Program-made: the position numbers and the translations under genes | The notes under the pieces: model-generated | Seen by the model: only the letters and a program-made list of their open reading frames with translations | Told to the model about the DNA's origin: nothing | The model's database searches: none | Virus genome (UHGV): UHGV-0036853 | Reading direction: 5' to 3' (one strand) | Length of the DNA stretch: 64,000 nucleotides | Source: a virus | Part shown: in pieces, positions 1 to 64,000 of the stretch | Layout of the letters: each line of letters opens with the position of its first letter | How positions within the stretch are numbered: position 1 is the stretch's first letter

Positions 1-648
1 AGCCTGTTCACGCAGCATATTCGCCTCAGCTTTACGCTGTTCAACTTCCTGTTGACGTTGCAGAGTACGCTGGTTAGCCGTTACTTTGGCGTTGATAGAT
101 TCAATGACGGTTTTTGGGTAATCAGGTTTTCCAACCCATGACAGGCTCAGTACCTCAATACCAACCGGAGACATCTCTTTCTGAATATCTTTCAGTGCGT
201 TGTCCAGCAATTGTGCCTTACCACCGTCGATAAATGAGTCAGTGGTCATACGGCTGGCCAAACGGTTTAGAGAGTCGGCAATTTTCTGACGCAGATCTGA
301 TTCGGTGATATCGTCTACGCCTTTGCGATAGGTCTGGAACACCGTCGTTACCTTGTCACGATTAACCAGATACGCAACGCCAATTTTGTGACCAATAGCA
401 GTACCGTCACTCATCTGGAATGTGAACGGCTCGTCGTAGGTCTTCATTTGTTTGAAGGTAGGGAATACGTAAAGTTCGGTGTTAAGACCTGTCCATTGGC
501 GACCAACGCCAACCACTTCACCAATCCCTTTGTCTTCACCTAATTTGTTTACTTTGATGCCAACGTATCCAGGCTCTACGCGATCACAGCCAGTAAGACC
601 CATTGTGCAAATAGCCGCCAGAGCAACTGCAAGTAAACCTTTCTTCAT
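1..648 (-). CDS. SPFH/band-7 family lipoprotein, 5' part only (gene runs off the left edge)
   Basis: Minus-strand translation from ATG at 646-648 gives MKKGLLAVALAAICTMGLTGC (lipobox LTGC) followed by SPFH-like sequence; no stop before position 1; RBS AGGGGA upstream. Not in ORF track because it is incomplete. Confidence 0.5.
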   Translation of the reverse strand, partial: MKKGLLAVALAAICTMGLTGCDRVEPGYVGIKVNKLGEDKGIGEVVGVGRQWTGLNTELYVFPTFKQMKTYDEPFTFQMSDGTAIGHKIGVAYLVNRDKVTTVFQTYRKGVDDITESDLRQKIADSLNRLASRMTTDSFIDGGKAQLLDNALKDIQKEMSPVGIEVLSLSWVGKPDYPKTVIESINAKVTANQRTLQRQQEVEQRKAEANMLREQA

Positions 649-651
649 TAC

Positions 652-852
652 TTATTTCCCCTTTGCTTTGATTAATGAGTTAATAAACTTACGACCAGCA
701 ATAAGACCGATTACAGGAGTACCAAAACCAACGATAACTCCAAGCATGACGGCCAAATCACTCTTTGCAGAAATCAGCGACGGAACCAGTAATCCGTAGA
801 TGAGAGCCACTGAAAGGCCTGTGGCTACTGCCAATAGATAGATTTTGATCAT
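652..852 (-). CDS. small hydrophobic membrane protein, possible NfeD-like partner of the SPFH protein
   Basis: 66-aa two-TM ORF whose stop lies 4 nt before the SPFH start; class I motif at 884-902 upstream. Confidence 0.4.
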   Translation of the reverse strand: MIKIYLLAVATGLSVALIYGLLVPSLISAKSDLAVMLGVIVGFGTPVIGLIAGRKFINSLIKAKGK

Positions 853-914
853 GTGTTTTCCTATGTGGTTGTTATGCGAAAATGATAAGTAAGTACTTAT
901 ATATTTTCAAGAGA

Positions 915-939
915 TAAAAAAGGCGTCCTGTGGACGCCT
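915..939 (-). terminator. rho-independent terminator after the RecA-like gene
   Basis: Hairpin aggcgtcc-tgt-ggacgcct (921-939) followed on the minus strand by a T-run (A-run 915-920 on plus). Confidence 0.6.
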
Positions 940-944
940 TGTGT

Positions 945-2018
945 TTACTCTTCTACTGACTCGGTGGGATTGTCTTTTGATCTCCGGTCGTCGATTGCCT
1001 GTAAAGCCGCAATGATTTCAGCTAGTGGCTTCTCCCGATACATCTCGACGATCTGTGATTTGGTGTATTTCTTGTCACCAATTTCTACGCGCCCGCTGGC
1101 GTTCTTTGGCAGGTATCCTTCATCCAGCATGTACTCGACGAGCGATTCGATAACGTCGAGGCCACGAGTAGGATCGAAGTAGAATTTCCAGGTGCACTTG
1201 CCATACGGTGGTGCAACTTTGTTTTTGATGCACTCTGCGCCTACGTCCTGACCGATCTTCTCTTTACCATCCTTCATCACCGATGCACCGAGACGGATGC
1301 GCACAGAAGCGTAAAACTTCGGTGAATCGCCGCCTGGTGACGTCGTAGGGTCGCCAAACATTACACCGATTTTTGTGCGAACCTGATTCAAGAAGATGAT
1401 GCAGGCGTTATATTTGCGTGCCCACAAAGCCAGAGTGGGGAAGTTCGCGCTCGTCGCACGAGCAAGCGCCGTATTGTCGTTCATGTTTAGCTGATCTTTG
1501 TCTTTGGCAGTGCCTTCAGCCATCTTTTCGAACTTCTCGGCTTTGGAGTTCGGAACCATAGACGCAAGTGAGTCAGCCACGATACAGATAGGTGCTGATT
1601 CAGGAATAAGCTCTTCATCACGTACCAATTTAAGTATTGTGCCGATCAACTCTACAGAGTCTTCGAAGGTATCTGGCTGCTTGTATACCCACTGACCGTC
1701 ATCCTCATCTGCATTCAAGCCATTGGCTACCGCCAGGCCAACGTCAAAACTGTTCTCATGATCGAGGAATACCGCCAGACCATCTTGTTTCTGAGCGGAG
1801 ATCATTGCTGCTGTTGCCAAAAAGGTTTTCCCCGCGCTTGGCGGGCCGAATACTTCTACGATACGACCACATGGGAAACCGCCATCGTAACGACCGGAAA
1901 TAGCTTTGTTTAACGGAGGAAAGCCTGTGTCAATCCAATGAGTTACTTTCTGAATTTCGTCGTTGCTACCGATTTTCTTTTTCAGAGCAAGTGCCAGTGC
2001 GGATTTTCCTTTTGCCAT
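945..2018 (-). CDS. RecA-like recombinase
   Basis: 357 aa; Walker A GPPSAGKT; overall RecA/UvsX-like layout. Confidence 0.75.
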   Translation of the reverse strand: MAKGKSALALALKKKIGSNDEIQKVTHWIDTGFPPLNKAISGRYDGGFPCGRIVEVFGPPSAGKTFLATAAMISAQKQDGLAVFLDHENSFDVGLAVANGLNADEDDGQWVYKQPDTFEDSVELIGTILKLVRDEELIPESAPICIVADSLASMVPNSKAEKFEKMAEGTAKDKDQLNMNDNTALARATSANFPTLALWARKYNACIIFLNQVRTKIGVMFGDPTTSPGGDSPKFYASVRIRLGASVMKDGKEKIGQDVGAECIKNKVAPPYGKCTWKFYFDPTRGLDVIESLVEYMLDEGYLPKNASGRVEIGDKKYTKSQIVEMYREKPLAEIIAALQAIDDRRSKDNPTESVEE

Positions 2019-2020
2019 GA

Positions 2021-2293
2021 TCAGGCTCCTTTTGTTTTGTTGATTCGTTTTAAAGCGGCGGATTCGTCGAATACAATCGCATCGTGGTTAAGGAGTCTGG
2101 ATACACGAGCGAGGATTTTTACGACCTGCTCGCTGACTAATCCAAACTCGCGATCTGTCGCTTTAATTCCGGCAGCGCCTAGAATTGACGGCAGTGCGAT
2201 GACAGCGTACTCACCGTGATAAAAGACAATCTCTTTTGCCAGTTGGGTAGGGGTGGTTGTAGCGCCATTAATAATCGATTTAAGCATTAGCAA
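2021..2293 (-). CDS. hypothetical protein
   Basis: 90-aa ORF tightly packed between the FEN and RecA-like genes. Confidence 0.4.
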   Translation of the reverse strand: MLMLKSIINGATTTPTQLAKEIVFYHGEYAVIALPSILGAAGIKATDREFGLVSEQVVKILARVSRLLNHDAIVFDESAALKRINKTKGA

Positions 2294-3282
2294 TACCTTT
2301 CGAATGGAAGAACAAACACTTCAAGGTCTTCAAGGAACGAACGGAAATTCAGCTCGTAGCACAGTTGCTCGAATGCTTTCACGTCACGATTGCCTTTGAT
2401 TGTTTCGATTTCGGTAGGCGGAAACTTCGTCTCAATCAGGTTCATTAGCGTGATGTTTCTCTTGAACGCTTCGAGCATTCGACAGCCTGTTTTCTCGTTG
2501 AAGGCATTCTTCGCTAGTTTGTTGAAGGCGGTCTTATGACGCCCTTTATTAACCACGATTGAGCCGTCGTTGATGCCGCGTACCATCGTTGCGACACTTC
2601 CCCATTCATGCAGCAGCTCTTTCGCGCCGCCAGCACCAATGCCACCAACACCGCTAATGTTGTCCGAGTTATCGCCTTGTAATGCTTTTGCTTCCAAAAA
2701 TGCGCGAGGCGTGGCGAATCCTGTCAGCTCCGCAAATTGCTCAAAATTAACCTGCTTGTTTTTGGCGTCTTCACGCAGGCTTACCCAGCTTACGTTTTCG
2801 CGAACTAACTGAAGCCAGTCGCTATCGCCTGTTAACAGATAGATGTGTTCAACGGTTGGCTGCGGTGCCATGCGGGATACCAGCAGCCCGGCCAGATCAT
2901 CCGCTTCTGCATCTTTTGCAATGATTTGGTTAACACCAAGCGCGGTCATCATTTTGAGGATGTATGGCTTCTGGACAGCAAAGCCTTCCTTCATCTTTTT
3001 CATATCAGGATCGTCGTCGCGATTTGCTTTGTAGTCCGGGTAAAAGTCGCGACGCTTGTCACTAAATCCATCCCAAAGAATCATAGGTCGGGCATGGAGG
3101 ATGGAGGCATAACGACGGACGTTCTTAACAAAGCCGAAAGCAGCCTGTACTTCCATTTCGCCGTTGTGCAATTTGTCAGATTGTTGGTGGTAATAACCCA
3201 GGCTATTGCCATCTACGAAGAGATAATTCACCGGTACATTCCTTCCAAAAAGTAAGGCGTCCGTAGACGCCTTACTGGTCAC
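2287..3282 (-). CDS. 5'-3' exonuclease / flap endonuclease (T5 D15 / Pol I N-terminal family)
   Basis: 331 aa; LLTGDSDWLQLV acidic metal-site motif and helix-hairpin-helix segment DNISGVGGIGAGGAKELL. Confidence 0.85.
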   Translation of the reverse strand: MTSKASTDALLFGRNVPVNYLFVDGNSLGYYHQQSDKLHNGEMEVQAAFGFVKNVRRYASILHARPMILWDGFSDKRRDFYPDYKANRDDDPDMKKMKEGFAVQKPYILKMMTALGVNQIIAKDAEADDLAGLLVSRMAPQPTVEHIYLLTGDSDWLQLVRENVSWVSLREDAKNKQVNFEQFAELTGFATPRAFLEAKALQGDNSDNISGVGGIGAGGAKELLHEWGSVATMVRGINDGSIVVNKGRHKTAFNKLAKNAFNEKTGCRMLEAFKRNITLMNLIETKFPPTEIETIKGNRDVKAFEQLCYELNFRSFLEDLEVFVLPFERYC

Positions 3283-3291
3283 GTAATGGGA

Positions 3292-4314
3292 TTACAGAGA
3301 GTCCAGCTCTCTCAGTAGGTCATCCAGACCTTCGTCTTCCGTCGCAGATGCGGCTGCTACAGATGTCGTTGCGTCTGCTTCAGACTCTTTGGCTGATGCG
3401 GCAGCAGAACTTGTTTCTGATTTAAATTCAGATTCCATTGCTCGCAGAACTTCTTCATCAACCAGACTGGTTGGTTCAGAAGCTGGAGTGTGGGCGGTTG
3501 CTACAGCCGTCGCTCCTTCCGTATGACCAGTGATCGAGCCAAATCCAGGCAGTGCAGAGGCCGATGTTTTCGCTGTTGAGGAAATTGCTGGTGCCGATGC
3601 AGTGGCAGTTGGTGCAGCGATGCCAATCAGACGACCCATAGTGCGAACTGTCGCAAGAAGGCGAGTTTCATCGGCCTGATTCACATAAGCAATCAGGTCA
3701 TGTTGGTTGTTCCAGAATTTATCTTCGATATCACCTTTGAAGACTTTACGTTTTGGTGAAACGTCATATTCTGTATCGCGACCAGAGCCTGTGCGCTTAA
3801 TTTGAAATGCGTAACCTTCCTCTTTGCTTAATGGATTGCCGATATCGTCAGCGATGTCTTCGGTGATTGCTTTGCAGATATCATCGAACACAGTGGAAGG
3901 CAGTTCGATTAACTGACATTTCTCTGCATCGGAGAAATCCTCACGAGTTGAAAGAATGCCGTTTACCAGGTAGCGAGGGGTTGCACGCATTTGACCGATG
4001 CGCTCTTCCATTGCTTTGTTACCCTTGTGACGAGCGCGACCTTCCATCACCATTTCGCATAGCTGACAAGCGCGACCGTGAGTATGTTGCTCACAAATAT
4101 AAGCATTGGTTGCTTCTTTACCTTCCTCGTTCTGATACTTAATGTAGTGCATACCAAAAGTCTGGAAGAACTTACCATTCGGGTCGTCTTTATTAGGGAA
4201 GATGCGGATATAGTTGATGCCGTCTTTTAAGCGGGTCAAATCAGTGTTTTTGCCACGTTTGGCGGCAATGTCTTCACGAGTTTTGTTAAGCAAATCAAGT
4301 AATGTCTTAGACAT
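3292..4314 (-). CDS. ssDNA-binding protein, gp32-like
   Basis: 340 aa; His/Cys zinc motif CEQHTHGRACQLC; Ala/Ser-rich linker; acidic C-terminal tail EDEGLDDLLRELDSL. Confidence 0.5.
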   Translation of the reverse strand: MSKTLLDLLNKTREDIAAKRGKNTDLTRLKDGINYIRIFPNKDDPNGKFFQTFGMHYIKYQNEEGKEATNAYICEQHTHGRACQLCEMVMEGRARHKGNKAMEERIGQMRATPRYLVNGILSTREDFSDAEKCQLIELPSTVFDDICKAITEDIADDIGNPLSKEEGYAFQIKRTGSGRDTEYDVSPKRKVFKGDIEDKFWNNQHDLIAYVNQADETRLLATVRTMGRLIGIAAPTATASAPAISSTAKTSASALPGFGSITGHTEGATAVATAHTPASEPTSLVDEEVLRAMESEFKSETSSAAASAKESEADATTSVAAASATEDEGLDDLLRELDSL

Positions 4315-4431
4315 GTGTTTCTCCTTGTTGTGATTTGGCCGATGGCGCTATGCGCGTTGGGCTTTCGTTCATTCGTGGCTCTTTCGAGCTGTTAAATGAT
4401 AGATCAGTACTTACTTATTATCTATCAAAAA

Positions 4432-4863
4432 TCAACGGGGAGTAATAAAGCGTTCAGAGCCTAATCGATCTAACTCAACGATGGCCATCTTCGACGCCTG
4501 AACGATCATGTCTCGGCGATGCGAAAAGGCGGCGACAGCATGTTTGTATATGTCTGCGATGTGCCGTGCTTCATCCAACTTCTGCCGTTTAGACAGATAC
4601 TGTGGGTTTGTTTTAACCTTAGCGTCCAGTACAGACTCGTTGAACTTAATGCCGTTCATACTCAAGTTCTTACGCTCTGTGTCGTATAGCTTTGCTTCAA
4701 CAGCTTCAAGGTTAAGTTTTGCCTCTGCGACACTTCTTTCTGCATGAGCGAGTTTTGAGCCATACTCCATTAAAAGGCGGGGTTGTCTACGCCAGACTTC
4801 CTCCAGATTGTCTCGGTCAAACTCGAGATCAGACATTATTTTCTCGTAAATATCGGTGATCAT
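4432..4863 (-). CDS. hypothetical coiled-coil protein
   Basis: 143-aa ORF, charged and helical. Confidence 0.4.
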   Translation of the reverse strand: MITDIYEKIMSDLEFDRDNLEEVWRRQPRLLMEYGSKLAHAERSVAEAKLNLEAVEAKLYDTERKNLSMNGIKFNESVLDAKVKTNPQYLSKRQKLDEARHIADIYKHAVAAFSHRRDMIVQASKMAIVELDRLGSERFITPR

Positions 4864-5239
4864 AGTGATATATCCATACTTATTTTTACGTATTAATTAT
4901 ATCAAAGAAAGGAGTGTTATTTTGTTTAGGAGAGAGTTTTATTAGGGTGCAATAGGTCGAATGTTACATGGTTCAGTGAGTCGTAAACTTTTGCTTCATG
5001 GAGTGGTTTTCAACCTGACAATTTTTTTGTTAATATCAATGAGCTACTTGCATTTTGCTCCGATGATGCAACGTTAGTTATTGAGTACCGCAGGACATGT
5101 GGGAATTAACGCCTGTGGAGAGAACGGTCAGATAGGATCACTCATGGAAGCAGGAACTCTTGTTCGTTAGTACATAGAGAATGTCAATACTGAAATTGAT
5201 TCGTAACTGCTCTTTTTCTATATAGTTGAGGATATTACG

Positions 5240-5572
5240 GTGAAAAAAGTATTAGGTGCTATTTTTGGTGGTTTGCTTCTTCTGCCAGTTGTAAGCAATG
5301 CAGCGGATGCACAAAAAGCCGTCGACAATAAAAAACCTGTTAACGCTTGGACCTGTGAAGATTTCTTGGCTGTGGACGAATCTTTCCAGCCTACAGTTGT
5401 AGGTTTTGCTGATGCTCTGAACAAGAAAGGCAAACCCGAAGATGCTGTTTTAGATATTCAGGGGGTTGCTACTGTAACTCCTGCGGTCATTCAGGCTTGC
5501 ACTCAGGATAAAAAAGCCAGCTTTAAAGATAAAGTTAAAGCCGAATGGGACAAAATTAAGAAAGATCTATAA
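5240..5572 (+). CDS. hdeA: periplasmic acid-stress chaperone HdeA
   Basis: 110 aa; signal peptide; near-colinear match to E. coli HdeA as I recall it (CEDFLAVDESFQP, VTPA..QACTQDK, EWDKIKKD), roughly 85 percent identical. Confidence 0.9.
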   Translation: MKKVLGAIFGGLLLLPVVSNAADAQKAVDNKKPVNAWTCEDFLAVDESFQPTVVGFADALNKKGKPEDAVLDIQGVATVTPAVIQACTQDKKASFKDKVKAEWDKIKKDL

Positions 5573-5646
5573 TTCATAGAGTACGTTTTATCGTATTCTT
5601 ATTGAATATTGAGCGAGTAAATCTCCTGTTAGGATGTTTTTCTTGA

Positions 5647-5985
5647 ATGGGGTGTAAAATGACAGTTTCATCTCTACGTAAGGCCATGATTTTTTTAGGT
5701 GCAGTAGCTGCTCTTTCGCTGGTGAATGCACAATCTGTGTTGGCTGCCGGTGGTTCAGCTAATGATATGACTTGTCAGGAATTTATTGACCTGAATCCAA
5801 AAGCGATGACGCCAGTTGCTTGGTGGATGCTCCATGAGAAAACAGTATATAAAGGCGGTGATACTGTAACTCTGACTGAAACGGATCAGACTCAGATTCC
5901 TGAAGTGGTTGAATACTGCAAGAAAAACCCACAAAAAAACTTGTATACCTTCAAAGATAAATTGGCAAATGTCCTGCCTAATTAA
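5647..5985 (+). CDS. hdeB: periplasmic acid-stress chaperone HdeB
   Basis: 112 aa; signal peptide then DMTCQEFIDLNPKAMTPVAWWMLHE..VYKGGDTVTL..EYCKKNPQKNLYTFK, matching E. coli HdeB as recalled; start could be the second ATG at 5659. Confidence 0.85.
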   Translation: MGCKMTVSSLRKAMIFLGAVAALSLVNAQSVLAAGGSANDMTCQEFIDLNPKAMTPVAWWMLHEKTVYKGGDTVTLTETDQTQIPEVVEYCKKNPQKNLYTFKDKLANVLPN

Positions 5986-5990
5986 CTAAT

Positions 5991-6017
5991 AAAACCCGCC
6001 AAATGGCGGGTTTTTTA
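5991..6017. terminator. bidirectional rho-independent terminator (hdeB on plus, dnaE-like on minus)
   Basis: Hairpin cccgccaaatggcggg flanked by an A-run and a T-run. Confidence 0.65.
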
Positions 6018-9000
6018 CTATGTCTTAATAGTTTCTGCTACGTCGGCTAATATCGCTTCTAGTCGTTCTCCCTCTTCAGGTCTGAAGTAAAGAATGTTGG
6101 GGTTAAACCCGTAAAAGACAGTAACGTCAAGGTCTGGAAGATACTCCTTCCTGCCGACTAAATCGGATGGCTTGTTTTTGTTGTTAAACATTGCCGTTGC
6201 CCGGCTGCCACACGTCAGCACATAGGTCGGACGCACCAGATTGATCTCTTCACGCATAAAGTCGGTGAACTGGCCGATCTCGTCTTTGGTGTAGTCCTTT
6301 TCTTTGTCTTTCACCTTTTTGCAAACGCCTGTGACATAGAGATCGCCCATGCGCAAATCCCCAGCCGTCAACAGCTTGGCCTTAAAATCGTCGTATCCGT
6401 TTTCCATAAAGTAACCGGTTCGAGCATCATTGCCGTTCGCATTGTCCAGAATGATCATGATTTTCGGCTTAATACCAATGCTGGGGCGGATTAGTTCATC
6501 ACCCAAGCCCATTTCAGCCGCCATCCGTGTCATGAGCACGTTAATCTCAGCCGAACGTTTGGGGTTCATCTCAAACGGACGTGAGGCTTTAACTGCATCT
6601 ATGACAAGGTTTCCCATCAATTCAGCCTGGTCGCGGAGGCGCTCTGGATCAGTTGCTGGCAGACTACCTGGCTCGATGGATGCAAACGCCCCTACTTTTT
6701 GCAGCGATTCGCGCACTCGACTATTACAGGCACGTTTCTCGACAGCTTCTTCGAATTGCGCAAGTGATTCGAATTTGCCGCCAACCTTTTCTCGCGCTCT
6801 CATGATGGCCAGGCAGCCATTCTCAGAACACCCTTTCACAGCAGAGAAGGGCGCATACAGCACCTGGCTACCATCTTCAAGCGTGCGGATCTCGATTCGG
6901 TTAGATGACACGTTAACGTCTGGTGGCAATACGCGAATACCATAGGTCAGCGCATCTTTAACCAGCCCCTGGTGTTTATCTTCGCCAAGAATAGTGAGAG
7001 CAGCAGCGAAAAACTCTGCGGGATAATGAGTTTTCAACCACATAGATTGATAACTGATTAAGGAGTAAGCAACAGAGTGTGATTTGTTGAACTGGTAGGC
7101 ACCATTCTTTTCGAATGCGGTCCAGATCTCCTTCGCTTTCATCTCTGATAGCCCTGGATGTGACGCTGTAACGCGTACTGCGTTTATAGGTAGTTTTGCG
7201 CCGTACTCAAGTGCCTCTTCGACAGTTTTCAGAGTTCCGTCTTCGCATTTAAAATGTTCCGCACGGTGAATGCGCTGTGTAGTGCCATCTTCCAGCTCAA
7301 CGTCTATCCAGCCAGCTTGAGCCTGAACGATGAACTTCTCGCCCATGCTCTTCATTTTTTCCATGTCTTTTTTGCCGATCGCTTTACGAACGCCGTCAGC
7401 TTCAGCCATTGTGAAGCCAGCAAGCAATCGAGTCGCGTTCATCGTCTGTTCCTGATAGAGAATCACGCCATTTGTTTCTGCGGTAAGTTCATCAAGAACG
7501 GGGTGTAATGATTCCGGCGTCATAAAGCCTTTGGCGACAGAAACATAATCATCCAACATGCCTGACTGAATTGGTCCCGGCCGGAAGAGCGCAGTCGTAG
7601 CAACGACCGTTTTAAAGCTCATTGGCTCAATTCCACCACCTAAATCTTTAAGCAGCTTGCGCATTGGGCCTGATTCAAGCTGGAAAACACCTTGAGTGTA
7701 CCCAGCAGCAAAACCATCCAGCACCTTGCGATCTTCAAGAGAAATGGCATCAAGATTGATATCTTCACCTCTGTTCTCTTTTATGTAGCGTTTTGCACTA
7801 TCGAGCAAATCGAGAGTTGCTAGGCCAAGCACGTCCAGCTTAATTAGGCCCATAGCCTCGCAGTAACGCTTGTCAAATGCGATACAACGCGCGTCACCAC
7901 GTCGTTCAACCGGTGTACGTTCTGTCAGAGGAACACCTGCTACGATCATCCCTGCCGCATGTCTACCAAAGCCACGCATAAGGCTTTGTAACTTGCAGGC
8001 TGCATTGAATGCATCAGGGTATTTTGTCGCGTATTTGTCGAGACTTGCCAGTTGTTCGCGCAGCTCCTCCAATGGAAGGCTATCATCCTCGACGTTCTTC
8101 AGTTCTTTTGATACCGCCATATCTGCGGACTCCACACCATAAATACGAGCGGTGTCACGTAGTGCAGAGGCCGCGCCCAGGTAGGTGAAGTTCGGAATGC
8201 CTGCAACGTAATCTTCGCCGTAGCGTTCATTCAGATACTCGATCACCTCATGGCGACGTGCCTGGCTGAAGTCCAAGTCCGCATCTGGCAAGTCGAGACG
8301 CTCAGGGTTGATGAAACGCTCAAACAGAAGACCGTGACGGATTGGGTCGACGTTGGTTATGCCTATGCACCACGCCACCAGAGAACCGGCAGAGGAACCA
8401 CGACCAGGCCCAACGGGAATGCCAGTTTCACGACTATGATTCATCAGATCGCGCACCATCAGGAAGTAACCACAGAATCCCAGGCGAGTAAGCGTGTCCA
8501 TTTCGTACTTTAGCCGCTCAACATAAACCCTGTTCTCAGAAGCTGGTGGTGTGTAGCCAAACTCTTTTGTGGTAAGACGTTTACGCAGCCCTGCAACAGC
8601 CAGTTTCATCAGCGTTGCAGGTTCGTCGTCTGCCATCTTGGGCAGTGCTGGTGGCAATTCATGCCAGCGCCATGTACAGGCTTCGATAATGGCGTCCTGC
8701 GTTGTTGAGGCCATTGCAGCTGTTACCGGCACATCCATGCGAACGGAGAAGGCTTTAAGCGCCTCAAGGAGATGGCGGCGACCATTGACGGCGTTATCTC
8801 GCTGGTGGGGGATACGCAGACGATGCGGCTGGTCGATTTTGATGTTGTTCGTAACCATGTGCGCAATGTCTTTAATGTCTGCATCGTCGATCGATTCGTA
8901 ATAAGCGGGATAAAACGCTACTGGCTCTATTTTCAGTGCGCTGGCGACTTTCATCGCCCGGAAGTTAATCTGGTCGTAGAATGGGGTAGGGTGCGGATAA

Positions 9001-9536
9001 ACCACACTATAGAAGTTGTCTTTTCCACCCGCTGTAATCAGTGTGCTTATAATTTTTGCAAAATCGTTGCGTTGGAACACGCTACCGATGTCGGAAGTGA
9101 GCAGGATGATGTTGCCTTTGGCATATGTAGAAACCAACTGTTCGAGCGAGAGACGCGGTACAAAGTAGAACTGTTCTCGTGTGTTGGCCACCGTCATTAG
9201 TTCGCAGATGTCGCGATATCCTTGCTCATTTTTAATTAGAGCGGTAAACGAGTAGTTACGTCCTCGCTCTAATGATTCCATACATCCCTTAGACTCTTTA
9301 GCAAGTTTAGCCCGGTACTCGTATGTGGGATCATCAACGATATTTAGTTTCACACCACAAATAACCGCCATGTCGTCACCAGCGGCACGTTGTAGTGGAA
9401 TAACACTCGCAATATTCATGCTATCTGCTGAAATTACAGCGGTGTAGCCAGCTTCTCTGGCAATCTTCACCGCGTTTTCCGCTTTTAACGCCGACTCCCC
9501 AAGTGAGAAGTCAGTTCGAACCATCAGTGCCTTCAT
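6018..9536 (-). CDS. DNA polymerase III alpha subunit homolog (DnaE-type replicative polymerase)
   Basis: 1172 aa; PHP-like N-terminus, catalytic region with LDLPDADLDF (PDxDxDF-type motif), C-terminal OB-like region. Confidence 0.85.
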   Translation of the reverse strand: MKALMVRTDFSLGESALKAENAVKIAREAGYTAVISADSMNIASVIPLQRAAGDDMAVICGVKLNIVDDPTYEYRAKLAKESKGCMESLERGRNYSFTALIKNEQGYRDICELMTVANTREQFYFVPRLSLEQLVSTYAKGNIILLTSDIGSVFQRNDFAKIISTLITAGGKDNFYSVVYPHPTPFYDQINFRAMKVASALKIEPVAFYPAYYESIDDADIKDIAHMVTNNIKIDQPHRLRIPHQRDNAVNGRRHLLEALKAFSVRMDVPVTAAMASTTQDAIIEACTWRWHELPPALPKMADDEPATLMKLAVAGLRKRLTTKEFGYTPPASENRVYVERLKYEMDTLTRLGFCGYFLMVRDLMNHSRETGIPVGPGRGSSAGSLVAWCIGITNVDPIRHGLLFERFINPERLDLPDADLDFSQARRHEVIEYLNERYGEDYVAGIPNFTYLGAASALRDTARIYGVESADMAVSKELKNVEDDSLPLEELREQLASLDKYATKYPDAFNAACKLQSLMRGFGRHAAGMIVAGVPLTERTPVERRGDARCIAFDKRYCEAMGLIKLDVLGLATLDLLDSAKRYIKENRGEDINLDAISLEDRKVLDGFAAGYTQGVFQLESGPMRKLLKDLGGGIEPMSFKTVVATTALFRPGPIQSGMLDDYVSVAKGFMTPESLHPVLDELTAETNGVILYQEQTMNATRLLAGFTMAEADGVRKAIGKKDMEKMKSMGEKFIVQAQAGWIDVELEDGTTQRIHRAEHFKCEDGTLKTVEEALEYGAKLPINAVRVTASHPGLSEMKAKEIWTAFEKNGAYQFNKSHSVAYSLISYQSMWLKTHYPAEFFAAALTILGEDKHQGLVKDALTYGIRVLPPDVNVSSNRIEIRTLEDGSQVLYAPFSAVKGCSENGCLAIMRAREKVGGKFESLAQFEEAVEKRACNSRVRESLQKVGAFASIEPGSLPATDPERLRDQAELMGNLVIDAVKASRPFEMNPKRSAEINVLMTRMAAEMGLGDELIRPSIGIKPKIMIILDNANGNDARTGYFMENGYDDFKAKLLTAGDLRMGDLYVTGVCKKVKDKEKDYTKDEIGQFTDFMREEINLVRPTYVLTCGSRATAMFNNKNKPSDLVGRKEYLPDLDVTVFYGFNPNILYFRPEEGERLEAILADVAETIKT

Positions 9537-9720
9537 GTGTTTTTACCTTTCTGGTTTTTTTGATTTTGTCATTGGGGAAGCCTACGAACTTCCCATGCAT
9601 CGAAATCGCAACTTCTTTTGCTGATTGGTGACAATCGGGCTTGTCTGGACACACCAGACAAGCCTTACCAGTTTCAGAAGCAGCGATAAGAGAGCCGAAA
9701 CATCCTTTACGCACGATCAA
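9511..9720 (-). CDS. small Cys-rich protein, possible zinc ribbon
   Basis: 69-aa ORF with CLVCPDKPDCH between the cobS-like and dnaE-like genes; overlaps the dnaE start. Confidence 0.3.
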   Translation of the reverse strand: MIVRKGCFGSLIAASETGKACLVCPDKPDCHQSAKEVAISMHGKFVGFPNDKIKKTRKVKTHEGTDGSN

Positions 9721-19354: not shown

Positions 19355-19517
19355 CCTTAATCTCCTTCACTGTGTGGGTTATTTCTACAATGCGATAAAT
19401 ACGACCGCGTCGTTCTATAACACCGCTTTTAATGTAGTCATTGATGCAACTGGACATCACCACAATACCGATTAAAAAACCAACCGCTAAAAATGCAATC
19501 ATCCAGCCGAGCATCAT
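19338..19517 (-). CDS. small membrane protein (below ORF-track length cutoff)
   Basis: Manual translation MMLGWMIAFLAVGFLIGIVVMSSC... (59 aa); its ATG overlaps the ligase stop as ATGA. Confidence 0.3.
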   Translation of the reverse strand: MMLGWMIAFLAVGFLIGIVVMSSCINDYIKSGVIERRGRIYRIVEITHTVKEIKDDRIK

Positions 19518-20836
19518 TCTTTATCTCCGATTCGATCTTCTGTATCGCGTAAGCAACGCGGCCATTTCAGTCGTGGGTGGCGTAAGCTGCCATCCGGCGT
19601 TTTCTCGTGACAATGAACCTCGACAATACGACCACGGTACTTCTCTTTATTGTTCCAGATCTCGTCCAGATATTTATGCTTAATGCCGCTCGCACGAACA
19701 ATCACACCGTTTTCAAGTCGAATAACAATTTTTCCAAGCGTGTTGGCAAAACCAGAGTCCGGGTCGCCCGGCTCAAAGTCGATAATTTCACCATCTTCTG
19801 AATCTTCGTCTTTTAACTTCCACCAGCTGCGGGTACGTTTAAACTCGTAAACAGAGTTCGGATCTTTGCCCATCTCCCCTTCTTCGTTATCGTCCAGGCG
19901 TTTCATGAAGCGTTCGATGAAGTCTTCGTGGCTATGGATGATGTAGAACGGATGTAGGTGAATGTCTTGCGCGTAGTCTTCACTGCGATCGTTTTTGAAC
20001 AACGCCACGAGAATAGCCAGGCGCTCTTTCAGCTTCATACCTGTCTTTGCATACTCTTTGGATTTAGCCTGTGCCCGCCATTCCGGTAGGAAGAAGTCGA
20101 AAACATGATAAATAGCGCCAATTGCCTGCACGTTCTTTTTGCGCAATGCAGATACGGACTGGTTAAATGAACCGGCTGTTCCTTCACCATCGAAGAAGAT
20201 GTGTTTGTGGCCTGAAAGTTTGCCTAATTCGAGCATGGCTGGCTTTAGGTGATCGAGAGACGTGATTGGATTACCAGTACGAGAAAGGAAGTTCACCTCT
20301 TCCTCGTCAACAATAACCTCGCAAATTACTCGCAAACCATCGAGCTTAAGGCTGCCAATCATCGGCCATTTTGCTTTAGGATTTGGCTTGAAGGGGTATT
20401 TGTCGCCTTTTTCTTTATACGGTGACGCCAGCTGCACCTCGAATTTCGGAATGGGATTTTCAAAAACCTTGTTGCATAGGCTAATCCCAACGCCAGCTTT
20501 CGGATCTTTTAAGAGGAAACGACGGAACACGTCCTGCCCATCGGCGCACATTGACGCCACGATAGACTCAACAGCAGCTATTGCTGCGTTCCCCGTCAGC
20601 TCGCGAGAGGCCAGCTTATTCAGTATATCAATGGCTTTTTCGTCACTTGGGACGGACTCACTAAGCGGCTCTGCCACTTTGTATTTCTTTACCCCAAAAC
20701 GGATGAAAGGGTTGAGCATCAATGAAACCATGCTTTGCTCGAAGTCATCCATGTTGGCCAATGCCTCTTTTTTTGCATTGGTTCCCATAGTTTTCATTTC
20801 GTCCAGCTTATGCTTAAGTGCGATCAACTTTTTCAT
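19514..20836 (-). CDS. ATP-dependent DNA ligase
   Basis: 440 aa; adenylation motif SLKLDGLR (KxDG). Confidence 0.8.
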   Translation of the reverse strand: MKKLIALKHKLDEMKTMGTNAKKEALANMDDFEQSMVSLMLNPFIRFGVKKYKVAEPLSESVPSDEKAIDILNKLASRELTGNAAIAAVESIVASMCADGQDVFRRFLLKDPKAGVGISLCNKVFENPIPKFEVQLASPYKEKGDKYPFKPNPKAKWPMIGSLKLDGLRVICEVIVDEEEVNFLSRTGNPITSLDHLKPAMLELGKLSGHKHIFFDGEGTAGSFNQSVSALRKKNVQAIGAIYHVFDFFLPEWRAQAKSKEYAKTGMKLKERLAILVALFKNDRSEDYAQDIHLHPFYIIHSHEDFIERFMKRLDDNEEGEMGKDPNSVYEFKRTRSWWKLKDEDSEDGEIIDFEPGDPDSGFANTLGKIVIRLENGVIVRASGIKHKYLDEIWNNKEKYRGRIVEVHCHEKTPDGSLRHPRLKWPRCLRDTEDRIGDKE

Positions 20837-21315
20837 TGTTGTTTTGCCTCCATATGTTGATCGATTTGCTCATGTGTTTCTTTTGTTGTTTCTTCAAGCA
20901 ACGCCGCATACACGTCAGTGATCGCTGTTTGTGATGTGGTGCTCTTCTTAACCATGCTATTAATCGTTACACTGTCACGTTTTCGTTTTATAGTTCTGGC
21001 TTGTTTATTCCGTTCTTCAACCTCCTTAATGAGCGCGGTCATATCTTCGAAATACAGAGATTCTCCTTTACGAATCTCTTCAACCATCATTTTTAACGCC
21101 TTGCATTTGCCTGCTTTGATAGCGGTTGCGCACGACTGGAATGAAGTTCGAGGAAGACGGTTTTCTTTGAAGGCAAGAATGGTGTGCTGGCAAACGGAGT
21201 AGCTGCAATATGCCGACTCACCGTTTATCTTTACTTCCTCACAACGAAGTGAATAACCATTATTTCCTGAAATAGAGGGGATTTTTGACAAATCAGCTTT
21301 CACAACTACCGCCAT
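20833..21315 (-). CDS. hypothetical Cys-rich protein
   Basis: 160-aa ORF with several Cys pairs, translationally coupled to the ligase gene. Confidence 0.4.
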   Translation of the reverse strand: MAVVVKADLSKIPSISGNNGYSLRCEEVKINGESAYCSYSVCQHTILAFKENRLPRTSFQSCATAIKAGKCKALKMMVEEIRKGESLYFEDMTALIKEVEERNKQARTIKRKRDSVTINSMVKKSTTSQTAITDVYAALLEETTKETHEQIDQHMEAKQQ

Positions 21316-21370
21316 AAATAATCTTGTACTTACCTATCGTTATTTGCGTAAAAAACGACGCGCGGAGAGA

Positions 21371-22153
21371 TTACCAACTTCCCCAGCTAACCATCTTGCG
21401 CTGATTGCTTTCTAAGCGATAGGGGACAAGAAGCTCTGTGACATGATTGGTGGCGTATGATTTAGCCTCTTGCTCTATCATCGGTAATTCGTTAGCAATC
21501 CTGACCATCTTCCCAGCAAATTCCGCCATTACGCCATCACATGCCTTCCCAGCATCAATAACGATATGCACCAGATCCAACTGGCTTTTGCACATGTCGC
21601 AAAGAGACGCATACTCACTCTCTCTGATTACATTTACGGCATCATTAGCCCCTTTATTAAGCAAGACTTCCAACAGGTTTGTCGGGGTAACAAAATCGGC
21701 TTTAAGTGACAATGTTCTCTCACCTTTTATCGACCGTAAGTACTCTTCGTAGTTTTGCTTGTCTTCCAGCAAAACTAAGCTATGCATAGTTAGAAGTGAT
21801 TCCTGAATAGCCTCTTCAATAATACTGTCGTTTGGCGCACAAAAAACGGTATTTGTGTAGATCACTTTTCCATCCATCCATGCACCAACCTGCACTTTAA
21901 GACTGAGCGGGTTTTCTTTGCTAATAAAAACAACTAATGCAGAACGCCGTGCACAAGAAGGTTCACCCCATACGTGTAACTCAACCTTCAGATAAGGTAG
22001 CCCTGGTAGCGGGATCTCAACCAAACGAGTGGCGATATGATCCATTGCCGTTTTTACCGCTTTTTCAATGATGTCTAGTCGATTGCTCTCGCTGATTTCT
22101 AAACCAGTTTTATCAATGATGTCGCAGGCTAATTTCTGAATTTCGTCTTTCAT
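21371..22153 (-). CDS. hypothetical protein (replication module)
   Basis: 260-aa ORF between primase and ligase genes. Confidence 0.4.
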   Translation of the reverse strand: MKDEIQKLACDIIDKTGLEISESNRLDIIEKAVKTAMDHIATRLVEIPLPGLPYLKVELHVWGEPSCARRSALVVFISKENPLSLKVQVGAWMDGKVIYTNTVFCAPNDSIIEEAIQESLLTMHSLVLLEDKQNYEEYLRSIKGERTLSLKADFVTPTNLLEVLLNKGANDAVNVIRESEYASLCDMCKSQLDLVHIVIDAGKACDGVMAEFAGKMVRIANELPMIEQEAKSYATNHVTELLVPYRLESNQRKMVSWGSW

Positions 22154-22228
22154 ACCAACTCCTAGCTAACAGATGAAAGTATTCTTACAGAAAGATAAGT
22201 AATCATCTACTTATTTTAGCGGCACTTG

Positions 22229-23482
22229 TTACGATAGCGCCTTAATGCCCAAAACCTTGCTTTGCAACTCCAACTGTTTGGTATACGGTTTTGCCCGATA
22301 ATAGGCTTTGATAATTTGTTCTGGCGTTGCACCGCCCGGGTCGAGTCCTTCCTCACCCAAACACGCAACTTTGACATTAAGACCGATACTGGTCAGTCGC
22401 CTGGCTGCGGCCATAGTGTTGCGTATAGCTTGCTTTTCACTATCCCACATCATGATCACATTACGTAACCCACGCGCCTTGAGCGTCAGGAACGCGCCTA
22501 ACTGATCTTCTGCATCCTGAGTGGTGTTACCAGATAGATGCATCCCGAACGTTCCTATCGGTTCCACGTAATCACGTAATGTTTCTTCATCAAAAATAGC
22601 TCGTTTAACCCCCATAACATCGAACGCCCCCTCACAGACAACTACAGTCTGTTTGCCGACCGCATTATGGCCGTTGTAGAGAAACTTACCTGAAGCTGGA
22701 AGCTGCATAGGAAAGAGGTAGCGGCGTTCTGCTGTACCGGTAATGTCTCGTCCCTGAAATGTCTTCATTACCCCATCCAGATCGTAAACCGGTATCAGTA
22801 TTCGCATATCGAATATCTGTCCTTTAACCTGATCTGTATACGGATCTACATAAGCGTGCTTGCCTTCGACGCAGTATCGTAGGTCAAAATACTTTGCCAT
22901 TTCAGGCGATATGTTTCGTTCAACCAGATAGTCTGGAAGACGGCCATCTATAGGAAGTTCGTAATGACGAGGGAGTGCAAGTGGTCCCTCTAACTCGACT
23001 GTGCTTGTAAGCACTATCTCTTCTTTCTTTGGTGCCCACCCCTGGGAAAGAAGAGCGTTCTGCACATATTCCTCGAACTGTCGTCGTGATTTACCGCTGT
23101 AGTGCTTGAGGAAGACCAGCTTATTGAACTGAATCTCTTCGGGATGATCACCAGCGAAGCATTTGCCGACGCCACTGGTCAGATTGAAATATACCTTCCA
23201 GTTGGAGCTGCCGCATACCGGACACTCCTTGATATTCACTTCACGACCGCGAGCACTCACGCCTCCACGTCGATAAACGATACCTTCAGTGTCCAACCAT
23301 TGTTCAAAATCTAATTCGGTAATTAGCTCTTTCAGCTCGCTCACGATAATTCCACTTTTAACAGGCAATATTGTGACCAACCTAAATGTTGATATAACAT
23401 AAAGGCTCATGTGTTTTTCTTTTGTGGTTTGGCAAAAGAAAAGTTGTTTCACCAATGAATCAAGCGTGGAGGTGTTCTCCAC
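22229..23482 (-). CDS. DNA primase (DnaG-like: zinc finger plus TOPRIM)
   Basis: 417 aa; zinc motif CPVCGSSNWKVYFN..GKCFAG; acidic TOPRIM-like region VVCEGAFDVMG. Confidence 0.75.
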   Translation of the reverse strand: MENTSTLDSLVKQLFFCQTTKEKHMSLYVISTFRLVTILPVKSGIIVSELKELITELDFEQWLDTEGIVYRRGGVSARGREVNIKECPVCGSSNWKVYFNLTSGVGKCFAGDHPEEIQFNKLVFLKHYSGKSRRQFEEYVQNALLSQGWAPKKEEIVLTSTVELEGPLALPRHYELPIDGRLPDYLVERNISPEMAKYFDLRYCVEGKHAYVDPYTDQVKGQIFDMRILIPVYDLDGVMKTFQGRDITGTAERRYLFPMQLPASGKFLYNGHNAVGKQTVVVCEGAFDVMGVKRAIFDEETLRDYVEPIGTFGMHLSGNTTQDAEDQLGAFLTLKARGLRNVIMMWDSEKQAIRNTMAAARRLTSIGLNVKVACLGEEGLDPGGATPEQIIKAYYRAKPYTKQLELQSKVLGIKALS

Positions 23483-23491
23483 GCTTATTTT

Positions 23492-24832
23492 TTAGGTAAC
23501 GTCTAAGATCCGCTCAATGAAGCGCATTTGTTCGAGGTTTTGTTTAACACGAATGCTGATCCCTCCCTGCTGGTTACGTGAACCAGCAAAGTAGAGACGA
23601 GCCTCTCCTTTCGCTTCTTCTTCTTCGGTTTTGTTGATCGTTATTACCAGGTCAGCAATACGTACTTTTTCGATGTTGTCGGCGGCGTGCATCATTGTGG
23701 CAACTTCTGACGCGCCACCTTCACGGTTTGTCTGCGATGCCGTGATTCCAGCAACGTTATGTTTGTCATAAAGAGCACGTAAATCGGTGTAGATACTACG
23801 AATGTTGGCGCGATCATCACGAAGGTCATAACTGGCACGCATCAAATCTGCGTAGTCGACAACAAGCATGTCAGGCACCATGCCATTGGCTTTCATACTG
23901 TTAAGCATACGGTCCAGATCTGCCGGTGACATACTTCCTGACGGACGCTCAACAACCCACAAACTACCAATCCCCTTAGTGGCTCCCAACTCTGCCAACT
24001 TACGATGAACTTCATCGCGCCGTTCCACCAGCTTGGACATTTCCGTCTCCGACAATCTTGCATCAAAGCGGTCGGACAAAATGTTGGTGTGAACCTCCAG
24101 CGAGAGATACAGAACATTGTAGCCAGCAAGCGTTGCGTTTATGGAAAACTCACCCATTGCGGTCGATTTACCGGATTTAGCGAACCCCATGAAGAGCACC
24201 ATTTCGCGCTTTGCCCAGCCTTTTTGGTACAGCAACCTATCGAGAAGAGGGAGTCCTGTTGTAATACTGTTTGGTACATACTCCTCTGAAGCCTCATATT
24301 CACGCGCTTTCAATCGCTCACTTGCGGAGGTGTAGTAGTCATAGATTCCGGTCGCTTCGTTCGATCCAATCTGCTGAACCTTGGCCATGATTGCCATCGC
24401 CCCCTGAAAGTCGCCTTTCTCTTTCAGTTCAGCAGCCTTAATCAGAGCATCATCAAACGCTACGCTTTTTGCGAAGGTTGATACCTGGTCAACCATGTAC
24501 GAGGTATCGGACAATTTTTCTGCAAGGATGCGCTTAAACGCAGCAACAACATCGGCGAATAGTTCCTCACGGATAGTCTTATCGCGTTTCGCACGCTTAA
24601 GCATATCCAGAATTGCAGATGAAGAGGGCGCGCTCTTGTACATACGGTAATAGCCCGAAACCATATTAACCAATATGGCATTGGCCGCATTGGCAAATTG
24701 GCTAGGTACAACAAGATCTCCCGCACGAGTAAGAAACTCGTGATCACGACAAAAATAGGCCGTCAATCTGTTCTGAAAATCTTCATCAAACTCTTCGGAC
24801 AGCCCGCGTCCTGTATGGCAAAGTTCTGTCAT
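23492..24832 (-). CDS. replicative DNA helicase (DnaB-like)
   Basis: 446 aa; Walker A GFAKSGKST; RecA-like C-terminal domain. Confidence 0.8.
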   Translation of the reverse strand: MTELCHTGRGLSEEFDEDFQNRLTAYFCRDHEFLTRAGDLVVPSQFANAANAILVNMVSGYYRMYKSAPSSSAILDMLKRAKRDKTIREELFADVVAAFKRILAEKLSDTSYMVDQVSTFAKSVAFDDALIKAAELKEKGDFQGAMAIMAKVQQIGSNEATGIYDYYTSASERLKAREYEASEEYVPNSITTGLPLLDRLLYQKGWAKREMVLFMGFAKSGKSTAMGEFSINATLAGYNVLYLSLEVHTNILSDRFDARLSETEMSKLVERRDEVHRKLAELGATKGIGSLWVVERPSGSMSPADLDRMLNSMKANGMVPDMLVVDYADLMRASYDLRDDRANIRSIYTDLRALYDKHNVAGITASQTNREGGASEVATMMHAADNIEKVRIADLVITINKTEEEEAKGEARLYFAGSRNQQGGISIRVKQNLEQMRFIERILDVT

Positions 24833-24875
24833 GTGCTTTCCTTTGTTTTTTAAACAAATTGTTTTCTAGTATTAG

Positions 24876-25625
24876 TTAATTAGATAGGGGATCAATAAAC
24901 CGCCGTGCTTCTTCCAGTTCTTCTGGAAAGTGGGCGGAAATAAGGCGCTCTGGAACTATTTCCATTAGCCAGATAGCGGAGAAAATTGCGCGTATGCGCT
25001 TGCTGCGGGGGATGGTGCGTAAACGCTCCAGAATCCACTCAAAATAGCTTTCCTGGATCGGGTTAAACTGCATGTCTCCCATATGCTTAAAACTAACCAG
25101 AGAGTCATCCAGACGGGTTGTTGCGCGTCTGGCTAATTTCTCTTCAAATATCTCAATCAGTTCTGGCTGCCACAAATGCTGTGGGCGAGGCAGCTTGTCC
25201 CACAGACGTCGTGCAGCTGCGGAAAGCACGGTGGAGATAAAGTAGTCGTATGAGCAGCAATAGCGGTCAGCAAACTGGCGTGCTTTCCATAGCGACGTTT
25301 TATTGGCAGTCGACAACTCCTGATAAGGCAGGCGTTTTAACCCGGTGGTGAACGGAGCTGTTTCAAAGTGTTCACGACCGTGCGTCAGCATAATATTTGA
25401 GTACTGACGTTTGTATGCCTCCGTAAAAAGACAGGTGGCCATCAGAGGATGCATGTCGCGGTAATCAAACCACTTCGTCTCGAAGAGTTCAGCCTCGTCT
25501 TTACAGCGCGACAAGCCAATGTTTTCAGCGACCCACTTGTCCATAACAGCGGTATTCCACTCTGTCATGAAGTCGTACTGGTCGTTGTCGATGGTATCGA
25601 AAAAGATTTGGCTCATGTGGCTCAC
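24876..25625 (-). CDS. hypothetical protein (possible replication accessory or initiator)
   Basis: 249-aa ORF at the head of the helicase/primase operon. Confidence 0.4.
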   Translation of the reverse strand: MSHMSQIFFDTIDNDQYDFMTEWNTAVMDKWVAENIGLSRCKDEAELFETKWFDYRDMHPLMATCLFTEAYKRQYSNIMLTHGREHFETAPFTTGLKRLPYQELSTANKTSLWKARQFADRYCCSYDYFISTVLSAAARRLWDKLPRPQHLWQPELIEIFEEKLARRATTRLDDSLVSFKHMGDMQFNPIQESYFEWILERLRTIPRSKRIRAIFSAIWLMEIVPERLISAHFPEELEEARRFIDPLSN

Positions 25626-25721
25626 CTGGTAGGTAGTTACTTACTTATCACAATGAGCGGATGATAGCGACTGGTGTCAGTTTTTGGAAGTGAAAACGGA
25701 AGGGAGTTGTTCTGGTGGGTG

Positions 25722-25812
25722 TCTTTTAAAAGACCTGCTTCCGTATATATATTTAATAAGTTACTTATTATTTAAATACAGAAACAGGTTCTGATTGAAG
25801 CTGCCAGACCGG
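25722..25812. repeat. AT-rich palindromic element, copy A
   Basis: cctgcttccgtatatat..ttaataagttacttattattta..cagaaacagg shared almost exactly with 48965-49018; arms form a long hairpin. Confidence 0.6.
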
Positions 25813-25818
25813 AAGTTG

Positions 25819-26178
25819 TCAGCCTTTTTTCATGAGTTCTCGCTTGATTTCATCGGTACGCATCGTTACATCGGCAGCTGTGATCGCCTCGTTAAGTTTC
25901 ACGATGTCCTCGATTTCCTGCGGTGTCTTCTCCGCAAGATGGAAAATAGCAGCACGAATCACATCAGAGCGGGTGAATTTCTCGAAGCGAGGGATGAACT
26001 TCATCATCTCCAGCAGTTCGAAGTATTCGTCTTCCAGTGACATTGTGCGGCTTTTAATTTTCTCTTTGCCACGAGTCGGGCGTCCCTGTGGTCTGACTGG
26101 TTGGCGCAAAGGAGTTGTGTTCTTAGCCGGTGCATCAGGCTCTTTGCGCTTTGCTAGGTCACCCATTTTCATGGACAT
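25819..26178 (-). CDS. small partition protein (ParG/ParB-like centromere-binding candidate)
   Basis: 119-aa basic ORF immediately downstream of parA with overlapping stop/start. Confidence 0.45.
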   Translation of the reverse strand: MSMKMGDLAKRKEPDAPAKNTTPLRQPVRPQGRPTRGKEKIKSRTMSLEDEYFELLEMMKFIPRFEKFTRSDVIRAAIFHLAEKTPQEIEDIVKLNEAITAADVTMRTDEIKRELMKKG

Positions 26179-26846
26179 TATTCTTCTTCCTCCAGACTCA
26201 ACAGATAATCTACAAATTCTTCAAACTCGGCTTCCGCCTTTTTGTCGCGCTCGCTACCGGTCATTTCAAAGATAGAACGACCAGACTCTTCCGCATCATC
26301 GTAGACGTTGCGGTTATATAGATTGACAGGCGCAGACTCGATGCCAAACGTCTCAACAATCTCTTTAGCCGCCAGAATGCGAGACACTTGTGATGGCAAA
26401 GCCGGGCACTGGTTCATGACCGCGCGGACCTTCACTTTATCGTTTACATTGCGAACATTGTCGATAATAGGATCGATGTCACGTAAAGATTTCAAATCAC
26501 GACGCTTAGGACGCAGCGGGATAATGATAACGTCGGCCATCAGCATCGCTTGTCGCTGAATTTCGGAGTCAAAGCCACCAGCATCTACCACTACAAACTC
26601 AGCTCTACCCTGAAGCGATTTTAGGTGCTTAATGATGTCATCCTGAACGTATGCAAAAGGAATCAGCTCAAGATCTTCGTTCTGTCGACGGTCTTCACAC
26701 CAGCTTGTTGTAGTGCGCTGAATATCTATATCAGTGATATAAACCTTCTTCTTCTTTTTGACTTTCAGGCAAACGGCAATTTGCTGGGCAACAGTAGATT
26801 TGCCAGGCCCGCCCTTTGTGCCGCCAACCACAAAGATCTTGGTCAT
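26178..26846 (-). CDS. parA: ParA-family partition ATPase
   Basis: 222 aa; deviant Walker A GGTKGGPGKST; ParA/Soj layout. Confidence 0.8.
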   Translation of the reverse strand: MTKIFVVGGTKGGPGKSTVAQQIAVCLKVKKKKKVYITDIDIQRTTTSWCEDRRQNEDLELIPFAYVQDDIIKHLKSLQGRAEFVVVDAGGFDSEIQRQAMLMADVIIIPLRPKRRDLKSLRDIDPIIDNVRNVNDKVKVRAVMNQCPALPSQVSRILAAKEIVETFGIESAPVNLYNRNVYDDAEESGRSIFEMTGSERDKKAEAEFEEFVDYLLSLEEEE

Positions 26847-26980
26847 TGGAGAGTTCCCTTTGCGTATATAATTATCGTCTGAAACAACTTGTTTTCTTAT
26901 ATGTGATATAGCCTAAATGCCTACGGCTGTGGTGTAAAGGTTTAATGATAGGTACATAGATTTGGTAAGGACTTAATAAC

Positions 26981-27000
26981 AAAAAACCCGCCGTAGCGGG
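26981..27000 (-). terminator. rho-independent terminator
   Basis: Hairpin cccgccgtagcggg with a T-run on the minus strand (A-run 26981-26986 on plus). Confidence 0.65.
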
Positions 27001-27008
27001 TTTAGGAA

Positions 27009-27785
27009 TTAGTGGTTGGTAGACCTGGCATCAAATGTTGTAACGCCCACTTCAATGTGGCGGTCTTCTTTGGAGATGATGGTGAGAATCTGACTAGATG
27101 GGTCTATGCTGACAGCCATAGGGTTCCAGTGACGTAACTGAGCCTCGCTGTTCAATAGCAGCGCATCCCACGGTTTGACGCCATTCTGCCCAATACCACC
27201 TTCAACAAGGACATCTATAAATTCTTTATTTAAATTGTCATAGATTTGGACACGCCCGACCAGAAGCATACCGACCGCCCAAATTCTGGCACCGTAAACC
27301 GTCTGATGGTCATCACATACCACATGGTCATGCCAATTGAGAAGGAAATTGTAAACTCTTCTAGCAAGTCCCTTTTGTTCCTTTGAAGGGGTTACAAATG
27401 CCCCTTTGATCTGGACCCCAAGGTGAGAGCCTTTTTGTGAGCGAAACTGGAAACGTTTGTAGACGAACCTGGCAATCTGAATGCCGTCATCATCTTCTTG
27501 TTCATCACCAACTAACTCACGAACACTATGAACTATCTCTGCTTCTGAATACCCCTGCTCGTCAAGATCCATTGCATGTTCTTGAAGCCAATCTGCATCA
27601 GGGTCGCCTACAAATGATACTGTCAAACAGTAATCATAATTAGATCCCGTCAAGGACCATTCTGTGAGCCGTAAAACAGAAAAATCAGAGTTAACCATGT
27701 AGCCAACTCTGATTTTTTCTCTTGTTTCACATTCAGGGAAATCAGACAGTACTTTTGAATACTCTGCTATGAATGATGGTGACAT
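27009..27785 (-). CDS. hypothetical protein
   Basis: 258-aa ORF. Confidence 0.4.
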   Translation of the reverse strand: MSPSFIAEYSKVLSDFPECETREKIRVGYMVNSDFSVLRLTEWSLTGSNYDYCLTVSFVGDPDADWLQEHAMDLDEQGYSEAEIVHSVRELVGDEQEDDDGIQIARFVYKRFQFRSQKGSHLGVQIKGAFVTPSKEQKGLARRVYNFLLNWHDHVVCDDHQTVYGARIWAVGMLLVGRVQIYDNLNKEFIDVLVEGGIGQNGVKPWDALLLNSEAQLRHWNPMAVSIDPSSQILTIISKEDRHIEVGVTTFDARSTNH

Positions 27786-28184
27786 TTAGTTCGCTAGCCG
27801 CATATCCGTAGGTGAATCCAGTTTCGCTATTTTAACATCTACGCGGTATTTATCTTTGATAAATTTAGCTATTTTGCTTTCAATCTCATAGAAAGCATCC
27901 GGTTCACAACGCACAACATCGGGAAACTGTTTTTCTGGCTTAACAAGGAAACGTAACCGATTGTTGAGCACCATCATTTCTGCAAACAATTTGATGGTAA
28001 ACTTGCCTTCTTCAACGTCACTTTTAAGGTTAACGATGAAACGCTGATCCTTAAGCATACCTGGTTTGTTCATTTCACGAATTTGGAGCGAGTCATCCCA
28101 GTACCGCAACGGAACCGATGCGATCATCTTGGTACAGTCTCTTATCGTCTGAATAGAACGAGATGCGTTAAGTGCAGTATGCAT
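27786..28184 (-). CDS. hypothetical protein
   Basis: 132-aa ORF contiguous with the downstream gene. Confidence 0.4.
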   Translation of the reverse strand: MHTALNASRSIQTIRDCTKMIASVPLRYWDDSLQIREMNKPGMLKDQRFIVNLKSDVEEGKFTIKLFAEMMVLNNRLRFLVKPEKQFPDVVRCEPDAFYEIESKIAKFIKDKYRVDVKIAKLDSPTDMRLAN

Positions 28185-28358
28185 GTTTCCACCTTAGCCG
28201 GTAATAACTTTATGTCATAGCGGCGACCTTGTCGGTTTAGAGGCTACGAGTATGCGTCGATTTATTAAAACAAGGTATGATTTACTTGACATCCATGCAT
28301 CAAATCTACCTTGTGCTCTAATAATATGCAAATTTTATGTTAGAAAACGCCACTTTTG

Positions 28359-28589
28359 TTATGGCACTTTTCTGCCCCATCCACACAATCGCTCCCCAAT
28401 CATATTGTGAAAAAGCACCTCTCTTTCAGTCTCTTCGGTCATGAGATCATCACGGCTGATGTATAGCGGTGTAGCCGCATCGCAGAAAAGCACACCAGCG
28501 GGTTGAGGCTTAATCACGCAACCACTTATTGTGCAACTCATGATGAACAGTAGAAGCATCCTTGCGCCGTAACTCATCAAGTGTTTCAT
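28359..28589 (-). CDS. o-spanin (Rz1-like outer-membrane lipoprotein), embedded in the i-spanin gene in another frame
   Basis: Internal start region MKHLMSYGARMLLLFIMSCTISGC (lipobox ISGC) within the 28359-28667 ORF. Confidence 0.5.
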   Translation of the reverse strand: MKHLMSYGARMLLLFIMSCTISGCVIKPQPAGVLFCDAATPLYISRDDLMTEETEREVLFHNMIGERLCGWGRKVP

Positions 28590-28761
28590 TTTTGACGTCC
28601 ACTGTGCTTTGAAGTCGTTTCCTGTCTTCCTGTTTTGCCTTCTCTTCCATTGCTCGTCGCGCCGCATTTCCGCCCATCGTGTAAGCGCCGACCAGAACGA
28701 AAAGAACGGCAGCCAGCGTAATCAAAGCAACTTTTAGCTTTGTCATCAGGCTGCCTAGCAT
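28510..28761 (-). CDS. i-spanin (Rz-like)
   Basis: 83 aa; N-terminal TM then charged helical periplasmic domain. Confidence 0.5.
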   Translation of the reverse strand: MLGSLMTKLKVALITLAAVLFVLVGAYTMGGNAARRAMEEKAKQEDRKRLQSTVDVKNETLDELRRKDASTVHHELHNKWLRD

Positions 28762-28762
28762 A

Positions 28763-29482
28763 TTAGACCATCCCTTTCTGGTGTCTTCTCACCTGCGACC
28801 AGGCGATAAATCCAGCCACAACAATAGTGGCAATACCGAAGATGATGCGTACTGTATCCCCGCTAGAGATATGACCTTGTGCTTTATCCATAGCAGCGGA
28901 AACCTGCGGCATAACATCGGCCAGCTGCGCCAGACCAATACCTGCTGTAACAGTTGCGCCTGCTGTTTCTTTAGTTACAGGAACAGCCTTCACGGTTTTC
29001 ACCGGCTTAACGACGCCAGCTCGACGCAGACCTTCCTCAATAACTTCTGCCGCATACCAGGTGTTCAGCGTTTTTAGCGGACCTCGCCCATTCTCATGGC
29101 GAATGATTGCCTCAACCAAAGGTCGAAGAATGTCGTAATCATGCAGATCGATAATCATGTCTGCGGTTACACCAACGGCTTTAGACACCTCATTAATGTA
29201 GGCGTCAGTGTTGTTTTCATTCGGCGGTGCCCAACGTTCAATAACTTCACGAATGGTATCGATACTTGAGCCGTCTTTTGCGCGACGTTTGTCGTGGTAG
29301 GTAATTAGAGTCACCGCCAGCGCACGAATCCCCCAAACAGGGTCTTTAAACGTGCAAAAGCGCGGTTCGTCTGGATTCGCAACCAGACCTTGCCACGGTG
29401 ATCCTTTATCAAGATTACCGGGGTTATTATTACGAATGCCTCTCGGAGTCTTCATCCTTGATCTCCTGTTATTGCAGTCCAT
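28763..29482 (-). CDS. putative peptidoglycan hydrolase (endolysin-like) with C-terminal membrane anchor
   Basis: 239 aa; motif GIRNNNPGNL recalled from phage muramidase-like proteins; C-terminal TM IIFGIATIVVAGFIAW; position in lysis cassette. Confidence 0.45.
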   Translation of the reverse strand: MDCNNRRSRMKTPRGIRNNNPGNLDKGSPWQGLVANPDEPRFCTFKDPVWGIRALAVTLITYHDKRRAKDGSSIDTIREVIERWAPPNENNTDAYINEVSKAVGVTADMIIDLHDYDILRPLVEAIIRHENGRGPLKTLNTWYAAEVIEEGLRRAGVVKPVKTVKAVPVTKETAGATVTAGIGLAQLADVMPQVSAAMDKAQGHISSGDTVRIIFGIATIVVAGFIAWSQVRRHQKGMV

Positions 29483-29804
29483 TTTTTACGCCATACGCGG
29501 CTAACCCCAAAAGCAGTGCAGTAATAATGAACGACGTTATTTTAGAAACAATGCCGCCAAAGAACCCACTGGAGATGGAATCTAACCGGTTAAGGAGCTT
29601 GTCCAGATTGGAGTGTTGAATACTATGTTGCGCCGGGGTCATATCACCAAAGTAGGTTTTCAGCTGATCATTGACCTCCTGGCCAATTTCTTCACGTAGC
29701 TCTTTACCTAATTTGCCAACAACCTCCCGAGCAACGATCGCGGCAATACGCTCAACTTGCTCTGTTGTAACGCCCGCCATCTCGTTCGACATGTTTTCCT
29801 CCAT
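29469..29804 (-). CDS. putative holin/antiholin
   Basis: 111 aa; C-terminal TM segment; directly upstream of the hydrolase. Confidence 0.4.
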   Translation of the reverse strand: MEENMSNEMAGVTTEQVERIAAIVAREVVGKLGKELREEIGQEVNDQLKTYFGDMTPAQHSIQHSNLDKLLNRLDSISSGFFGGIVSKITSFIITALLLGLAAYGVKNGLQ

Positions 29805-29873
29805 GAAAAGTCAAATCGGGATGGCGGATTTATATCACATTTCACCCTTTTGTTGTAGGTGTGTACTTACCTA

Positions 29874-30107
29874 TCATTCAGCATTGCAACGGACTGATGA
29901 GAAAGCACCTACTCCTACCCATCGCCAGTTATAGATGCTACCCGCTTTGTATAAGGTATAGTCGTTCACTTTTTTAACAGCATATATGGGTATGACTGTC
30001 TCCTGTCCACCAATGATAGCCTCACCATAACATATAGGTGTCGGCAATTTCTGGCAGCCAGTAAGAGAGAGAACAACAGCTATTGTTAGAAATAATCTTT
30101 TCATCAT
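29874..30107 (-). CDS. small lipoprotein (candidate Cor/Llp-type superinfection exclusion protein)
   Basis: 77 aa; lipoprotein signal MMKRLFLTIAVVLSLTGC; sits just downstream of the tail fiber genes. Confidence 0.55.
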   Translation of the reverse strand: MMKRLFLTIAVVLSLTGCQKLPTPICYGEAIIGGQETVIPIYAVKKVNDYTLYKAGSIYNWRWVGVGAFSSVRCNAE

Positions 30108-30114
30108 TTACTCA

Positions 30115-30723
30115 TCAGTTATACAGATTTCTATTTATTACCGGTACTCTGCCATTTACGCTAAAACTATGGCCGCCATTAAGTTGGTTTACGAATATCG
30201 AGCTAACAGTATTTCCATATGCCGCATATCCATAAACCATTGTCATGGCTCCGCCCGGTACTGGAACAGCGAACACATTCGCATATGTTGGGATTATCGC
30301 TGGTGGGTAATCAAAAACATGCCCTCCAGAGCTGTTCCACTCCGTATTATTAAGAAAGGTAAATGAAAGTGGGATATTTGCCGTATTATAGATTTCCTCC
30401 CCTTGTGCATTGAAAAAACTCATGCCCCAAGTTTCTTTTTTGGCTATACCTTTCGAAAATACGTATATCGTGGCACTAGAGTCGCTACCCTGACCTCCGA
30501 AACTGTAAATCACCTGGTTGTTACGCACTATTCTGTTGGCTATTAATGAAACAGCTTTCGAATAGGCAACAAAAATCATCGGTGAACGATCTGGAGATAT
30601 TTGGGTGTTAAACTCTGTCCCGCCGGACAAAGAAACAACCTGCTTTCTCTGAAAAACGATAGGAGACAAAGAAGGAGACATCCAGACCTTCCCGTCAGAT
30701 CGATATATCTTGCTTCCGTACAT
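30115..30723 (-). CDS. tail fiber-associated protein (distal fiber or assembly)
   Basis: 202-aa ORF coupled (TAATG) to the upstream 84-aa ORF, downstream of the side tail fiber. Confidence 0.35.
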   Translation of the reverse strand: MYGSKIYRSDGKVWMSPSLSPIVFQRKQVVSLSGGTEFNTQISPDRSPMIFVAYSKAVSLIANRIVRNNQVIYSFGGQGSDSSATIYVFSKGIAKKETWGMSFFNAQGEEIYNTANIPLSFTFLNNTEWNSSGGHVFDYPPAIIPTYANVFAVPVPGGAMTMVYGYAAYGNTVSSIFVNQLNGGHSFSVNGRVPVINRNLYN

Positions 30724-30977
30724 TATTTTTGAAAAACCAATATGTTTAAATTACCACTAGCTCCAGACCATGAAATGGTATTTCCAGAAACCGTAAGACT
30801 TGTGTATTTCCCATTGGTTACGTCCATTATGTAATAGTCGATTCCCAATCCCGCCTCAACATCATATGTTCTACTTCCAGAACCAGAGGGAGTAAAATAA
30901 TCGAGGTAATAAACAGGGGCCAACGCATCGACCATCTCCTGTCTTGATGGCGACCAAACCTGTGCACCATAGCTCAT
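30723..30977 (-). CDS. tail fiber-associated small protein
   Basis: 84-aa ORF. Confidence 0.35.
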   Translation of the reverse strand: MSYGAQVWSPSRQEMVDALAPVYYLDYFTPSGSGSRTYDVEAGLGIDYYIMDVTNGKYTSLTVSGNTISWSGASGNLNILVFQK

Positions 30978-31067
30978 AAATATATCCTTATAACTGCGGT
31001 TGTGAGGCCATATTTATCGACCTCACAACCATCTTATAAATTATCCTTATTAGAAATAATGTCTAAA

Positions 31068-34000
31068 TCAGTTGCTTGTTGCCCCAACAGTACCGGCAAA
31101 TTTCAGCCATTGACCTGACGGACTTCTATTACTACGGTAGTGATAAACGAGGATTGCGTTTGTCACTCCACCGTAGTCAGCTTTATGTGACGTTGTTAAA
31201 CGAATTGTATAATCACCGTTAGGTAGATTAAAAACTTCGATTATAGATTCTGCTAATTCTACAGCACCAAATCCCGTTATATTGTTGATACTGCCAGCAT
31301 TGAATCCCATAGCATCGCCAAAGCCAATCCAATAACTTTTGCTAAATGCCCCATTTGATTTAAGGTGGCTAATGAATGTGGACAAACTCATGCCCATATC
31401 CCCACCAGAAACAGAGGAAGTTCGCACAGTCATGCTTGGAAGAGAACTACTCTTCACATAGGAACTGAGAAGGTTTGTTACCTCTGTTTTCGTATAAGCA
31501 TTAAGGTTAGCCGCAGTCAAAGTTATATCGGCAGAGCCATCAAACGCCACACCAGCAATTTTCCTTGCTGTCTGCAATTTTGTGGCGGTTGCAGCATTAC
31601 CAGTAGTGTTCTGATTACCGGTCGTATTCACACCAGGTAAGTTAATATTGGCTGTACCGTTAAAACTAACACCACCGATAGTACGAGCCGTTTGTAACTT
31701 CGTGGCTGAAGCTGCGTTACCAGTCGTATTCTGATTACCCGCTATATTAACACCCGGCAAGTTAATATTGGCGGTACCATTAAACGACACACCTCCAATT
31801 GTTCTGGCTGTCTGCAACTTCGTTGCAGAGGCTGCGTTGCCAGTAGTGTTCTGATTACCGGTGGCATTGACACCTGGAATAGAGTCTTTGGACGTATAAA
31901 CTTGCGCCCATTCAGACCAACTGGATGCATCCGTATCTCGTCGCGAACGTACATGTACAGGCGCATGAGCACCACTTGTACCGCTCCAACCTATGAACAA
32001 CTCACCTTCACCAACGGCCGTTGCGCCCTTAAGATGAAGCACATTCCCGTAAGTCGAAGGGTAGCCATTGTTATATGCCTCGTACATCTGCAATCCAGTC
32101 GCAGCACCTTGTGTTGTACCGGTGAGCGCAGTAACGCGTCCTCTGGACGTAATTGTTGGTATTGAAATATTCGCAGAGCCGTTAAACGACACCCCGTTAA
32201 TAGTTCTAGCAGTTTGCAACTTGGTCGCTGTGGCCGCGTTACCGGTAGTGTTCTGATTACCGGCAGCATTAACACCAGGCAAATTAATATTCGCAGTGCC
32301 ATCGAAGCTAACACCACCGATGGTTCTTGCTGTCTGCAATTTAGTAGCTGTAGCAGCATTACCTGTGGTGCTTTGGTTGCCAGCTTTGTTAACTCCGGGC
32401 AAGTCGATGTTGGCAGTTCCGTTAAATGAAACGCCACCAATCGTTCTTGCCGTTTGAAGTTTTGTAGCGGTTGCGGCATTACCAGTAGTGCTCTGATTAC
32501 CTGCCGTGTTTACACCAGGCAAATTTATGTTCGCAGATCCATCGAAGGCCACGCCGCCGATAGTTCTTGCAGTCTGCAATTTCGTGGCGGTACTCGCATT
32601 GCCATTCAATGAACCAGTTAATCCACCAGTAACAGACAACGGACCTGAAACCGTCCCTCCTGATGTTGATAATGCACCTATATCCGATGGCGTAGGTTTG
32701 TATTTTGTATTGTAGTCTCGTCGCCAGCCTGGAGAATAATCTGTCCCGTGGTTAATATAAGTAAATTGAGCGTTAGCAGTACCACCACCGCTAGATGTTG
32801 TTGGTGTGGTAACGCGGATCGTCATTGCTGACTTTATCCCCATTACCTCAATTACTGCCCCGGCAAGATGAATATTGCCACAACCAGTATCAGTAATGAT
32901 TTTGTTGTTGCCATACGACCATGAGCCTTTACACATCCAGTACGGATGATTAAACGCCCCTTGAGAGTCCAACCATTCGACAAACTGTGCCGTAGTCCAG
33001 TTTCCTGCTGTTGTACTTACAGAGCCTCCAAATGCTCGCCCAGCGCCAATATTTTTCGTGAAGGTATCCTTACCTGGTATATCAGCACCATTCTGGTTCT
33101 TCGCCAATCGGCTATTCGCATTGTCATTCGCAGCTTTAACTGCCTTTGGAGTTGCAGCCAGTGATTCGCTGGTGCTATCGACAGCACTGCTAAGTTTCAC
33201 AACACCTTTAGTTGTAAGGCTTGCGTCTTCCATCGCAACTGCACCGGCAATCTCTTCAGCACGATCAGCGGCAGCTTCTGCACGGGTCGCAGCGGATTCA
33301 GCAGCAGTTTTGCTCTGAGATGCAGCCGTCGCACTGCCTGCCGCCTCTGTTGCTTTCGTGGATGCCGTTGAAGCACTACCCTTCGCAGCTGATGCCTGCT
33401 TGGTCGCCTCATCCTTTGAAGCAGACGCCGAGGTGGCTGATGCTGACGCAGAACTTGCAGATTCAGCAGCCGCAGTCTTAGAGGAAGCGGCATTGTCTTC
33501 TGAAGACTTTGCATTTGTTTCAGAGGTTTTCGCTGCTGATGCTGAATTTTTAGCGGCTGTAGCCTGATTCGTCGCCTCAGTCGCTTTTGCGGTAGCTGTT
33601 GCCGCTGATGACGACGCGCTTTCCGCAGATTTTCCTGCCGCAGTTGCACTTGATGAAGCACTATCCGCACTTGCTGAGGCTGCGCTTGCTGACGCTTCTG
33701 CCGCAGATTTCGAACTGTTTGCAGACGATGCACTCTGCCCGGCTGCCGTTTCAGATGCTTTTGCGTTTGTCTCTGACGCTTTTGCTGCCTTAGACGAATT
33801 TTCAGCTTCTGTTGCAAATGATGCCGCCGCGTTTGCACTCGATGAAGCGTTAGCCTCTGATGCTTTAGCCGCATCCTTAGATGCAGAGGCACTGGACGCA
33901 GATGTGGCCGCCTCCGATGCTTTAGTCGACGCTACAGATGCTGATTCTGCTGCCGCGACATATGCTGATTCTGCGTTCGTTTCAGATTTTTTCGCAGCAG

Positions 34001-34595
34001 TTGCACTCGCACTTGCAGCACTTTGTGAGGATTCCGCAGCGGATGCACTTTGAGACGCTTGAGAGGCTTTTTCTCCAGCGGTATTGGCGCTTTCTGCTGC
34101 TGCGGCAGCACTGGCCGCCGCCTCACGAGCTTTGTCGCCAGCAGCGTCAATCGCATCGGTGTTATTTTTATACCACTCAACGTTTTCGTTGTGCTCGTTG
34201 ACGATCTGCATCAGCGGCTTAACGGTCACTTCTGTACCGTCTTCACGCTCGATTGTCACCTCATCCAGCGCAGTCAACCAACTGCGCATGGACTTGGAAT
34301 CAGCCGACATACGCGACATTAGCGCAGTAAAGCGCGCGCTAAACTGTGTTAAGTCGCCTTCATAGGTCGTAATGATTCGGCACGGAACTTCAGACTGAGT
34401 TTCGCCGGTATAAGGTTCTGAGAGAACAATATTCGTATCGCTTGTTACGCGCTTGATCTCATACAGCTTATTGTCGGGGCCAATGACGATCATCCCCGGC
34501 AACACACCATTAGCTGTTACGTTCCAGGCTGTCCCAACCCCAACCAGAGTATTGCTACCCTGTGTAAATGTGATAGTACCTTCCCTGTACCACAT
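31068..34595 (-). CDS. side tail fiber protein with tandem ~38-aa repeats
   Basis: 1175 aa; Ala/Ser-rich coiled region; at least 8 repeats of GNQNTTGNAATATKLQTARTIGGVSFNGTANINLPGVN. Confidence 0.8.
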   Translation of the reverse strand: MWYREGTITFTQGSNTLVGVGTAWNVTANGVLPGMIVIGPDNKLYEIKRVTSDTNIVLSEPYTGETQSEVPCRIITTYEGDLTQFSARFTALMSRMSADSKSMRSWLTALDEVTIEREDGTEVTVKPLMQIVNEHNENVEWYKNNTDAIDAAGDKAREAAASAAAAAESANTAGEKASQASQSASAAESSQSAASASATAAKKSETNAESAYVAAAESASVASTKASEAATSASSASASKDAAKASEANASSSANAAASFATEAENSSKAAKASETNAKASETAAGQSASSANSSKSAAEASASAASASADSASSSATAAGKSAESASSSAATATAKATEATNQATAAKNSASAAKTSETNAKSSEDNAASSKTAAAESASSASASATSASASKDEATKQASAAKGSASTASTKATEAAGSATAASQSKTAAESAATRAEAAADRAEEIAGAVAMEDASLTTKGVVKLSSAVDSTSESLAATPKAVKAANDNANSRLAKNQNGADIPGKDTFTKNIGAGRAFGGSVSTTAGNWTTAQFVEWLDSQGAFNHPYWMCKGSWSYGNNKIITDTGCGNIHLAGAVIEVMGIKSAMTIRVTTPTTSSGGGTANAQFTYINHGTDYSPGWRRDYNTKYKPTPSDIGALSTSGGTVSGPLSVTGGLTGSLNGNASTATKLQTARTIGGVAFDGSANINLPGVNTAGNQSTTGNAATATKLQTARTIGGVSFNGTANIDLPGVNKAGNQSTTGNAATATKLQTARTIGGVSFDGTANINLPGVNAAGNQNTTGNAATATKLQTARTINGVSFNGSANISIPTITSRGRVTALTGTTQGAATGLQMYEAYNNGYPSTYGNVLHLKGATAVGEGELFIGWSGTSGAHAPVHVRSRRDTDASSWSEWAQVYTSKDSIPGVNATGNQNTTGNAASATKLQTARTIGGVSFNGTANINLPGVNIAGNQNTTGNAASATKLQTARTIGGVSFNGTANINLPGVNTTGNQNTTGNAATATKLQTARKIAGVAFDGSADITLTAANLNAYTKTEVTNLLSSYVKSSSLPSMTVRTSSVSGGDMGMSLSTFISHLKSNGAFSKSYWIGFGDAMGFNAGSINNITGFGAVELAESIIEVFNLPNGDYTIRLTTSHKADYGGVTNAILVYHYRSNRSPSGQWLKFAGTVGATSN

Positions 34596-34687
34596 GTTGA
34601 ATATGCTCCTTGATTTGGCGGGCTATCCTTGCCCGCCATTAAGTAAGTACATACTTATTTTTACCGATGTAAATATTTTTTTCTACA

Positions 34688-37600
34688 TTACAGAAGGCCA
34701 ATTCTTACTCGTAGGACGTTGTTATCGTCATAAACGTCAATCCGCTGACCATTTATGACCAGTCGCCCATTACCTCCGCTATTACCGTTGATCTCAAGCG
34801 TTCCATTTTTGCCGAACCGCCATCCAGATCTACCGCTAACAAAATTGGTAGATTGCAGATCGCCTACTTTTGCATTGGTGATTGTGCCATCCTTGATATA
34901 CGCACCATTCATATAGGCGATACTGTTTTCGATAACAAATGGCGTGGTGATCTTCCCGTTAACAGAGTTGACCAAACCAAATCTGTCCGCCTGCACCAAA
35001 AACTGAGAAAGACCGGTGGTGTCGATACCAAGCGCAATACCGGCAACATACTTCTGCCCTCCGCTCGTTGAAGTCTCCATTTTCAACGTCCACGCGGTTG
35101 AGACTTTTTTGTTGGTATCAGCAATGGCCGTTGCCTGCTGTTGAATTGTCGCGGTATTTCCATCCACCTCTGCTTTCAGAGTATCGATTCGCCCACTTAG
35201 AGCATTATCTGCCTGCGTTCTCGCTGTCGTTTCAGTTGTGACCGCCGCAGAAATGTTGGCTGCTGTTTGAGACTCTAAGTTTGTGATTTGAGTCGCCAGT
35301 GCCGCATCTTGCTCTGTACGCGTTTTCGTTTCGGTTGCTACAGCCGCTTTAATATCCTCTTTGTATTGAGAGGTCAGCTTGGTGATCTGAGATGACAACG
35401 CCGAGTCAGCATCAGTTCGAGCCTGCGTTTCAACTGCAACGGCCGCACTAATATCTTTCGCAGTCTGTGCTTTTAAACTTGAAACCTCTTTTGTTAAAGC
35501 GGTATCACCATCTGCACGAGCCGTTGTTTCTCTGGCAAGAGATGCCTCGAGATCATTAGCTTTTGCTGTAAGAGACGTAATCTGAGTGGACAATGCACTA
35601 TCGGCATCAGTCCTTGCCTTTGTCTCTACAGCAACCGCTGCGGCAATATCAGTTCCGGTCTGTGCTCGCAGGCTGTTAATTTCTCGTGAGAGCGCCTGGT
35701 CAGCACTTGCCCTGGCCTCCTGCTCCTGAGTGATGGCAGCGGATATATCACCGTCAACCTTTGACTGAAGCTGGTTTATTTGTTTGGCTAATGCAGAGTC
35801 CCCGCTTGCTCGAGCCTCCTGCTCACTACGTATTGCAGCAGAAATATCATCATCAACCTTTGCCTGAAGTTGGGTGATCTGACTTGCCAGAGCCGAATCT
35901 TCCGTTGCTCGGGCTTCTTGCTCTTCCTTAATAGCTGCGACGATATCGTTGCTTACTTTCGACTCAAGCTGAGTGATCTGTGTCGTCAGAGCTTCATCGG
36001 CAGATGTACGAGCCTCCTGCTCTGTACTAATCGCCGCGCTGATATCTCCTTCAAACTTAGATTGCAGCTGAGTGACACGCTTTGCCAACGCTTCATCGCC
36101 ATCGGCACGAGCGGTGGACTCTTCCAGAATACTGGCCTTAATGTCTTCGCCAATTTCTACGCGAATTTCCTCAACCTTCGTGGCCATTGCAGACATATCA
36201 TCAGCAAAGGTTTTCTGTGTTGTTGCGATCTTCGCGTTATTGACCATCTGCTTGTGCTGGTCTTCATCTTGACGAAGAGCCAGGTCAATATTTGTTTTGG
36301 CTAACGCCTCAATGTTCGTAGTCAGTTCTGCACTGGCACGATCGACCTCTGCAACCGTCTTTTTCATTTCTTCAACAGCAGCGGAGCTTTCCTCTACCGT
36401 TGACTGCAACACTTCCAGTTGTTTAGCGTTTGCAGCATCGCCTTCAACACGAGCCTCGCTTTCCTTAGCAATAAGAGCTGCTGCTTCATCTCTTGCAGCC
36501 TTTATTGCCTCGACTGTATTAGCGAGAGCTTTATCGTGTTCAGATACGGTGTTTTCGATTTCAACAATTGCAGCATCAGTAGCATCAATTTTTTCAAACG
36601 CTTCATTGACCTTGTCGATCGTTGCCGAAACCTCACCTTTAAGCTCGGTTTGTGCGTTCTCCAAAGCATCGCTACGCTCGTTGAATTTTATTTCAAAATC
36701 CGCGAGGTTATCGCTGAACTGCTTATCTAATTCAGCTATATCTTCCTTAACGTCGTTTACCGACCCCTCCAAAGATTCGACGCTCTGGTTGATATGCTCA
36801 TTTAACTCGTCAACTGCTTCTTGAGAGGCTTTGCTGTTGATGTCCTCAAGCAGAGCCTGACCAAGCTCAGACGATGTAATCTTACCTTCCAGGAACGACA
36901 GTACATCGCGAGTTGTCGCCTCTGTACCCAAGTTTGAGTTCGGAGGACTTAACATGCCGCGCTTGTTCGATGCTCGAACCCAGTAATACCACGTTTCACT
37001 ATCCCCAAGACCAGCATGTGTAAAGGTGGTGCTTGCAGACTCCGCGATCAGTTTCGCCGTATCCAGATTGTTGGTCTGGGATGCGTAAACATTAATGTGA
37101 TCAAGGTCTACCGAATCTGGATTAACCCAATTTAGTATCACATTACGATAGTCTCCAACGGCCGTTAATGACGTTGGTGCATCCGGCGGTGTCATTGTGC
37201 CCAGCACCTGATAAACGGTACTGATAATTTCTGTTTTTTTACCGTTGAATGAAACCGCATACAGTTGGAAGTCGTAGCGTCCATTCTCCGCGACATTAAC
37301 GATTTCGTATTGCTCTTCGGTTACACGCGCCGATTGCCAGTTCGATACATTGTTTTCATCAGAACGTCGCCAACTGATCCAATACTCTGGAGATTTCCCT
37401 TCCCATGTTGCAGTCAGTTTTACTGACAGGTTTCCCGGGCTTGAGAGATAAGTCCCTTCAGTGATTTGCAAATTAGATGGCTTGGAGTAAGTCGGGTCCA
37501 ATACCGTCGTATTCTGCGGGATAAGCGTTGCACCATTGTCGATTGCCTCATATTTAGACGGATTGTTCTCAACAGCGGTGATGTCAAAGCTACCCGGCGT

Positions 37601-39418
37601 TTCCCCCTGCGCGATGTTAACGATGCGAACGCGCATAGGTTCGAGATCTGGTTCTGTAATTGTCCAGACACCGTTCAAAACAGGCGTTTCCGCTGACGAC
37701 AGGGCTTTTGAAAACGTAACCTTTGTTATGTTTTCGCCAGTTTCAAGAACATCGCGTTCAACGATTTTGCCTTCCTGATTCAATATCCGAATAAAGCTGC
37801 CGCTTTTAGCTAACGACACAGGCGCATCGAGAGTGATGCTGTTTTTGGTAAACTCCACAATTCGACCGGAGTTACGTTTACCTGCACGATATTTGTTCTG
37901 AATCAGAACGGTTTCACCGGGCATCAGAAATGAGGCGTCTAAGCCGGCAGTAAATGTAATTACATCCGACTCCATTCTGGCGGTATACAAAAGCCACAAA
38001 CCAACTCGGTGAGCCTGGCCTCGGCTTGTACATCCAAATGCTACGACTTCTGTTTTACGCTCACCATAACGGCGCATTGCGTCCTGATCTTCAACGTACT
38101 CGATGTTTTGCTTATAACCGTCCTCCTTGTTGTTGTAGGTCACGAGCGCAACGGATGGGCGATCTTTACGCGCAGAACCTTTATAGGTAAACAGTCCATC
38201 TTTGACGTTGGAGTTGGTAAACATCATTACCGGATCTGATGGGCTATCCTGCATGATGTTAACCATGCCACCAGCCCAAAACACCATGCCGCGGAATGCA
38301 CCGGCAATATCCTGAATTAATCGGTATGCGTCTTGTCGACTGGTGATCTGCGTATTGATTGCAAAGCGTTTCTCTTTACCCCCAAAGCCATCATCGACCT
38401 CTTCGTCACAATATCGACCAATCAGGTAGAGCTGGCCGAGGTCAATCATGGATTCCGACACAAATTGCCCAAGACCATACCGAGTATTGGTAAGCAAATC
38501 GTAGAGAATCCACGCAGGGTTTGAAGAAGACAACAGCTTAAAAGTACCGTCCCATACGCCGACATAAGTATTGGTGTATTCGTTGTAGTTTGACGGCACT
38601 CGAATTTTGATACCGCGCACCAAATACGAACGAGAAGGCATTGTGCTACCAAACTGCTCTGAATTGACCTTTAAGCCAACAAGTGCAGAGTTAGGGTAGT
38701 TCATGGGTGTATCTACAATCTCACCTATGGAATCAACCCATGTGTCGTTGTAGAGGTACTGGCTACTGTTATCATCTGTAAGACGAATCACCCTAACCTT
38801 GTATGCACGACCAGGCTTAGGTAGTTTCAGCTCATAGCTACGGTAATACACTCCTGTTTTCTTTGCCGTTAGCGTGATATCAACGCTTTTCTCACCTTCT
38901 GCCACTACATCAGAAAATGTTGCGTCTCCGTTGGCGATCTGGAATTTGTACTTCACCGTAGTGCCATTTGTATCGCCAGAGCTTTTATCAACGCTACGTA
39001 AAGAGGGGAATTTCATGATGACACGAACGCGATCAGCTTCATCGTTATCGATTGAAACCGTAACGTCGTGTGTTTTTTTAAGCTGAATATTTACGGACTT
39101 AGGCGTTTCAACAAAATCAAAACCAGCCATTGGCGTCTGGTCTTGTGAGCCGTCACGAAAATCCCATGTAATACCGCTGAAGTTGGAAGAGCCATCTTCA
39201 TTCAAGATCGGTAAATCGTCGATGAAGATCGACTTTGCGCCATTTACCAGGCCACCGATAACCCCCTCACCAAGAAGGTCGAGGATGGCTGCCATAGCAC
39301 GAGAATTGACAGTATCATCAGCTTCAACCGGGGTACGGCTGGAGCTTTTACTTTTCTTGCCACCAGCACCGGCAATAAGAAGCGGTAATTTTTTCTTCTT
39401 GAACTGTTCCATGTCCAA
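34688..39418 (-). CDS. central tail fiber / host specificity protein J-like
   Basis: 1576 aa; lambda J-like N-terminus; fibronectin-like region; long tandem coiled-coil repeats. Confidence 0.8.
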   Translation of the reverse strand: MDMEQFKKKKLPLLIAGAGGKKSKSSSRTPVEADDTVNSRAMAAILDLLGEGVIGGLVNGAKSIFIDDLPILNEDGSSNFSGITWDFRDGSQDQTPMAGFDFVETPKSVNIQLKKTHDVTVSIDNDEADRVRVIMKFPSLRSVDKSSGDTNGTTVKYKFQIANGDATFSDVVAEGEKSVDITLTAKKTGVYYRSYELKLPKPGRAYKVRVIRLTDDNSSQYLYNDTWVDSIGEIVDTPMNYPNSALVGLKVNSEQFGSTMPSRSYLVRGIKIRVPSNYNEYTNTYVGVWDGTFKLLSSSNPAWILYDLLTNTRYGLGQFVSESMIDLGQLYLIGRYCDEEVDDGFGGKEKRFAINTQITSRQDAYRLIQDIAGAFRGMVFWAGGMVNIMQDSPSDPVMMFTNSNVKDGLFTYKGSARKDRPSVALVTYNNKEDGYKQNIEYVEDQDAMRRYGERKTEVVAFGCTSRGQAHRVGLWLLYTARMESDVITFTAGLDASFLMPGETVLIQNKYRAGKRNSGRIVEFTKNSITLDAPVSLAKSGSFIRILNQEGKIVERDVLETGENITKVTFSKALSSAETPVLNGVWTITEPDLEPMRVRIVNIAQGETPGSFDITAVENNPSKYEAIDNGATLIPQNTTVLDPTYSKPSNLQITEGTYLSSPGNLSVKLTATWEGKSPEYWISWRRSDENNVSNWQSARVTEEQYEIVNVAENGRYDFQLYAVSFNGKKTEIISTVYQVLGTMTPPDAPTSLTAVGDYRNVILNWVNPDSVDLDHINVYASQTNNLDTAKLIAESASTTFTHAGLGDSETWYYWVRASNKRGMLSPPNSNLGTEATTRDVLSFLEGKITSSELGQALLEDINSKASQEAVDELNEHINQSVESLEGSVNDVKEDIAELDKQFSDNLADFEIKFNERSDALENAQTELKGEVSATIDKVNEAFEKIDATDAAIVEIENTVSEHDKALANTVEAIKAARDEAAALIAKESEARVEGDAANAKQLEVLQSTVEESSAAVEEMKKTVAEVDRASAELTTNIEALAKTNIDLALRQDEDQHKQMVNNAKIATTQKTFADDMSAMATKVEEIRVEIGEDIKASILEESTARADGDEALAKRVTQLQSKFEGDISAAISTEQEARTSADEALTTQITQLESKVSNDIVAAIKEEQEARATEDSALASQITQLQAKVDDDISAAIRSEQEARASGDSALAKQINQLQSKVDGDISAAITQEQEARASADQALSREINSLRAQTGTDIAAAVAVETKARTDADSALSTQITSLTAKANDLEASLARETTARADGDTALTKEVSSLKAQTAKDISAAVAVETQARTDADSALSSQITKLTSQYKEDIKAAVATETKTRTEQDAALATQITNLESQTAANISAAVTTETTARTQADNALSGRIDTLKAEVDGNTATIQQQATAIADTNKKVSTAWTLKMETSTSGGQKYVAGIALGIDTTGLSQFLVQADRFGLVNSVNGKITTPFVIENSIAYMNGAYIKDGTITNAKVGDLQSTNFVSGRSGWRFGKNGTLEINGNSGGNGRLVINGQRIDVYDDNNVLRVRIGLL

Positions 39419-39429
39419 AAAATCCTTGA

Positions 39430-40020
39430 TTACATAAGCTGGTCGATGGTGATAGAAGAACTCACGACCTGTGAGCCAACTAAAATTTCCTCGCCATAGA
39501 TAAGCTGTACAGGGTTCCCCTGGTTTGTTGTGTTTTGAGGTCCATCAAAGTAATAAGAGTTCGAGTTATCCGCCTGCCTCACACTTTCGTTAGTGGCTTG
39601 CGGAGATATGATTTGCGCTATACCGCCCATCATCAGTGACAAACCGAGAGGCGCAAGAGCGGGCACCCATATCGAGGCAACCATTAATACTGCTCCAACA
39701 ACCGTCTGAAACCATCCAAAAGCAGATCCACCACTTCCTCGCGGAACAGGGGTAATGCGGATTTTTGCAATATTGTCAGACTGCCCCATCATCTGATATT
39801 CACTCTCGTCCACAGACCACTTGTGGCCCTGTTTATTGGTGATCTGGATGTGGTATCTGTCATAGGTTTTGATATTGCGCTTCATCCATGCTTTAAACCC
39901 AGGCTTGTTGGCCTCAATTAAATCCAGAGCCTGTTTTGTATTGCGCACCTTTAGATGCCAGTGGCGGCCAAAATGTTTGGCCATAGGGCCGCCAAGCTGC
40001 ACATGAACTAACTCAGACAC
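39430..40020 (-). CDS. tail assembly protein I-like
   Basis: 196 aa; position between K-like and J-like genes; C-terminal hydrophobic segment. Confidence 0.7.
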   Translation of the reverse strand: MSELVHVQLGGPMAKHFGRHWHLKVRNTKQALDLIEANKPGFKAWMKRNIKTYDRYHIQITNKQGHKWSVDESEYQMMGQSDNIAKIRITPVPRGSGGSAFGWFQTVVGAVLMVASIWVPALAPLGLSLMMGGIAQIISPQATNESVRQADNSNSYYFDGPQNTTNQGNPVQLIYGEEILVGSQVVSSSITIDQLM

Positions 40021-40832
40021 GTCTCATCTCCCTTGAGCAAGTCTTTGTGACGCAAGTGATGCGTCGTATGTTTCTGATACATCCCGCCGTAATAAGCACG
40101 ACAACTTAGGCGGTCGATCTGGTGATGAAGAATCATTCCATCACCGATATAAACCGCGCAGTGGTCAGGCATTTTCCCGTATTGGATAAAGAAGATGTCC
40201 CCACGTTGAGGCTCTGTTCCGGGTGCAAGCCGTACCAATCCTTCGTTTCGGTAGTTCTGGTCGAGAATGTCGTTATCGCCGGTGTACCATGATGGAATAT
40301 GCAGGTGTGCGTTCGGGTTTAGTTCGACGTTAAACTCACGCTTCAAATAGTCCCGACACAACATCCAGCAATCGAATACGCCAAATACATACGGTCTGCC
40401 CAGGTATGGCATTTCGAAACCATCAGGAGTGATCACATTCATCTCGCTAAAATGGAAAGGGGCATCTCCCTCAACATTCTTGCGAATAGCCAGAATCATC
40501 CACGGAACTTCCGTCGCTTCGCAGCCTGCACGATCGGCATCAGATGCTTCTGCTGATTCATCAGTATGTGAATGCCAGATTGCGATAACATCACCCGCAT
40601 CCTCTGCCGCCATAATGTCGTCAACGTGCATTACAAAAGTGTTCTGCGGGTTCTCCGAAACATTCCGCGCTTCCATAAAGCGATATTTGTCGCCATTAGT
40701 TCTAACCAGAAAGCCACACGCTTCATTAGGGTAGCGATTTATGGCGCAGAGATAGATTTGCTGCATAACGTCAGAGCCAAGCTCAGGGATTGCTTTATTA
40801 CCCATACCGCGTAGCTCCAATAAATCCGCCAA
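40008..40832 (-). CDS. tail tip assembly protein K-like (JAB/MPN plus NlpC/P60)
   Basis: 274 aa; JAMM-type motif IWHSHTDESAEASDAD; conserved order L-K-I-J. Confidence 0.75.
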   Translation of the reverse strand: MADLLELRGMGNKAIPELGSDVMQQIYLCAINRYPNEACGFLVRTNGDKYRFMEARNVSENPQNTFVMHVDDIMAAEDAGDVIAIWHSHTDESAEASDADRAGCEATEVPWMILAIRKNVEGDAPFHFSEMNVITPDGFEMPYLGRPYVFGVFDCWMLCRDYLKREFNVELNPNAHLHIPSWYTGDNDILDQNYRNEGLVRLAPGTEPQRGDIFFIQYGKMPDHCAVYIGDGMILHHQIDRLSCRAYYGGMYQKHTTHHLRHKDLLKGDETCLS

Positions 40833-41529
40833 AATGGATCACACCGTCGGCAAAATAATTCCGACGCGCATTACAGGCGTCATAACGTTTTGTGCAGTAA
40901 TCCGCACCAGACATAGACGTCTGCTGGTTATTTTTGTCGAAATATGGACCGGTATAGCCGCATTCTGGCCCTCGGTATTTCCACGGGCAGGTGTTTTTAA
41001 TGATCTGACGATACGGCAGTTGCACCCCCATCAAATCGAACACACTGGACAATTCAAACTCGACAACCTGATGAGTTTCGAGAGTTTTCTGTTCGATAAA
41101 CCACATTTCATCCGGGAAATGTTGGTTTGGATCTGCTGTTGGGTTGCCGTCTTTAAAATTAACGGCATCGAGGAAGCGAGCCAGCGTCATCTTGCGAATA
41201 ATGCGGCAGCCAACAAGATCGTCGTTTGCCTGAACTTCCGCAGAGACGGTTCCGGCAAAGTTCGATACCTGAATTTTTGGACGTGGCAACGTTCCCTGGC
41301 CAGTTTTATCAAAGCCTGATGCTTTGATTGGCCACGGCTCGTATGTCACTCCTTGCCAGACGACCGGTTGCATCAGTTCGTTTGTTCCGGCGTGGAAGAA
41401 TAGCTTCCCCCCTGAAGTTGTGTTCGACATATCCAGTACGAACAACTCAATGAGTGCAGAGGGAGATAAGCTCTGAATATCAGCTTTAATTCCCATTGTT
41501 TCATCCTTGAAATAAGTAGGCGCTAACAT
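40798..41529 (-). CDS. minor tail protein L-like
   Basis: 243 aa; C-terminal Cys cluster CPWKYRGPECGY. Confidence 0.7.
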   Translation of the reverse strand: MLAPTYFKDETMGIKADIQSLSPSALIELFVLDMSNTTSGGKLFFHAGTNELMQPVVWQGVTYEPWPIKASGFDKTGQGTLPRPKIQVSNFAGTVSAEVQANDDLVGCRIIRKMTLARFLDAVNFKDGNPTADPNQHFPDEMWFIEQKTLETHQVVEFELSSVFDLMGVQLPYRQIIKNTCPWKYRGPECGYTGPYFDKNNQQTSMSGADYCTKRYDACNARRNYFADGVIHFGGFIGATRYG

Positions 41530-41578
41530 CCTGTCAGCGCCACAATGATAGTAAATTAGTACTTACTTATCCAGATAC

Positions 41579-41914
41579 TTAAGCCTCAAATACTTGTCTG
41601 AATGGAGCGGTTAATACTGCGTACCCCTGATATCGCTTGACCGTATGACTGTCACATACAACTACAATCCGTTTTCCTCTTGGATTAACCCAATAGAACG
41701 ACTCAACGCCTGCTCGCTCAGTCAGGAAGTCATCGATTGCATTAATTTCGTTGTATGATCTGGTAAAGGTTAACGACCATTCTTCTTTAATACGATTAAG
41801 ACCTTGAGCTTGTCGCTGCTCGTAGTCATCACCAAAATTAAGTACCGTTACATTCGGTTTTACGCTTTTTTCAGATTCGTAATCTGGATACCAATTAAAC
41901 GTTTGTCTTTCCAT
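41579..41914 (-). CDS. minor tail protein M-like
   Basis: 111 aa; position upstream of the L-like gene. Confidence 0.6.
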   Translation of the reverse strand: MERQTFNWYPDYESEKSVKPNVTVLNFGDDYEQRQAQGLNRIKEEWSLTFTRSYNEINAIDDFLTERAGVESFYWVNPRGKRIVVVCDSHTVKRYQGYAVLTAPFRQVFEA

Positions 41915-41956
41915 CTCACATCCTTGTGAGACTGCCCCGGTCGGGGCAGTCGATAG

Positions 41957-42706
41957 TTAGTTACGTTGAGTGTTTGGGTTGAGTGATCCGCCAGGGCGTT
42001 TCTCTTGAGCGATAGTCTCAAGCGCGATTGCTTTCATCCGTTGAGCGGCATTGTTCCATATGCTTTCTGTATCGCCGGATTCAGTTGTGCTACCGTCACT
42101 ATGGACGTTGATCTCAATTGATACCGGAGAAAGAACATTTCCTCCTCCACTCATACCATCGGTACTGAGCGTTACAGGGATTGTTCGACCATCAGGCAAT
42201 GGAACATACGCCTCATTCATAGAACCTTCCCCAAACAACGCTAATTGAGGTGAGTTAGCAATACCGCCTTTCTGGTATGCCCGGAGCGGGATCACGCCGT
42301 CTTTTCCGAATATTCCTCCATTTGCAAACTTCGGGATTGCAGGAATGCCTTTAGTTCCGTCAGCCACACTGCTGGTTGCGGTTTTAGCAGAGCTTGATGT
42401 CACGCTGTCGAAACCACCGCCAGCCCAAGCTGAAACAAGACCAGATGCAACCGTTGCTCCAAAACTCAACCACTTATTACCAGAGCCGGAAGCATTAGCT
42501 CCAAGCATTGCAAACGCGGCAGACAGCGCGCCGGTAACAGAGCTGAGGTTCTGCATCGAGAAGATGGAGTCCTTCACGGCTTTTGTCTCGGCATCTTTGG
42601 CTTCAGTGCTATCAAATAGCCCTGATACCCAGCTACCAATCGCATTTGTTGCTGTGCCAATTGCGCTGGTGGTCTGCTGTGTTGTTTGCCCCAATCCAGT
42701 TCCCAA
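41957..42706 (-). CDS. tape-measure-protein C-terminal-like fragment
   Basis: 249 aa; Gly/Ser/Ala-rich with FANGGIFGKDGVIPLRAYQKGG...EAYVPLPDG typical of TMP C-termini; far too short for a full tape measure. Confidence 0.45.
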   Translation of the reverse strand: MGTGLGQTTQQTTSAIGTATNAIGSWVSGLFDSTEAKDAETKAVKDSIFSMQNLSSVTGALSAAFAMLGANASGSGNKWLSFGATVASGLVSAWAGGGFDSVTSSSAKTATSSVADGTKGIPAIPKFANGGIFGKDGVIPLRAYQKGGIANSPQLALFGEGSMNEAYVPLPDGRTIPVTLSTDGMSGGGNVLSPVSIEINVHSDGSTTESGDTESIWNNAAQRMKAIALETIAQEKRPGGSLNPNTQRN

Positions 42707-43473
42707 GTAACGGTTTTATTTGTTGCTCCTGCCGGCTCGACATTTGCGGTCAGCTGAACAGTTTTGTTTGCCTCAACGGTTGTGCTATTTGGGTCGATTT
42801 CGACGCCGGTAACAGCCACAACAGGCGCAGTTACTTCCACCGTTGCAGTTGCCTTTTTGCTGCCATCTTGGGAAACGATCTCAATCGTCGCAGTGCCAAC
42901 TTCTACACCAGTAACGTTCCCGCTCTGGTCTACCGTTGCCTTATCTTCATTTTTGGAAGACCAGGTAACAGCCTTATTCGTCGCATTTGACGGCTGAACA
43001 TTCGCTTTCAGACTGACTGATTTCCCTTTCTCAACAGAGGTTGAGTCTGGCGTTACCGTTACGGATTGAACGGCTACCGGATTTACGGTGACTTCCACTG
43101 AAGCGGAAAGCTGGGTTTCCTGATCAGTTGCAGTAATTTTTACTTTGCCTGGTGCTACGCCAGTTACTAATCCAGTGCCGTTAACGGTTGCAATTTGATC
43201 ATTGGCTGACTTCCAGGTGAATGAACTGGCACTCTTACCCATACTAATACCTGCACTAAGTTGAACAGTTTTCCCAACCAAAACTGACGGTGAAGCCGGG
43301 GTTATGTTTACGGATTGGGAGAGGGGAACCGCCTGCAAACAAGCAGATAGCTGACTTTGTTGCCGCTCGGTTAAAGGTTCATCGGAGATAGAATTGGTAA
43401 ATCCGGCGCGACACATATGCCCCGTAAAATCCGAAAATGCCTCTTCCGTAATCTTCATCTTTTGTTCTGGCAT
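42574..43473 (-). CDS. Ig-like (Big_2) domain protein; decoration or tail protein
   Basis: 299 aa; two Big_2-like repeats (VTGVAPGKVKITAT, VTGVEVGTATIEIV); 3' end overlaps the next ORF in another frame. Confidence 0.55.
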   Translation of the reverse strand: MPEQKMKITEEAFSDFTGHMCRAGFTNSISDEPLTERQQSQLSACLQAVPLSQSVNITPASPSVLVGKTVQLSAGISMGKSASSFTWKSANDQIATVNGTGLVTGVAPGKVKITATDQETQLSASVEVTVNPVAVQSVTVTPDSTSVEKGKSVSLKANVQPSNATNKAVTWSSKNEDKATVDQSGNVTGVEVGTATIEIVSQDGSKKATATVEVTAPVVAVTGVEIDPNSTTVEANKTVQLTANVEPAGATNKTVTWELDWGKQHSRPPAQLAQQQMRLVAGYQGYLIALKPKMPRQKP

Positions 43474-43494
43474 TTCTTGCTCCTACAAAAAGGG

Positions 43495-43522
43495 TGGGCG
43501 TATAGCCCACCCTTAAACTTAG
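43495..43522 (-). terminator. rho-independent terminator after the major capsid gene
   Basis: Hairpin agggtgggcgtatagcccaccct with a T-run on the minus strand. Confidence 0.6.
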
Positions 43523-43546
43523 ATAATTACTTATCTACCGCACTGA

Positions 43547-44422
43547 TTAAATTTTTACATTGGTCAGTGCAGCGATAGCCTTATCGTGCTTATTCGCCAG
43601 AGAGCAGTACCACTTCACACGGGTACGTACTGCGTCTTTGTTCTGTACAGTACCAATGTTTTCAACAACGATACCTGCGTTATCGCCGCCATACAGACCA
43701 GTAACGCCGTTCTCTTCTGACAGATGCAAGCAGTAGATGCTTGCTTTGCCAGCATCGGTCGGGATGAAGTCGTTGATGATGAACGGAACGCCGTTATGAC
43801 ACAGCATCGGACGACCGAAGTTCTCCATCATGATTTCAGACGGACCTACATTTACTGTACGCAGCAGCGCACGGTAAGCACGAAGGTGCTCTGAACGCAT
43901 CATGATGCAGTCAGCACCAAGATCTTTCACCGCATCGACCAGTTCGTCGAACATAGAGAAAGTCATAGATGCACCGGCGATATCGATCTTCTGATCTGCG
44001 TGCATCAGGCGTGGAATACCGTCGAACGCTTTGTTGTTGGAGCTGGAGTCACCCAAAATCAGGTTGCGGCGGAACGCACGAGCCAGACCTTTAACTTTCT
44101 GACGAACCTGAATAGCCAACTGGTTATTGGTGTCGGCCATAGTGGTTGCCAGGAATTTATCAACGTCTACGTCACCAGCCAGAATACGCAGTTTCGCAAC
44201 GCATTCTTCGAAGGTTGCTGCACCTTCAGGGATGGTGTCGTTAACGTCGATGAAGGTAGCTTCACTCAGCGTTTTTTCACGGTTGTACAGATATGCCTTT
44301 GAATTAATTTTCATAAAAGGCAGGATGGCAAACAGGTCATCGCGATCGATGATAGTTTCGATCACACCCTGTTCAAGTTCGTTGTTAGACAGCTTTTCAG
44401 CTTCTTCACGCAGTAATGGCAT
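43547..44422 (-). CDS. major capsid protein
   Basis: 291 aa; follows the scaffold gene and precedes a strong terminator. Confidence 0.65.
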   Translation of the reverse strand: MPLLREEAEKLSNNELEQGVIETIIDRDDLFAILPFMKINSKAYLYNREKTLSEATFIDVNDTIPEGAATFEECVAKLRILAGDVDVDKFLATTMADTNNQLAIQVRQKVKGLARAFRRNLILGDSSSNNKAFDGIPRLMHADQKIDIAGASMTFSMFDELVDAVKDLGADCIMMRSEHLRAYRALLRTVNVGPSEIMMENFGRPMLCHNGVPFIINDFIPTDAGKASIYCLHLSEENGVTGLYGGDNAGIVVENIGTVQNKDAVRTRVKWYCSLANKHDKAIAALTNVKI

Positions 44423-44447
44423 CTATCAATTCCCTTTGATTTAGATG

Positions 44448-45335
44448 TTACTTAAGTCCAATTTTCCCCAGACCGGAGGCCAACTTATCCATAGTCGACT
44501 TGTTCTTCGGTTGGGATATTGTGTAGGTCGATTTGGAATGTGAGCCTACACCCTGCTTGGCTTCGCTACGCATCAATGCGTCAGCTTCCGGATCTGCCCG
44601 CACAATGCGTTCAATCGCGGATTCAAACGGCAACGGCTTACCTTCACCGTCAACCAGAACAGCTCGTTCTTTATGACCTGCCGGTTTGTCATAACCCACT
44701 ACGCTACCGTCTTCACCCACTTCAAAATGAGAACCGTAGATCACGCGGGCTTTTGCCGGAGTCATCAGAACTTTGTCACGTAGGAAGAGAGAGTTACTGA
44801 AGGAAGCGCCCACGGTCATCTCGACTAATTGAGATTTCAGTGATGCGTTTTCACTTTCCAGTGCTGCATAACGTTCGTCACGCTGTGCCAGCTCTGCCTG
44901 GTGTGCTTCGATCATCTGTTTTTTAACAGCATCGAACTCACCACGACGCTCCAGTTCAGCTTGCTCCGCCTCACGACGTGCGTTTTCTGCGGCCTGTTCA
45001 GCTTCTAAAAGCTGGCGAGCACGCGCCGGGTCGATATCACCGTACTGAGCAAGCTGATCGGCCAATGTGCGCTCTTTCTCTTTGCGCTTCATGTTCTCTT
45101 TCAGCAGTTCAGCACCAGCTTTCTTGGTTTTGCGAAGTTCGACCAGTAACTCTTCATGAGTCATGCCAGCGTATTCGTCATCACCCTTCGGCTGCTCTTT
45201 TTGTTCACCCTGCTTGTCAGGATCTTGTGTACTCTGCTCATTATCAGCAGCTACACCGCCAGCGCCCCCACGCTCATGCGCTTCAGCAACATCCATCAGA
45301 CCACGACGGGCCAAAAGCATTTGCCACAGTTTCAT
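44448..45335 (-). CDS. scaffolding protein
   Basis: 295 aa; charged coiled-coil (Ala/Glu/Gln/Arg-rich) between portal and capsid genes. Confidence 0.55.
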   Translation of the reverse strand: MKLWQMLLARRGLMDVAEAHERGGAGGVAADNEQSTQDPDKQGEQKEQPKGDDEYAGMTHEELLVELRKTKKAGAELLKENMKRKEKERTLADQLAQYGDIDPARARQLLEAEQAAENARREAEQAELERRGEFDAVKKQMIEAHQAELAQRDERYAALESENASLKSQLVEMTVGASFSNSLFLRDKVLMTPAKARVIYGSHFEVGEDGSVVGYDKPAGHKERAVLVDGEGKPLPFESAIERIVRADPEADALMRSEAKQGVGSHSKSTYTISQPKNKSTMDKLASGLGKIGLK

Positions 45336-45356
45336 AAAAATTCCCTTTGTTACTTA

Positions 45357-46931
45357 TCACTCGTTCTCTTGAGTAGATGAGTCCCCATTCCCTCGGGGTT
45401 GATCTTGCCCGCTTTCTTGGGCCACACCACGATCATAAGTAAGTACTGACTTATTTTCAAGGGTATTTAGATCATTTTTTGGCGGAAAATTCAAGAGATC
45501 TTTATCAAATTCCTTTTTCATCGCCTCAGTAATGTTCGGGAAAATCTTCTCAATAAGCATTTCCATCTGGTGACGACGTACAGAGTCCGGTGCCTGAAGT
45601 AATGACAGTTTCTCGGCAACAGAAAATTCATCTGTAAGGCCACGAATATCGAAACTTTCTGGATACGCAATTAAAGAGTGGTCTTCGTCCAGATCTACCC
45701 CCATCCATTTCGCAACCAGTAGCATGATTTGGCGTTCAGCCCTTTCCAGACGCTCTGCTTTTGTGACAAGCAAGCTATTTACACGCTGGAAGTCATACAT
45801 TTTTGCGGCACCAGATGAGTTATCGATTCCCTGTGCGTTGTCCTGCTTCGTTCGCTCACCAGCTACACCAACTGAATGGTAGATTTCGTTAATCACCGTC
45901 TTAATCGTAGTGATGATCATCTGAGCTTGTTTCGGGTCTGGTGACAGATAAAACGGCTGGTTTCCACCTTCAGAATCGTAGGTGAAGACTCGCTTTGTGC
46001 CCATTTCAAGCACTTTAGTGTGGTTTTCATCACCAGGTAAAAGCGACTGTACCGGTATAGCCAACTGGCTAAATGTCTGATCCTGAATAATGGCATCAAG
46101 GTTTGACAGATAGTTTGCAACCGCACGATCAAGATAAGCGATATCATCGATCAACGATGGGCTGAAATACGGTGATTCACTTTCTCCAATACAATCAACA
46201 GGAAACACAGGAACTACGCCGAGATTATGCTCACCGCTATCCTCTAAAATAACTTTTGCCTGACGGCGACCTGCTCCACCAGCGCCCTTCTTCACTTCCT
46301 CACGGAACAGATACCACTCGTTTTGTGTCCACAGACGATAACGTTGGTATTCCTGACCTGTAGAAGTAAAAGGATCTGCGTCATCACGAGCGACTTCCAC
46401 AATTAACGCCCACAACATATTCCCGTCGTCGTCCCATGCCACATCCAGCATTTGCTGAGGTGAAATCCAGTAGGCGTAGGCGCGAGCATCTTTCTTTTTC
46501 TCGTCAGCTACTGACTCAACATCACCACTCATCGTGCTATCGACAACAACCCATATGCGACCGTAAATAGACGACTGCAAATCAATAGCGGCCATAAATG
46601 AGTCAATAGAGGCATTCTGGCGAGTCGCACGTTTCCAGAAATTGCGGATCTGCTCTGGTGCCTCTTCGATATTTCTATGAATGTCTTCTTTAAAGAGATA
46701 TTTGTTGATGAGGTTTACCACCTCACGAGTGTGGTTGAAGCGATAAGCACGTTCAACTCGCTCCTTAAACTCCTGATCTCCCTCTTTAAAGTAACGAAAG
46801 ATATTGTCTGTAAACCAACCACGCCCGCCAGCGTAAGTGCTGGCGAGGAAGTCCCAATGTTCTTTTTTCTTTTCGTATTCCGGGTGGCGTCGCGCCACCA
46901 GATCCTTAATTTGTTTGTCGTTCAATTCCAT
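45357..46931 (-). CDS. portal protein
   Basis: 524 aa; immediately downstream of the large terminase. Confidence 0.7.
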   Translation of the reverse strand: MELNDKQIKDLVARRHPEYEKKKEHWDFLASTYAGGRGWFTDNIFRYFKEGDQEFKERVERAYRFNHTREVVNLINKYLFKEDIHRNIEEAPEQIRNFWKRATRQNASIDSFMAAIDLQSSIYGRIWVVVDSTMSGDVESVADEKKKDARAYAYWISPQQMLDVAWDDDGNMLWALIVEVARDDADPFTSTGQEYQRYRLWTQNEWYLFREEVKKGAGGAGRRQAKVILEDSGEHNLGVVPVFPVDCIGESESPYFSPSLIDDIAYLDRAVANYLSNLDAIIQDQTFSQLAIPVQSLLPGDENHTKVLEMGTKRVFTYDSEGGNQPFYLSPDPKQAQMIITTIKTVINEIYHSVGVAGERTKQDNAQGIDNSSGAAKMYDFQRVNSLLVTKAERLERAERQIMLLVAKWMGVDLDEDHSLIAYPESFDIRGLTDEFSVAEKLSLLQAPDSVRRHQMEMLIEKIFPNITEAMKKEFDKDLLNFPPKNDLNTLENKSVLTYDRGVAQESGQDQPRGNGDSSTQENE

Positions 46932-46957
46932 TTGAATAACCTTAGATAATTACTTAC

Positions 46958-48214
46958 CTATCGAGAACCACCAAGAATAACACGGTTTTTGACTGGATAC
47001 CTACGATGTACTGGATAGCCCAATGCGTCTGCACTATGCTCAATGCCACCTGTCTTATCCATATCTCGTGTTCCAGGCTTGTAGATGACTTTTTCCAGTG
47101 AATCAATCAAATGCTTGCACTTCGGATCGATATACAACCGGATATCTCCAGATGCGGTCATCAGCATTCGGTTAACAGCATTAACACGATCCGCAATTGG
47201 CGGGTGCTTTTTCGAATAATCGACACGTAAGAATCCCTTCTCTTTGAAAATGTCGACGTCAGACTCCCCGCGAGCATGTTGGCGATAAGCACCTGCCGGA
47301 TCTGGAAATACCGTTATCTGTGATTTCCAGCGCCAGAAGCGTCTCTCAAGCTCATCACAAACCTCTGCCGTGTTAGAGGAAAAGAGCACCAATTCATCAA
47401 TTGCCCATAGCTCGCCGTTTGGCTGAGGTTGCAAAATTACGGAAGACATCGGGTCAATGTTGAAGTCCTGTCCTACCCATATAGGCAACCGAGGGTTGAA
47501 TTGAAGCGGTTTAACATGCACGTTACGATCGAACGGGTAGTAAACGCGACCGGACATGTTCTCAAAGCTGGCTAGGTACTCCTGAGCGAACGATTTGGGG
47601 TCCATATCGTTCTTAGCAGCTTCAATTTCCGCCGTAGGTACAAACGGAGAATCGGCAGTTACAAACTGCCAGCTCTTCCACTGTCCCTTTCGTTGCAGCT
47701 CTACGTTCTGACCTATAGTCCACAGTTTGTGAAATTCCGAGAAGCCTTTTGGCGTTCCAATGATCAGTGCACCGCCGCGTGTCGATGAAAGAGTTGGTCG
47801 TAGTACCTTGTACCAGGTATCAGCCTTCATATCCTGAAATTCATCAAGCACTACAAAATGCAACGCAACGCCGCGCAGAGTGTCAGGCTTATCAGCACCT
47901 TTAAGGGCGATCTCCGAACCGTTCTTCAACACGATTGTCATCGTGGTGTCGTTCTTTTTCCTAACCCACTTACGAGGCAGAACTTCCTGTAGATCGTCCC
48001 ACAAAATCTGACGAGCCATCTGATAAGTCGGGGCGACATACCAGACCCTTTGCTTTTTTTCCTTTGCAGCCGCACGAATAATAGTTGAGATCGACAACCG
48101 GGATTTCCCCCAGCGTCGACCAGCACAAACAACTTTAAATCGATGCGGTGACTGGAAGACTTTCATCTGTCCAGAATGCAACTGCACAAGACTTAGAGAG
48201 GACGGGATTGCCAT
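46958..48214 (-). CDS. terminase large subunit
   Basis: 418 aa; Walker A-like VVCAGRRWGKS; ATPase then nuclease layout. Confidence 0.85.
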   Translation of the reverse strand: MAIPSSLSLVQLHSGQMKVFQSPHRFKVVCAGRRWGKSRLSISTIIRAAAKEKKQRVWYVAPTYQMARQILWDDLQEVLPRKWVRKKNDTTMTIVLKNGSEIALKGADKPDTLRGVALHFVVLDEFQDMKADTWYKVLRPTLSSTRGGALIIGTPKGFSEFHKLWTIGQNVELQRKGQWKSWQFVTADSPFVPTAEIEAAKNDMDPKSFAQEYLASFENMSGRVYYPFDRNVHVKPLQFNPRLPIWVGQDFNIDPMSSVILQPQPNGELWAIDELVLFSSNTAEVCDELERRFWRWKSQITVFPDPAGAYRQHARGESDVDIFKEKGFLRVDYSKKHPPIADRVNAVNRMLMTASGDIRLYIDPKCKHLIDSLEKVIYKPGTRDMDKTGGIEHSADALGYPVHRRYPVKNRVILGGSR

Positions 48215-48846
48215 TATTCGTCCTCCCCTTCACTTCCATCATCTGTCGCATCAAATTCGCTTAGAGCTTCTTCTTCCAAAGTCTCAAGCAATTCGTCATC
48301 GATGATTTCAGGCTCGTCGTCTTCCTGACGTAATTTCGCCACCTGGGAAGGTGTAAGCTCACCAAATACCAAGTTCGGAATTTCTTCCTCGTCATTTTCT
48401 GCATGATCCATACCCAACGCTTTGGACGAAACTTCAAAGCATTTTGCAAGGGTATTACTTGCTCTCTGTAAGCTCTTGAGAGAATCCTCAATCGCCCCTA
48501 AAGGCTTACCCTCACGTTTGGCCGTAGTGACTTCGACCATCACCATCTGCCCCAACGCATACGCCCAGCCGTCATAACGTGTACGACGTTCTTCTATCTT
48601 TTCCGCACGGGCTTTAGCGCGAAGCTCTGCGTCAGATTTAAGAGACTCACGAACCATCTTCCCAACAGAGTCCGCGCCTTTCTCTAATCCTCGCTTTTTG
48701 AAATGTCTGGAGAGTGTTTCACGACGAATGCCGTACTCTTCCTCCAGCTTTGAGAGTGTATATTCGCCTGACGTCCATTTGGCTTCAGCTTCGGCCCACT
48801 CAGCTGGTGTCAGGCGAGTTTTTACCTCGTCTTTTTCGACCGTCAT
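48214..48846 (-). CDS. terminase small subunit
   Basis: 210 aa; N-terminal HTH-like segment, acidic C-terminus, stop overlaps the large-terminase start. Confidence 0.6.
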   Translation of the reverse strand: MTVEKDEVKTRLTPAEWAEAEAKWTSGEYTLSKLEEEYGIRRETLSRHFKKRGLEKGADSVGKMVRESLKSDAELRAKARAEKIEERRTRYDGWAYALGQMVMVEVTTAKREGKPLGAIEDSLKSLQRASNTLAKCFEVSSKALGMDHAENDEEEIPNLVFGELTPSQVAKLRQEDDEPEIIDDELLETLEEEALSEFDATDDGSEGEDE

Positions 48847-48940
48847 AGATCCCTCTAAAACACACAGAGCGCGTCCATGCGCTCTAAAACAACTTGTTTA
48901 CTGCATCTGCTAACCAACTTGTTTTCTGGGGTGTTTAATT

Positions 48941-49030
48941 AGGTCTGGGCATATCTTACTAAGCCTGCTTCCGTATATATTTAATAAGTTACTTATTATT
49001 TATATATACAGAAGCAGGTCTTTAAATAAG
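48941..49030. repeat. AT-rich palindromic element, copy B (nested inverted repeats)
   Basis: Core cctgcttccgtatatatttaataagttacttattatttatatatacagaagcaggtc matches 25722-25812; outer arms ggtctggg / cccagacc. Confidence 0.6.
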
Positions 49031-49042
49031 CTCCCAGACCGA

Positions 49043-49309
49043 TTACATCACCAGTAACTTCGCTTTGGCTCGACCTAAAGTGGTTAACCCAAGAGTCCGG
49101 CGGTGATAGCGATTGTCACTGCGTTGGCGCGTATGCCCTTTCTCCACCAGCCCCTTTTTTATCAGAGCGCGAATTGAGAACTGGATACTTTGCTTGGTTG
49201 TCTTGTACGGCAAAACTTCAAGCAATTCGTCCAGATCAAGTAGATGACCTCGCTCATAACCGAGATTGAGCGTTTTGATGATGTCCTTTTGTTTATCGGT
49301 TAACGTCAT
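49043..49309 (-). CDS. small basic DNA-binding protein (winged-helix-like)
   Basis: 88-aa ORF, Lys/Arg-rich. Confidence 0.4.
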   Translation of the reverse strand: MTLTDKQKDIIKTLNLGYERGHLLDLDELLEVLPYKTTKQSIQFSIRALIKKGLVEKGHTRQRSDNRYHRRTLGLTTLGRAKAKLLVM

Positions 49310-49318
49310 GGCAAATCC

Positions 49319-50209
49319 TTATGCCGGTAAAGCAATTTCTAACGGTTTATCCAAAGGTTGTTTGTCGAATGCCAGCAGTGGCAGCGTGTCAGGCAGTCGA
49401 CGGCCAAAGTCAGGGTTTCGGTACACACCATACAACGGAGACGTAAAGCTCAGGTTGTGAATGTCCTTGAGCAGCTTCACAATGCTGGCCTCGTCCACCA
49501 GACTGTCGGCAATGTCCTGAATCGTCGTGCCACGATTCCGCCCAGCTTTTGCCAGGGAACTGTTCTTGTGGTAGTCCGCCACCAGATCACGCAGTGCACG
49601 GCGACGACGAGACTCGCTCATTGCGAACAACTCTTTGACGATCGCCTCGTTATCACCCGGGTCAGAACGGAAATGGCGCTGGAATACACGCAGTGCACTT
49701 TCATAGCTCTTCGGTCGCTCAGGGCGGATGAACTTAAACCCTGCTTTCATGGCGAAGGGATTGTATTTGCTCATCGAGGACTGGATCTCAATGATTGGCC
49801 GGTCATGCATCCTGCTAACCAGGTTAATCATTCGATAAGAGACGCCTACGCCACGATACTGAGTATCCACAACTGAGCGACTGATCACCGCAAAGTTGTT
49901 ATTCACGTACCGACCCCAGTACTGGTTAGCCACGGTGGTATTAGTGGTTGGTTTCAACTTAGGAAACATGCGGTGGCGAGGTGCCAACAGTAGTTTCGGG
50001 TAAGCCATAACCACGACGCCCACCAGACGGTCATCAAGTTCGCAGCGATAGTAAGTTGGCGCGAAAGGTTTGCCGTCTGTTTTGTAGTGAAGCGACTTAA
50101 GAGCGTGCCAGTCCTCTACAGTTCCCTTTGTAACAGTCATTCGCTCCAGAAAGTCCAGATGACGCGGAAACTCTTCAGGGCGGTAGCGTTTAATGATGAT
50201 GTCCGTCAT
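49319..50209 (-). CDS. GNAT-like acetyltransferase-fold protein with C-terminal extension
   Basis: 296 aa; VGVVVMAY strand and motif-A-like RSVVDTQYRGVGVSYRMI; start overlaps upstream stop. Confidence 0.4.
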   Translation of the reverse strand: MTDIIIKRYRPEEFPRHLDFLERMTVTKGTVEDWHALKSLHYKTDGKPFAPTYYRCELDDRLVGVVVMAYPKLLLAPRHRMFPKLKPTTNTTVANQYWGRYVNNNFAVISRSVVDTQYRGVGVSYRMINLVSRMHDRPIIEIQSSMSKYNPFAMKAGFKFIRPERPKSYESALRVFQRHFRSDPGDNEAIVKELFAMSESRRRRALRDLVADYHKNSSLAKAGRNRGTTIQDIADSLVDEASIVKLLKDIHNLSFTSPLYGVYRNPDFGRRLPDTLPLLAFDKQPLDKPLEIALPA

Positions 50210-50871
50210 GAATGGACCTCATCGTGACTACCATTGTGATATTCCACCTTCACGCGTTCTTTGTAGTGCTTGGTGATCTGCATATCCGGGCGCAGCGCGT
50301 TCTTCAGGTCTTCGTGAGTCGTCGCCACCATTACCGTCGCACCAACCTTTCGAGCGGCACGCTGGAGGTTAGACGCCACAACCTGAGCGGTTACACGGTC
50401 GAGAACAGCGCCGAACTCGTCAGCAGCCCACACTTTAGCGCCTGACTCAATCAGTTTGGCAATCTTGAGACGATATTTCTGGCCGTCTGACATTTCAGAA
50501 GGCTTGCGAACAAACAGATATGCATCGTTCAGACCAGCCATAGATAACAACCCAAGCGCATCACTGGTCGTTTTGCCCAACTGATCGATGACGTTAACCT
50601 CATTATCGAAGGTAAAATCATCGATGGAGGCTACAGACAGCCCTTCATCCTTCATCTGTCGTTGCAACTCGCGCAGCACAACGGATTTGCCGGAACCGGA
50701 TTGGCCGGTGATGTACACCACATCGCCCTGCTTCACTTCCAGCTCCAGATTGTCGTAAAGCGTCCACTCTTTTTCGTCCAGGCCAAGCCCGAACGACTCA
50801 GCGATTTCCAACGTGCGCGTGGTTTTATTTACGCGTGTCTGAAACGATACGTTGATGATGTATTTGCTCAT
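50206..50871 (-). CDS. stand-alone ABC-type ATPase
   Basis: 221 aa; Walker A GQSGSGKS; signature-like SDGQKYRL; Walker B VWAADEF; H-loop TTHEDL. Confidence 0.65.
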   Translation of the reverse strand: MSKYIINVSFQTRVNKTTRTLEIAESFGLGLDEKEWTLYDNLELEVKQGDVVYITGQSGSGKSVVLRELQRQMKDEGLSVASIDDFTFDNEVNVIDQLGKTTSDALGLLSMAGLNDAYLFVRKPSEMSDGQKYRLKIAKLIESGAKVWAADEFGAVLDRVTAQVVASNLQRAARKVGATVMVATTHEDLKNALRPDMQITKHYKERVKVEYHNGSHDEVHS

Positions 50872-51536
50872 GCAGCCATCTCCCCGGAAGAGATCTTCTC
50901 CGCATATGCCACAAATGCGTCTACCCCGCTTTCTCCCGTCATTTCTTCCATGTGGGCAAGCAAATCACCAACAACAATGGCAGAGCCAGCAGGGAGCGTT
51001 TTAAAGCCCAATACGTCGACAACACGTACTTCTTCCGCTGCAACTTCACGACTGATCTCGGTGTGTTCATCCTTCTGTCGTTTAGTTTCTTCGCCAAGAT
51101 CGATAACTAGCGAGTCGGTGTCCATTTCTTCTGTCATACTGCCAACGAGAACATTCAACTCACGCTCTTCAAAGCCGAAAACCTCGATATCGTCCAGAAC
51201 AAGCGACTCAAGCTCTTTCTGTAGCTTAATTGCATCGTAATCAATGCTGGCAAGTCGGTTATCTTCAAGGCGCTTCGCACGAACCTCGTCATCACTGAGA
51301 TCATCGCGAACAATAACCGGTACGCGCTCAAGTCCAGCAAAAATTGCAGCCTCACGGCGGCCGTGGCCAGTAATAATTACGTCGTTCTTATCGACCGTAA
51401 TTGGCTGGTCAAATCCGCGCTTTTTAATGGCTGCGGCTAGATCTCGGATCTGCTGTTCATCATGCTTTTTGGCATTCATCTCATAGGGAATAAGATCTGC
51501 CGGGTCGCGATATACGATTTCAAACTTTTTGGTCAT
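50868..51536 (-). CDS. ParB/Srx-fold (ParB N-terminal domain) protein 2
   Basis: Motif ITGHGRREAAIFAGLERVPVIV; start set to the internal ATG that overlaps the upstream stop (track ORF extends to 51569). Confidence 0.6.
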   Translation of the reverse strand: MTKKFEIVYRDPADLIPYEMNAKKHDEQQIRDLAAAIKKRGFDQPITVDKNDVIITGHGRREAAIFAGLERVPVIVRDDLSDDEVRAKRLEDNRLASIDYDAIKLQKELESLVLDDIEVFGFEERELNVLVGSMTEEMDTDSLVIDLGEETKRQKDEHTEISREVAAEEVRVVDVLGFKTLPAGSAIVVGDLLAHMEEMTGESGVDAFVAYAEKISSGEMAA

Positions 51537-52234
51537 TACATACGCTCCTTGTAGTAGTCGACCAGCCACACCAGAGCCTCACCAGCGTTCTCCATTTCAT
51601 TACCGGTGTTAATAGCCTGTTCTTTGATGATGTTTTTTATGGTTTCTGCAACACGATCTGACGCATCGAAAGTTACTTTGAAGCGCATGGTCTGATGTTC
51701 CGCACCCACACGTTCGGTTTTCTCCCGTTTGTCGGTATCGACAGGCTCATCACTACCACGAGACAACGCCTCCAGTGCTTCAAGGTCGATTGCCGCCTCT
51801 TTTGCTAAAACCATCGAGATTTCGTCGTCATACGGGGCGATTTCAGACAGTTGATAGTCAAGTTCTGACTGAATTTCTTCAATGAAGCGTTGCAATGCGA
51901 TTTGGTCGTCTTCACCGTATCGCTCGTTGTCCACCAGTGACATCTGTTTAGCTACGACATCGCTAATTTTGCCCACAGAAAGCACTGGAACCGTTGAAAT
52001 TCCTTGCTCAATAGCGGCACGCCAGCGATGTTCACCGCCGAGGATTTCAAAAAATCCATCTTCAAGTTCACGAGCCAAAATTGGCTTAAAAAAGCCCAAT
52101 TTTTCGATAGAACCTTTCAGTTTTTCAAAATTCTGCGCACCAACCGAATTGGTGTTCCAGGTATTCGGGCGAAGGTTGGCAACATCAACCTGCAAAATCG
52201 TGATTTTTACATCCATTTTATTGCTACAATCCAC
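51536..52234 (-). CDS. ParB/Srx-fold (ParB N-terminal domain) protein 1
   Basis: 232 aa; motif ILGGEHRWRAAIEQGISTVPV. Confidence 0.6.
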   Translation of the reverse strand: MDCSNKMDVKITILQVDVANLRPNTWNTNSVGAQNFEKLKGSIEKLGFFKPILARELEDGFFEILGGEHRWRAAIEQGISTVPVLSVGKISDVVAKQMSLVDNERYGEDDQIALQRFIEEIQSELDYQLSEIAPYDDEISMVLAKEAAIDLEALEALSRGSDEPVDTDKREKTERVGAEHQTMRFKVTFDASDRVAETIKNIIKEQAINTGNEMENAGEALVWLVDYYKERM

Positions 52235-52298
52235 TAAGTAATCACTTACTTATTATAATAGCCAAATAACATACAAAAGGCACTAAGGAAAGAGGTTT

Positions 52299-53858
52299 AT
52301 GACTGTTCGGATTGTATCTAACGCAGTAAATGCGCTTATTTCTGGCGCAGATGACAAGGTAAAGCAACTGGTGCAGCAAATGTTGAGCTACGAAGTCGAG
52401 ACTGGCGACTGGAAGGGCACAAGCACGATGTTCAACTGGAGTAAAAACTCGTTCCCTGCTGGCTTTGCCAAGCCTGTAGCGGCGAACTTGAACAAGGCGG
52501 GCATCAAATGTGTTCATATCCGCAAAGACAAAGCCCCGGCGCTTGGTAAACCAAATCCGGCGGTTAACCCATTCCCATACAATCCTGATTATGCGTATCA
52601 GGATCAGACTGTGGAAACACTGGTTCGAGAGGGAATGATGATTGCGCAGATCGCTACTGGTGGCGGGAAATCTAACGTTGCCTGCAAAGCAGCTGCACGT
52701 ATCGGTCGAATGACATTATTTTTAACAACCCGCTCTGTTCTGATGTTTCAAATGGCCGAAAACTTCCAGAGATCCATCGACTACCGCGCCGAAAATGGCG
52801 AACCGTGGTTAAAAGACCAAAAGGTTGGAGTCATTGGCTCGGGTGAGTTCCAGGTATCACGACATATCAACGTCGCTACAGTTCAAACTCTTGCAAGTTT
52901 CCTCGAAGAACCACCACGCGATGCAACACCAGATAAGAAAAGCTACCACCTCAAACGTCGGGAGTTGGTGAAACGCTTCCTTTCAAGTGTCTCTCTTCTT
53001 ATTCTGGAAGAGGCGCATGAGTCTTCAGGCTCAAATTTCTATGACATCGCCAGATTATGTGTGAACGCAGACTATCGTCTGGCGCTTACAGCCACGCCGT
53101 TCATGAAGGATTCGACGGAAGCCAACATGCGCCTGATGGCGGTGGCCGGGCGAATTGAAATTAAAGTCACAGAAAAGTACCTGATTGATCGAGGCATTCT
53201 GGCAAAGCCGTACTTCCTTTATCATAAAGTTGCCTACAAGCCAGACGAGGCCAGAATCAAGGCCGAACTTGCCAACAAACACCTAAATTTTAGAGTAGGT
53301 ATGAGCACTGCCTACCAAAAGGCTTATCAGCTGGGCATCGTGTATAATTTGGGACGTAACGAGGCCATAGTACGAGATGCATTGCTCTATAAGCAACATT
53401 CTCTCAATTGTATGACTCTGGTTCGTCTTAAACGCCACGGGCAAATCCTGATGGAAATGATGAAAGAGTCCGGCCTTAGAGTTGACTTCATCTATGGGGA
53501 ATCTAACCAGGCCACAAGGCAAGCAAAGCTGAACAGTTTAGCGTCTGGAGAAATAGATGTTTTAATAGGCTCGACTATTCTGGATGTCGGTGTTGATGTG
53601 CCAAGCGTTGGCGCGGTCATTCTTGCTGGTGGTGGGAAAGCAGAAGTTGAAATGAGGCAGCGTGTCGGTCGTGGCTTACGAGCCAAGAAGAATCAGGCAA
53701 ACGTATGTTTTATCACTGATTTTATTGACATTAGCAACAAATATCTGTTGTCTCACTCTTATGAGCGAAAACACATCATCGACACCACACCTGGCTTTGC
53801 AGAAGGTGTATTGCCTATTGATGGCGCATTCGATTTTGGAGTTCTGAAACGAGATTAG
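52299..53858 (+). CDS. superfamily 2 DNA/RNA helicase (DEAH-like)
   Basis: 519 aa; Walker A ATGGGKS; motif II LLILEEAH; motif III LTATP; motif VI VGRGLR. Confidence 0.8.
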   Translation: MTVRIVSNAVNALISGADDKVKQLVQQMLSYEVETGDWKGTSTMFNWSKNSFPAGFAKPVAANLNKAGIKCVHIRKDKAPALGKPNPAVNPFPYNPDYAYQDQTVETLVREGMMIAQIATGGGKSNVACKAAARIGRMTLFLTTRSVLMFQMAENFQRSIDYRAENGEPWLKDQKVGVIGSGEFQVSRHINVATVQTLASFLEEPPRDATPDKKSYHLKRRELVKRFLSSVSLLILEEAHESSGSNFYDIARLCVNADYRLALTATPFMKDSTEANMRLMAVAGRIEIKVTEKYLIDRGILAKPYFLYHKVAYKPDEARIKAELANKHLNFRVGMSTAYQKAYQLGIVYNLGRNEAIVRDALLYKQHSLNCMTLVRLKRHGQILMEMMKESGLRVDFIYGESNQATRQAKLNSLASGEIDVLIGSTILDVGVDVPSVGAVILAGGGKAEVEMRQRVGRGLRAKKNQANVCFITDFIDISNKYLLSHSYERKHIIDTTPGFAEGVLPIDGAFDFGVLKRD

Positions 53859-53860
53859 TT

Positions 53861-54139
53861 ATGAGCGAAAAGAAAACAACTTATTGTCAGGTGGCATTGT
53901 CTGATAAGGCCAATGACAAACTTGGAAAGTTTCAAATGAAACTAAAAGAAAAAAACATCAAAATGTCTAAGGCTGAAGTTATCAATACCATCCTAGAGGC
54001 GATGACGATGGCTGAGTTTGATAAAGTTTCCTCTGCCGTTGGAGTCTCTGCTAAGGCTCGTGAGAAAATCATGCGCATCTATGAAAACTCTAATATGACA
54101 AAGGAAGACCTAGAACAAATTCTAAGCAAACTGCCATAA
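53861..54139 (+). CDS. hypothetical small protein coupled to the helicase
   Basis: 92-aa ORF starting 3 nt after the helicase stop. Confidence 0.4.
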   Translation: MSEKKTTYCQVALSDKANDKLGKFQMKLKEKNIKMSKAEVINTILEAMTMAEFDKVSSAVGVSAKAREKIMRIYENSNMTKEDLEQILSKLP

Positions 54140-54393
54140 CATTTCGCATTCCCTCCATCCGCCAATTCCAAGATGTGCTTACTTGTAAAAGGAGCACATC
54201 AATTGATGCGGCCTAGAGAATGAATTTAATCAAGACAAACATTGAATGATTAATAGACTACGATAGTGTCCAACAGGGCATTCTCATGTGACATTTGTCA
54301 CATTTTTAACCGCATAAGTCTCCGGCTGAAAAAAGTTCTTGATTGGCTGAATGATATTTGTAGGCTTATCAATGTTTATAGCCGGAGGTGTGA

Positions 54394-54936
54394 ATGGGTG
54401 TACTTGACATTGATAGTAATTACTTAAGTGCAAGGCGAATAAAGGAATGTGTTCATATCTATTGTAAATCAAAGCAGTCTTGTTTAGAAAAGCAGGCGTA
54501 CCTAACATCTTCTCAAAAAGGAGAGCACAAACTCATCAAATATAAACTAAAGGCTTCGCGCAAAGATCGTTATGAGCACTATATATACGTAAAGGATATT
54601 GAAGGTACCAAGACAAATTGCGGTATTATCTTTTATCCCTATGATATATCAAGACTGTTCTCCATTATGAAATCCTGTGTCGGCGTAGCTCCAGGTAAAT
54701 TAGAGTTGCATTCAAACTTATACGATTACCCAAATGCTCAAAAACTGATAAACGATAGCACTTCGTCCTATGGATTTTCGTTTCTCTTTAAGAATCATCT
54801 CGCATTGAAAGATTTCATCGAAAAATACAATGAAGGAATAATATCAGGCGAATTAAATTTCAACAAAATCTGCGGAGATATAAAAAGGGACGACCTCTTA
54901 ATAGATATTTACAACAGAACCCAAGTTAACGTGTAA
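54394..54936 (+). CDS. hypothetical protein (AT-rich island)
   Basis: 180 aa; strong RBS GGAGG; AT-rich codon usage. Confidence 0.55.
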   Translation: MGVLDIDSNYLSARRIKECVHIYCKSKQSCLEKQAYLTSSQKGEHKLIKYKLKASRKDRYEHYIYVKDIEGTKTNCGIIFYPYDISRLFSIMKSCVGVAPGKLELHSNLYDYPNAQKLINDSTSSYGFSFLFKNHLALKDFIEKYNEGIISGELNFNKICGDIKRDDLLIDIYNRTQVNV

Positions 54937-54963
54937 CCATCCATTAATCATAGCCAGACAAAT

Positions 54964-55383
54964 ATGAAAGTAACAAACCTAATTATTTTAACACTAGCCA
55001 CATCACTAATTGGGTGTTCATCTTCATCTATATCTGTTTCAAAGGCAAAGTATGCACCTCAAAGCAGAATATTTAAATATCAAACACCACATGAGTCTAG
55101 TCTAACAATAGTTAGAGACAAAGGGCTGGTTGGTTCTGGATGTAACGCTTCCATATTCATCAATGGAGAAACGGCAGCAAAATTGGAACCTGGTGAAAAA
55201 GCAACTTTCTATCTTAATGAAGGAGATTGGATCGTTGGGACATCAATTGAAAGTTCAGGTCTTTGCGCATTTAACCCCTCTAGGATGGAGCGAGAAATAA
55301 AACTAAAGCAAGGCGACGCGAAAACATATCGGGTTTTCACTACCTGGGATGGTACAATGGATATATTGCCAACCACTTTATAA
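54964..55383 (+). CDS. lipoprotein (AT-rich island)
   Basis: 139 aa; signal with lipobox LIGC. Confidence 0.55.
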   Translation: MKVTNLIILTLATSLIGCSSSSISVSKAKYAPQSRIFKYQTPHESSLTIVRDKGLVGSGCNASIFINGETAAKLEPGEKATFYLNEGDWIVGTSIESSGLCAFNPSRMEREIKLKQGDAKTYRVFTTWDGTMDILPTTL

Positions 55384-55387
55384 TGAT

Positions 55388-55912
55388 ATGACGACGAAAG
55401 ACATCACCTACGGTGTGCCAGCAGAAGTCTGGCCTCGAGATTACACTAACGTTGAAAAACTACTGATGTTCTGGCGCAGAGAACAAATTCCTGTAAGGGC
55501 CACTCTCGAAGATGGTCAGGCGTTTTGCATGTACGTTTATGGCCTCATGCCATCTCGTAACAAAGTTGACCTTTGCCCAGCCCCTTTTGACAAAGAAAAT
55601 CGTATAAGGCTCCCAATTGAACGCATTAGTACAATTGAATCAGGTGTGGTTGACAGTATCGCTCACGATTTCAAAGGTCGACTAACAGTTCACCCTGATT
55701 ATGTCGATAATCGGCCATCACGCCGCGATTTTTTTGCAATTTGCAACCAAGCCTACAAAGCAAACAAATCTATAAGGGTGTACATGGCGGATGGCCGTGA
55801 AATTGAGGGGGTGTCAGCAGGCGCAGATGCTTGTCAGGTTACACTACGTGTCGAGAACGGTAGAAAAATAGTTGTTTTGTTCGATTGGGTTGAACGAATT
55901 TTGCCTTTTTGA
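55388..55912 (+). CDS. hypothetical protein (AT-rich island)
   Basis: Start set to ATG at 55388 (MTTKD...) just after the upstream stop; track ORF begins at 55349. Confidence 0.5.
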   Translation: MTTKDITYGVPAEVWPRDYTNVEKLLMFWRREQIPVRATLEDGQAFCMYVYGLMPSRNKVDLCPAPFDKENRIRLPIERISTIESGVVDSIAHDFKGRLTVHPDYVDNRPSRRDFFAICNQAYKANKSIRVYMADGREIEGVSAGADACQVTLRVENGRKIVVLFDWVERILPF

Positions 55913-55915
55913 GTT

Positions 55916-56224
55916 ATGAAATCGATATTGTTACCACCATTATTTTTACTTTGCTCAGTTGCGGCAAATGCAATGGACTATAAGCCTGTCATTCAGTCGC
56001 TGATGAATGACGTGTGCTCAACGTCTCAGAATGTATCAGTTTGCATGTATCAATTTTCGGCAGCCGTAAAAGCAGGAAAAGCGATAGGTGAGAATGTGGA
56101 ACTGTGTAAGAAAGTGGCAAATGAAGAACGAGCAATGTTGGATTGCGAATCTAGCGAGTCATCGGCACAGTTCGTTGATGCGCTATTTGACACCAATCGT
56201 AAGGCTGTAGAGTCTGTCCAATAA
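55916..56224 (+). CDS. secreted Cys-containing small protein
   Basis: 102 aa; signal peptide MKSILLPPLFLLCSVAANA; 6 Cys in mature part. Confidence 0.5.
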   Translation: MKSILLPPLFLLCSVAANAMDYKPVIQSLMNDVCSTSQNVSVCMYQFSAAVKAGKAIGENVELCKKVANEERAMLDCESSESSAQFVDALFDTNRKAVESVQ

Positions 56225-56237
56225 ATCTATAAGGTTA

Positions 56238-56262
56238 ATAACCGGCTAAGTCCGGTTATTAT
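56238..56262 (+). terminator. rho-independent terminator
   Basis: Hairpin ataaccggctaagtccggttat followed by tatttttc. Confidence 0.6.
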
Positions 56263-56507
56263 TTTTCACATCACTTCTTTATATCTATAAATCAAATAAT
56301 CTAAATATATATAAGGTCGAAAGCCGTAATCGATTATTTATTTAGGGAACACCTTCGACGATCTCGCTTTTATTTCTAGGACTTTCATCCCTGCAAAAAA
56401 TTTTAAAAAAACACTTGCAATCTTTTTTCGCGTATCGATAATTGAACTCGTCGAAAGCGAAGACGCTAACGACAATAAATTTTAAATTTACATAAGGAAA
56501 AATTATC

Positions 56508-57158
56508 ATGGCTAACATTATCATTTCTAAAAAATCCATCATTGAAGCTGCTTCCATTGTATCCGATGAACTGCGCGAAAAAGCAGATCTGGCAACTCAA
56601 ACATATAACGAACATTATAAAAATGGTACGCACACTAAAGCAGACAAAGCAAATATGCAAGCTGCGACCACTAAACTTGCTTACTTCATCAACAACGTCG
56701 TAAACGCAGTAGAAGACGAAAAATTATGCTCTGTTTTCTACTATGCGATTAAAGCAAGCAAACAAGCGCCAGAAGTATTTTTCCGTGATGCAATGACTAA
56801 TAGTTATTCACTGGAAAAACTGGTTTATCTGGTTAAATCCATTAAAGCTGGTAAATGCGTTTATTCCGTCGCTGATATGTCAGGATCTCGTGTATTCGCT
56901 TTAATCGATATGATTAACGACGAGATCGACACGTTCACTAATGGCGCTGTTTTCGATTTAATGAATGAAGCTAAAAAAGCGTGCGAAATTAAATTGGACG
57001 CTGGCTATACTCAAGCCAACCAGTTGATCAATCTTTGCGAACGTCTCGGACTTGTTGAGAAAGTCAAAGGAGCTGGGAGCGCAAAAGCTGGTACTCAGCA
57101 ATATCGCTTCATTAAAAATGATTTCTACAATTATTTAGCTGATGCTTTCAAAGCGTAA
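56508..57158 (+). CDS. hypothetical protein
   Basis: 216-aa ORF with upstream AT-rich promoter region. Confidence 0.5.
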   Translation: MANIIISKKSIIEAASIVSDELREKADLATQTYNEHYKNGTHTKADKANMQAATTKLAYFINNVVNAVEDEKLCSVFYYAIKASKQAPEVFFRDAMTNSYSLEKLVYLVKSIKAGKCVYSVADMSGSRVFALIDMINDEIDTFTNGAVFDLMNEAKKACEIKLDAGYTQANQLINLCERLGLVEKVKGAGSAKAGTQQYRFIKNDFYNYLADAFKA

Positions 57159-57206
57159 TTAATGGAATCAAGCGCCCACTATGGGCGCTTTAAAGGAGCT
57201 TTAAAA

Positions 57207-57410
57207 ATGGTCAGCTATGACAAGATCCGCGCAGAATATCGCGCAAAGTATCGCGCTTATAAACTGGAATTAATCGATGATTTGATCGCGCAACGCGACC
57301 AATTAAATTTTACGTTTTCTGATTTGCTTAACAGCAAGCGAGATTGCAAGCGCAAACGTGAATACTTACGTTTAAGCACATTAATCGGAAAACTTCAAAA
57401 TTCTATTTAA
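57207..57410 (+). CDS. hypothetical small basic protein
   Basis: Start set to MVSYDK... because the track ORF start (57162) overlaps an upstream hairpin. Confidence 0.4.
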   Translation: MVSYDKIRAEYRAKYRAYKLELIDDLIAQRDQLNFTFSDLLNSKRDCKRKREYLRLSTLIGKLQNSI

Positions 57411-57431
57411 TTTTTTTTAAGGAGCTTAATC

Positions 57432-57662
57432 ATGTTTGTTCTTATCGCTGGCGTTAACGTCCATAATGAATATTATGTTAATCGCATCGCTGGGATCGCT
57501 GGTTACGCTGGGCGCTCAGTCGAGCTTATAGATGAAACGACGCGCAAAATTGACTTATTGAGCGACCAGGAGCGAAAAAAAGCAGACGTGAACGACGCTG
57601 ATATATTTTTAATGTTAAAAGCGTTTGTAGAAATGGGATTTGAAATCAGTTTACATAAATAA
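57432..57662 (+). CDS. hypothetical small protein
   Basis: 76-aa ORF followed by a strong terminator. Confidence 0.4.
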   Translation: MFVLIAGVNVHNEYYVNRIAGIAGYAGRSVELIDETTRKIDLLSDQERKKADVNDADIFLMLKAFVEMGFEISLHK

Positions 57663-57667
57663 AATCG

Positions 57668-57694
57668 AGCGCCCACTATGGGCGCTTTTTTCGT
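57668..57694 (+). terminator. rho-independent terminator (same hairpin repeated at 57171-57189)
   Basis: agcgcccactatgggcgct followed by ttttttcg. Confidence 0.7.
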
Positions 57695-58150
57695 TTCCAA
57701 TACTTCCACCATAACGCGCCATCATTGGCGCGTTTTTTATTGTCTTTGACTCACTCCAACAACATAAAAATAAGCGCCAAAATAACGCCATAGACGCGCT
57801 TTTATATCCTTGCCAGTACATACCCATTACTTAACGCATTAACGCGCTTAAAACGCGTTATATTGCGCTATAACGTATGGCTAATCATTAATTTTTATTC
57901 TTGCTATGTGATCCGCGTTTATTTGTCGGCGCGGATCGGCATTTTGTGTTGTTCTGTGTCCGCTCGCGTATTATGTGCGCGTGATTTTTCACATAATCAC
58001 ACCACTTAATCACGTATGTGATTACGCTACGAAAGAAATCTGGATGTCTCAGGCGACGAAAGTCATCATGATTTTCCCCGCTCGCCTGTCCGACAACCGC
58101 TGGTTGGATTCCACCAGCTTCCCGATGTTTTTTCTACATAAAGGCGAATG

Positions 58151-58266
58151 CAGCCGTTTCCCGAAAAAATCCTGGCCGTTTCCCGTCGGCTCATGAATAC
58201 GTTCCTCGCCGTTTCTGAAAATTTCCCTGCGGCAGCTGGTGGCTATAGAGAAAGGGCCGTTTCTGG
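58151..58266. repeat. iteron-like direct repeats GCCGTTTC(C/T), four copies
   Basis: cagccgtttcccg (58151), tggccgtttcccg (58173), cgccgtttctg (58207), gggccgtttctgg (58254). Confidence 0.5.
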
Positions 58267-58278
58267 CCCTCTTCTCAG

Positions 58279-58761
58279 TTACACGCCATCAAGGATGTGG
58301 ATGCGGTTGCTTGTGTATACATTCAACATAAAGTTAGCGCAAAACAGTTTCCATGTATCAACGCCAGCGGTATACGTAATGTTTTTGCATTTAATTGCAT
58401 TGTTGGCGATCCGCATCCCCTGCGATACTGCTTCATCGTCGGAAAATTTGAACGACGATTGAGTTTTAATCCAGACAGAAATCTGCGTAGCGAACTCAAT
58501 CAGCTTGGACTGGCAGAATCGCCCGGAGCGCACCGGAAAGACGAACGTTCCGAATCCAGAATTTACCACATACGCTTTCTCAAATACCCGCGAGTAACGA
58601 CGATTGCCAATGATGTCGCGTGCAATAATGCATTTTTCTTGTGCTGACAGTTCTACCGTCTCATTGTCGCGCCATGCACCAAGTACTCGTTTTTCAATGT
58701 CAGAGAACGTTACAGCGATATTGCCATGTGCGGGTGCGTTTACAGTAGCGATAAAATTCAT
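58279..58761 (-). CDS. hypothetical protein (right-end small-gene array)
   Basis: 160 aa; RBS AAGGA; class II motif at 58781-58816 upstream. Confidence 0.5.
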   Translation of the reverse strand: MNFIATVNAPAHGNIAVTFSDIEKRVLGAWRDNETVELSAQEKCIIARDIIGNRRYSRVFEKAYVVNSGFGTFVFPVRSGRFCQSKLIEFATQISVWIKTQSSFKFSDDEAVSQGMRIANNAIKCKNITYTAGVDTWKLFCANFMLNVYTSNRIHILDGV

Positions 58762-58965
58762 GATTAATTCCTTATAGTAAATAACAAATTGTTTTCTTGT
58801 TGGTGTTAATTATCGTTGTACGAATAAGGCGTCAAAGTGGAAAGTTGCGGTAGCCGGACGGGAACAGGTGGGTTTGTCGGTTGCCTGGAGGTAAGAGGTT
58901 GGTGTTTTTAGCCTGCGGGAAACAGGATGGTCATTTAAGGCCACCAGCATTGGTGACCTTATTCT

Positions 58966-59253
58966 TCAGTGGAGCAGACCGATGTCGATGGTATCCCCTG
59001 AATCATCCACACGGATCATCAGCATGGCGAAGGCGTTTAGTGGATAGCTTGCGTGCCATTCAGGGAAGCGGTCATCTCGCATGAAGTCGGCAATGTCGTA
59101 AACGATGCCCTCAAAGTGAAAGAATCTCGTGCTTACCTGCTCGTCATATTCCACATGATCCATTTCTTGCTGTTCTGTTTCCGGCAAGTCCAGCCATGAT
59201 TCGAGTAATACATTTTGTGCTTTGGTGGTAATGGTGAAATCAGTCATGAGCAT
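58966..59253 (-). CDS. hypothetical acidic small protein
   Basis: Start set to an internal ATG (MLMTDF...) because the class II motif (59262-59300) lies inside the longer track ORF. Confidence 0.4.
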   Translation of the reverse strand: MLMTDFTITTKAQNVLLESWLDLPETEQQEMDHVEYDEQVSTRFFHFEGIVYDIADFMRDDRFPEWHASYPLNAFAMLMIRVDDSGDTIDIGLLH

Positions 59254-59582
59254 ATCCTCACTGCGTAAACATGTTGTTTTCTTGTTGGTGTAATTATCGC
59301 AGTGTAGATAAGGCATAAAAGAAGTTAATACAGGCTGAATACACAAGAAAGGTTCTCGAAGTTGATAGCCAGGTTTCAAACTAACCTTCGGTTATTAAAA
59401 GTCATTTAAGACCACCAATGCTGGTGGCCTTAATAATTATCGCCCGATTACGCTAAGGATCTTTTCCTCAACTGATTTGTTGTTGCGACTAAACTGCCTT
59501 GCGTATCTAATGACAGAAGAGGCGTTTCGCTTTCTGACCATTTCGGCTCTTTCCTTCAGGCGTTTCTTGAAATCGCCCATAT

Positions 59583-59999
59583 TTACCACCAGGCGCAGAA
59601 CGTCAGTCTGTTATTGTGAAAGTCGTGGTTCCTGATCAGGTCTTCCACAAGTTTTTTCAGCTTGTCCACGTCATGCCAGTAACCTTCATCGTACTCCTGA
59701 CTGCCGAAGAAAAAACCTTCCCGGGTAGGCAAGTACTCTTCGCAATTACTTTCGTTTATGTGCATCAAATGAGCCTTCAGAAAACAAATGTCATTCATCG
59801 TTAATTCTAAAAGCTCACAATTTTCGACTTCACCTACGTTGCGCTCCATCCACCCAACGAGCGCATTGAACTTACGGAAGTAAGCAACCCGCTTTCTGGA
59901 TGCCTCATTATTCAGATCGTTTTTTGGCTGCGTCTCAATGTAAATATCAAGCCCCATGATGGTTTCCTTATTAAGTTGCTTCAGTGAAATCATTTTCAC
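59583..59999 (-). CDS. hypothetical protein
   Basis: 138-aa ORF (track start is GTG; ATG alternatives at 59993 and 59957); class II motif at 60008-60030. Confidence 0.45.
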   Translation of the reverse strand: MKMISLKQLNKETIMGLDIYIETQPKNDLNNEASRKRVAYFRKFNALVGWMERNVGEVENCELLELTMNDICFLKAHLMHINESNCEEYLPTREGFFFGSQEYDEGYWHDVDKLKKLVEDLIRNHDFHNNRLTFCAWW

Positions 60000-60074
60000 A
60001 AATCAGATAAGGCAGAAAACAAATTGTTATCGGGTATAAGAAAATGGCGCGGTTTACGCGCCATTTAAAGAGGA

Positions 60075-60470
60075 TTAAGCGAATACGCTTTCAGGGATTA
60101 AGGTGTCAGCAGGAATGCCGGAGGTAATACGCAGACCGTACTGACCAATCCAGGTGGTGCTGGTGTTCAGGCTGGAGGTGAATACGGAATTAACCATATT
60201 CATCATGGTTTCAAACACCTCTTCATCAACCTGGCGGAAGTAGTTCTCGATTTTCAGCAGCAGCGGGTCAGTTGCATCGAGAATGGACTGGTATTGAGTC
60301 GCGTACTCGCCGCCGGAGGCATCACCTTTACGCACGATCGTACTGGCCTGTACTTCGGCACCAGTTTCGGTGTTGTACGTAACAACGGTGATTTTTGCCA
60401 CATTCTTACCTTCGGCGGTTTCAGAGGCATAGTAAACATCAACTGTCAGTTTTTCGCGTTTAACGGTCAT
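60075..60470 (-). CDS. hypothetical protein
   Basis: 131 aa; RBS GGAGAG; class I motif at 60514-60530 upstream. Confidence 0.5.
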   Translation of the reverse strand: MTVKREKLTVDVYYASETAEGKNVAKITVVTYNTETGAEVQASTIVRKGDASGGEYATQYQSILDATDPLLLKIENYFRQVDEEVFETMMNMVNSVFTSSLNTSTTWIGQYGLRITSGIPADTLIPESVFA

Positions 60471-60534
60471 TTCACTCTCCGTAGTGTCTTGGTTATTTTT
60501 CTATTTTATAGTCGTAGGTATGTACTTACAATAC

Positions 60535-60561
60535 AAAAAAGCCCCGTAATGATGGCGGGGC
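60535..60561 (-). terminator. rho-independent terminator
   Basis: Hairpin gccccgtaatgatggcggggc with a T-run on the minus strand. Confidence 0.6.
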
Positions 60562-60596
60562 TGTCGTACTGTCGACTAATTACCACTTGCACATTA

Positions 60597-60908
60597 TCAG
60601 GCTATTGCCATCACTGATGCTCTCTGAATTTCTTGCTGGGCCACGCGGTTAACTTCCATCAAAGCCAGTTCGAGCTGATGTTCCGGCCACATTCTTTGAA
60701 ATGCCACCCAGCCTTTTCCACGCTGGCGACGAACATTCATTACATAACGAGTAAAGGTGTTTTTATCGAAAGACACCGCTGTTTCACGGAACAGACGAAT
60801 AGAGGTTCCATTGGCAACGATGTCCAGCAAAGTTAATTGAGCAACCAGCGCAGGCTTCTCTTTTCTCTTCTGGTCTTTGTCCAGACCAAGAACCAATGAT
60901 TTTTTCAT
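60597..60908 (-). CDS. hypothetical basic small protein
   Basis: Start set to MKKSL... with RBS GGAG; class II motif at 60915-60935. Confidence 0.45.
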   Translation of the reverse strand: MKKSLVLGLDKDQKRKEKPALVAQLTLLDIVANGTSIRLFRETAVSFDKNTFTRYVMNVRRQRGKGWVAFQRMWPEHQLELALMEVNRVAQQEIQRASVMAIA

Positions 60909-61062
60909 CACAACTCCGTAAACAACTTGTTTTCTCAATGGCGTAAATAATACCAGTGAGAAAACGGCTACAAAGCATATTGATCAGGTACATGAGCGAT
61001 ATGCAGGTTCTTCCCTGCGGCTACAGATGAAGTTAAGCCAGCATTGCTGGCTTTGGTTGGGT

Positions 61063-61392
61063 TTACTCGAATACTTCAAGAAACTCCTGAACATCCCAAT
61101 GCTGGACAAGGTGAAGATAGACCTTAGAAATCACGTCATTCTCGCTATCGCATGTGAAGTAGTACTTCTGGCTGCGGTTGTATGTGTCCACACAAAATTC
61201 GCTCATATCCATAAAGTCAGCATCTTCACCCATGTCGCAAATCATCAAAGCAGGTGCATCATCACGAGTCATCAGCTCAAGCACCCACCGCGAATTGATC
61301 AGAGTGGAAGACCAACCTTCTAACTCATAAAACTGATCAAACTCTTTTTGAGTCAATTTCTTGATTTGGTTGATGTCGATATGTGCAAACAT
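61063..61392 (-). CDS. hypothetical acidic small protein
   Basis: Start set to MFAHIDIN... with RBS AAGGA; class II motif at 61411-61445. Confidence 0.45.
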   Translation of the reverse strand: MFAHIDINQIKKLTQKEFDQFYELEGWSSTLINSRWVLELMTRDDAPALMICDMGEDADFMDMSEFCVDTYNRSQKYYFTCDSENDVISKVYLHLVQHWDVQEFLEVFE

Positions 61393-61780
61393 AAAGCAAT
61401 CCTTAAACAACATGTTTTCTTATTGGTGTTATTATCGCAATAACACACAGGCGAAAAAGGATTTTATTCCGGTGAATGTGGTTTTGGCAGTGAGTTTTCA
61501 GGTTCAGTACCGAGTACAATTTTTACATTATTCTGATTTAGTGGCCGAAGATGGCTGGTGGGCAGAATAATCCTCTCCCCGAAAACCTACTGAAATCGAT
61601 TGTGACCCGCTGGCTGTCTGGCACAATTACGCTGTAGCTGGGCATTCAGAGGGAATCCAGCGGTAAGTAAGTCCGCCTGCACGTGAGCGTCTCTCTCCTT
61701 CCCGCACATTACAGGTGGGCAGCCGCAACTCTCCCTCACGCTATACCGGTACGCCACCGTTCCTGAACCGGCATCGAACC

Positions 61781-61900
61781 TTTTCCCGAAATCCACACAG
61801 GCAACTCGACCGTTTCCCTGAAAACCTCCAGCCGTTCCCCGAAGGCAACCCAGCCGTTTCTGTAGCGGGATGCAGCCTTTTCCCTGTATGGACCGAAGGC
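61781..61900. repeat. degenerate ~22-bp tandem repeats CC(G/T)TTTCCC(T)GAA, about six copies
   Basis: ccttttcccgaaa, ccgtttccctgaaaa, ccgttccccgaagg, ccgtttctgtagcg, ccttttccctgtatg read directly. Confidence 0.5.
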
Positions 61901-62965
61901 TGACCGTAGGGGTGTTACGGGGGATAAAATCAGGAGTTGAATAAATACGAAAAAGGAGGCGACACCCCTCCTTCCCTCCCCACTTATACATACCTGGCTT
62001 CTTCGCTATACATGTTGTGTTTTATTCGTGTTTTATCTGTCTCAACCTCTCTATAGGCGTTAATGCTCACTCCTTCCAGAGCGTTCTATACGGCGACTAT
62101 TCCTGTTGGTGAATTGGGTGTGTTGTTCTCTCTGTCGGTGTAAATGGTTTCGTTCGTTTTGCGGTGGTTCTTCTGTGGGGGTGTTCTCGTCGTTTTGGTG
62201 ATTGTTCTTCTCCGTGTATGGAGTAATGGCAGGTGGGCGATTCCTTTCGTTATTGTGTTTGAGTTGTTTGTCTGGAGTGCGTGAAGGGCTTTTGTAGTTA
62301 TTCGTGTATTGGGTAATGGCGTTTCCCGTGATTGTTATGTTTCGTGTCTTTTGGGATTGAGAGAATCCTTGCGGTTACAGGCTTCGTTGGGTTTTCAGTG
62401 ATTCTGGTGTTCTTCGCTGTTTGGGGAATGGCGTGTCGTGGGTATCGCGCGTGTGAATGTTTTCGGATTGCCTGTGAAAGTTAGGTTGGTTGTCCGGTAG
62501 CCTGGGAAGAAGAGGTGGGTCTTTTCGGTGGCCTGCCATAAAGAGGTTGGTTGTTTTTGGGAATGGCATGTGTGTTATTTAGTTGTTTTGTTATGCCTGA
62601 AAATAAGTTGTTTATATGGTTGTGTAACGCAACGGGAGCGATTTTGAGCGTGTGTTTTTGTTGGTAGTGTGTTGAGTTGTCTGTGGTGAAAATTGGACGC
62701 TGTGGAGCTGTCTGCTGCGTAGGATTACGGGTATAAGAAGTGATGTGTGAAAACGTCAATTTTTTAGACCAAATCGGGTGAAAGCGTTGACGTTTCGTTG
62801 ATCTGTTATTCAGTTGTTTTCTTGTTTGTATAAACAACTATAACCTATTGATATTTAAGGATGTGATTGCAGGCATGGAAGGGGAGTAGTGGCGATCAAC
62901 GGATTCTTATAGAAAAGAATCAAATTGTGACCGCCATTATCAACGGTTTGAATATGTTTTCAGAT

Positions 62966-63265
62966 TTACCAGTTCCAGCACTCTAGCCCTTCAACGACTG
63001 GTGCACCACAATCAAAATGTACAGAGTCAAAGCCTACATCAAGTACCTTCTGAATGTTAGCAATCGCGCCTTCGGATATACCATATCGACGCAAGTTGTC
63101 TTTCCAGACATCATCCTGTAACCCGGCGTGGACAATACAACCGCCGTCAATTTGCGAAACCCAATCCAGCTCATTGCTTGCGATCATGAACCGGCGAGCA
63201 TCTTCCTCTGATGTATGAGATGAACTGATCAATGCCACCTGGTAGGCTTGGGTAATGTTCAACAT
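62966..63265 (-). CDS. hypothetical small protein
   Basis: Start set to first ATG (MLNITQ...) with RBS GGAG; class II motif copies at 63279-63310 and 63325-63345. Confidence 0.45.
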   Translation of the reverse strand: MLNITQAYQVALISSSHTSEEDARRFMIASNELDWVSQIDGGCIVHAGLQDDVWKDNLRRYGISEGAIANIQKVLDVGFDSVHFDCGAPVVEGLECWNW

Positions 63266-63381
63266 TTCAACCACTCCGAAACAATTTGTTTTCTTATATG
63301 GCTTATTATCTCAATTAACAAAAGTCAGAAAACAAATTGTTTTAGGCATATGTAAATCAGAAGGGATTGCGTCTATATGAA

Positions 63382-63406
63382 AATGCCCAGCGTGTTGCCG
63401 GGCATT
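63382..63406 (-). terminator. hairpin after the metG stop (probable metG terminator)
   Basis: aatgcccagcgtgttgccgggcatt immediately 3' of the metG stop on the minus strand. Confidence 0.5.
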
Positions 63407-63425
63407 GCGAACAGAGGTTGTTTAG

Positions 63426-64000
63426 TTACTTAACCTGGTGGCCTGGTTTAGCGCCAGCATCCGGGCTTAACAGGAAGATATCTTTCCCGCCAGGGCCAGC
63501 AGCCATCACCATGCCTTCGGAGATACCGAAGCGCATTTTACGCGGAGCCAGGTTAGCCACCATAATGGTGTGACGACCAATCAGTGCCTGTGGGTCTGGA
63601 TAAGCAGAACGGATGCCTGAGAAGACATTGCGTTTTTCACCACCGAGATCCAGTGTCAGACGCAACAGTTTGTCAGAACCTTCAACAAACTCCGCGTTTT
63701 CAATCAGCGCCACACGCAGGTCAACTTTGGCGAAGTCGTCAAAGGTGATGGTTTCCTGAATCGGGTCGTCAGCCAGTGGGCCAGTTACCGGTGCGGCTGT
63801 GGCTTTCACTTCTTCTTTGGATGCTTCCACCAGTGCTTCCACCTGTTTCATATCGATACGGTTATACAGTGCTTTGAACGGATTCACTTTATGGCTCAAC
63901 AGCGGTTGCTGAATACCATCCCAGGTCAGTTCTGTATTCAGGAATGCTTCTGCACGTTCAGTCAGTTTCGGCAGTACCGGTTTCAGGTAAGTCATCAGCA
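63426..64000 (-). CDS. metG: methionyl-tRNA synthetase, C-terminal portion (gene continues beyond the right edge)
   Basis: Translation ...[122 protein letters not shown] matches the E. coli MetG C-terminus as recalled. Confidence 0.85.

Follow-up and report, generated by a model that had tools for sequence, protein, structure and literature searches.

We analysed a window of 64,000 nucleotides from the viral genome UHGV-0036853, whose source element is an E. coli SSU5-type phage-plasmid with 98-99% identity to phage Cyrano. Between positions 52234 and 49043 lie five minus-strand genes encoding, in order, two ParB-like proteins (ParB1 and ParB2), an ABC ATPase, a GNAT-like protein and an 88-aa protein, and these are followed by a large palindrome and the terminase genes TerS and TerL (Table 1). 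The first-pass annotation had proposed four genes with overlapping stop and start codons followed by an 88-aa ORF, and this was borne out: ParB1 and ParB2 meet at TAATG with a 1-nt overlap and an AAGGAG Shine-Dalgarno motif upstream, the ParB2/ABC and ABC/GNAT junctions are each ATGA with a 4-nt overlap, and a 9-nt gap separates the GNAT-like gene from the 88-aa gene. The upstream GTG given for ParB2 by the ORF lister is the wrong start. All five have end-to-end matches to PHROG families, and for the GNAT-like protein there are 341 homologues with identities down to about 41%, so the ORFs of this module are real genes rather than chance occurrences. The gene for a UvsW-like helicase diverges from ParB1 across a gap of 65-83 bp, an arrangement kept throughout the phage family. 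Elsewhere in the window, an ORF of 222 aa at 26178-26846 equals in length the gene annotated ParA in Cyrano.

Table 1. Genes and sequence features of the module and its flanks (positions in the window).
Feature	Position	Strand	Details
UvsW-like SF2 helicase	52299..53858	+	Pfam ResIII, DEAD, Helicase_C
ParB1	51536..52234	-	232 aa from GTG 52234, or 226 aa from ATG 52216 (start annotated in Cyrano)
ParB2	50868..51536	-	222 aa, true start ATG 51536
Soluble ABC-type ATPase	50206..50871	-	221 aa, every catalytic motif present
GNAT-fold acyltransferase-like protein	49319..50209	-	296 aa, pI 9.8
88-aa basic protein	49043..49309	-	phrog_900, end-to-end match
Compound palindrome	48942..49040	.	99 nt, folding energy -50.6 kcal/mol
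AACAAGTTG direct repeats and terminator-like hairpin	48856..48923	-	directly 5' of the TerS ribosome-binding site
TerS (48846-48214, phrog_867) and TerL (48214-46958)	46958..48846	-	packaging genes, by Pfam/PHROG and synteny

All five of the original domain calls (two ParB-like proteins, ABC, GNAT and a small DNA-binding protein) held, with Pfam ParB_N and ABC_tran above their cutoffs. Scores of 49.9 bits for ParB1 and 35.0 bits for ParB2 with ParB_N (PF02195; gathering cutoff 26.3) assign both proteins to the ParB/Srx superfamily. The motifs GGEHRWRAA and GHGRREAA reported earlier are both present, and GGEHR in ParB1 and GHGRR in ParB2 are invariant in ortholog alignments. ParB1 matches phrog_723 end to end and consists of a ParB/Srx N-domain with GGxHR, an acidic linker and a conserved C-terminal domain of ~55 aa; its structure prediction reached a pLDDT of 38. 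ParB2 matches phrog_930 (E = 1e-112), phrog_498 of the ParB-MTase type (E = 5e-32) and the N-terminus of PADLOC MTase_II (E = 2.7e-17), and its GHGR-motif N-domain resembles that of phage ParB-methyltransferase fusions. The two proteins had been described as paralogous; they do have the N-terminal fold in common, but they belong to different PHROGs and their C-terminal domains have no detectable relation.

The N-terminal ParB/Srx fold is also that of Spo0J, P1 ParB and Noc. In ParB1, GEHRWRAA forms a GERR-like box and a DN-x-R motif resembles box III; the protein matches Spo0J, ParB and Noc in the PDB at E = 1e-9 to 1e-5, with matches reaching E = 3e-9. However, unlike the ParB proteins of ParABS systems, neither protein matched an HTH family in the Pfam search, both score below the TIGR00180 cutoff (43.3 and 43.0 bits against 58.45), the operon contains no ParA partner, and the module is unexpressed in the plasmid state and present in non-plasmid phages. 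The candidate of a partition-type ParB was rejected on these grounds, with lysogen RNA at background. By sequence, a ParB_N domain followed by an acidic linker and a conserved ~55-aa C-domain without an HTH match is compatible with the architecture of the 5mYOX-ParB class. In the ParB-dependent phage 5-methylpyrimidine (thymine) dioxygenases, the ParB activates the enzyme and is needed only on dsDNA (PMC13229309). DpdB, a ParB-like ATPase, works with DpdA in base insertion (as described in a passage of PMC12839542), and ParB-methyltransferase and ParB-acetyltransferase fusions exist (PMC12704722). Like the 5mYOX-ParB and DpdA-DpdB systems, the locus has a short ParB-fold protein with a nucleotide-binding N-domain, a C-domain and no recognisable HTH, placed beside a predicted enzyme in a phage DNA-metabolism context. 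It differs in that the putative partner is an ABC–GNAT pair rather than a dioxygenase or transglycosylase and in that two non-identical ParBs are present.

The third gene encodes an intact ABC ATPase, with a Pfam ABC_tran (PF00005) score of 50.1 bits (cutoff 25) and, in the translation, Walker A GQSGSGKS, signature SDGQ, Walker B with catalytic Glu AADEF, D-loop GAVLD and H-loop TTHED. It also matches nucleotide-binding domains in the PDB. An ABC transporter was rejected, since the operon contains no membrane protein and the ABC partner is a fused or adjacent GNAT. Fused ABC–GNAT proteins encoded on 80 viral contigs have an N-terminal half with 43-51% identity to the ATPase, whose core residues are invariant in the fusions. 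A profile search with the GNAT-like family gave 899 cluster representatives; its distant relatives are mostly ABC(N)+GNAT(C) fusions of ~450-500 aa that carry the motifs of the window pair. The ABC and GNAT proteins had been listed as separate components, and both are present, but the alignments identify them as the N-terminal and C-terminal halves, respectively, of a split form of one widespread, COG2401-type fused enzyme rather than as independent parts. Both align over their full length with the two halves of this fusion (MK0520-like; PHROGs 293, 886 and 11143) and have in common with it the motifs INxSF...GDxVYITGxSGSGKS, SDGQKYR, DEF...LD, HY(K/R), RGxG and YNPF. They differ in that the enzyme is divided between two translationally coupled genes and that the GNAT half has an extra conserved C-terminal domain of ~125 aa. 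The COG2401 label comes from IMG, which names both window-type proteins in this way, and from the Cyrano annotators, rather than from direct comparison with the COG or MK0520 sequence. The COG2401-type family is itself without known function, and membership names the pair without explaining it. SSU5 and other phages have additional small ORFs that separate the ABC gene from the GNAT gene.

In the GNAT-like protein, the GNAT core covers residues 20-165 approximately, and residues 170-296 make up a conserved helical domain at the C-terminus. Its fold and its beta4-alpha3 motif A (Q/R-x-x-G-x-G/A, for acyl-CoA pyrophosphate binding) place it in the GNAT superfamily; the motif is invariant, as are other residues that resemble those of an active site. 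Among viral structures the protein matches Mom best, the only GNAT demonstrated to modify dsDNA (PMC13219725), which in phage Mu is a GNAT-fold, tRNA-dependent DNA adenine aminoacyl/carbamoylmethyl transferase. Like Mom, the protein is basic, and its H-Y dyad, invariant in the GNAT-like family, in the ABC–GNAT fusions and in Mom, aligns with Mom H58-Y59, where H58A and Y59A drastically reduce activity. Residues D115, G122, Y125 and N129 also align with Mom D149, G156, Y159 and N163; this D-x6-G-x2-Y-x3-N match is missing from the fused ABC–GNAT relatives. The gene appears to be late and pre-packaging by the timing of its neighbours, and mom is a lytic-phase gene in Mu. An hhalign comparison with Mom gave E = 0.006-0.008 with a probability of only 5-6%, which is a relation at fold level. 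The Mom family is defined by sequence membership, the essential residues R111, S124, D149 and R151, an HTH-like insertion and tRNA-dependent dsDNA activity, and we identified no counterpart of the catalytic S124 or of the HTH-like insertion in the GNAT-like protein. In addition, the GNAT-like family retains a classical acyl-CoA-type motif A, and whereas Mom works alone with Gly-tRNA, the GNAT-like protein has a partner ABC ATPase and, here, two ParBs.

The 88-aa protein (pI 10.2) gave weak winged-helix matches that agree with one another: the MarR profile 3gfl over the recognition helix and wing (E = 0.012), Lrs14/Sta1 (E = 0.003-0.004), LexA_DNA_bind (E = 0.07) and a PADLOC winged-helix tail (E = 4.5e-5). 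It is probably a MarR/LexA-like winged-helix protein. The position of its gene is conserved throughout the phage family, its RNA level varies apart from that of the upstream module genes in the Cyrano lysogen, and the protein may have a regulatory role instead of being a subunit of the enzyme. The palindromic element described before the small terminase is indeed there, but it spans about 99 nt and not ~80 bp. Its outer arms are GC-rich around a TATATA-rich core centred near 48990, and its folding energy has a z-score of -9.9 against shuffles. In L001, L002, L003 and the Rhizobium phage L010 the corresponding gap also contains a comparable large palindrome with an AT core, and the linear records of SSU5 and Cyrano break within the loop, about 8 nt from the palindrome centre. 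The palindrome is a candidate cos or protein-binding site, or may separate the module from the late operon as an RNA hairpin or insulator. Downstream of it, AACAAGTTG direct repeats are found at 48915-48923 and 48890-48898 (the window has four copies of the motif, every one on the minus strand, with 0.85 expected), together with a terminator-like hairpin with a T-run at 48886-48865 that is conserved in SSU5. The 88-aa protein, the palindrome and these repeats probably regulate the late (packaging) operon or set its limits, or else mark cos; the first two may belong to late-gene control or cos and not to the enzyme module.

Expression evidence came from the Cyrano lysogen, which is about 99% identical to the window. 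RNA for CYRAN_119-122 was at background (5-9.5 normalised counts), as was that for TerS/TerL (7-8), while ParA, RepA and the repressor reached 50, 133 and 96 normalised counts and the UvsW-like helicase was also expressed. We read the module as belonging to the lytic cycle. A role in plasmid partition or in lysogen-expressed defence is made unlikely both by the silence of the module in a lysogen that expresses ParA and RepA and by its presence in relatives without plasmid annotation.

Related ~110-kb siphoviruses without plasmid annotation, such as nickie, RHEph10-like phages, ANB28 and JGB6, have the entire module and the palindrome in conserved order, with protein identities of about 45%. 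The module forms a syntenic core in phages of hosts from Escherichia to Rhizobium and marine bacteria, and it precedes TerS/TerL in every related phage. We also found ParB, ABC and GNAT genes just upstream of the terminase in Lactococcus P335 (Orf23-25, directly upstream of the terminase and downstream of the annotated transcriptional regulator ALT, Orf22), Streptococcus Javan523, Leptospira LE3/LE4, the prophage L094, Gordonia Sisko (gp1-gp2), Rhodococcus Jace (gp85-86) and Pasteurella Pmp13, where they come after Q-like and lysis genes. The ABC–GNAT pair adjoins a formyltransferase in Sisko (gp3) and a PanD-like decarboxylase in Jace (gp87), neighbours that point to a modification pathway and not to packaging mechanics. 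Other ABC–GNAT contexts are also centred on DNA: examples are genes within replication modules, proteins fused to family-B DNA polymerase and an ABC domain with an intein. Among viral contigs with the fusion, the largest group has 80 members; in these the ABC–GNAT fusion directly follows TerL, and a ParB lies within 7 kb in only one of the 80; ParB is therefore not obligatory for the ABC–GNAT enzyme. No ParB and no obvious palindrome were found in phages with the fusion next to TerL. Beside the packaging genes of unrelated phages, the ParB–ATPase–acyltransferase set is recurrent and without a described function: we found no published description of a ParB–ABC–GNAT module and PADLOC gave nothing specific, in keeping with the earlier statement that the combination fits no described system.

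Among the roles suggested at first, acylation of DNA fits best, and we tentatively propose, at somewhat under an even chance, that a ParB-assisted, ATP-driven acyltransferase modifies phage DNA after replication and before packaging. The core would be a two-gene, split ABC-ATPase/GNAT enzyme that acts with two ParB/Srx-fold NTP-binding proteins in lytic growth. The ParB1/ParB2 pair would sit on replicated phage DNA and activate or position the enzyme on the double strand, the ABC domains would dimerise and, driven by ATP, clamp or open the DNA, and the GNAT domain would move an acyl group to a DNA base. The donor would most likely be acyl-CoA, because GNAT motif A is intact. Progeny genomes would in this way be modified just before the adjacent terminase packages them, which would protect them from host nucleases. 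The proposal rests on the domain identities, the fusion in relatives, the recurrent terminase neighbourhood, the conservation in phages without plasmid annotation and the silence in the lysogen; we infer that DNA is the substrate, and likewise which acyl donor is used, what the ParBs do and what purpose the system serves.

In favour of DNA acylation are the ABC–GNAT fusion with its DNA-centred contexts, the independent recurrence of ParB, ABC and GNAT upstream of the terminase, the formyltransferase and decarboxylase neighbours, and lytic timing. The GNAT fold with its invariant motif A, the pI of 9.8, the match to Mom with the H-Y dyad, and the precedents of ParB-like partners for phage DNA-modifying enzymes (dioxygenases, DpdB and ParB fusions) also support it. 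Against it, GNAT targets are far more often proteins or small molecules than nucleic acids. SSU5-type phages have no reported modified base, and the Cyrano annotation holds no other modification-pathway gene except an adenine methyltransferase. The fold-level relation to Mom without an S124 equivalent, the rarity of ParB near the fusion and the low-confidence prediction for ParB1 also count against it, and constant terminase adjacency is equally expected of a packaging factor. It is possible, but rather doubtful, that ParB, ABC ATPase and GNAT make up a widespread, unrecognised phage system for ATP-dependent acylation of double-stranded DNA, which would be a second, mechanistically distinct class of DNA-modifying GNAT after Mom; the ABC-type ATPase and the ParB-fold NTPases would open duplex DNA to the transferase just before packaging. 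If so, it would be carried by the SSU5-type phage-plasmids that are clinically common in Enterobacteriaceae, and also by dairy, actinobacterial and spirochaete phages.

The role in packaging initiation that had also been suggested is a live rival to DNA acylation rather than the best fit, and we consider it unlikely. The ParBs and/or the winged-helix protein would bind the palindrome or cos region near terS and the ABC ATPase would remodel or bridge DNA, so that the complex aids the terminase in recognising, cutting or loading concatemers, with the GNAT structural or regulatory, by analogy with the HNH or IHF-type helpers of other terminases. The module always adjoins terminase genes, in several unrelated phage lineages, and is silent together with them in the lysogen. 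DNA-modification genes are also commonly found beside terminase genes, and thus adjacency does not discriminate between packaging and modification. The family-wide palindrome within which the SSU5 and Cyrano records are cut speaks for a packaging accessory, as does the nicking of DNA by some ParB/Srx proteins (literature cited within PMC12839542), but the TerL-adjacent fusion phages have neither a ParB nor an obvious palindrome. Fusions in replication modules far from the terminase and fused to DNA polymerase B do not suit a packaging accessory, nor do the formyltransferase and decarboxylase neighbours, and the invariant motif A and active-site-like residues suggest catalysis, not a scaffold.

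ATP-dependent acylation of a target other than DNA, with the ParBs as NTP-gated regulators, is also improbable. Possible targets are proteins bound to DNA or belonging to the virion, host factors such as nucleoid or defence proteins, small molecules (polyamines, for example) and, as for TmcA, tRNA/RNA. An ATPase is coupled to a GNAT in RNA acetyltransferases of the TmcA type, and the ABC–GNAT enzyme does without ParB in many phages. In addition, a bacterial ParB–acetyltransferase fusion binds GTP and has no known substrate (PMC12704722). However, the contexts are consistently those of DNA replication or packaging, polymerase fusions included, the best viral structural match is the DNA-modifying Mom, and phage ParB-fold partners have so far been tied to DNA-directed enzymes (PMC13229309, PMC12704722).

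We give a small chance to an anti-defence or superinfection module that does not act through modification of its own DNA, for example a ParB/Srx NTPase or nuclease directed at host or competitor DNA or nucleotides. In genetic conflicts, ParB/Srx proteins of mobile elements act as nucleases and NTPases (Maindola et al. 2014, as cited in PMC10853773), and the linear GenBank records of SSU5 and Cyrano have the module at one end, which may be the physical virion end; but the module is a syntenic core and not a variable accessory island, and PADLOC gave no specific match. A second plasmid-partition system of the ParB-type, centromere-binding kind, for which two ParB_N proteins and a nearby palindrome readable as a parS-like site could be cited, is already largely refuted and highly improbable, given the TIGR00180 scores, the undetected HTH, the lack of a cognate ParA in the operon, the silence of the module in a lysogen that expresses a separate ParA and RepA, and its retention in relatives without plasmid annotation and in small integrating or lytic phages.

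The five minus-strand genes form a tightly packed operon directly before the small terminase, and in this the ORF coordinates and junction overlaps agree with the first-pass annotation. The first four genes overlap at TAATG, ATGA and ATGA and are thus translationally coupled, and the 88-aa gene lies 9 nt further on. For ParB2, an upstream GTG start offered by the ORF lister was overruled by an ATG that has an AAGGAG Shine-Dalgarno sequence and matches both phrog_930 and the annotation of the related phage Cyrano. A divergent UvsW-like helicase gene lies 5' of the module, and a 197-bp gap on the 3' side is followed by TerS, TerL and the portal gene. The window belongs to an SSU5-type phage-plasmid of E. 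coli; across this 3.4-kb stretch it shares 98-99% identity with Escherichia phages Cyrano, PhiR41_1 and CMS-2020a, and 85% with Salmonella phage SSU5. The stretch occurs in 792 PLSDB plasmids, for the most part non-mobilizable. SSU5-type phage-plasmids abound in clinical Klebsiella, E. coli, Enterobacter, Salmonella and Yersinia.

Coordinates of the module genes and of associated elements in the window
Feature	Coordinates	Strand	Remarks
ParB1	52234 or 52216 to 51536	minus	
ParB2	51536-50868	minus	ATG start overlapping ParB1 stop
ABC ATPase	50871-50206	minus	
GNAT-like protein	50209-49319	minus	296 aa
88-aa protein	49309-49043	minus	
Compound palindrome	49040-48942		99 nt; folding energy -50.6 kcal/mol, z = -9.9
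AACAAGTTG repeats	48890-48898, 48915-48923, 26885-26893, 60923-60931	all minus	4 in the window versus 0.85 expected
Terminator-like GC hairpin with T-run	48865-48886	minus	immediately before TerS ribosome-binding site; conserved in SSU5
222-aa ORF	26178-26846		same length as Cyrano ParA

Based on sequence comparison, the ABC and GNAT-like genes are one enzyme in split form. A profile of the GNAT-like family recovered 899 members from 1.84 billion cluster representatives. Close full-length homologues of ~300 aa and fragments headed the list, and the more distant members were mostly proteins of ~450-500 aa with an ABC ATPase domain N-terminal to the GNAT-like domain. When 16 of these fusions were aligned, their motifs were common to the window's two proteins from end to end, and the window's ABC protein is 43-51% identical to the ABC half of the fusions in 80 viral contigs. 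It has the full set of catalytic motifs and no membrane partner, as expected of the ABC-type ATPase named at first pass. The GNAT protein described next to it is indeed GNAT-like, but the pair is better viewed as the halves of one fused enzyme family than as two separate proteins. Some relatives pass Pfam GNAT thresholds, and both IMG and the Cyrano annotators had previously labelled these genes COG2401 (ABC ATPase fused to a predicted acetyltransferase domain). The fused family is a COG long left uncharacterised, and the parts of the module have known folds. PADLOC and NCBIfam yielded no specific family for the module, and a search of the PDB with the GNAT-like sequence returned AlkD only, a chance match (E about 1). 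The tight coupling of the two genes is not universal, since some lineages carry one to three small unrelated ORFs between them (SSU5, L007 3312-3566; other relatives, L001 6961-7999, L003 7598-7997 and L010 4543-5398), including Phage_gp49_66, RyR-domain and DUF2829 proteins.

ParB1 and ParB2 both exceed the Pfam ParB_N threshold, confirming two ParB N-terminal-domain proteins, and both match Spo0J, ParB and Noc structures. They had also been called paralogous; the N-terminal ParB_N domain is common to the two, but they fall into separate PHROGs (723 and 930, respectively) and homology between their C-terminal domains was undetectable (hhalign E = 0.12). Both contain an acidic linker, and each ends in a distinct conserved C-terminal domain of ~55 aa. 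A ribbon-helix-helix fold, considered for these domains from a beta-alpha-alpha pattern seen by eye, gained no support, and the domains had no meaningful PDB profile match. The N-domain of ParB2 is similar to that of phage ParB-methyltransferase fusions. The AF2 model of ParB1, built on a shallow alignment, has a pLDDT of 38 and was discarded, and homologue searches with ParB1 and the ABC ATPase gave near-identical sequences only, among the best 120 listed.

In the SSU5 lineage, the divergent helicase is followed by ParB, ParB, ABC, zero to three small variable ORFs, GNAT, a small putative winged-helix protein, a gap, and then TerS, TerL and portal genes. The same arrangement recurs, at ~41-45% protein identity, in contigs from Ectothiorhodospira and from marine sources and in a 3.3-Mb metagenomic contig, as well as in isolated siphoviruses of ~105-120 kb (Pseudomonas nickie, the Rhizobium RHEph10 group, Stenotrophomonas and Xanthomonas). 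Because such distant relatives keep it, the module is core to the phage family and not cargo of the plasmid form. The neighbourhood comparison proposed at first pass also found conservation in unrelated phages, where ParB (~170-200 aa), ABC and GNAT, fused or split, lie directly upstream of terminase genes. These include Lactococcus phage P335 (Orf23-25, which lie downstream of Orf22, annotated as the transcriptional regulator ALT), Streptococcus phage Javan523, Oenococcus phages, Arthrobacter phage EastWest, Leptospira phages LE3/LE4, Pasteurella phage Pmp13 (in which the set follows Q-like and lysis genes) and one metagenomic prophage. In Gordonia phage Sisko, gp1-gp2 are followed by a formyltransferase-domain gene (gp3, L099 1814-2464) and then the terminase, and in Rhodococcus phage Jace, gp85-86 are followed by a PanD-like, aspartate-decarboxylase-like gene (gp87, L102 7592-8017). 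These neighbours hint that individual lineages have elaborated a pathway of chemical modification. Well-studied groups in which the set adjoins the terminase include lactococcal P335-type phages, streptococcal prophages and SEA-PHAGES actinophages, and there annotators routinely misname the genes as "ABC transporter", "partition protein" or "DNA methylase".

A large group of uncultured viruses has the fusion directly after TerL, with no ParB nearby. Among the 80 IMG/VR loci (L013-L092), 28 contigs end at the stop of ABC–GNAT or within 300 bp past it, after TerL, and in no case does a contig start in the 300 bp preceding the gene. Ends of genomes, a variable region or trimming at provirus boundaries could each account for this; taking the contig ends as genome ends was rejected, the pattern being indistinguishable from provirus or gene-boundary trimming. 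Elsewhere the fusion is found in replication modules, in some relatives joined to a family-B DNA polymerase in a Prim-Pol/RecA module, and one member has a LAGLIDADG intein inside the ABC domain (proteins P0285, P0298 and P0324; loci L095/L096).

We tentatively propose that the module carries out ParB-assisted, ATP-driven acylation of phage DNA, with acyl transfer taking place after replication and before packaging. DNA or protein acetylation was among the roles suggested at first pass, and of these it is DNA acylation that fits best. The proposal draws on the fusions and gene neighbourhoods, on DNA-centred contexts such as the polymerase fusions, on the accessory formyltransferase and decarboxylase of other phages, and on the GNAT protein being basic with an intact motif A. 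It also draws on likeness to Mom of phage Mu, a GNAT shown to modify dsDNA directly (PMC13219725), which is the best viral structural match of the GNAT-like protein (BFVD E = 6e-5). The GNAT-like family, the fusions and Mom share an invariant H-Y dyad, and in Mom the substitutions H58A and Y59A cause a drastic drop in activity. The kinship with Mom is at the level of fold only (hhalign probability 5-6%), and no counterpart of Mom S124 was found in the GNAT-like protein. A more specific kinship was considered and then downgraded, as the D-x6-G-x2-Y-x3-N signature is absent from all 16 fused relatives, whose motif A is of the classical form, RGxGLG. ParB-fold partners have experimental precedents as well: ParB-dependent thymine dioxygenases require ParB only on dsDNA (PMC13229309), DpdB is another such partner of phage DNA modification, as summarised in PMC12839542, and ParB-methyltransferase and ParB-acetyltransferase fusions exist (PMC12704722, PMC12839542).

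Besides the limits of the kinship with Mom, several points count against this proposal. Many viruses that carry the fusion do without ParB, and no DNA modification is known for SSU5-type phages. Adjacency to the terminase would suit a packaging helper equally well, and a packaging or cos accessory complex is an unlikely but serious alternative; a protein, an RNA or a small molecule as the acylated substrate is given the same low weight. Some other anti-defence activity seems improbable. In the Cyrano lysogen, normalised RNA-seq counts of the ParB1, ParB2, ABC and GNAT genes (CYRAN_119-122) were 5-9.5, against a stated background median of 9.8; TerS and TerL stood at 7-8, ParA at 50, RepA at 133, the repressor at 96 and the divergent helicase at 46 (PMC9928086, supplementary table). 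The module is therefore at background in the lysogen, as is the terminase, and this, with its presence in related phages without plasmid annotation, argues strongly against partition or lysogen-expressed defence. Plasmid partition is very improbable, as neither ParB reaches the cutoff of the partition-ParB model TIGR00180 and no HTH was detected in either.

Until its substrate is proven, the module is best grouped with the phage DNA-modification modules that involve ParB; a more doubtful suggestion is that it represents a second class of DNA-modifying GNAT enzymes, one that depends on ATP and ParB. DNA acylation, if true, would mean that both the base-modification chemistry and the mechanism against restriction are new, would give the ParB fold and soluble ABC ATPases a defined role in providing access for a DNA-modifying enzyme, and would be directly testable by heterologous expression of the four-gene cassette. 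Whatever the function, three misleading annotations become one conserved lytic-cycle module, with partition ruled out. Literature searches turned up no account of the ParB–ABC–GNAT module, its terminase link or its function, in keeping with the first-pass view that the combination was assignable to no described system. Overall, the first-pass observation holds, and its interpretation is borne out in part and narrowed.

The palindrome reported before the small terminase is present, with a true span longer than the ~80 bp first given. Large AT-cored palindromes of unrelated sequence occupy the equivalent gap in three distant relatives (L001, L002 and L003) and a Rhizobium phage. The linear GenBank records of SSU5 (JQ965645) and Cyrano (OV696614) begin and end in the palindrome loop, ~8 nt from its centre (window ~48981/48982). 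These breaks may be real cohesive ends (a cos site) or arbitrary or assembly breaks; literature searches found no papers on SSU5 genome termini. Two AACAAGTTG copies lie between the palindrome and TerS and another ~40 nt upstream of the 222-aa ORF, and Pseudomonas phage nickie has a ACAAGTTGTT-containing palindrome at the equivalent pre-TerS site. AACAAGTTG and ACAAGTTGTT may represent a shared promoter or operator element. The hairpin before TerS resembles a promoter-proximal terminator and could undergo antitermination.

The 88-aa product, previously described as a small DNA-binding protein, is basic (pI 10.2) and conserved in place, and its winged-helix matches are several and independent but weak. 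In LF82 RNA-seq, its Cyrano gene (CYRAN_123) reaches log2 5.5-6.6 in some conditions and the upstream GNAT gene stays at ~3-3.7 (PMC9928086), suggesting a separate promoter or differential RNA stability. The site layout and this partly independent RNA level suggest that this probable winged-helix protein and the downstream sites serve late-operon control or cos and are not part of the enzyme.

Distant relatives (L001 1108-1569, L002 2695-3183) also encode a member of the dCMP-deaminase family, a few kb upstream of their helicase gene, and beyond the studied region Cyrano has a second small "ABC transporter ATP-binding protein" (CYRAN_75, 74621-75265) after the dihydrofolate reductase gene.

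What the first reader, a model, noticed from the sequence alone, without database searches (positions are those of the whole stretch)
57663..58278. 600-bp non-coding region with GCCGTTTCC iterons, AACGCG repeats and DnaA-box-like inverted repeats: candidate origin
Between the plus-strand island terminator and the first small minus-strand gene lie four GCCGTTTC(C/T) direct repeats (58151-58266), an AT-rich tract with repeated ttaacgcgcttaaaacgcgttatattgcgc (57830-57870), and cacataatcaca / tgtgattacg inverted repeats (57990-58030). Iterons plus an AT-rich segment are the classic signature of a theta-type or phage-plasmid origin; the same iteron core recurs at 61781-61900.
Basis: partly seen in the sequence, partly recalled or inferred. 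Interest (0 to 1): 0.5.

Follow-up and report, generated by a model that had tools for sequence, protein, structure and literature searches.

The report
Conserved repeat array between convergent terminators
This 616-bp gap in an SSU5/pHCM2/pMT1-type phage-plasmid holds real, strongly conserved direct repeats that look like protein-binding sites, but it is not the plasmid's replication origin, which lies beside repA elsewhere; what the repeats do is still unknown.

Summary
The window is an SSU5/pHCM2/pMT1-type phage-plasmid. The finding lies in a non-coding gap between two convergent operons.

**What is confirmed**
- The GCCGTTTC repeats are real: 4 copies in 110 bp, against 2.3 expected in the whole window.
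- Their core is invariant across family lineages whose neighbouring protein is only 30% identical.
- A paralogous six-repeat array in 22-bp register lies 3.6 kb away, at 61757-61884.

**What argues against a plasmid origin**
- The AT-rich/AACGCG tract and the "DnaA-box-like" repeats are lineage-specific and no better than chance as origin elements.
- The canonical origin is elsewhere. About 15 RepA iterons (TATGCTGTCAGCGGT), a GATC-rich tract and a DnaA-box-like site flank repA in a related plasmid whose copy of this gap is 98% identical. No such iteron occurs in the window.
- The repeats persist in a lineage with a different replicon type.

**What the region looks like**
- The array is flanked by two plus-strand terminators about 410 bp to its left and an adjoining minus-strand terminator on its right.
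- It folds no better than shuffled sequence, has no Rfam match and no consensus promoter.

**Best reading (confidence 0.35)**
- It is a binding array for an element-encoded DNA-binding protein. The adjacent winged-helix protein is the candidate.
- It works together with the second array, possibly in phage-mode replication.

Packaging-site, insulator and RNA readings remain open.

The parts
56508..57158 (+). 216-aa protein (p216), the candidate binder of the repeats. It is found only in this element family and has a C-terminal winged-helix domain.
57667..57693 (+). Plus-strand intrinsic terminator 1: hairpin GAGCGCCCACTATGGGCGCTT followed by T6.
   Evidence: Terminator scan. Invariant stem in all relatives, with loop variants. 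The same hairpin occurs at 57172.
57713..57740 (+). Plus-strand intrinsic terminator 2: hairpin AACGCGCCATCATTGGCGCGTT followed by T6.
   Evidence: Terminator scan. The stem is conserved while the loop varies: CATCATTG, CATTGTTG, CAACAATG.
57741..58127 (.). Lineage-specific spacer. It holds the AACGCG palindromes (57832-57860), a hairpin (57909-57938), a -10-like TATTAT (57970-57975), the TAATCAC boxes (57981-58026) and one relaxed DnaA box (57985-57993).
   Evidence: Only 35-39% identical to the distant lineage, which is random level, against 67% for the terminators and the repeat module. No conserved ORF. No consensus sigma-70 promoter on either strand.
58111..58118 (-). Chi site (GCTGGTGG on the minus strand). 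It forms an inverted repeat with the Chi at 58235, and the pair brackets the array.
   Evidence: I5. Present in most relatives but at a shifted position. Absent in the distant lineage.
58146..58232 (+). Repeat module. Repeat 1 is GCCGTTTCCCGAAAA (58153), repeat 2 is GCCGTTTCCCG (58175), repeat 3 is GCCGTTTCTGAAAA (58208), and the box TTTCCCTGCGG lies at 58222-58232. Start-to-start spacing of the repeats is 22 and 33 bp.
   Evidence: for the statistics. GCCGTTTCCC followed by (G/T)AAAA is kept in all 16 non-redundant relatives, with one substitution in one of them. Mean column conservation is 0.85, and identity to the distant lineage is 67%, against 53% for the adjacent gene. Not more structured than shuffles on either strand.
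58235..58242 (+). Chi site (GCTGGTGG).
   Evidence: TGGTGG is invariant among 13 relatives, but the full octamer is lost in 3 of them.
58247..58269 (-). Minus-strand terminator of the 160-aa gene: hairpin GGGCC-AGAAAC-GGCCC followed by TTTCTCT. Its loop carries the fourth GCCGTTTC copy.
   Evidence: Sequence. Compensatory stem change to GGGGC/GCCCC or GCGCC/GACGC in relatives, with CGTTTCC kept in the loop. RNAalifold pair 133-146 is GC in 6 sequences and CG in 3. The simple scan did not list it.
58279..58761 (-). 160-aa gene (PHROG 1641, function unknown). It is the last gene of the long minus-strand gene set and abuts the array.
   Evidence: Syntenic in all relatives. Only 30% amino-acid identity in the distant lineage.
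61757..61884 (+). Second, paralogous array (B). Six repeats CC(G/T)TT(T/C)CC at 61757, 61779, 61810, 61832, 61854 and 61876, spaced 22, 31, 22, 22 and 22 bp.
   Evidence: Conserved in E. coli, Enterobacter, Citrobacter, S. Typhi pHCM2 and SSU5 with six copies, and in Klebsiella and Buttiauxella with three. Absent from one pMT1 copy that has an IS-associated deletion. Only the repeats are shared between A and B.

Best explanation
**Shown**
- The region is the junction of two convergent operons of an SSU5/pHCM2/pMT1-type phage-plasmid.
- It consists of two tandem plus-strand terminators, a ~390-bp lineage-specific spacer, and a ~100-bp module.
- The module has three direct GCCGTTTC(C/T) repeats (spacing 22 and 33 bp) plus a TTTCCCTGCGG box.
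- The minus-strand terminator of the neighbouring gene closes the module. Its loop carries a fourth copy of the repeat.
- The repeat module and the terminators are the only parts conserved across all lineages.
- A second array of six repeats in 22-bp register lies 3.6 kb away. The two arrays have the same orientation and bracket a cassette of separately promoted small genes.

**Inferred**
- The repeats are double-stranded-DNA binding sites for a sequence-specific protein encoded by the element. The adjacent family-restricted winged-helix protein p216 is the best candidate.
- The protein oligomerises on one face of the helix.
- The flanking terminators keep the array free of through-transcription.

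**Most likely role (inference, partly by elimination)**
- The two arrays are cis-acting sites of phage-mode replication or its control. They would work like P4 ori/crr, SPP1 oriL/oriR or P1 oriR/incA, where one initiator binds two separated repeat clusters.
- Array B is the better origin candidate and this region is the accessory site.
- This region is not the RepA plasmid origin.
For: **Repeats and their conservation**
- The repeat statistics are far above chance.
- The repeat core GCCGTTTCCC(G/T)AAAA is kept across 16 non-redundant relatives. The relatives include a lineage whose flanking p160 is 30% identical.
- The module is 67% identical to that lineage, against 35-39% for the spacer and 53% for the p160 gene.

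**Second array and distribution**
- The second array has a 22-bp register and is conserved across the family.
- Motif clusters occur only at these two places in 103 kb of a related plasmid.
- Apart from a few spaced repeats in the GT-rich tract next to array B, the only other multi-copy repeat arrays in the element are the RepA iterons.
- The module is found only in SSU5-like elements among 185,579 species genomes.

**Evidence for a DNA-level site**
- There is no stable fold on either strand: z = +1.27 and +0.73.
- There is no Rfam match.
- There is no consensus promoter.
- No sRNA was called here in pMT1 RNA-seq (PMC3770706).
- Terminators flank the array on both sides.

**Candidate binder and biological context**
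- p216 has a winged-helix domain with an invariant recognition helix, and it co-occurs with the array.
- The element carries its own replisome genes: DnaE (per a relative's annotation), a DnaB-like helicase, a primase and a ligase. No lytic origin has been identified.
Against: - No binding or replication data exist.
- No conserved AT-rich unwinding element, DnaA box or IHF site adjoins the array.
- The array is about 31-50 kb from the helicase/primase and DnaE genes.
- The conserved core is short, 9-15 bp.
- One pMT1 copy lacks array B. This is uninformative, because pMT1 replicates from RepA.
- A replication role is chosen largely by elimination.
Confidence: 0.35

Rival explanations
1. Transcriptional boundary or insulator. 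A protein bound to the phased repeats acts as a roadblock or loop anchor. The two arrays isolate or co-regulate the 3.4-kb cassette of small, separately promoted, operator-controlled genes, in the way lambda OL-OR looping encloses the immunity region.
For: - The array is flanked by plus-strand terminators to its left and abuts a minus-strand terminator on its right, at the meeting point of two convergent operons.
- Arrays A and B bracket the cassette in the same orientation.
- Each cassette gene has its own promoter plus a shared palindromic operator AAACAANTTGTTT.
Against: - No promoter overlaps the arrays.
- Direct repeats in 22-bp register are more typical of initiators or centromeres than of operators.
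- The terminator next to array B is not conserved in SSU5-type members.
Confidence: 0.2
2. DNA-packaging recognition site. The repeats are binding sites for the small terminase subunit or for the ParB-like proteins encoded beside the terminase genes, working like the R sites of lambda cosB.
For: - The repeat core CGTTTCC is identical to the core of lambda R3, R2 and R1 (ggcgtttccg, gtcgtttcct), read directly from NC_001416 1-240.
- There are 3-4 sites over ~110 bp, a layout like cosB.
- Two ParB_N proteins, ABC-type ATPases and a DNA-binding putative TerS are encoded 6-9 kb away.
- Inward-facing Chi sites flank the array.
Against: - TerL is of the Terminase_6N/Terminase_3 type, not GpA. The putative TerS has no similarity to Nu1.
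- The array is 9.3 kb from terS.
- A 53-bp AT-rich palindrome lies directly upstream of terS and is a nearer candidate.
- There are two arrays, and all repeats are direct.
- No IHF consensus or cosN-like dyad is present.
- A shared 7-mer could be coincidence.
Confidence: 0.12
3. Non-coding RNA. A plus-strand transcript would start at the conserved -10-like element (57970-57975) and run through the repeats as an antisense RNA to the 160-aa gene. Alternatively, a minus-strand RNA would carry GGGAAACGG motifs as a protein sponge.
For: - A -10-like hexamer (TATTAT, TATCAT, TATGAT, or TGGTACAAT in the distant lineage) sits at the same place in all lineages.
- One hairpin downstream of it tolerates a G-U pair only on the plus strand.
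Against: - No consensus promoter was found and there is no Rfam match.
- The spacer is not conserved between lineages.
- The module folds no better than shuffles, and RNAalifold found almost no covariation.
- No sRNA was called here in pMT1 RNA-seq.
- In the window itself the -10-like hexamer lies in the loop of a terminator-like hairpin.
Confidence: 0.1
4. Plasmid partition centromere or incompatibility site for the element's ParA system.
For: - Phased direct repeats in a transcription-free pocket are typical of centromeres.
- The centromere of the type Ib-like ParA (26178-26846) and its 119-aa partner has not been located.
Against: - The arrays lie 31 kb from the par genes.
- The repeats are unchanged in lineages that differ in replicon type.
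- From my own knowledge (Youngren et al. 2000, not checked here), pMT1 has a P1-type parABS with its own parS.
Confidence: 0.06
5. One reading: the theta-type plasmid origin of the element.
For: Direct repeats in ~22-bp register, and a mildly AT-rich neighbouring tract.
Against: - The canonical RepA origin lies beside repA elsewhere and uses a different iteron.
- That iteron is absent from the window.
- The repeats persist with a different replicon type.
- The DnaA-box and AT-tract features are at chance level and not conserved.
Confidence: 0.03

Closest known systems
Iteron arrays of RepA-type plasmid origins and their control loci (P1 oriR/incA, F ori2/incC). The element's own RepFIB-type origin is of this kind.
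   Same: Short direct repeats with a conserved core of about 9-15 bp and a variable spacer, in 21-22-bp register and all in one orientation, present as two separated clusters.
   Different: The sequence is unrelated to the element's RepA iteron (TATGCTGTCAGCGGT). The array is not next to a rep gene. No conserved AT-rich element or DnaA box adjoins it. It persists when the replicon type changes.
Dual repeat clusters of phage origins: P4 ori plus crr, and SPP1 oriL plus oriR (recalled from established literature, not tested here).
   Same: Two clusters of the same short direct repeat lie kilobases apart. In those phages one phage-encoded initiator binds both.
   Different: No initiator has been identified here. 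The arrays are not inside or next to a replication gene. No replication evidence exists.
Lambda cosB R sites bound by gpNu1.
   Same: The core CGTTTCC is identical. There are three to four sites within ~110 bp of a tailed-phage genome (one search compared).
   Different: The terminase is not lambda-like. All sites are direct. No IHF or cosN element is present. The array is 9 kb from terS and is duplicated.
Face-to-face intrinsic terminators at convergent operon junctions.
   Same: Two plus-strand terminators and one minus-strand terminator, with conserved stems, variable loops and compensatory stem changes.
   Different: Terminators alone need less than 100 bp. Here they flank a separately conserved repeat module, and one hairpin loop itself carries the repeat.

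Membership tests
Iteron-type theta plasmid origin (RepA/RepFIB, P1 oriR-like) | Iterons match those bound by the element's Rep protein and lie beside the rep gene | tested here: not met
   About 15 copies of TATGCTGTCAGCGGT flank repA in NZ_CP014490, whose copy of this 616-bp gap is 98% identical. No match with 2 or fewer mismatches occurs in the window. The finding is 38 kb from repA.
Iteron-type theta plasmid origin (RepA/RepFIB, P1 oriR-like) | Three or more direct repeats in roughly two-helical-turn register | tested here: met
   Spacing is 22 and 33 bp in this region. Array B is spaced 22, 31, 22, 22 and 22 bp.
Iteron-type theta plasmid origin (RepA/RepFIB, P1 oriR-like) | Adjacent conserved AT-rich unwinding element | tested here: not met
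   The lowest GC is 33% in 100-bp windows at 57800-57899. This tract is at random-level identity between lineages.
Iteron-type theta plasmid origin (RepA/RepFIB, P1 oriR-like) | DnaA boxes and/or an IHF site | tested here: not met
   One relaxed DnaA box at 57985-57993. The window holds 5 against 7.7 expected, and the box is not conserved. No IHF consensus lies in the region.
Iteron-type theta plasmid origin (RepA/RepFIB, P1 oriR-like) | Supports autonomous replication when the initiator is supplied | not testable with these tools
   Needs cloning into a suicide vector.
Lambda-type cos (cosB) | Repeated R sites with the CGTTTCC core | tested here: met
   Lambda 1-240 read directly and compared with the repeats.
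Lambda-type cos (cosB) | Nu1-family small terminase and GpA-family large terminase | tested here: not met
   TerL matches Terminase_6N/Terminase_3. The putative TerS has no Pfam family. BLASTP against Nu1 gives E = 9.8.
Lambda-type cos (cosB) | Site lies directly upstream of terS, with an IHF site and a cosN dyad | tested here: not met
   The array is 9.3 kb from terS (48214-48846). No IHF consensus. Another palindrome sits upstream of terS.
Intrinsic (Rho-independent) terminators | GC-rich hairpin followed by a T tract, with the stem kept through compensatory change | tested here: met
   57667-57693 and 57713-57740 on the plus strand. 58247-58269 on the minus strand has a compensatory stem change.
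Known structured RNA family (Rfam) | Covariance-model match at the gathering score, or covariation-supported structure | tested here: not met
   No hit at gathering score. Only chance-level hits on the terminators. Covariation term is +0.04 kcal/mol. Fold z-scores are positive.
Partition centromere | Repeat array adjacent to the par operon and bound by its centromere-binding protein | tested here: not met
   The ParA-like gene is at 26178-26846, 31 kb away. Binding is not testable here.
Dual-cluster phage origin (P4 ori/crr, SPP1 oriL/oriR type) | Two separated clusters of the same repeat | tested here: met
   Arrays at 58153-58216 and 61757-61884 share only the repeat.
Dual-cluster phage origin (P4 ori/crr, SPP1 oriL/oriR type) | Repeats bound by the phage initiator and required in cis for phage replication | not testable with these tools
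   No initiator identified. Needs ChIP or EMSA and marker-frequency analysis.

The most novel reading that the evidence does not exclude
The two GCCGTTTCC arrays (58.15 kb and 61.8 kb) would be the cis-acting sites of a so far unidentified phage-mode replication system. The system would include the 1-kb strand-asymmetric, repeat-containing non-coding tract next to array B. It would belong to the SSU5/pHCM2/pMT1 phage-plasmids and be driven by a family-specific winged-helix protein (p216). It would be separate from, and interchangeable with respect to, the RepA plasmid replicon. That would define the switch point between plasmid-mode and phage-mode replication in a clinically widespread element family.
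Probability: 0.2. Interest if true: 0.6.

Novelty: new member of a known kind. Interest (0 to 1): 0.38.

Why it matters
SSU5-like phage-plasmids are common in Klebsiella, E. coli, Enterobacter and Salmonella. Matches were found in 784 PLSDB plasmids and in 239 of 5,426 complete E. coli genomes. The family includes Y. pestis pMT1 and S. Typhi pHCM2, and members carry resistance genes.

Their plasmid replicon is recognisable from sequence. I found no description of their lytic origin, their packaging site or the control of their early gene cassettes in the papers searched.

Two short arrays are conserved more strongly than the neighbouring genes, so they are concrete, testable candidates for one of these missing cis elements. 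The work also removes a false lead: this region should not be annotated as the plasmid origin.

Tried and rejected
- **Rfam**, at gathering score and at relaxed E-value, gave only chance-level hits on the terminators.
- **RNAalifold and single-sequence folding** of the module on both strands found no stable or covarying structure beyond the terminator.
- **Protein coding** was rejected. The ORFs in the gap differ in frame and length between relatives, and PGAP calls are inconsistent.
- **Lambda cosB membership** was rejected. The core motif matches, but the terminase families do not.
- **DnaA, IHF and sigma-70 consensus scans** found nothing above chance inside the region. I looked by eye for sigma-54, sigma-E, sigma-32, XerCD/dif-cer and Ter motifs and saw no convincing match (inspection only).
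- **Cumulative GC skew** over 103 kb of a related plasmid is monotonic, follows gene orientation, and says nothing about origins.
- **Start coordinates of deposited phage genomes** (SSU5, Cyrano) lie at terS. This looks like convention, so it gives no information on physical ends.
- **Neighbouring proteins** gave no functional family in Pfam or NCBIfam. PHROGs gave only unknown-function families, plus one uninformative label for the 82-aa protein.
- **p216** had only a chance-level hit (E = 0.73) in a PDB sequence search and no significant BFVD fold hit.
- **Literature searches** on origins, termini and sRNAs of SSU5, pHCM2 and pMT1 found nothing about this region. The two pMT1 sRNAs of PMC3770706 map elsewhere.
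- **The afdb50 fold library** was unavailable.

Full report
**Identity of the element**

The 616-bp query matches 239 of 5,426 complete E. coli genomes, always on plasmids of about 110 kb, at 95-99% identity in most. It also matches 784 PLSDB plasmids of Klebsiella, Escherichia, Enterobacter, Yersinia, Salmonella, Citrobacter and Cronobacter, 757 of them typed non-mobilizable. It matches phages SSU5, Cyrano, PhiR41_1 and several Klebsiella phages. The window is therefore an SSU5/pHCM2/pMT1-type phage-plasmid.

The annotation of a related plasmid whose copy of this gap is 98% identical (NZ_CP014490) shows tail, capsid, portal and terminase genes. It also shows DnaE, a DnaB-like helicase, a primase, nrdAB, metG and one RepB/RepA-family plasmid initiator.

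**The observation**

The region is a true non-coding gap between convergent genes. A plus-strand 76-aa gene ends at 57662 and a minus-strand 160-aa gene ends at 58279.

GCCGTTTC occurs four times in 58153-58263, against 8 in the whole window and 2.28 expected. Six copies of CC(G/T)TT(T/C)CC lie at 61757-61884, spaced 22, 31, 22, 22 and 22 bp. A local alignment shows that only the repeats are shared between the two sites.

The other two elements of the observation are weaker.
- The 'AT-rich tract' has 33-41% GC.
- AACGCG is locally dense, but mostly as arms of hairpins and palindromes.
- The TAATCAC inverted repeats exist, but only one relaxed DnaA box is present (57985-57993). That is no more than chance.

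**Comparative anatomy**

I fetched the orthologous locus from 12 diverse relatives. A scan of IMG/VR for the repeat pair gave 55 distinct orthologous regions, which reduce to 16 at less than 93% identity.

Synteny is constant: a 216-aa gene, zero to two small genes, a ~600-bp gap, then the 160-aa gene.

One distant lineage (loci L032, L053, L116, L127) has a p216 homologue at 61% amino-acid identity and a p160 homologue at only 30%. It keeps the same architecture:
- tandem hairpins GCGCCCAnnnnGGGCGC followed by T6;
- about 400 bp of unrelated sequence;
- GCCGTTTCCCGAAAA, then CCGTTTCCC, then GCCGTTT(C/T), then TTTCCCTGCGG;
- a hairpin whose loop holds CGTTTCC.

Block by block, identity of the window to that lineage is as follows:

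| Block | Identity |
|---|---|
| Terminators | 67-70% |
| Repeat module | 67% |
| Spacer | 35-39% |
| p216 gene | 66% |
| p160 gene | 53% |

The functional core is therefore the terminators plus the repeat module. The AACGCG tract and the TAATCAC/DnaA-like repeats are lineage-specific.

A further Klebsiella lineage has a different replicon type (rep_cluster_2469 instead of IncFIB). It still has CAGCCGTTTCCCGAAA and CCGTTTCCCTGCGGC at site A and a repeat cluster at site B.

Among one genome per species for 185,579 species, the module occurs only in SSU5-like contigs.

**Where the plasmid origin is**

In the related plasmid, repA (84157-85371) is preceded by a DnaA-box-like ATATCCACA, a GATC-rich stretch and about four iterons. 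About eleven more iterons follow it. All have the form TATGCTGTCAGCGGT in 21-bp register. This layout recalls P1 oriR/incA (comparison from my own knowledge, not tested here). It lies 38 kb from the finding and just outside the window.

No such iteron occurs in the window, even with 2 mismatches allowed. Together with the replicon-swap lineage, this rules out the repeats as RepA iterons or RepA control sites.

**DNA site or RNA?**

- Rfam gives nothing.
- The module folds no better than shuffles on either strand: z = +1.27 on the minus strand and +0.73 on the plus strand. Array B gives -1.34 and +0.54.
- RNAalifold finds only tiny invariant stems and the terminator hairpin. Its covariation term is +0.04 kcal/mol.
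- No consensus sigma-70 promoter lies in the gap.
- A -10-like hexamer is conserved at 57970-57975, but in the window it sits in the loop of a terminator-like hairpin.
- Published Y. pestis RNA-seq lists two pMT1 sRNAs, and both map elsewhere (PMC3770706).
- Two strong plus-strand terminators lie about 410 bp to the left of the array. In SSU5-type members a further hairpin plus TTTTCT sits directly before it.
- The minus-strand terminator hairpin lies on the right. Its stem shows compensatory change while its loop keeps the repeat.

Phased direct repeats with an invariant core and variable spacers, held in a pocket with terminators on both sides, point to a duplex-DNA binding array.

**Who might bind**

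**Which function?**

A phage-plasmid needs several cis sites. I considered each in turn.

- **Plasmid origin.** It is accounted for beside repA.
- **Partition centromere.** A ParA-like ATPase with a 119-aa partner lies at 25.8-26.8 kb, 31 kb away. A centromere role for this array is therefore unlikely.
- **Packaging site.** The repeat core CGTTTCC equals the core of lambda cosB R3, R2 and R1, which I verified on the lambda sequence. However, TerL here is of the Terminase_6N/3 type and the putative TerS is unrelated to Nu1. The array is 9.3 kb from terS, is duplicated, and lacks IHF and cosN features. A 53-bp AT-rich palindrome also lies right upstream of terS. I keep this as a rival at about 0.12.
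- **Transcriptional boundary or loop anchor.** This role, around the small-gene cassette between A and B, is plausible at about 0.2. Each cassette gene has its own promoter and a shared palindromic operator.
- **Phage-mode replication.** Apart from a few spaced repeats in the GT-rich tract next to array B, A and B are the only multi-copy repeat arrays in the element besides the RepA iterons. The element carries its own replisome genes, but no lytic origin is known. Two separated clusters of one repeat are the pattern of P4 ori/crr, SPP1 oriL/oriR and P1 oriR/incA (from established literature). I therefore commit, at low confidence (0.35), to a phage-mode replication or replication-control site. 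Array B would be the more origin-like partner: it has six repeats, followed by a conserved block and a ~0.9-kb strongly strand-asymmetric tract. No step of this functional assignment is shown. All of it is inference.

**Verdict**

The 'plasmid origin' interpretation is wrong in its specific form. The repeats are a genuine, conserved and uncharacterised cis element. Interest is moderate. I found no description of it in the literature searches run here.

Noticed in passing
window 61414-62965: A 1.4-1.5-kb non-coding segment conserved across the family (72% mean column identity among 9 relatives). Array B is followed by a conserved block and a ~0.9-kb tract with extreme strand asymmetry: GC skew up to +0.65 and AT skew down to -0.8, GT-rich on the plus strand. 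The tract contains G(T/G)(A/G)ATGGC(A/G) repeats at 62223, 62313, 62425 and 62560. An inverted repeat AAACGTCAA/TTGACGTTT lies near 62752-62799. A possible minus-strand promoter TTGACG-N17-TTATAC is near 62760, and a minus-strand terminator is at 61976-61950, so a ~750-nt CA-rich RNA is conceivable.
   Followed up: partly
window 13176, 24852, 26882, 48887, 48912, 58782, 59267, 60017, 60920, 61405, 62601, 63279, 63330: The palindrome AAACAANTTGTTT occurs 13 times against 0.56 expected. Those examined lie just downstream of -10 elements or in the 5' leaders of the small minus-strand genes and upstream of terS. One more lies just upstream of parA. It looks like a shared operator of an unidentified global regulator of the element.
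   Followed up: partly
whole window; e.g. 8542, 8647, 8801, 58111, 58235, 58941, 59420, 61554: Chi (GCTGGTGG) occurs 18 times against 1.24 expected, which is about host-chromosome density by my recollection (not checked here). Three copies lie within 270 bp inside the large ORF that corresponds to dnaE. Several lie in non-coding hairpins. Pairs tend to face inward around short segments (58111-/58235+ and 58941-/59420+).
   Followed up: partly
window 57172-57188 and 57669-57685; L127 1509-1527, 1755-1773, 1802-1820: The same terminator hairpin GCGCCCACTATGGGCGC is reused at several gene ends. It is identical in a lineage whose neighbouring proteins are only 30-61% identical, which is unusually strong conservation for a terminator stem and loop.
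   Followed up: partly
window 48965-49017: A 53-bp near-perfect AT-rich palindrome (ctgcttctgtatatataaataataagtaacttattaaatatatacggaagcag) lies directly upstream of the putative small terminase gene. It is followed by two copies of the AAACAANTTGTTT operator. It is a candidate packaging or late-control site.
   Followed up: no
window 58153-58264 compared with lambda NC_001416 49-170 (L136): The repeat core CGTTTCC is identical to the core of the lambda cosB R3, R2 and R1 sites bound by gpNu1, although the terminase proteins of this element are unrelated to lambda's.
   Followed up: yes
window 16923-17924 and 63426-64000: The element carries a cluster of four tRNA genes (Ser-TGA, Thr-TGT, Tyr-GTA, Asn-GTT). 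It also carries a methionyl-tRNA synthetase gene, annotated metG in relatives and followed there by apbC.
   Followed up: no
window 54200-56300; loci L005, L011, L015: The plus-strand island to the left of the 216-aa gene is the variable cargo locus of the family. Gene content differs between relatives, and IS5-like, IS30 and IS630-like elements are inserted there. The 216-aa gene and the non-coding gap form its conserved right-hand border.
   Followed up: no
L104 (IMG/VR contig, 7293 bp), reverse strand 2789-2837 and onward: A more distant element carries a B-like cluster of three CCGTTTCC repeats followed by a strand-asymmetric CTG-rich tract. It lies next to a weak homologue (27% identity) of the window's 131-aa gene. 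The pairing of array and skewed tract therefore extends beyond the SSU5 family proper.
   Followed up: partly

What the first reader, a model, noticed from the sequence alone, without database searches (positions are those of the whole stretch)
58279..63345. Right-end array of small unknown genes, each behind a copy of one palindromic promoter/operator motif
At least seven copies of a ~30-bp motif with core AAGAAAACAAnTTGTTT, often extended as CGATAATTAACACCAACAAGAAAACAA, sit 10-40 nt upstream of the RBS of minus-strand small ORFs (58781-58816, 59262-59300, 60008-60030, 60915-60935, 61411-61445, 62805-62840, 63279-63310, 63325-63345). The motif also precedes parA (26881-26910), the helicase operon (24851-24870), the CobT-like gene (13174-13192) and occurs twice before the small terminase (48888-48930). 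Several products are small and acidic, as expected for DNA mimics or anti-restriction proteins. A shared palindromic site implies co-regulation by one dimeric regulator.
Basis: seen in the sequence. Interest (0 to 1): 0.55.

Follow-up and report, generated by a model that had tools for sequence, protein, structure and literature searches.

The report
Shared operator motif of phage-plasmid promoters
A near-palindromic 17-20 bp DNA site sits at a fixed position just after the -10 element of about ten promoters in this SSU5-like phage-plasmid, and in its Enterobacteriaceae relatives; it is most likely the binding site of one still-unidentified regulator that keeps these genes silent while the phage lives as a plasmid.

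Summary
The window is an SSU5/pHCM2-like phage-plasmid, about 95-97% identical to Escherichia phage Cyrano. The motif AGAAAACAA-n-TTGTTTA has 12 strong copies in the window, against about 0.2 expected, and all are intergenic (P 4e-12). Cyrano has 17 copies, SSU5 20 and a diverged Klebsiella plasmid 20, many of them at orthologous promoters. The anatomy is strict. A -10-like hexamer, mostly GATAAT and often preceded by TGn, ends 20-21 nt before the motif centre, which puts that centre at about +14, just upstream of the ribosome-binding site. Some promoters carry a second, inverted copy exactly 51 bp upstream (about -38), and others a tandem copy at 25 bp. The arms show no compensatory changes and the leaders have no RNA structure, so this is a double-stranded DNA protein site and not a hairpin. 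In published RNA-seq of a Cyrano lysogen, 14 of 15 motif-preceded genes are near background; parA is the exception. The best reading is a dispersed repressor-operator regulon, with logic like P1 C1 operators, mycobacteriophage stoperators or RK2 KorA/KorB. The regulator was not identified; candidates are the ParA-partner protein, an 88-aa protein that may be a winged helix, and a FljA-like protein. Only 5 of 8 small genes have their own forward copy. All the small genes are of unknown function, and the anti-restriction idea remains untested.

The parts
63326..63342 (+). Inverted (upstream, about -38) motif copy of the promoter of gene 62966-63265. It follows the terminator hairpin of the MetRS gene.
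   Evidence: score 33.3. Its centre lies 51 bp from the forward copy.
63305..63310 (-). -10-like hexamer GATAAT preceded by TGn (extended -10), 9 nt upstream of the forward motif.
63279..63295 (-). Forward motif copy AAGAAAACAAATTGTTT, centre about +14, directly before the SD of gene 62966-63265.
   Evidence: (score 32.6).
62966..63265 (-). Small gene A: 99 aa, pI 4.4, DUF5983 C-terminal domain.
   Evidence: PF19419, E 1e-10; phrog_5003.
62807..62823 (-). Degenerate copy with only the AGAAAACAA arm intact. It is orthologous to a full site in relatives and points into the CA-rich non-coding strand.
   Evidence: score 12.1; L029 site 2949.
61431..61436 (-). -10-like GATAAT with TGn, 9 nt upstream of the motif.
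61405..61421 (-). Forward motif copy before gene B.
   Evidence: score 32.5.
61063..61392 (-). Small gene B: 109 aa, pI 4.3, unknown function.
   Evidence: (phrog_7645).
60947..60952 (-). -10-like TATTAT with TGn, 10 nt upstream of the motif.
60920..60936 (-). Forward motif copy before gene C.
   Evidence: score 32.4.
60597..60908 (-). Small gene C: 103 aa, pI 10.5. The model is a four-stranded sheet plus a long helix with no recognisable DNA-binding fold.
60075..60470 (-). Small gene D: 131 aa, pI 4.5. It has NO motif copy and has its own TTGTAA-17-TAAAAT promoter-like site at 60531-60503.
60013..60029 (+). Inverted motif copy upstream of gene E. At the position a forward copy would occupy there is only a degenerate remnant. 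An extended -10 TGTGAAAAT lies between the two.
   Evidence: (score 30.0).
59583..59957 (-). Small gene E: 124 aa, pI 5.05, unknown function.
   Evidence: (phrog_7971).
59437..59580 (-). Small gene F: 47 aa, pI 11.3. It overlaps the end of gene E and has no motif of its own.
   Evidence: CYRAN_109.
59293..59298 (-). -10-like GATAAT with TGn, 9 nt upstream of the motif.
59267..59283 (-). Forward motif copy before gene G.
   Evidence: score 28.2.
58966..59250 (-). Small gene G: 94 aa, pI 4.1, unknown function.
   Evidence: (phrog_1845).
58809..58814 (-). -10-like GATAAT, 10 nt upstream of the motif, with TTGACG 15 nt further upstream.
58782..58798 (-). Forward motif copy before gene H.
   Evidence: score 27.3.
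58279..58761 (-). Gene H: 160 aa, pI 9.2, unknown function.
   Evidence: (phrog_1641).
48887..48928 (-). Two tandem motif copies, centres 25 bp apart, in the leader of the small-terminase (late) operon. They are followed by a GC hairpin plus a T-run.
26882..26898 (-). Perfect motif copy upstream of parA; it has the highest score in the window.
   Evidence: (score 34.1).
24852..24868 (-). Motif copy before the DnaB-like helicase/primase operon.
   Evidence: score 28.3.
13172..13192 (-). Motif copy before the CobT-like gene, after a -10-like TACATT with TGn.
25819..26178 (-). Candidate binder 1: a 119-aa protein encoded right after the 222-aa ParA. It has a basic, disordered N-terminus; the stretches KSRTMS and FTRSDVIRAAI are invariant across clades that are only 48% identical overall.
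   Evidence: Fold and profile tests were inconclusive.
49043..49309 (-). Candidate binder 2: an 88-aa protein. The winged-helix reading rests on inspection of its sequence alone. The gene lies just upstream of the terminase promoter.
   Evidence: 78-100% identity in motif-bearing clades. Pfam gave no hit for it.
55349..55912 (+). Candidate binder 3: a FljA-like protein (Pfam Flag1_repress).
   Evidence: (E 1.3e-83).

Best explanation
The motif is the operator of a dispersed regulon in an SSU5-like phage-plasmid. Each unit reads, on the gene strand: an optional terminator of the preceding gene; an optional inverted copy centred about -38; a sigma-70 -10 hexamer (mostly GATAAT), often with an upstream TG; 9-10 nt; AGAAAACAA-n-TTGTTTA centred about +14; the Shine-Dalgarno sequence; and the ATG. 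A sequence-specific DNA-binding protein, probably encoded by the element and binding as a dimer or higher oligomer, occupies the site over the transcription start region. Where present, it also occupies the second site exactly 51 bp (about five helical turns) upstream or 25 bp alongside. Binding blocks initiation or early elongation by host RNA polymerase. This keeps the accessory small genes, the replication genes (helicase, CobT/DNA polymerase) and the late (terminase) operon silent in the plasmid-prophage state, and leaves the parA operon autoregulated at a low level. Shown here: the existence of the motif, its enrichment, its strictly intergenic position, the fixed geometry, conservation across diverged relatives, independent evolution of the two arms, the absence of RNA structure, and silence of the downstream genes in a lysogen. 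Inferred: the position of the transcription start, repression as opposed to activation, and that the binder is encoded by the phage. The identity of the binder is unresolved.
For: For family-wide conservation at orthologous promoters, sites scoring at least 18 number 17 in Cyrano and 20 in SSU5 (scans), and there are 20 in Klebsiella plasmid CP027615, whose proteins are only 32-78% identical. Sites are also dense in metagenomic SSU5-like contigs. Across 200 unique contexts, information content peaks on the motif and on a hexamer ending 20-21 nt upstream, while the flanks are uninformative. Of 83 contexts with that hexamer, 51 carry TGn. In the array, all 5 forward promoters have a -10-like hexamer (GATAAT in four, TATTAT in one) and 4 of the 5 also have TGn. 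Neighbouring sites are spaced exactly 51 bp apart (21 cases, 19 of them inverted pairs) or 25 bp apart (4 cases), with no other spacing below 150 bp. A 25-bp tandem also occurs at a different promoter in CP027615. None of 91 deviations within the 6-bp arms is compensated, and the leader RNAs fold no better than shuffles (z -1.0 to +0.8). In LF82 (Cyrano) lysogen RNA-seq, 14 of 15 motif-proximal genes lie at 0.6-2.6 times the background median of 9.8, and parA is at 50. Units without the motif (CYRAN_26/27, 43, 45, 50/51, 63, 98, 99, 117) are at 90-7000 (PMC9928086 S1 table). The CI-like HTH repressor's own control region carries different repeats (GGTAAGnnCTTACC) and no motif.
Against: No transcription start is mapped. 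The generic promoter scan finds none of these as canonical -35/-10 promoters. Helicase, parA and terS lack a clear -10 at the standard offset. Most prophage genes are silent in a lysogen anyway, so the RNA-seq agrees with repression but does not discriminate. The site is asymmetric, and in the Moellerella relative only the AAGAAAACAA arm occurs, so the simple 'symmetric dimer on a palindrome' picture is incomplete. No binder could be assigned: the ParA-partner model has low confidence with no significant fold or profile match, and gene C has no DNA-binding fold.
Confidence: 0.6

Rival explanations
1. Positive control. The motif is the binding site of an activator, or a promoter-specificity element, needed to fire these promoters during lytic growth. 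The copy at about -38 would substitute for the missing -35, and the genes would be silent in lysogens because the activator is absent.
For: The -35 hexamers are poor (only 7 of 83 contexts reach 4 of 6). The inverted copy sits where class II activators bind. In diverged relatives the upstream copy is the better conserved of the two. The late operon also carries the motif. The candidate 88-aa protein and the ParB-like proteins are silent in lysogens.
Against: Most copies are single and lie downstream of the -10, at about +14, a position typical of repressors and not of activators. Of the contexts with the hexamer, 61% have an extended -10, which by established knowledge needs neither a -35 nor an activator. 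parA, which is expressed in the lysogen, carries the best copy.
Confidence: 0.13
2. RNA-level element. The motif acts in the 5' leader of the mRNAs as a translational operator for an RNA-binding repressor, for example the FljA-like protein (chromosomal FljA blocks fliC mRNA translation) or a RegA-like factor. Alternatively it is an A/U-rich translation enhancer.
For: Forward copies lie in the predicted leader directly before the SD. A FljA-family gene is a core gene of these elements and is absent from the one SSU5-like plasmid examined that lacks the palindrome. FljA-type regulators are reported to prevent translation of fliC mRNA (PMC2652032).
Against: Inverted copies at about -38 are not in that transcript, yet they keep exact 51-bp phasing. 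Two-fold symmetry is not needed for recognition of single-stranded RNA, and there is no RNA structure or covariation. The E. coli fliC leader, a known FljA target, has no motif-like sequence. The FljA-like protein is only 32% identical in the Klebsiella clade, which keeps the identical motif.
Confidence: 0.1
3. Host-factor site. A chromosomal nucleoid or regulatory protein of Enterobacteriaceae binds the motif, and the element exploits it.
For: No binder encoded by the element was identified. The palindrome is present in elements of Escherichia, Salmonella, Klebsiella and Yersinia pestis and absent from the Morganellaceae (Moellerella) relative.
Against: From my own knowledge, the sequence matches no E. 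coli regulator consensus that I can name; this was not tested against a database. The half-site persists in Moellerella.
Confidence: 0.08
4. Cassette-boundary repeat. The conserved roughly 50-bp promoter-leader block serves mainly as homology for recombinational shuffling of small-gene cassettes, like the promoter-early stem-loops of T4-type phages, with no dedicated binding protein.
For: Each small gene is an autonomous terminator-promoter-gene unit, and gene content of the array differs between relatives.
Against: The same motif precedes core single-copy operons (parA, helicase, cobT, nrdB, terS) at orthologous positions in genomes where the flanks have diverged. Exact 51-bp and 25-bp phasing and position-specific conservation are not explained by a need for homology.
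Confidence: 0.05

Closest known systems
Phage P1 C1 repressor operators (plasmid prophage with many dispersed operators)
   Same: One conserved site of about 17 bp is scattered over a roughly 100-kb plasmid prophage at the promoters of many separate operons. The genes are silent in the lysogen, and the site is partly asymmetric.
   Different: The sequence is unrelated (the P1 operator is ATTGCTCTAATAAATTT, from my own knowledge). No C1 homologue was looked for or seen. Here the site sits at a fixed +14 position, and fixed 51-bp inverted pairs flank the -10. The late operon carries the site directly.
Mycobacteriophage L5/Bxb1 'stoperators' (cluster A immunity repressor sites)
   Same: There are tens of copies of a short site in short intergenic gaps along the whole genome, mostly in one orientation relative to transcription and lying within the transcribed leader. 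They could act on elongating as well as initiating polymerase.
   Different: Stoperators are 13-14 bp and fully asymmetric, bound by a monomeric repressor, and most are not attached to a promoter (from my own knowledge). Here almost every copy is tied to a -10 hexamer at a fixed distance, and the core is two-fold symmetric.
Global plasmid regulons: RK2/IncP KorA-KorB-TrbA operators, pSM19035 omega
   Same: A 12-13 bp palindrome (6-1-6 geometry, like the KorB operator) is repeated at many promoters of one replicon. In those systems the partition protein (KorB, omega) doubles as a global repressor, which is the logic proposed here for the ParA-partner candidate.
   Different: The sequence differs. 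KorB is a large ParB-family CTPase acting at a distance, and omega binds heptad arrays. No experimental link exists here, and the element is a tailed phage.
T4-type 'promoter early stem-loop' (PeSL) cassette boundaries
   Same: A repeated promoter-containing block precedes many small genes of unknown function in a plastic region.
   Different: No stem-loop is involved, and the motif also controls conserved core operons.

Membership tests
Dispersed repressor-operator regulon of a temperate phage or plasmid (P1 C1 / stoperator / KorAB type) | Many copies of one specific site, far above chance, spread over the replicon | tested here: met
   12 sites in 64 kb against about 0.2 expected. There are 17 in Cyrano and 20 in SSU5 and 20 in CP027615.
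Dispersed repressor-operator regulon of a temperate phage or plasmid (P1 C1 / stoperator / KorAB type) | Sites lie in intergenic space at or next to promoters, in a constant position relative to promoter elements | tested here: met
   12 of 12 sites are intergenic (P 4e-12). The -10-like hexamer ends 20-21 nt before the centre in 81 of 200 contexts, with no other comparable peak on that side. No start sites are mapped.
Dispersed repressor-operator regulon of a temperate phage or plasmid (P1 C1 / stoperator / KorAB type) | Downstream genes are repressed in the lysogen | tested here: inconclusive
   14 of 15 motif-proximal Cyrano genes are near background in LF82 RNA-seq, but so are most prophage genes.
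Dispersed repressor-operator regulon of a temperate phage or plasmid (P1 C1 / stoperator / KorAB type) | A cognate repressor encoded by the element binds the site | not testable with these tools
   There are only candidates.
Sigma-70 extended -10 promoter | A -10 hexamer close to TATAAT with TG one base upstream | tested here: met
   All 5 forward promoters of the array have a -10-like hexamer (GATAAT in four, TATTAT in one), and 4 of the 5 have TGn. Of 83 family-wide contexts with the hexamer, 51 have TGn.
Sigma-70 canonical promoter | A -35 hexamer (at least 4 of 6) at 16-18 bp spacing | tested here: not met
   None of the motif promoters is reported by the consensus scan. Only 7 of 83 contexts qualify.
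RNA or DNA hairpin element (structured leader, ssDNA promoter, terminator) | A stable fold and compensatory changes between the arms | tested here: not met
   Leader folds have z -1.0 to +0.8 against shuffles. None of 91 arm deviations is compensated.
FljA (Flag1_repress) regulator as the binder | Protein family membership of gene 55349-55912 | tested here: met
   PF03614, E 1.3e-83. The gene is also present in Cyrano and SSU5.
FljA (Flag1_repress) regulator as the binder | A known FljA target (the fliC leader) contains the motif | tested here: not met
   The E. coli K-12 fliC upstream region has no hit scoring 10 or more. The Salmonella leader was not examined.
Type Ib partition centromere-binding protein (ribbon-helix-helix) as the binder | A small gene immediately downstream of a roughly 220-aa Walker-type ParA that lacks an N-terminal DNA-binding domain | tested here: met
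   ParA is 222 aa (the Pfam hits start at residue 2) and the 119-aa ORF abuts it.
Type Ib partition centromere-binding protein (ribbon-helix-helix) as the binder | Ribbon-helix-helix fold | tested here: inconclusive
Anti-restriction / DNA-mimic proteins (ArdA, Ocr, KlcA and similar) for the small genes | Strongly acidic small protein | tested here: met
   This holds for 5 of 8 products (pI 4.1-5.05); the other 3 are basic.
Anti-restriction / DNA-mimic proteins (ArdA, Ocr, KlcA and similar) for the small genes | Homology to a described family | tested here: not met
   The Pfam scan gave only DUF5983_C for one protein. The PHROG families are all of unknown function, and all public names are 'hypothetical'. 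Structures of the acidic proteins were not predicted.

The most novel reading that the evidence does not exclude
The small ParA-partner protein of the element's type Ib-like partition cassette may be the binder. The plasmid's segregation protein would then double as the global silencer of some 15-20 phage promoters: accessory, replication and late. The promoter-embedded sites, densest in the small-gene array, would also serve as dispersed centromeres. This would put KorB/omega-style logic inside a tailed phage and tie lysogeny maintenance directly to plasmid partition. It would act alongside the CI-like switch, which has different operators.
Probability: 0.2. Interest if true: 0.7.

Novelty: new member of a known kind. 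Interest (0 to 1): 0.45.

Why it matters
SSU5/pHCM2-like phage-plasmids are very common in Escherichia, Klebsiella, Salmonella, Enterobacter and Yersinia pestis (pMT1); about 800 plasmid records hold their core genes. Some carry resistance genes. I found no description of how they control the choice between plasmid life and lytic growth in the papers I could search. A single operator with strict geometry at about 15-20 promoters gives a concrete handle on this. It defines the regulon, predicts which genes switch together, and supplies a bait sequence for identifying the master regulator. It also marks the small genes of unknown function as part of the same programme, which helps when searching them for anti-defence functions.

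Tried and rejected
1. RNA hairpin or structured leader: rejected, because there is no stable fold and no compensatory change.
2. Rfam families in 57.7-63.5 kb: none found.
3. Gene C (basic, best-scoring site upstream) as an autoregulated repressor: its model shows a beta-sheet plus a helix with no DNA-binding fold.
4. The CI-like HTH protein (window 13719-14105) as the binder: unlikely. Its own divergent control region has other repeats and no motif, and SSU5 lacks the gene yet keeps 20 sites. The SSU5 point is weak evidence, since SSU5 may be a recent deletion derivative.
5. FljA-like protein: the fliC leader of E. coli has no motif, and the protein is only 32% identical in a clade with an unchanged motif. 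It is kept only as a minor candidate because it is missing from the palindrome-less Moellerella plasmid.
6. The pMT1 comparison (8 sites, FljA-like gene present, ParA-partner absent) is, from my own knowledge, uninformative, because pMT1 is nearly identical to pHCM2 in the shared segments.
7. Fold and profile tests of the ParA partner against RHH proteins: not significant.
8. An exact-pattern scan of IMG/VR returned many chance hits as well as SSU5-like contigs; only loci with two or more sites were used.
9. Literature: no paper describing the motif was found. One 2026 preprint on a phage-plasmid promoter could not be opened, and one search was wasted on terms that were too loose.

Full report
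WHAT THE WINDOW IS. The right end of the window matches Escherichia phage Cyrano at 97% identity. [quoted passage not shown] The region also matches other SSU5-like phage-plasmids, at 72-80% for Klebsiella phages and Salmonella phage SSU5. A whole-window comparison shows that it is colinear with Cyrano, in reverse orientation and circularly permuted. It covers Cyrano 58349 down to 1 and then 108379 down to 92455, with local replacements and an 8.1-kb gap in the structural genes. All the 'small unknown genes' are annotated as hypothetical in Cyrano and PhiR41_1.

- The 17-mer with up to 2 mismatches occurs 14 times against 0.17 expected. The 9-bp arm AGAAAACAA occurs 13 times against 1.34 expected.
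- A weight matrix built from the copies finds 12 strong sites. All lie in the 11.3% of the window that a crude ORF map leaves non-coding (binomial P 4e-12).
- Forward copies have their centre 20-29 nt from the start codon of a minus-strand gene.
That stretch keeps only one arm, although it is the ortholog of a full site in relatives.

ANATOMY. The promoter regions were aligned on the gene strand and 200 unique site contexts from 52 SSU5-like sources were analysed.
- The conserved block is AGAAAACAA-n-TTGTTTA. The left arm is longer and better conserved than the right, and the central base is free.
- A -10-like hexamer ends 20-21 nt before the centre in 81 contexts. It is GATAAT in 45 of the 83 contexts where the hexamer ends 19-21 nt before the centre, and 61% of those 83 are preceded by TGn. 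Few have a -35.
- In the array, the five forward promoters carry GATAAT or TATTAT 9-10 nt upstream of the 17-mer, four of them with TGn.
- Assuming a start about 7 nt after the hexamer (established promoter geometry, not mapped here), the motif centre is at about +14 and the leader is only 30-40 nt: motif, then the Shine-Dalgarno sequence, then the ATG.
- Some promoters have a second, inverted copy. The centre-to-centre distance is exactly 51 bp in 21 of 21 such cases, 19 of them in the divergent orientation. That places the copy at about -38, right after the terminator hairpin of the preceding gene.
- The terminase leader has two tandem copies 25 bp apart. No other spacing below 150 bp occurs. 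A 25-bp tandem appears again at a different promoter in a Klebsiella relative.
- The generic consensus scan does not call any of these canonical promoters. I therefore describe them as extended -10 type and do not claim that they are strong.

DNA OR RNA? Two-fold symmetry could mean a hairpin, but it does not here.
- None of 91 departures from consensus within the 6-bp arms is matched by a complementary change in the other arm.
- The predicted leaders fold no better than shuffled sequences.
- Rfam finds nothing.
- The inverted copies lie outside the transcript they would regulate, yet they keep exact helical phasing.
This pattern is what a protein site on duplex DNA looks like.

CONSERVATION.
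- Cyrano has 17 strong sites (scan) and SSU5 has 20 (scan). Orthologous positions include terS (two sites), parA, helicase, cobT and nrdB, plus the small-gene array.
- Klebsiella plasmid CP027615 has proteins only 32-78% identical to the window's, yet it has 20 sites with an unchanged consensus.
- Y. pestis pMT1 keeps 8 sites in its pHCM2-like segments.
- Metagenomic SSU5-like contigs carry up to 9 sites per 11 kb. In that clade the upstream inverted copy is often the complete one, while the downstream position holds only the AGAAAACAA arm.
- A Moellerella SSU5-like plasmid has no full palindrome at all. It has only AAGAAAACAA half-sites at a few promoter-like positions, including parA.
The long arm is thus the older or more basic unit, and the tight palindrome is a feature of the Enterobacteriaceae lineages.

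EXPRESSION. The LF82 study gives per-gene RNA-seq for the Cyrano lysogen (PMC9928086, S1 table).
- The first gene after each of 15 motif promoters has 5.7-25.5 normalised reads, against a background median of 9.8. The exception is parA, at 50.
- Units without a motif are at 90-7000. These include the toxin-antitoxin pairs, CYRAN_43, the CI-like repressor CYRAN_45, repA, the S24 peptidase gene and the MinD-like gene.
- This fits repression of promoters that should not need an activator. It is not discriminating, because most prophage genes are silent.

WHO BINDS? Unresolved.
- The CI-like HTH repressor (window 13719-14105) has different repeats in its own control region and no motif there.
- Gene C, the basic protein behind the best array site, models as a sheet plus a helix with no DNA-binding fold.
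- The 119-aa protein encoded right after the 222-aa ParA is my first candidate. It is expressed in the lysogen (89 reads). The best motif copy lies in the parA promoter region, where type Ib partition proteins autoregulate (established knowledge). Its basic tail and the segments KSRTMS and FTRSDVIRAAI are invariant between clades that are 48% identical overall. The half-site survives at parA in Moellerella, where the protein's core is 45% identical. However, the model has low confidence, and fold and profile comparisons to ribbon-helix-helix proteins are not significant.
- The 88-aa protein upstream of the terminase promoter is 78-100% identical in the motif-bearing clades, but it is also 61% identical in Moellerella. 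Its winged-helix character is my reading of the sequence only; Pfam gave no hit.
- A FljA-family protein (Pfam E 1e-83) is a core gene of the group and is missing from Moellerella. Against it, the protein is only 32% identical in the Klebsiella clade, and the E. coli fliC leader has no motif. It may simply be a lysogenic-conversion gene acting on host flagellin.

THE SMALL GENES. Eight credible genes lie between 58279 and 63265.
- Five have their own forward copy (H, G, C, B, A). Gene E has only the inverted upstream copy. Gene F overlaps E. Gene D has no copy and has a separate promoter-like site.
- Five are acidic (pI 4.1-5.05) and three are basic.
- Pfam gives only DUF5983_C for gene A. The PHROG families are all of unknown function, and public records call them hypothetical.
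- Nothing supports or excludes anti-restriction activity.
- ORFs 61587-61991 and 62481-62837 lie in compositionally odd, non-coding-looking DNA (see the items noticed in passing).

COMPARISON WITH KNOWN SYSTEMS AND NOVELTY. The logic is that of P1 C1 operators, mycobacteriophage stoperators and the RK2 KorA/KorB or pSM19035 omega regulons: one site at many promoters of one replicon. The sequence, the fixed +14 placement, the 51-bp inverted pairing around the -10 and the 25-bp tandems are particular to this family. I found no description of them in the searchable literature. I therefore class the finding as a new member of a known kind, of moderate interest. It would become more interesting if the partition protein proves to be the global silencer.

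Noticed in passing
window 62000-62850: About 800 bp show extreme strand asymmetry: the + strand is G+T rich, with GC skew +0.42 to +0.53 and AT skew -0.39 to -0.61. The stretch has degenerate direct repeats of about 100 nt containing GGGnAATGGC and no Rfam match. It is 72% conserved with SSU5 and is present in diverged relatives, where motif promoters point into the CA-rich strand. ORF 62481-62837 (CYRAN_103) looks like a by-product of the composition. The region could be a long CA-rich non-coding transcript, a Rho-loading region or an origin.
   Followed up: partly
window 58153-58264 and 61809-61883: There are two clusters of four direct repeats GCCGTTTC(C/T). The spacing is a regular 22 bp in 61809-61883 and 22-48 bp in 58153-58264. 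They bracket most of the small-gene array (genes B to H). The same paired clusters occur in Cyrano (95335-95454 and 98955-99058) and SSU5 (91496-91593 and 95048-95151), and none lies near repA. They look like iterons or a centromere.
   Followed up: partly
window about 42700 (junction); Cyrano 6281-14377 is missing: Relative to Cyrano, the window lacks about 8.1 kb of structural genes, from the Ig-like head protein to part of the tape measure gene. This copy is probably defective as a phage.
   Followed up: no
window 55349-55912 (+): This gene is a FljA-family homologue ('repressor of phase-1 flagellin', Pfam E 1e-83). It is a core gene of about 830 SSU5-like plasmids, including Y. pestis pMT1. 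It may switch off host flagellin, or it may be a regulator of the element itself.
   Followed up: partly
window 13467-13719: The divergent control region between the CI-like HTH gene (13719-14105, +) and a 70-aa gene (13255-13467, -) carries GGTAAG-n2-CTTACC-type repeats. This is probably the separate operator set of the classical immunity switch.
   Followed up: no
window 48850-48885 (-): Between the two motif copies and the SD of the small-terminase gene there is a GC-rich hairpin (AGAGCGC-n6-GCGCTCT) followed by GTGTGTTTT. It is conserved in SSU5 and pMT1 and is a terminator-like structure in the late-operon leader, which suggests attenuation or antitermination control.
   Followed up: no
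window 63426-64000 (-) and Cyrano CYRAN_100: The element encodes a full-length methionyl-tRNA synthetase (2034 nt in Cyrano). Cyrano also has tRNA genes (Asn, Thr, Ser).
   Followed up: no
Cyrano 40268-40822 (CYRAN_43), near window 15400-16000: In the LF82 lysogen this 'hypothetical protein' region is by far the most abundant Cyrano transcript (about 7000 normalised reads against a median of 9.8). The window differs from Cyrano here. It may be a non-coding RNA or a moron.
   Followed up: no
L133-L135 (Moellerella plasmid pW18-2-b), site near 15444: Upstream of parA, two AAGAAAAC arms form a wide inverted repeat about 30 bp apart in place of the tight palindrome. A direct repeat AAATAACAAGGC (two copies) lies next to the SD. 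This may be a different operator layout for the same partition cassette.
   Followed up: partly
window 53871-53879 (+), 12396-12404 (-) and 59779-59787 (+): Three exact AGAAAACAA half-sites lie inside coding sequence. One is at the very start of the 92-aa gene that follows the UvsW-like helicase. They may be chance or functional.
   Followed up: no

Follow-up and report, generated by a model that had tools for sequence, protein, structure and literature searches.

The window, by which we mean the whole stretch of 64,000 nucleotides analysed here from the virus genome UHGV-0036853, represents an SSU5/pHCM2-type phage-plasmid of E. coli. Positions 61393–62965 contain a gene-free stretch of approximately 1.5 kb in which phased iterons lie beside 0.8 kb of strongly G+T-rich DNA (Table 1). 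Variable cargo and a conserved operon meet exactly at this region, and in the lineage of the window nearly all cargo-side genes read leftward, towards the region. The leftward small-gene operon contains three operator-type promoters and is flanked by both iteron arrays. A chromosomal island next to metG was rejected as the setting, as metG and apbC are cargo of these plasmids and of phage Cyrano and there were no chromosomal matches. The region is also the largest gene-free stretch that we noticed in the annotation of the element.

Table 1 Features of the region and of the second iteron array, with positions in the window
Feature	Position	Strand	Description
Second iteron array	58154–58264	+	Four copies, at 58154, 58176, 58209 and 58257
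Repressor-type promoter and leader of the leftward small-gene operon	61403–61457	−	−35-like TTTTCG/GCC; extended −10 TGCGATAAT
Chi octamer	61554–61561	+	GCTGGTGG, followed by a solitary iteron-like CCTCTCCCCGAAAACC at 61572–61587
Variable spacer	61590–61750		Least conserved part of the left half; columns 0.51–0.77
Main iteron array	61757–61897	+	Six direct repeats, consensus cAGCCGTTTCCCTGAA
Conserved block	61900–61995		GTTACGGGGGAT, CTTGAAT, CCCCTCCTTCCCTCCCCACTTATAC; conservation 0.79–0.88
Strand-asymmetric body	62000–62840	+	G+T-rich on the plus strand; C+A-rich and G-poor on the minus strand
Repeat unit 1	62195–62235	+	GTTCTTCTCCGTGTATGGAGTAATGGC; from repeat-family analysis; best-conserved stretch of the body, 0.91–0.94
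Further AATGGC units	62285–62325, 62397–62437, 62555–62571	+	Repeat families D1 and D4
Two tandem 31-bp repeats	62495–62556	+	CGGTAGCCTGGG..AAGAGGTGGGTCTTTT; family D6; conservation 0.91
Isolated operator-like palindrome	62599–62614		GAAAATAAGTTGTTTA; inverted repeats I1 and I14
Conserved block with inverted TTGACG boxes	62731–62801		From reading of the sequence; conservation 0.83–0.94
Degenerate promoter/leader copy	62806–62845	−	…AAACAAGAAAACAACTGAAT; no ORF behind it
Boundary element	62889–62949		Outer arms TGGCGATCA (62890–62898) and TGACCGCCA (62928–62936)

The first-pass annotation had described the stretch as free of credible ORFs, and this is borne out by plasmid p009_B, in which RefSeq/PGAP places no gene over the homologous 1.55 kb. 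Its further statement that this is something other than coding DNA also held. Along 61393–62965 PGAP is empty, reading frames were not conserved, and indels broke the frame: those that are not multiples of three made up 2/3 to 11/15 in pairwise comparisons of 62000–62840. A conserved coding frame in homologues, the observation on which the annotation said that its reading would fall, was found in none of the lineages compared. Only the T-poor minus strand has long open frames, which in most lineages reach 96–262 codons and whose extent and frame vary from lineage to lineage; we judged their translations to be of low complexity, as the annotation had judged those of its listed ORFs. The depositors of phage Cyrano annotated two CDSs in the region, CYRAN_103 and CYRAN_104. 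In LF82 grown in LB, CYRAN_103 was expressed at 0 FPKM and CYRAN_104 at a low level.

The suggestion of a structured non-coding RNA fared less well. Rfam covariance models gave nothing at gathering score, and the lone match at E ≤ 5 is one expected by chance (19.8 bits against a threshold of 40.2). Folding z-scores were −0.36 for the plus strand and −1.76 for the minus strand, and an alifold scan of 62030–62470 on both strands found no conserved structure and nothing better than shuffled columns, with a minus-strand consensus fold energy of approximately zero. Strand-specific RNA-seq of the LF82 lysogen in LB gave 0 FPKM for the minus-strand ‘gene’ covering 62481–62837. On this strand, the upstream gene was expressed at 57 FPKM and the next ‘gene’, which starts 111 bp further on and spans 357 nt, at 0 FPKM. 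The drop in signal lies upstream of the C+A-rich body, the region upstream of the operon is silent, and the operon is induced from its own promoter. A hidden protein-coding gene or a structured RNA is thus effectively refuted already, and we consider it extremely improbable. The Cyrano CDSs and the open minus-strand frames would speak for such a reading, but the unconserved frames, the frame-breaking indels, the low-complexity translations, the missing PGAP call, the zero expression of CYRAN_103 and the low expression of CYRAN_104 count against a gene, and the lack of an Rfam match, of excess folding energy and of conserved structure counts against an RNA of this kind.

Searching the plus strand for CC[GT]TT[TC]C[CT], we found CCGTTTCCC-like iterons starting at 61757, 61779, 61810, 61832, 61854 and 61876, at spacings of 22, 31, 22, 22 and 22. 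The first-pass annotation had placed about six repeats of approximately 22 bp at 61781–61900; the six copies are real, but that range omits the first of them. The periodicity is apparent in self-match peaks at lags of 22 and 44 (0.43 versus approximately 0.25), and the cluster of six compares with a maximum of two in 500 Markov copies of the window and 5,000 sequences matched to local composition. Tandem Repeats Finder reported no repeat in the region, because only about 10–12 of each 22 bp repeat. The array thus has what is looked for in an iteron origin by way of repeats, namely at least three helically phased direct repeats of about 17–22 bp. Each iteron also contains an imperfect palindrome, GTTTCCC(T)GAAAA. 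The spacing of the main array is identical in pHCM2, SSU5, Citrobacter, E. fergusonii and another E. coli lineage, three to four matches to the pattern occur in the Klebsiella and Enterobacter examples, and the core is also used by a distant Klebsiella family.

The second array has the same orientation as the main array and lies 3.6 kb to its left, directly past the 3′ end of a 160-aa gene, with a Chi site at 58235 inside it. It had been missed in the first reading of the DNA. Nearly all relatives have it, as do pMT1 and the distant family. In an unbiased scan of the whole 110-kb plasmid, non-coding iteron arrays occurred only at RepA and here.

The plus strand of the body is as heavily G+T as had been claimed, with G at 0.303, T at 0.398, A at 0.161 and C at 0.138 over 62000–62840. 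Taken over 400 nt, G+T peaks at 0.755 at 62101–62500, compared with a window mean of 0.506 (s.d. 0.037). On the minus strand, the C/G ratio is 2–7 through most of approximately 800 nt, whereas over the window its median is 0.9 and its 99th percentile 3.1. Body length (743–778 bp), G (about 0.30) and T (0.35–0.40) are kept in eight lineages, and the equivalent 0.8 kb of the distant family has a G+T of 0.66–0.70. The sequence itself is also conserved: column values are 0.63–0.94 from 62080 onward, with only 62000–62079 poorly conserved (0.29–0.58). We confirmed the GG(A/G)GTAATGGC units noticed earlier, at 62220, 62310, 62423 and 62558. Units containing AATGGC number four in the body. In pHCM2 the homologous GTAATGG[CT] occurs 6 times versus 0.06 expected from composition, and related GRTGATGGCAGGTA and GTTCTTCTC units are present in the distant family.

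Several likenesses of these repeats were set aside. An RfaH ops-like CGGTAGCCTG in the 31-bp repeats was dropped because the distant family has GTGTGCCTG in its place. The ACCCAATAC of some units, which resembles the fliC leader, was judged a chance similarity because the core shared across families, GCCATYNCYC, is absent from that leader. A nic site of the F/R388 type was dropped because the motif is multicopy and there is no relaxase or HUH gene. Helical phasing of T-tracts, which would indicate DNA bending, was weak or absent.

On the left flank, the −10 of the operon promoter reads ATTATC on the plus strand at 61431–61436, and the promoter carries an operator palindrome, AAACA-n-TGTTT, at 61404–61419. 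It is nearly invariant in 35 relatives (0.89–0.99) and likewise in the distant family, and near-identical promoter/leader units are dispersed at 26890, 58790, 59275, 61413 and 63287, and also in p009_B. The Chi octamer at 61554 is exact in four of eight aligned representative lineages, differs by a single base in another and is missing from the other three. Together with those at 59420 and 58235 it makes three correctly oriented Chi sites just left of the region, and across the window Chi is not enriched, with nine sites on each strand. The pHCM2, SSU5 and Enterobacter lineages have an insertion of approximately 240 bp with an 85-aa ORF in the variable spacer. Beyond the iterons, the minus strand of 61900–61995 has a run rich in G and, after it, a hairpin and T-run resembling a terminator at 61976–61949. 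This site was identified by a scan, and its hairpin is only partially conserved in other lineages; the CTTGAATTTCTACGAAAA block is kept in the distant family.

Towards the right, the isolated palindrome takes the family-consensus form GAAAACAACTTGTTTA in other lineages, and its equivalent in the distant family is TTAAACAAATTGTTAT. The block at 62731–62801 includes a candidate leftward promoter on the minus strand, TTGACG (62759–62754), 17 nt and TTATAC (62736–62731), which fails the criteria of a consensus promoter scan because its −10 lacks the final T. On the plus strand the same block has CGTTGACGTTTCGTTGATC at 62784–62801, and the distant family has TTGACA-17-TTACAC and TTGACGTTACGTTGATCTG as counterparts. 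In the degenerate promoter copy, the leader half is conserved and the −10 half varies between lineages. The boundary element has an inner hairpin, GATTCTT..AAGAATC, and two ATCAACGG boxes; in the distant family it reads GATCAAC…CTTATAGAAA and has a different inner stem (CAACCTCT/AGAGGTTG). Homology between lineages stops just to the right of this element, where variable cargo begins.

The full layout is retained in 35 non-redundant relatives at 59–97% identity, and the region, linked to the backbone, is present in E. coli, Salmonella (pHCM2 and SSU5), Klebsiella, Enterobacter and Citrobacter lineages. The distant family of Klebsiella plasmids has an anchor protein with no more than about 32% identity and a replicon of a different type (rep_cluster_2469), and it keeps this layout, including the iteron core, operators, conserved blocks and G+T-rich body. 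There were 839 matching plasmids in PLSDB. A scan of reference genomes for more distant relatives yielded only six loci, every one in known groups, and a search of phage collections returned SSU5-type records only. Yersinia pestis pMT1 lacks the main region and has the second array. In large Klebsiella plasmids only 450 bp from the right-hand side are present, next to the same DUF262/type I R-M cargo, suggesting recombination within the body. Taking layout and conservation together, the best explanation appears to be that 61393–62965 and the small array at 58154–58264 together make up a non-coding control module that acts in cis and belongs to the phage backbone of the SSU5 supergroup. The literature searched contained no description of this module and no experiment on the region, which has probably gone undescribed.

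As an origin of replication, the other main suggestion of the first-pass annotation, the region is not that of the plasmid-prophage. That origin lies approximately 33 kb away and has a RepB-family RepA, a GATC-rich stretch and P1-like iterons (TATGCTGyCAGCGGT), of which about five precede repA and about twelve follow it. Like the present region, the IncFIB-pHCM2 RepA origin is an iteron-bearing non-coding locus of the same replicon; unlike it, it flanks repA, and its iterons have no similarity to CCGTTTCCC. Given this difference and the distance, we rejected the region as the RepA origin. Moreover, pMT1 is maintained without the main region, which is therefore not the maintenance origin. What stands of the suggestion is a second origin, which is our leading idea.

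Several customary marks of an iteron origin are missing next to the array. No 100-bp segment between 57400 and 63000 reached 68% A+T, as an unwinding element might; the same interval has no cluster of DnaA boxes, only a single box at 57985; and the IHF consensus was matched only at 61358, 62845 and 62938. There is no recognisable initiator gene next to the region. None of the small proteins encoded nearby could be matched to Pfam, NCBIfam or the PDB, the PHROGs to which they belong have no known function, and the helicase and primase genes are about 35 kb away. Cumulative skew has no origin-type switch at the region; because it is monotonic around the whole circle, mapping origins by skew is uninformative here. 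The short direct repeats phased at about two helical turns, the second array a few kilobases away in the same orientation and the non-coding cis position in a temperate element may nevertheless be likened, by analogy, to P4 ori/crr, SPP1 oriL/oriR and P1 oriR/incA. Unlike these, the region has no adjacent initiator gene, A+T-rich unwinding element or DnaA boxes. We know of no 0.8-kb conserved asymmetric body at the P4, SPP1 or P1 origins, nor of a precedent for such an asymmetric flank at any characterised iteron origin.

A strand asymmetry sustained over 0.8 kb implies action on single-stranded DNA or RNA, and, judged from sequence, the asymmetry and the absence of a fold point to a role at the single-strand level. 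The single-strand initiation region suggested in the first-pass annotation would agree with this. A single-strand initiation signal of the familiar kind was not found. Known ssi signals are short hairpins, in about 70–300 nt of single-stranded DNA, and neither strand of the body folds better than shuffled sequences, the C+A strand having practically no structure. It is conceivable, though we think it rather unlikely, that the body is a novel single-strand-acting element coupled to the iterons, either as a persistently displaced G+T strand in a D-loop- or R-loop-type control of an origin or as a long C+A-rich early RNA free of structure. In the RNA version of this joint reading, four to six putative protein-binding units would titrate Hfq, S1 or a FljA-like protein at the lytic switch. 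The mitochondrial control region (D-loop) and immunoglobulin switch regions, which are linked to origin function or to R-loop or D-loop formation, offer a possible parallel: they are non-coding, of the order of a kilobase and strongly strand-asymmetric, with conserved blocks or degenerate repeats. Unlike in those systems, the only candidate promoters here would give C+A-rich rather than G-rich RNA, and a displaced strand or R-loop is hypothetical. If the body does act as single-stranded DNA or as RNA without structure, it would represent a cis-element of a new type, conserved throughout the clinically widespread SSU5 supergroup.

The same composition could also serve to stop transcription. In the sense of the surrounding transcription, the minus strand resembles rut regions and C>G bubbles, as RNA of its sequence would be C-rich, G-poor, unstructured and untranslated over more than the 80 nt looked for in such regions. 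The region might accordingly be a transcriptional insulator and regulatory hub, in which a giant rut-like zone, poor in start codons and untranslatable, would act with the boundary hairpin to block leftward read-through from cargo into the repressor-controlled early operon, and both arrays would be sites for a regulator that brackets, and perhaps loops or silences, this operon. We regard this as possible, if unlikely. It would account for the position exactly at the cargo border, for cargo genes that nearly all point at the region, for the extreme C/G ratio and fold energy near zero of the minus strand, for arrays that bracket an operon with three operator-type promoters, and for the fall in LF82 from 57 FPKM to 0 over the next 357 nt, beyond which the operon uses its own promoter. 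However, read-through appears to end within 111 bp, at the boundary element and before the C+A-rich body, which would make 0.8 kb of rut redundant. The body is also about ten times the typical length of a rut region. A compositional device leaves unexplained the primary-sequence conservation from 62080 onward and the 28-nt units repeated across families, and the cargo next to the region has the opposite strand in the Klebsiella lineage that we examined. Quite unlikely, in our estimate, is an unstructured C+A-rich early lytic RNA of approximately 0.75 kb, transcribed leftward from a promoter near 62730 to the hairpin near 61950. As a sponge or decoy it would take up an RNA-binding factor such as Hfq, ribosomal protein S1 or the FljA-like protein of the element, whose C terminus is Sm-like; alternatively, it would pair with G+U-rich host RNAs. 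The asymmetry implies that one strand is under selection, proteins could bind the repeated units as motifs in RNA, and the conserved promoter-like boxes and operators upstream and, in this lineage, the terminator-like hairpin downstream would delimit such a transcript. At a distance of 6 kb there is a Flag1_repress (FljA-like) gene, which shows a weak Hfq-like match, and silence in the lysogen is compatible with repressor control. Yet no transcript was observed on the minus strand in the lysogen data, the −10 lacks its key final T and failed the consensus scan, the hairpin is poorly conserved, and there is neither an Rfam family nor covariation.

Two further readings start from the iterons as protein-binding sites. 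They could be centromere-like arrays bound by a partition or ParB-family protein for segregation or long-range silencing, which we find improbable. The palindrome in each repeat resembles the half-sites of parS (GTTTCAC) and the Noc site (ATTTCCC), and the genes of two ParB-N-domain proteins lie 10 kb away. At 69% between the two families, one of the pair is among the best-conserved proteins, paralleling the conservation of the iteron core. Both of these proteins, however, have acidic C-terminal halves without a recognisable helix-turn-helix, and the AlphaFold model of ParB-N is unusable (pLDDT 38.7). The ParA-type ATPase, which has an upstream region of its own, is 35 kb distant, inheritance of pMT1 is stable even though it lacks the main array, and the asymmetric body would go unexplained. 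Finally, it is highly doubtful that the region is a packaging-initiation site (pac/cos) or a recombination hot spot at the cargo boundary, with the iterons as sites for the small terminase or the G+T strand as a RecA-preferred 3′ tail for cyclisation or recombination-dependent replication. The CGTTTCC core, which equals that of the lambda cosB R sites, the three correctly oriented Chi sites, the RecA homologue of the element, the cargo junction at the right edge and the Klebsiella plasmids with the right-hand 450 bp and shared cargo are all in keeping with this. The terminase genes, by contrast, are 14 kb away, the SSU5 record begins beside them, and the small terminase has no match to a Nu1-type family, for which reason a lambda-Nu1-type small terminase was rejected as the iteron binder.

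The reading that we tentatively prefer is that the region is a repressor-controlled second replication origin, or control region, of the lytic cycle, whose asymmetric flank would function as single-stranded nucleic acid. The element encodes its own replisome (DnaE, a DnaB-like helicase, primase, ligase, RNase H and a 5′–3′ exonuclease), and therefore presumably needs an origin for its phage mode. Minus-strand silence in the lysogen, together with repressor-type operators inside and beside the region, is as expected of a lytic function. In the lysogen, a master repressor would occupy the AAACAA-n-TTGTTT operators in and beside the region, which is transcriptionally silent. On induction or infection, a putative DNA-binding protein encoded by the element would fill the six helically phased CCGTTTCCC iterons, possibly pairing the main array with the second array 3.6 kb away in the manner of P4 ori/crr or SPP1 oriL/oriR. 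The 0.8-kb body would then work as single-stranded nucleic acid in one of two ways. It may provide a structure-free unwound or priming zone, in which a leading strand is copied leftward from the G+T strand, in the direction in which almost all genes are read. Alternatively, the leftward TTGACG-17-TTATAC promoter may transcribe the body into an activating RNA that is C+A-rich and unstructured. The P1 lytic replicon, Op53-P53-oriL, offers an analogy in that a single repressor has operators scattered through the genome and a candidate repressor-controlled promoter reads towards the putative origin. P1 oriL is located inside repL; here, unlike there, only a C+A-rich spacer and no gene would separate promoter and iterons. 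The iterons flank a repressor-controlled operon, however, and this arrangement would be just as much in keeping with regulation alone. If the region is a lytic origin or control region, it would offer a handle on copy-number bursts, on induction and the transduction of resistance genes, and on the engineering of these elements. Phage-plasmids of the SSU5/pHCM2/pKpn type are common in E. coli, Klebsiella, Salmonella and Enterobacter, and they carry resistance genes such as dfrA51.

The first-pass annotation had noticed four features between 61590 and 62840, namely an absence of genes, iterons, a strand skew and AATGGC units, and all four were present on checking. PGAP annotates no gene between those ending at 61392 and 62966, an interval referred to here as the region; long open frames are confined to its T-poor minus strand and vary in frame and extent between lineages, and the majority of between-lineage indels are not multiples of three. 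The motif CC[GT]TT[TC]C[CT] occurs six times on the plus strand (61757-61883) at spacings of 22, 31, 22, 22 and 22, and self-matching peaks at lags of 22 and 44, whereas its largest cluster in null sequences was two. Over 400 nt, G+T climbs to 0.755 at 62101, compared with a mean of 0.506 (s.d. 0.037) for the window, and the G+T-rich body consists of 0.30 G, 0.40 T, 0.16 A and 0.14 C. Its AATGGC units lie at 62220, 62310, 62423 and 62558; in the related phage-plasmid pHCM2, GTAATGG[CT] is found in six copies (0.06 expected from composition). We also found a second array, unreported earlier, of four iterons (58154-58264) in the same orientation. It lies in another gene-free region, retained in Yersinia pestis pMT1 and in a distant Klebsiella family, where it is preceded by a pair of intrinsic terminators, TAACGCG-type repeats, a GATCCGCG…CGCGGATC palindrome, four AATCAC/GTGATT boxes and one DnaA-box match (57985).

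Features of the region and of the element that carries it
Feature	Position	Strand	Remark
tRNA genes Ser-TGA, Thr-TGT, Tyr-GTA, Asn-GTT	16923-17924	minus	cluster of four on the phage-plasmid
FljA homologue (repressor of phase-1 flagellin)	55349-55912	plus	Pfam Flag1_repress, E=1e-83
Second gene-free region	57663-58278		convergent gene junction; second array at end
Promoter/leader units	window 26890, 58790, 59275, 61413, 62815, 63287; p009_B 5303, 90300, 91014	minus
Promoter, operator and leader	61403-61457		leftward operon of six small genes
Chi site and solitary iteron-like sequence	61554-61587
Variable spacer	61590-61750
Six iterons	61757-61897	plus	main array
Conserved block	61900-61995		minus strand: G-rich run, then terminator-like hairpin
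G+T-rich body	62000-62840		holds AATGGC units
Two tandem 31-bp repeats	62495-62556		within body
Isolated operator-like palindrome	62599-62614		within body
Candidate leftward promoter TTGACG-17-TTATAC	62759-62731		within body; at inverted TTGACG boxes
Degenerate promoter/leader copy	62806-62845
Palindromic boundary element	62889-62949		lineage homology ends just past it; variable cargo starts

A chromosomal origin of the window was rejected, as 243 E. coli plasmids (218 at 90-99% identity) and no chromosome contain matches to the region with its flanks. The same sequences also match the phage-plasmid Cyrano (pLF82) at 96.5%, and Salmonella phage SSU5 and Klebsiella SSU5-like phages at 68-72% identity. 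The element encodes phage structural genes, a tRNA cluster, DnaE, a DnaB-like helicase, primase, RecA, ligase, RNase H and NrdAB, together with a RepB-family plasmid initiator. The final 570 bases of the window encode the C terminus of MetG; in plasmid p009_B and in Cyrano, the annotation places metG and apbC beside the region as cargo. From 63426 to 64000 and beyond, with the p009_B and Cyrano homologues, this lineage of phage-plasmids carries as cargo apbC/mrp and a complete gene for methionyl-tRNA synthetase (metG), which give the window end a chromosomal look. The FljA homologue, kept in all lineages, has a weak Hfq/Sm-like match at its C terminus and is a possible RNA-binding regulator.

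The region matches 839 PLSDB plasmids. Eight representative lineages (from E. coli, E. fergusonii, Citrobacter, Enterobacter, pHCM2, SSU5 and Klebsiella) and nearly all of 77 sufficiently long IMG/VR loci share one order: the second array beside a 160-aa gene, the main array 1.5-4.5 kb away and the G+T-rich peak about 300 bp further. Across 35 representatives that share less than 97% identity with one another and 59-97% with the window, the region measures 1481-1572 bp; where a small ORF is inserted, it reaches about 1750 bp. From 62080 on, column conservation in the body (0.63-0.94) equals or exceeds that of the iterons; across lineages the body is constant in length (743-778 bp) and in composition, and composition-preserving G<->T substitutions make up 25% of body differences compared with 10% in the iteron zone. 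Synteny extends to the distant family, in K. pneumoniae AR_0097 plasmid unnamed2 (rep_cluster_2469), even though the anchor protein is only about 32% identical. Its 1.5-kb gene-free gap has matching parts: a near-identical promoter/operator, CCGTTTCCCGA iterons in both arrays, the CTTGAATTTCTACGAAAA block, about 0.8 kb at G+T 0.66-0.70 with GRTGATGGCAGGTA and GTTCTTCTC units, a mid-body operator, the TTGACGTTACGTTGATCTG block and a boundary hairpin whose stem sequence is altered and whose pairing is preserved.

The promoter/leader unit of the region is one of a family of near-identical units scattered over the genome, of the form (TG)CGATAAT-ACACCAA-AAGAAAACAA-n-TTGTTT, in which a palindromic operator, AAACAA-n-TTGTTT, sits just downstream of the (TG)CGATAAT -10 element. 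The units have the appearance of operators for a single master repressor, probably the HTH protein CYRAN_45 of Cyrano, and resemble the dispersed C1 operators of P1.

The first-pass annotation had proposed an origin or a structured non-coding RNA. As the plasmid-prophage origin the region was rejected, because RepA is found about 33 kb from it, in a P1-like arrangement whose iterons are unrelated; the proposal survives only as a second, lytic-cycle origin. A classical origin was likewise discarded, since neither an AT-rich unwinding element nor a cluster of DnaA boxes is present. The RNA proposal found no support: there was no Rfam match and no excess folding energy, and an alignment-based scan of 62030-62470 found no conserved structure on either strand (minus-strand consensus energy about 0). 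A structured RNA or hidden gene is highly implausible. Strand-specific RNA-seq of LF82 showed no abundant lysogenic transcript on the minus strand: the minus-strand 'gene' CYRAN_103 (62481-62837) had 0 FPKM in LB and CYRAN_104 (61587-61991) had 12 and 6.5 FPKM, with low values in other conditions. The cargo gene upstream reached 57 FPKM, and the small-gene operon was induced from its own promoter. We found no description of this non-coding module in the searchable literature.

The region is part of the phage backbone, and plasmid life can do without it. In pMT1 the 160-aa gene and the second array are still present and the main region has disappeared at an IS1541 junction, yet this plasmid is maintained. 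In an unbiased scan, non-coding iteron arrays were found only at RepA and at the region and second array. The element has its own replisome, which presumably needs a phage-mode origin. The region carries multiple repressor-type operators, and in lysogens its minus strand stays silent. Taken together, these points lead us tentatively to prefer the view that the region is a second origin or control region, under repressor control and used in the lytic cycle, a reading that draws on anatomy, conservation and a single public transcriptome. The body would then act as single-stranded DNA or RNA, because duplex-DNA-binding proteins need no 0.8 kb of one-sided composition; action at the single-strand level is the only general inference that the asymmetry permits. 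A transcription insulator plus regulator arrays, which we consider rather unlikely, would fit the minus strand, an unbroken stretch of C>G composition that is free of structure and borders the cargo, but the boundary element already ends read-through. It is improbable that the region yields an unstructured C+A-rich early RNA serving as a sponge or decoy. Centromere or silencing arrays of the ParB type are quite improbable: the iterons resemble half parS, but both ParB-N proteins are without an evident HTH. A packaging or recombination site is very doubtful.

The two ParB-N-domain proteins and two ABC-type ATPases form a cluster (49319-52234, minus strand) directly upstream of the terminase genes. 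The former have a GERRxRA-like motif and acidic C-terminal halves, and one is 86% identical between E. coli and Klebsiella lineages, its neighbouring genes being far less conserved. Three of the nine plus-strand Chi sites of the window (58235, 59420 and 61554) fall within 3.4 kb directly left of the body, all oriented so as to stop RecBCD arriving from the right. In Enterobacter, pHCM2 and SSU5, an insertion of about 240 bp in the left part of the region (equivalent to window ~61465-61570) carries an 80-85-aa plus-strand ORF (MSTKDYTDGYFSIDAERGELLHGG…) annotated as a hypothetical protein. In E. coli plasmid NZ_CP083480.1 an IS1 element has inserted inside the region or at its edge, which shows that disruption is tolerated in at least one place. 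Large Klebsiella IncF plasmids (190-450 kb) carry only the right-hand ~450 bp (NZ_CP102988.1, 6001-6457; NZ_CP102105.1, 6001-6352). In the one looked at closely, NZ_CP102988.1, this fragment is fused to DUF262 and type I R-M cargo, as in Klebsiella phage-plasmid pSC7, which suggests that cargo reached other plasmids via recombination inside the body.
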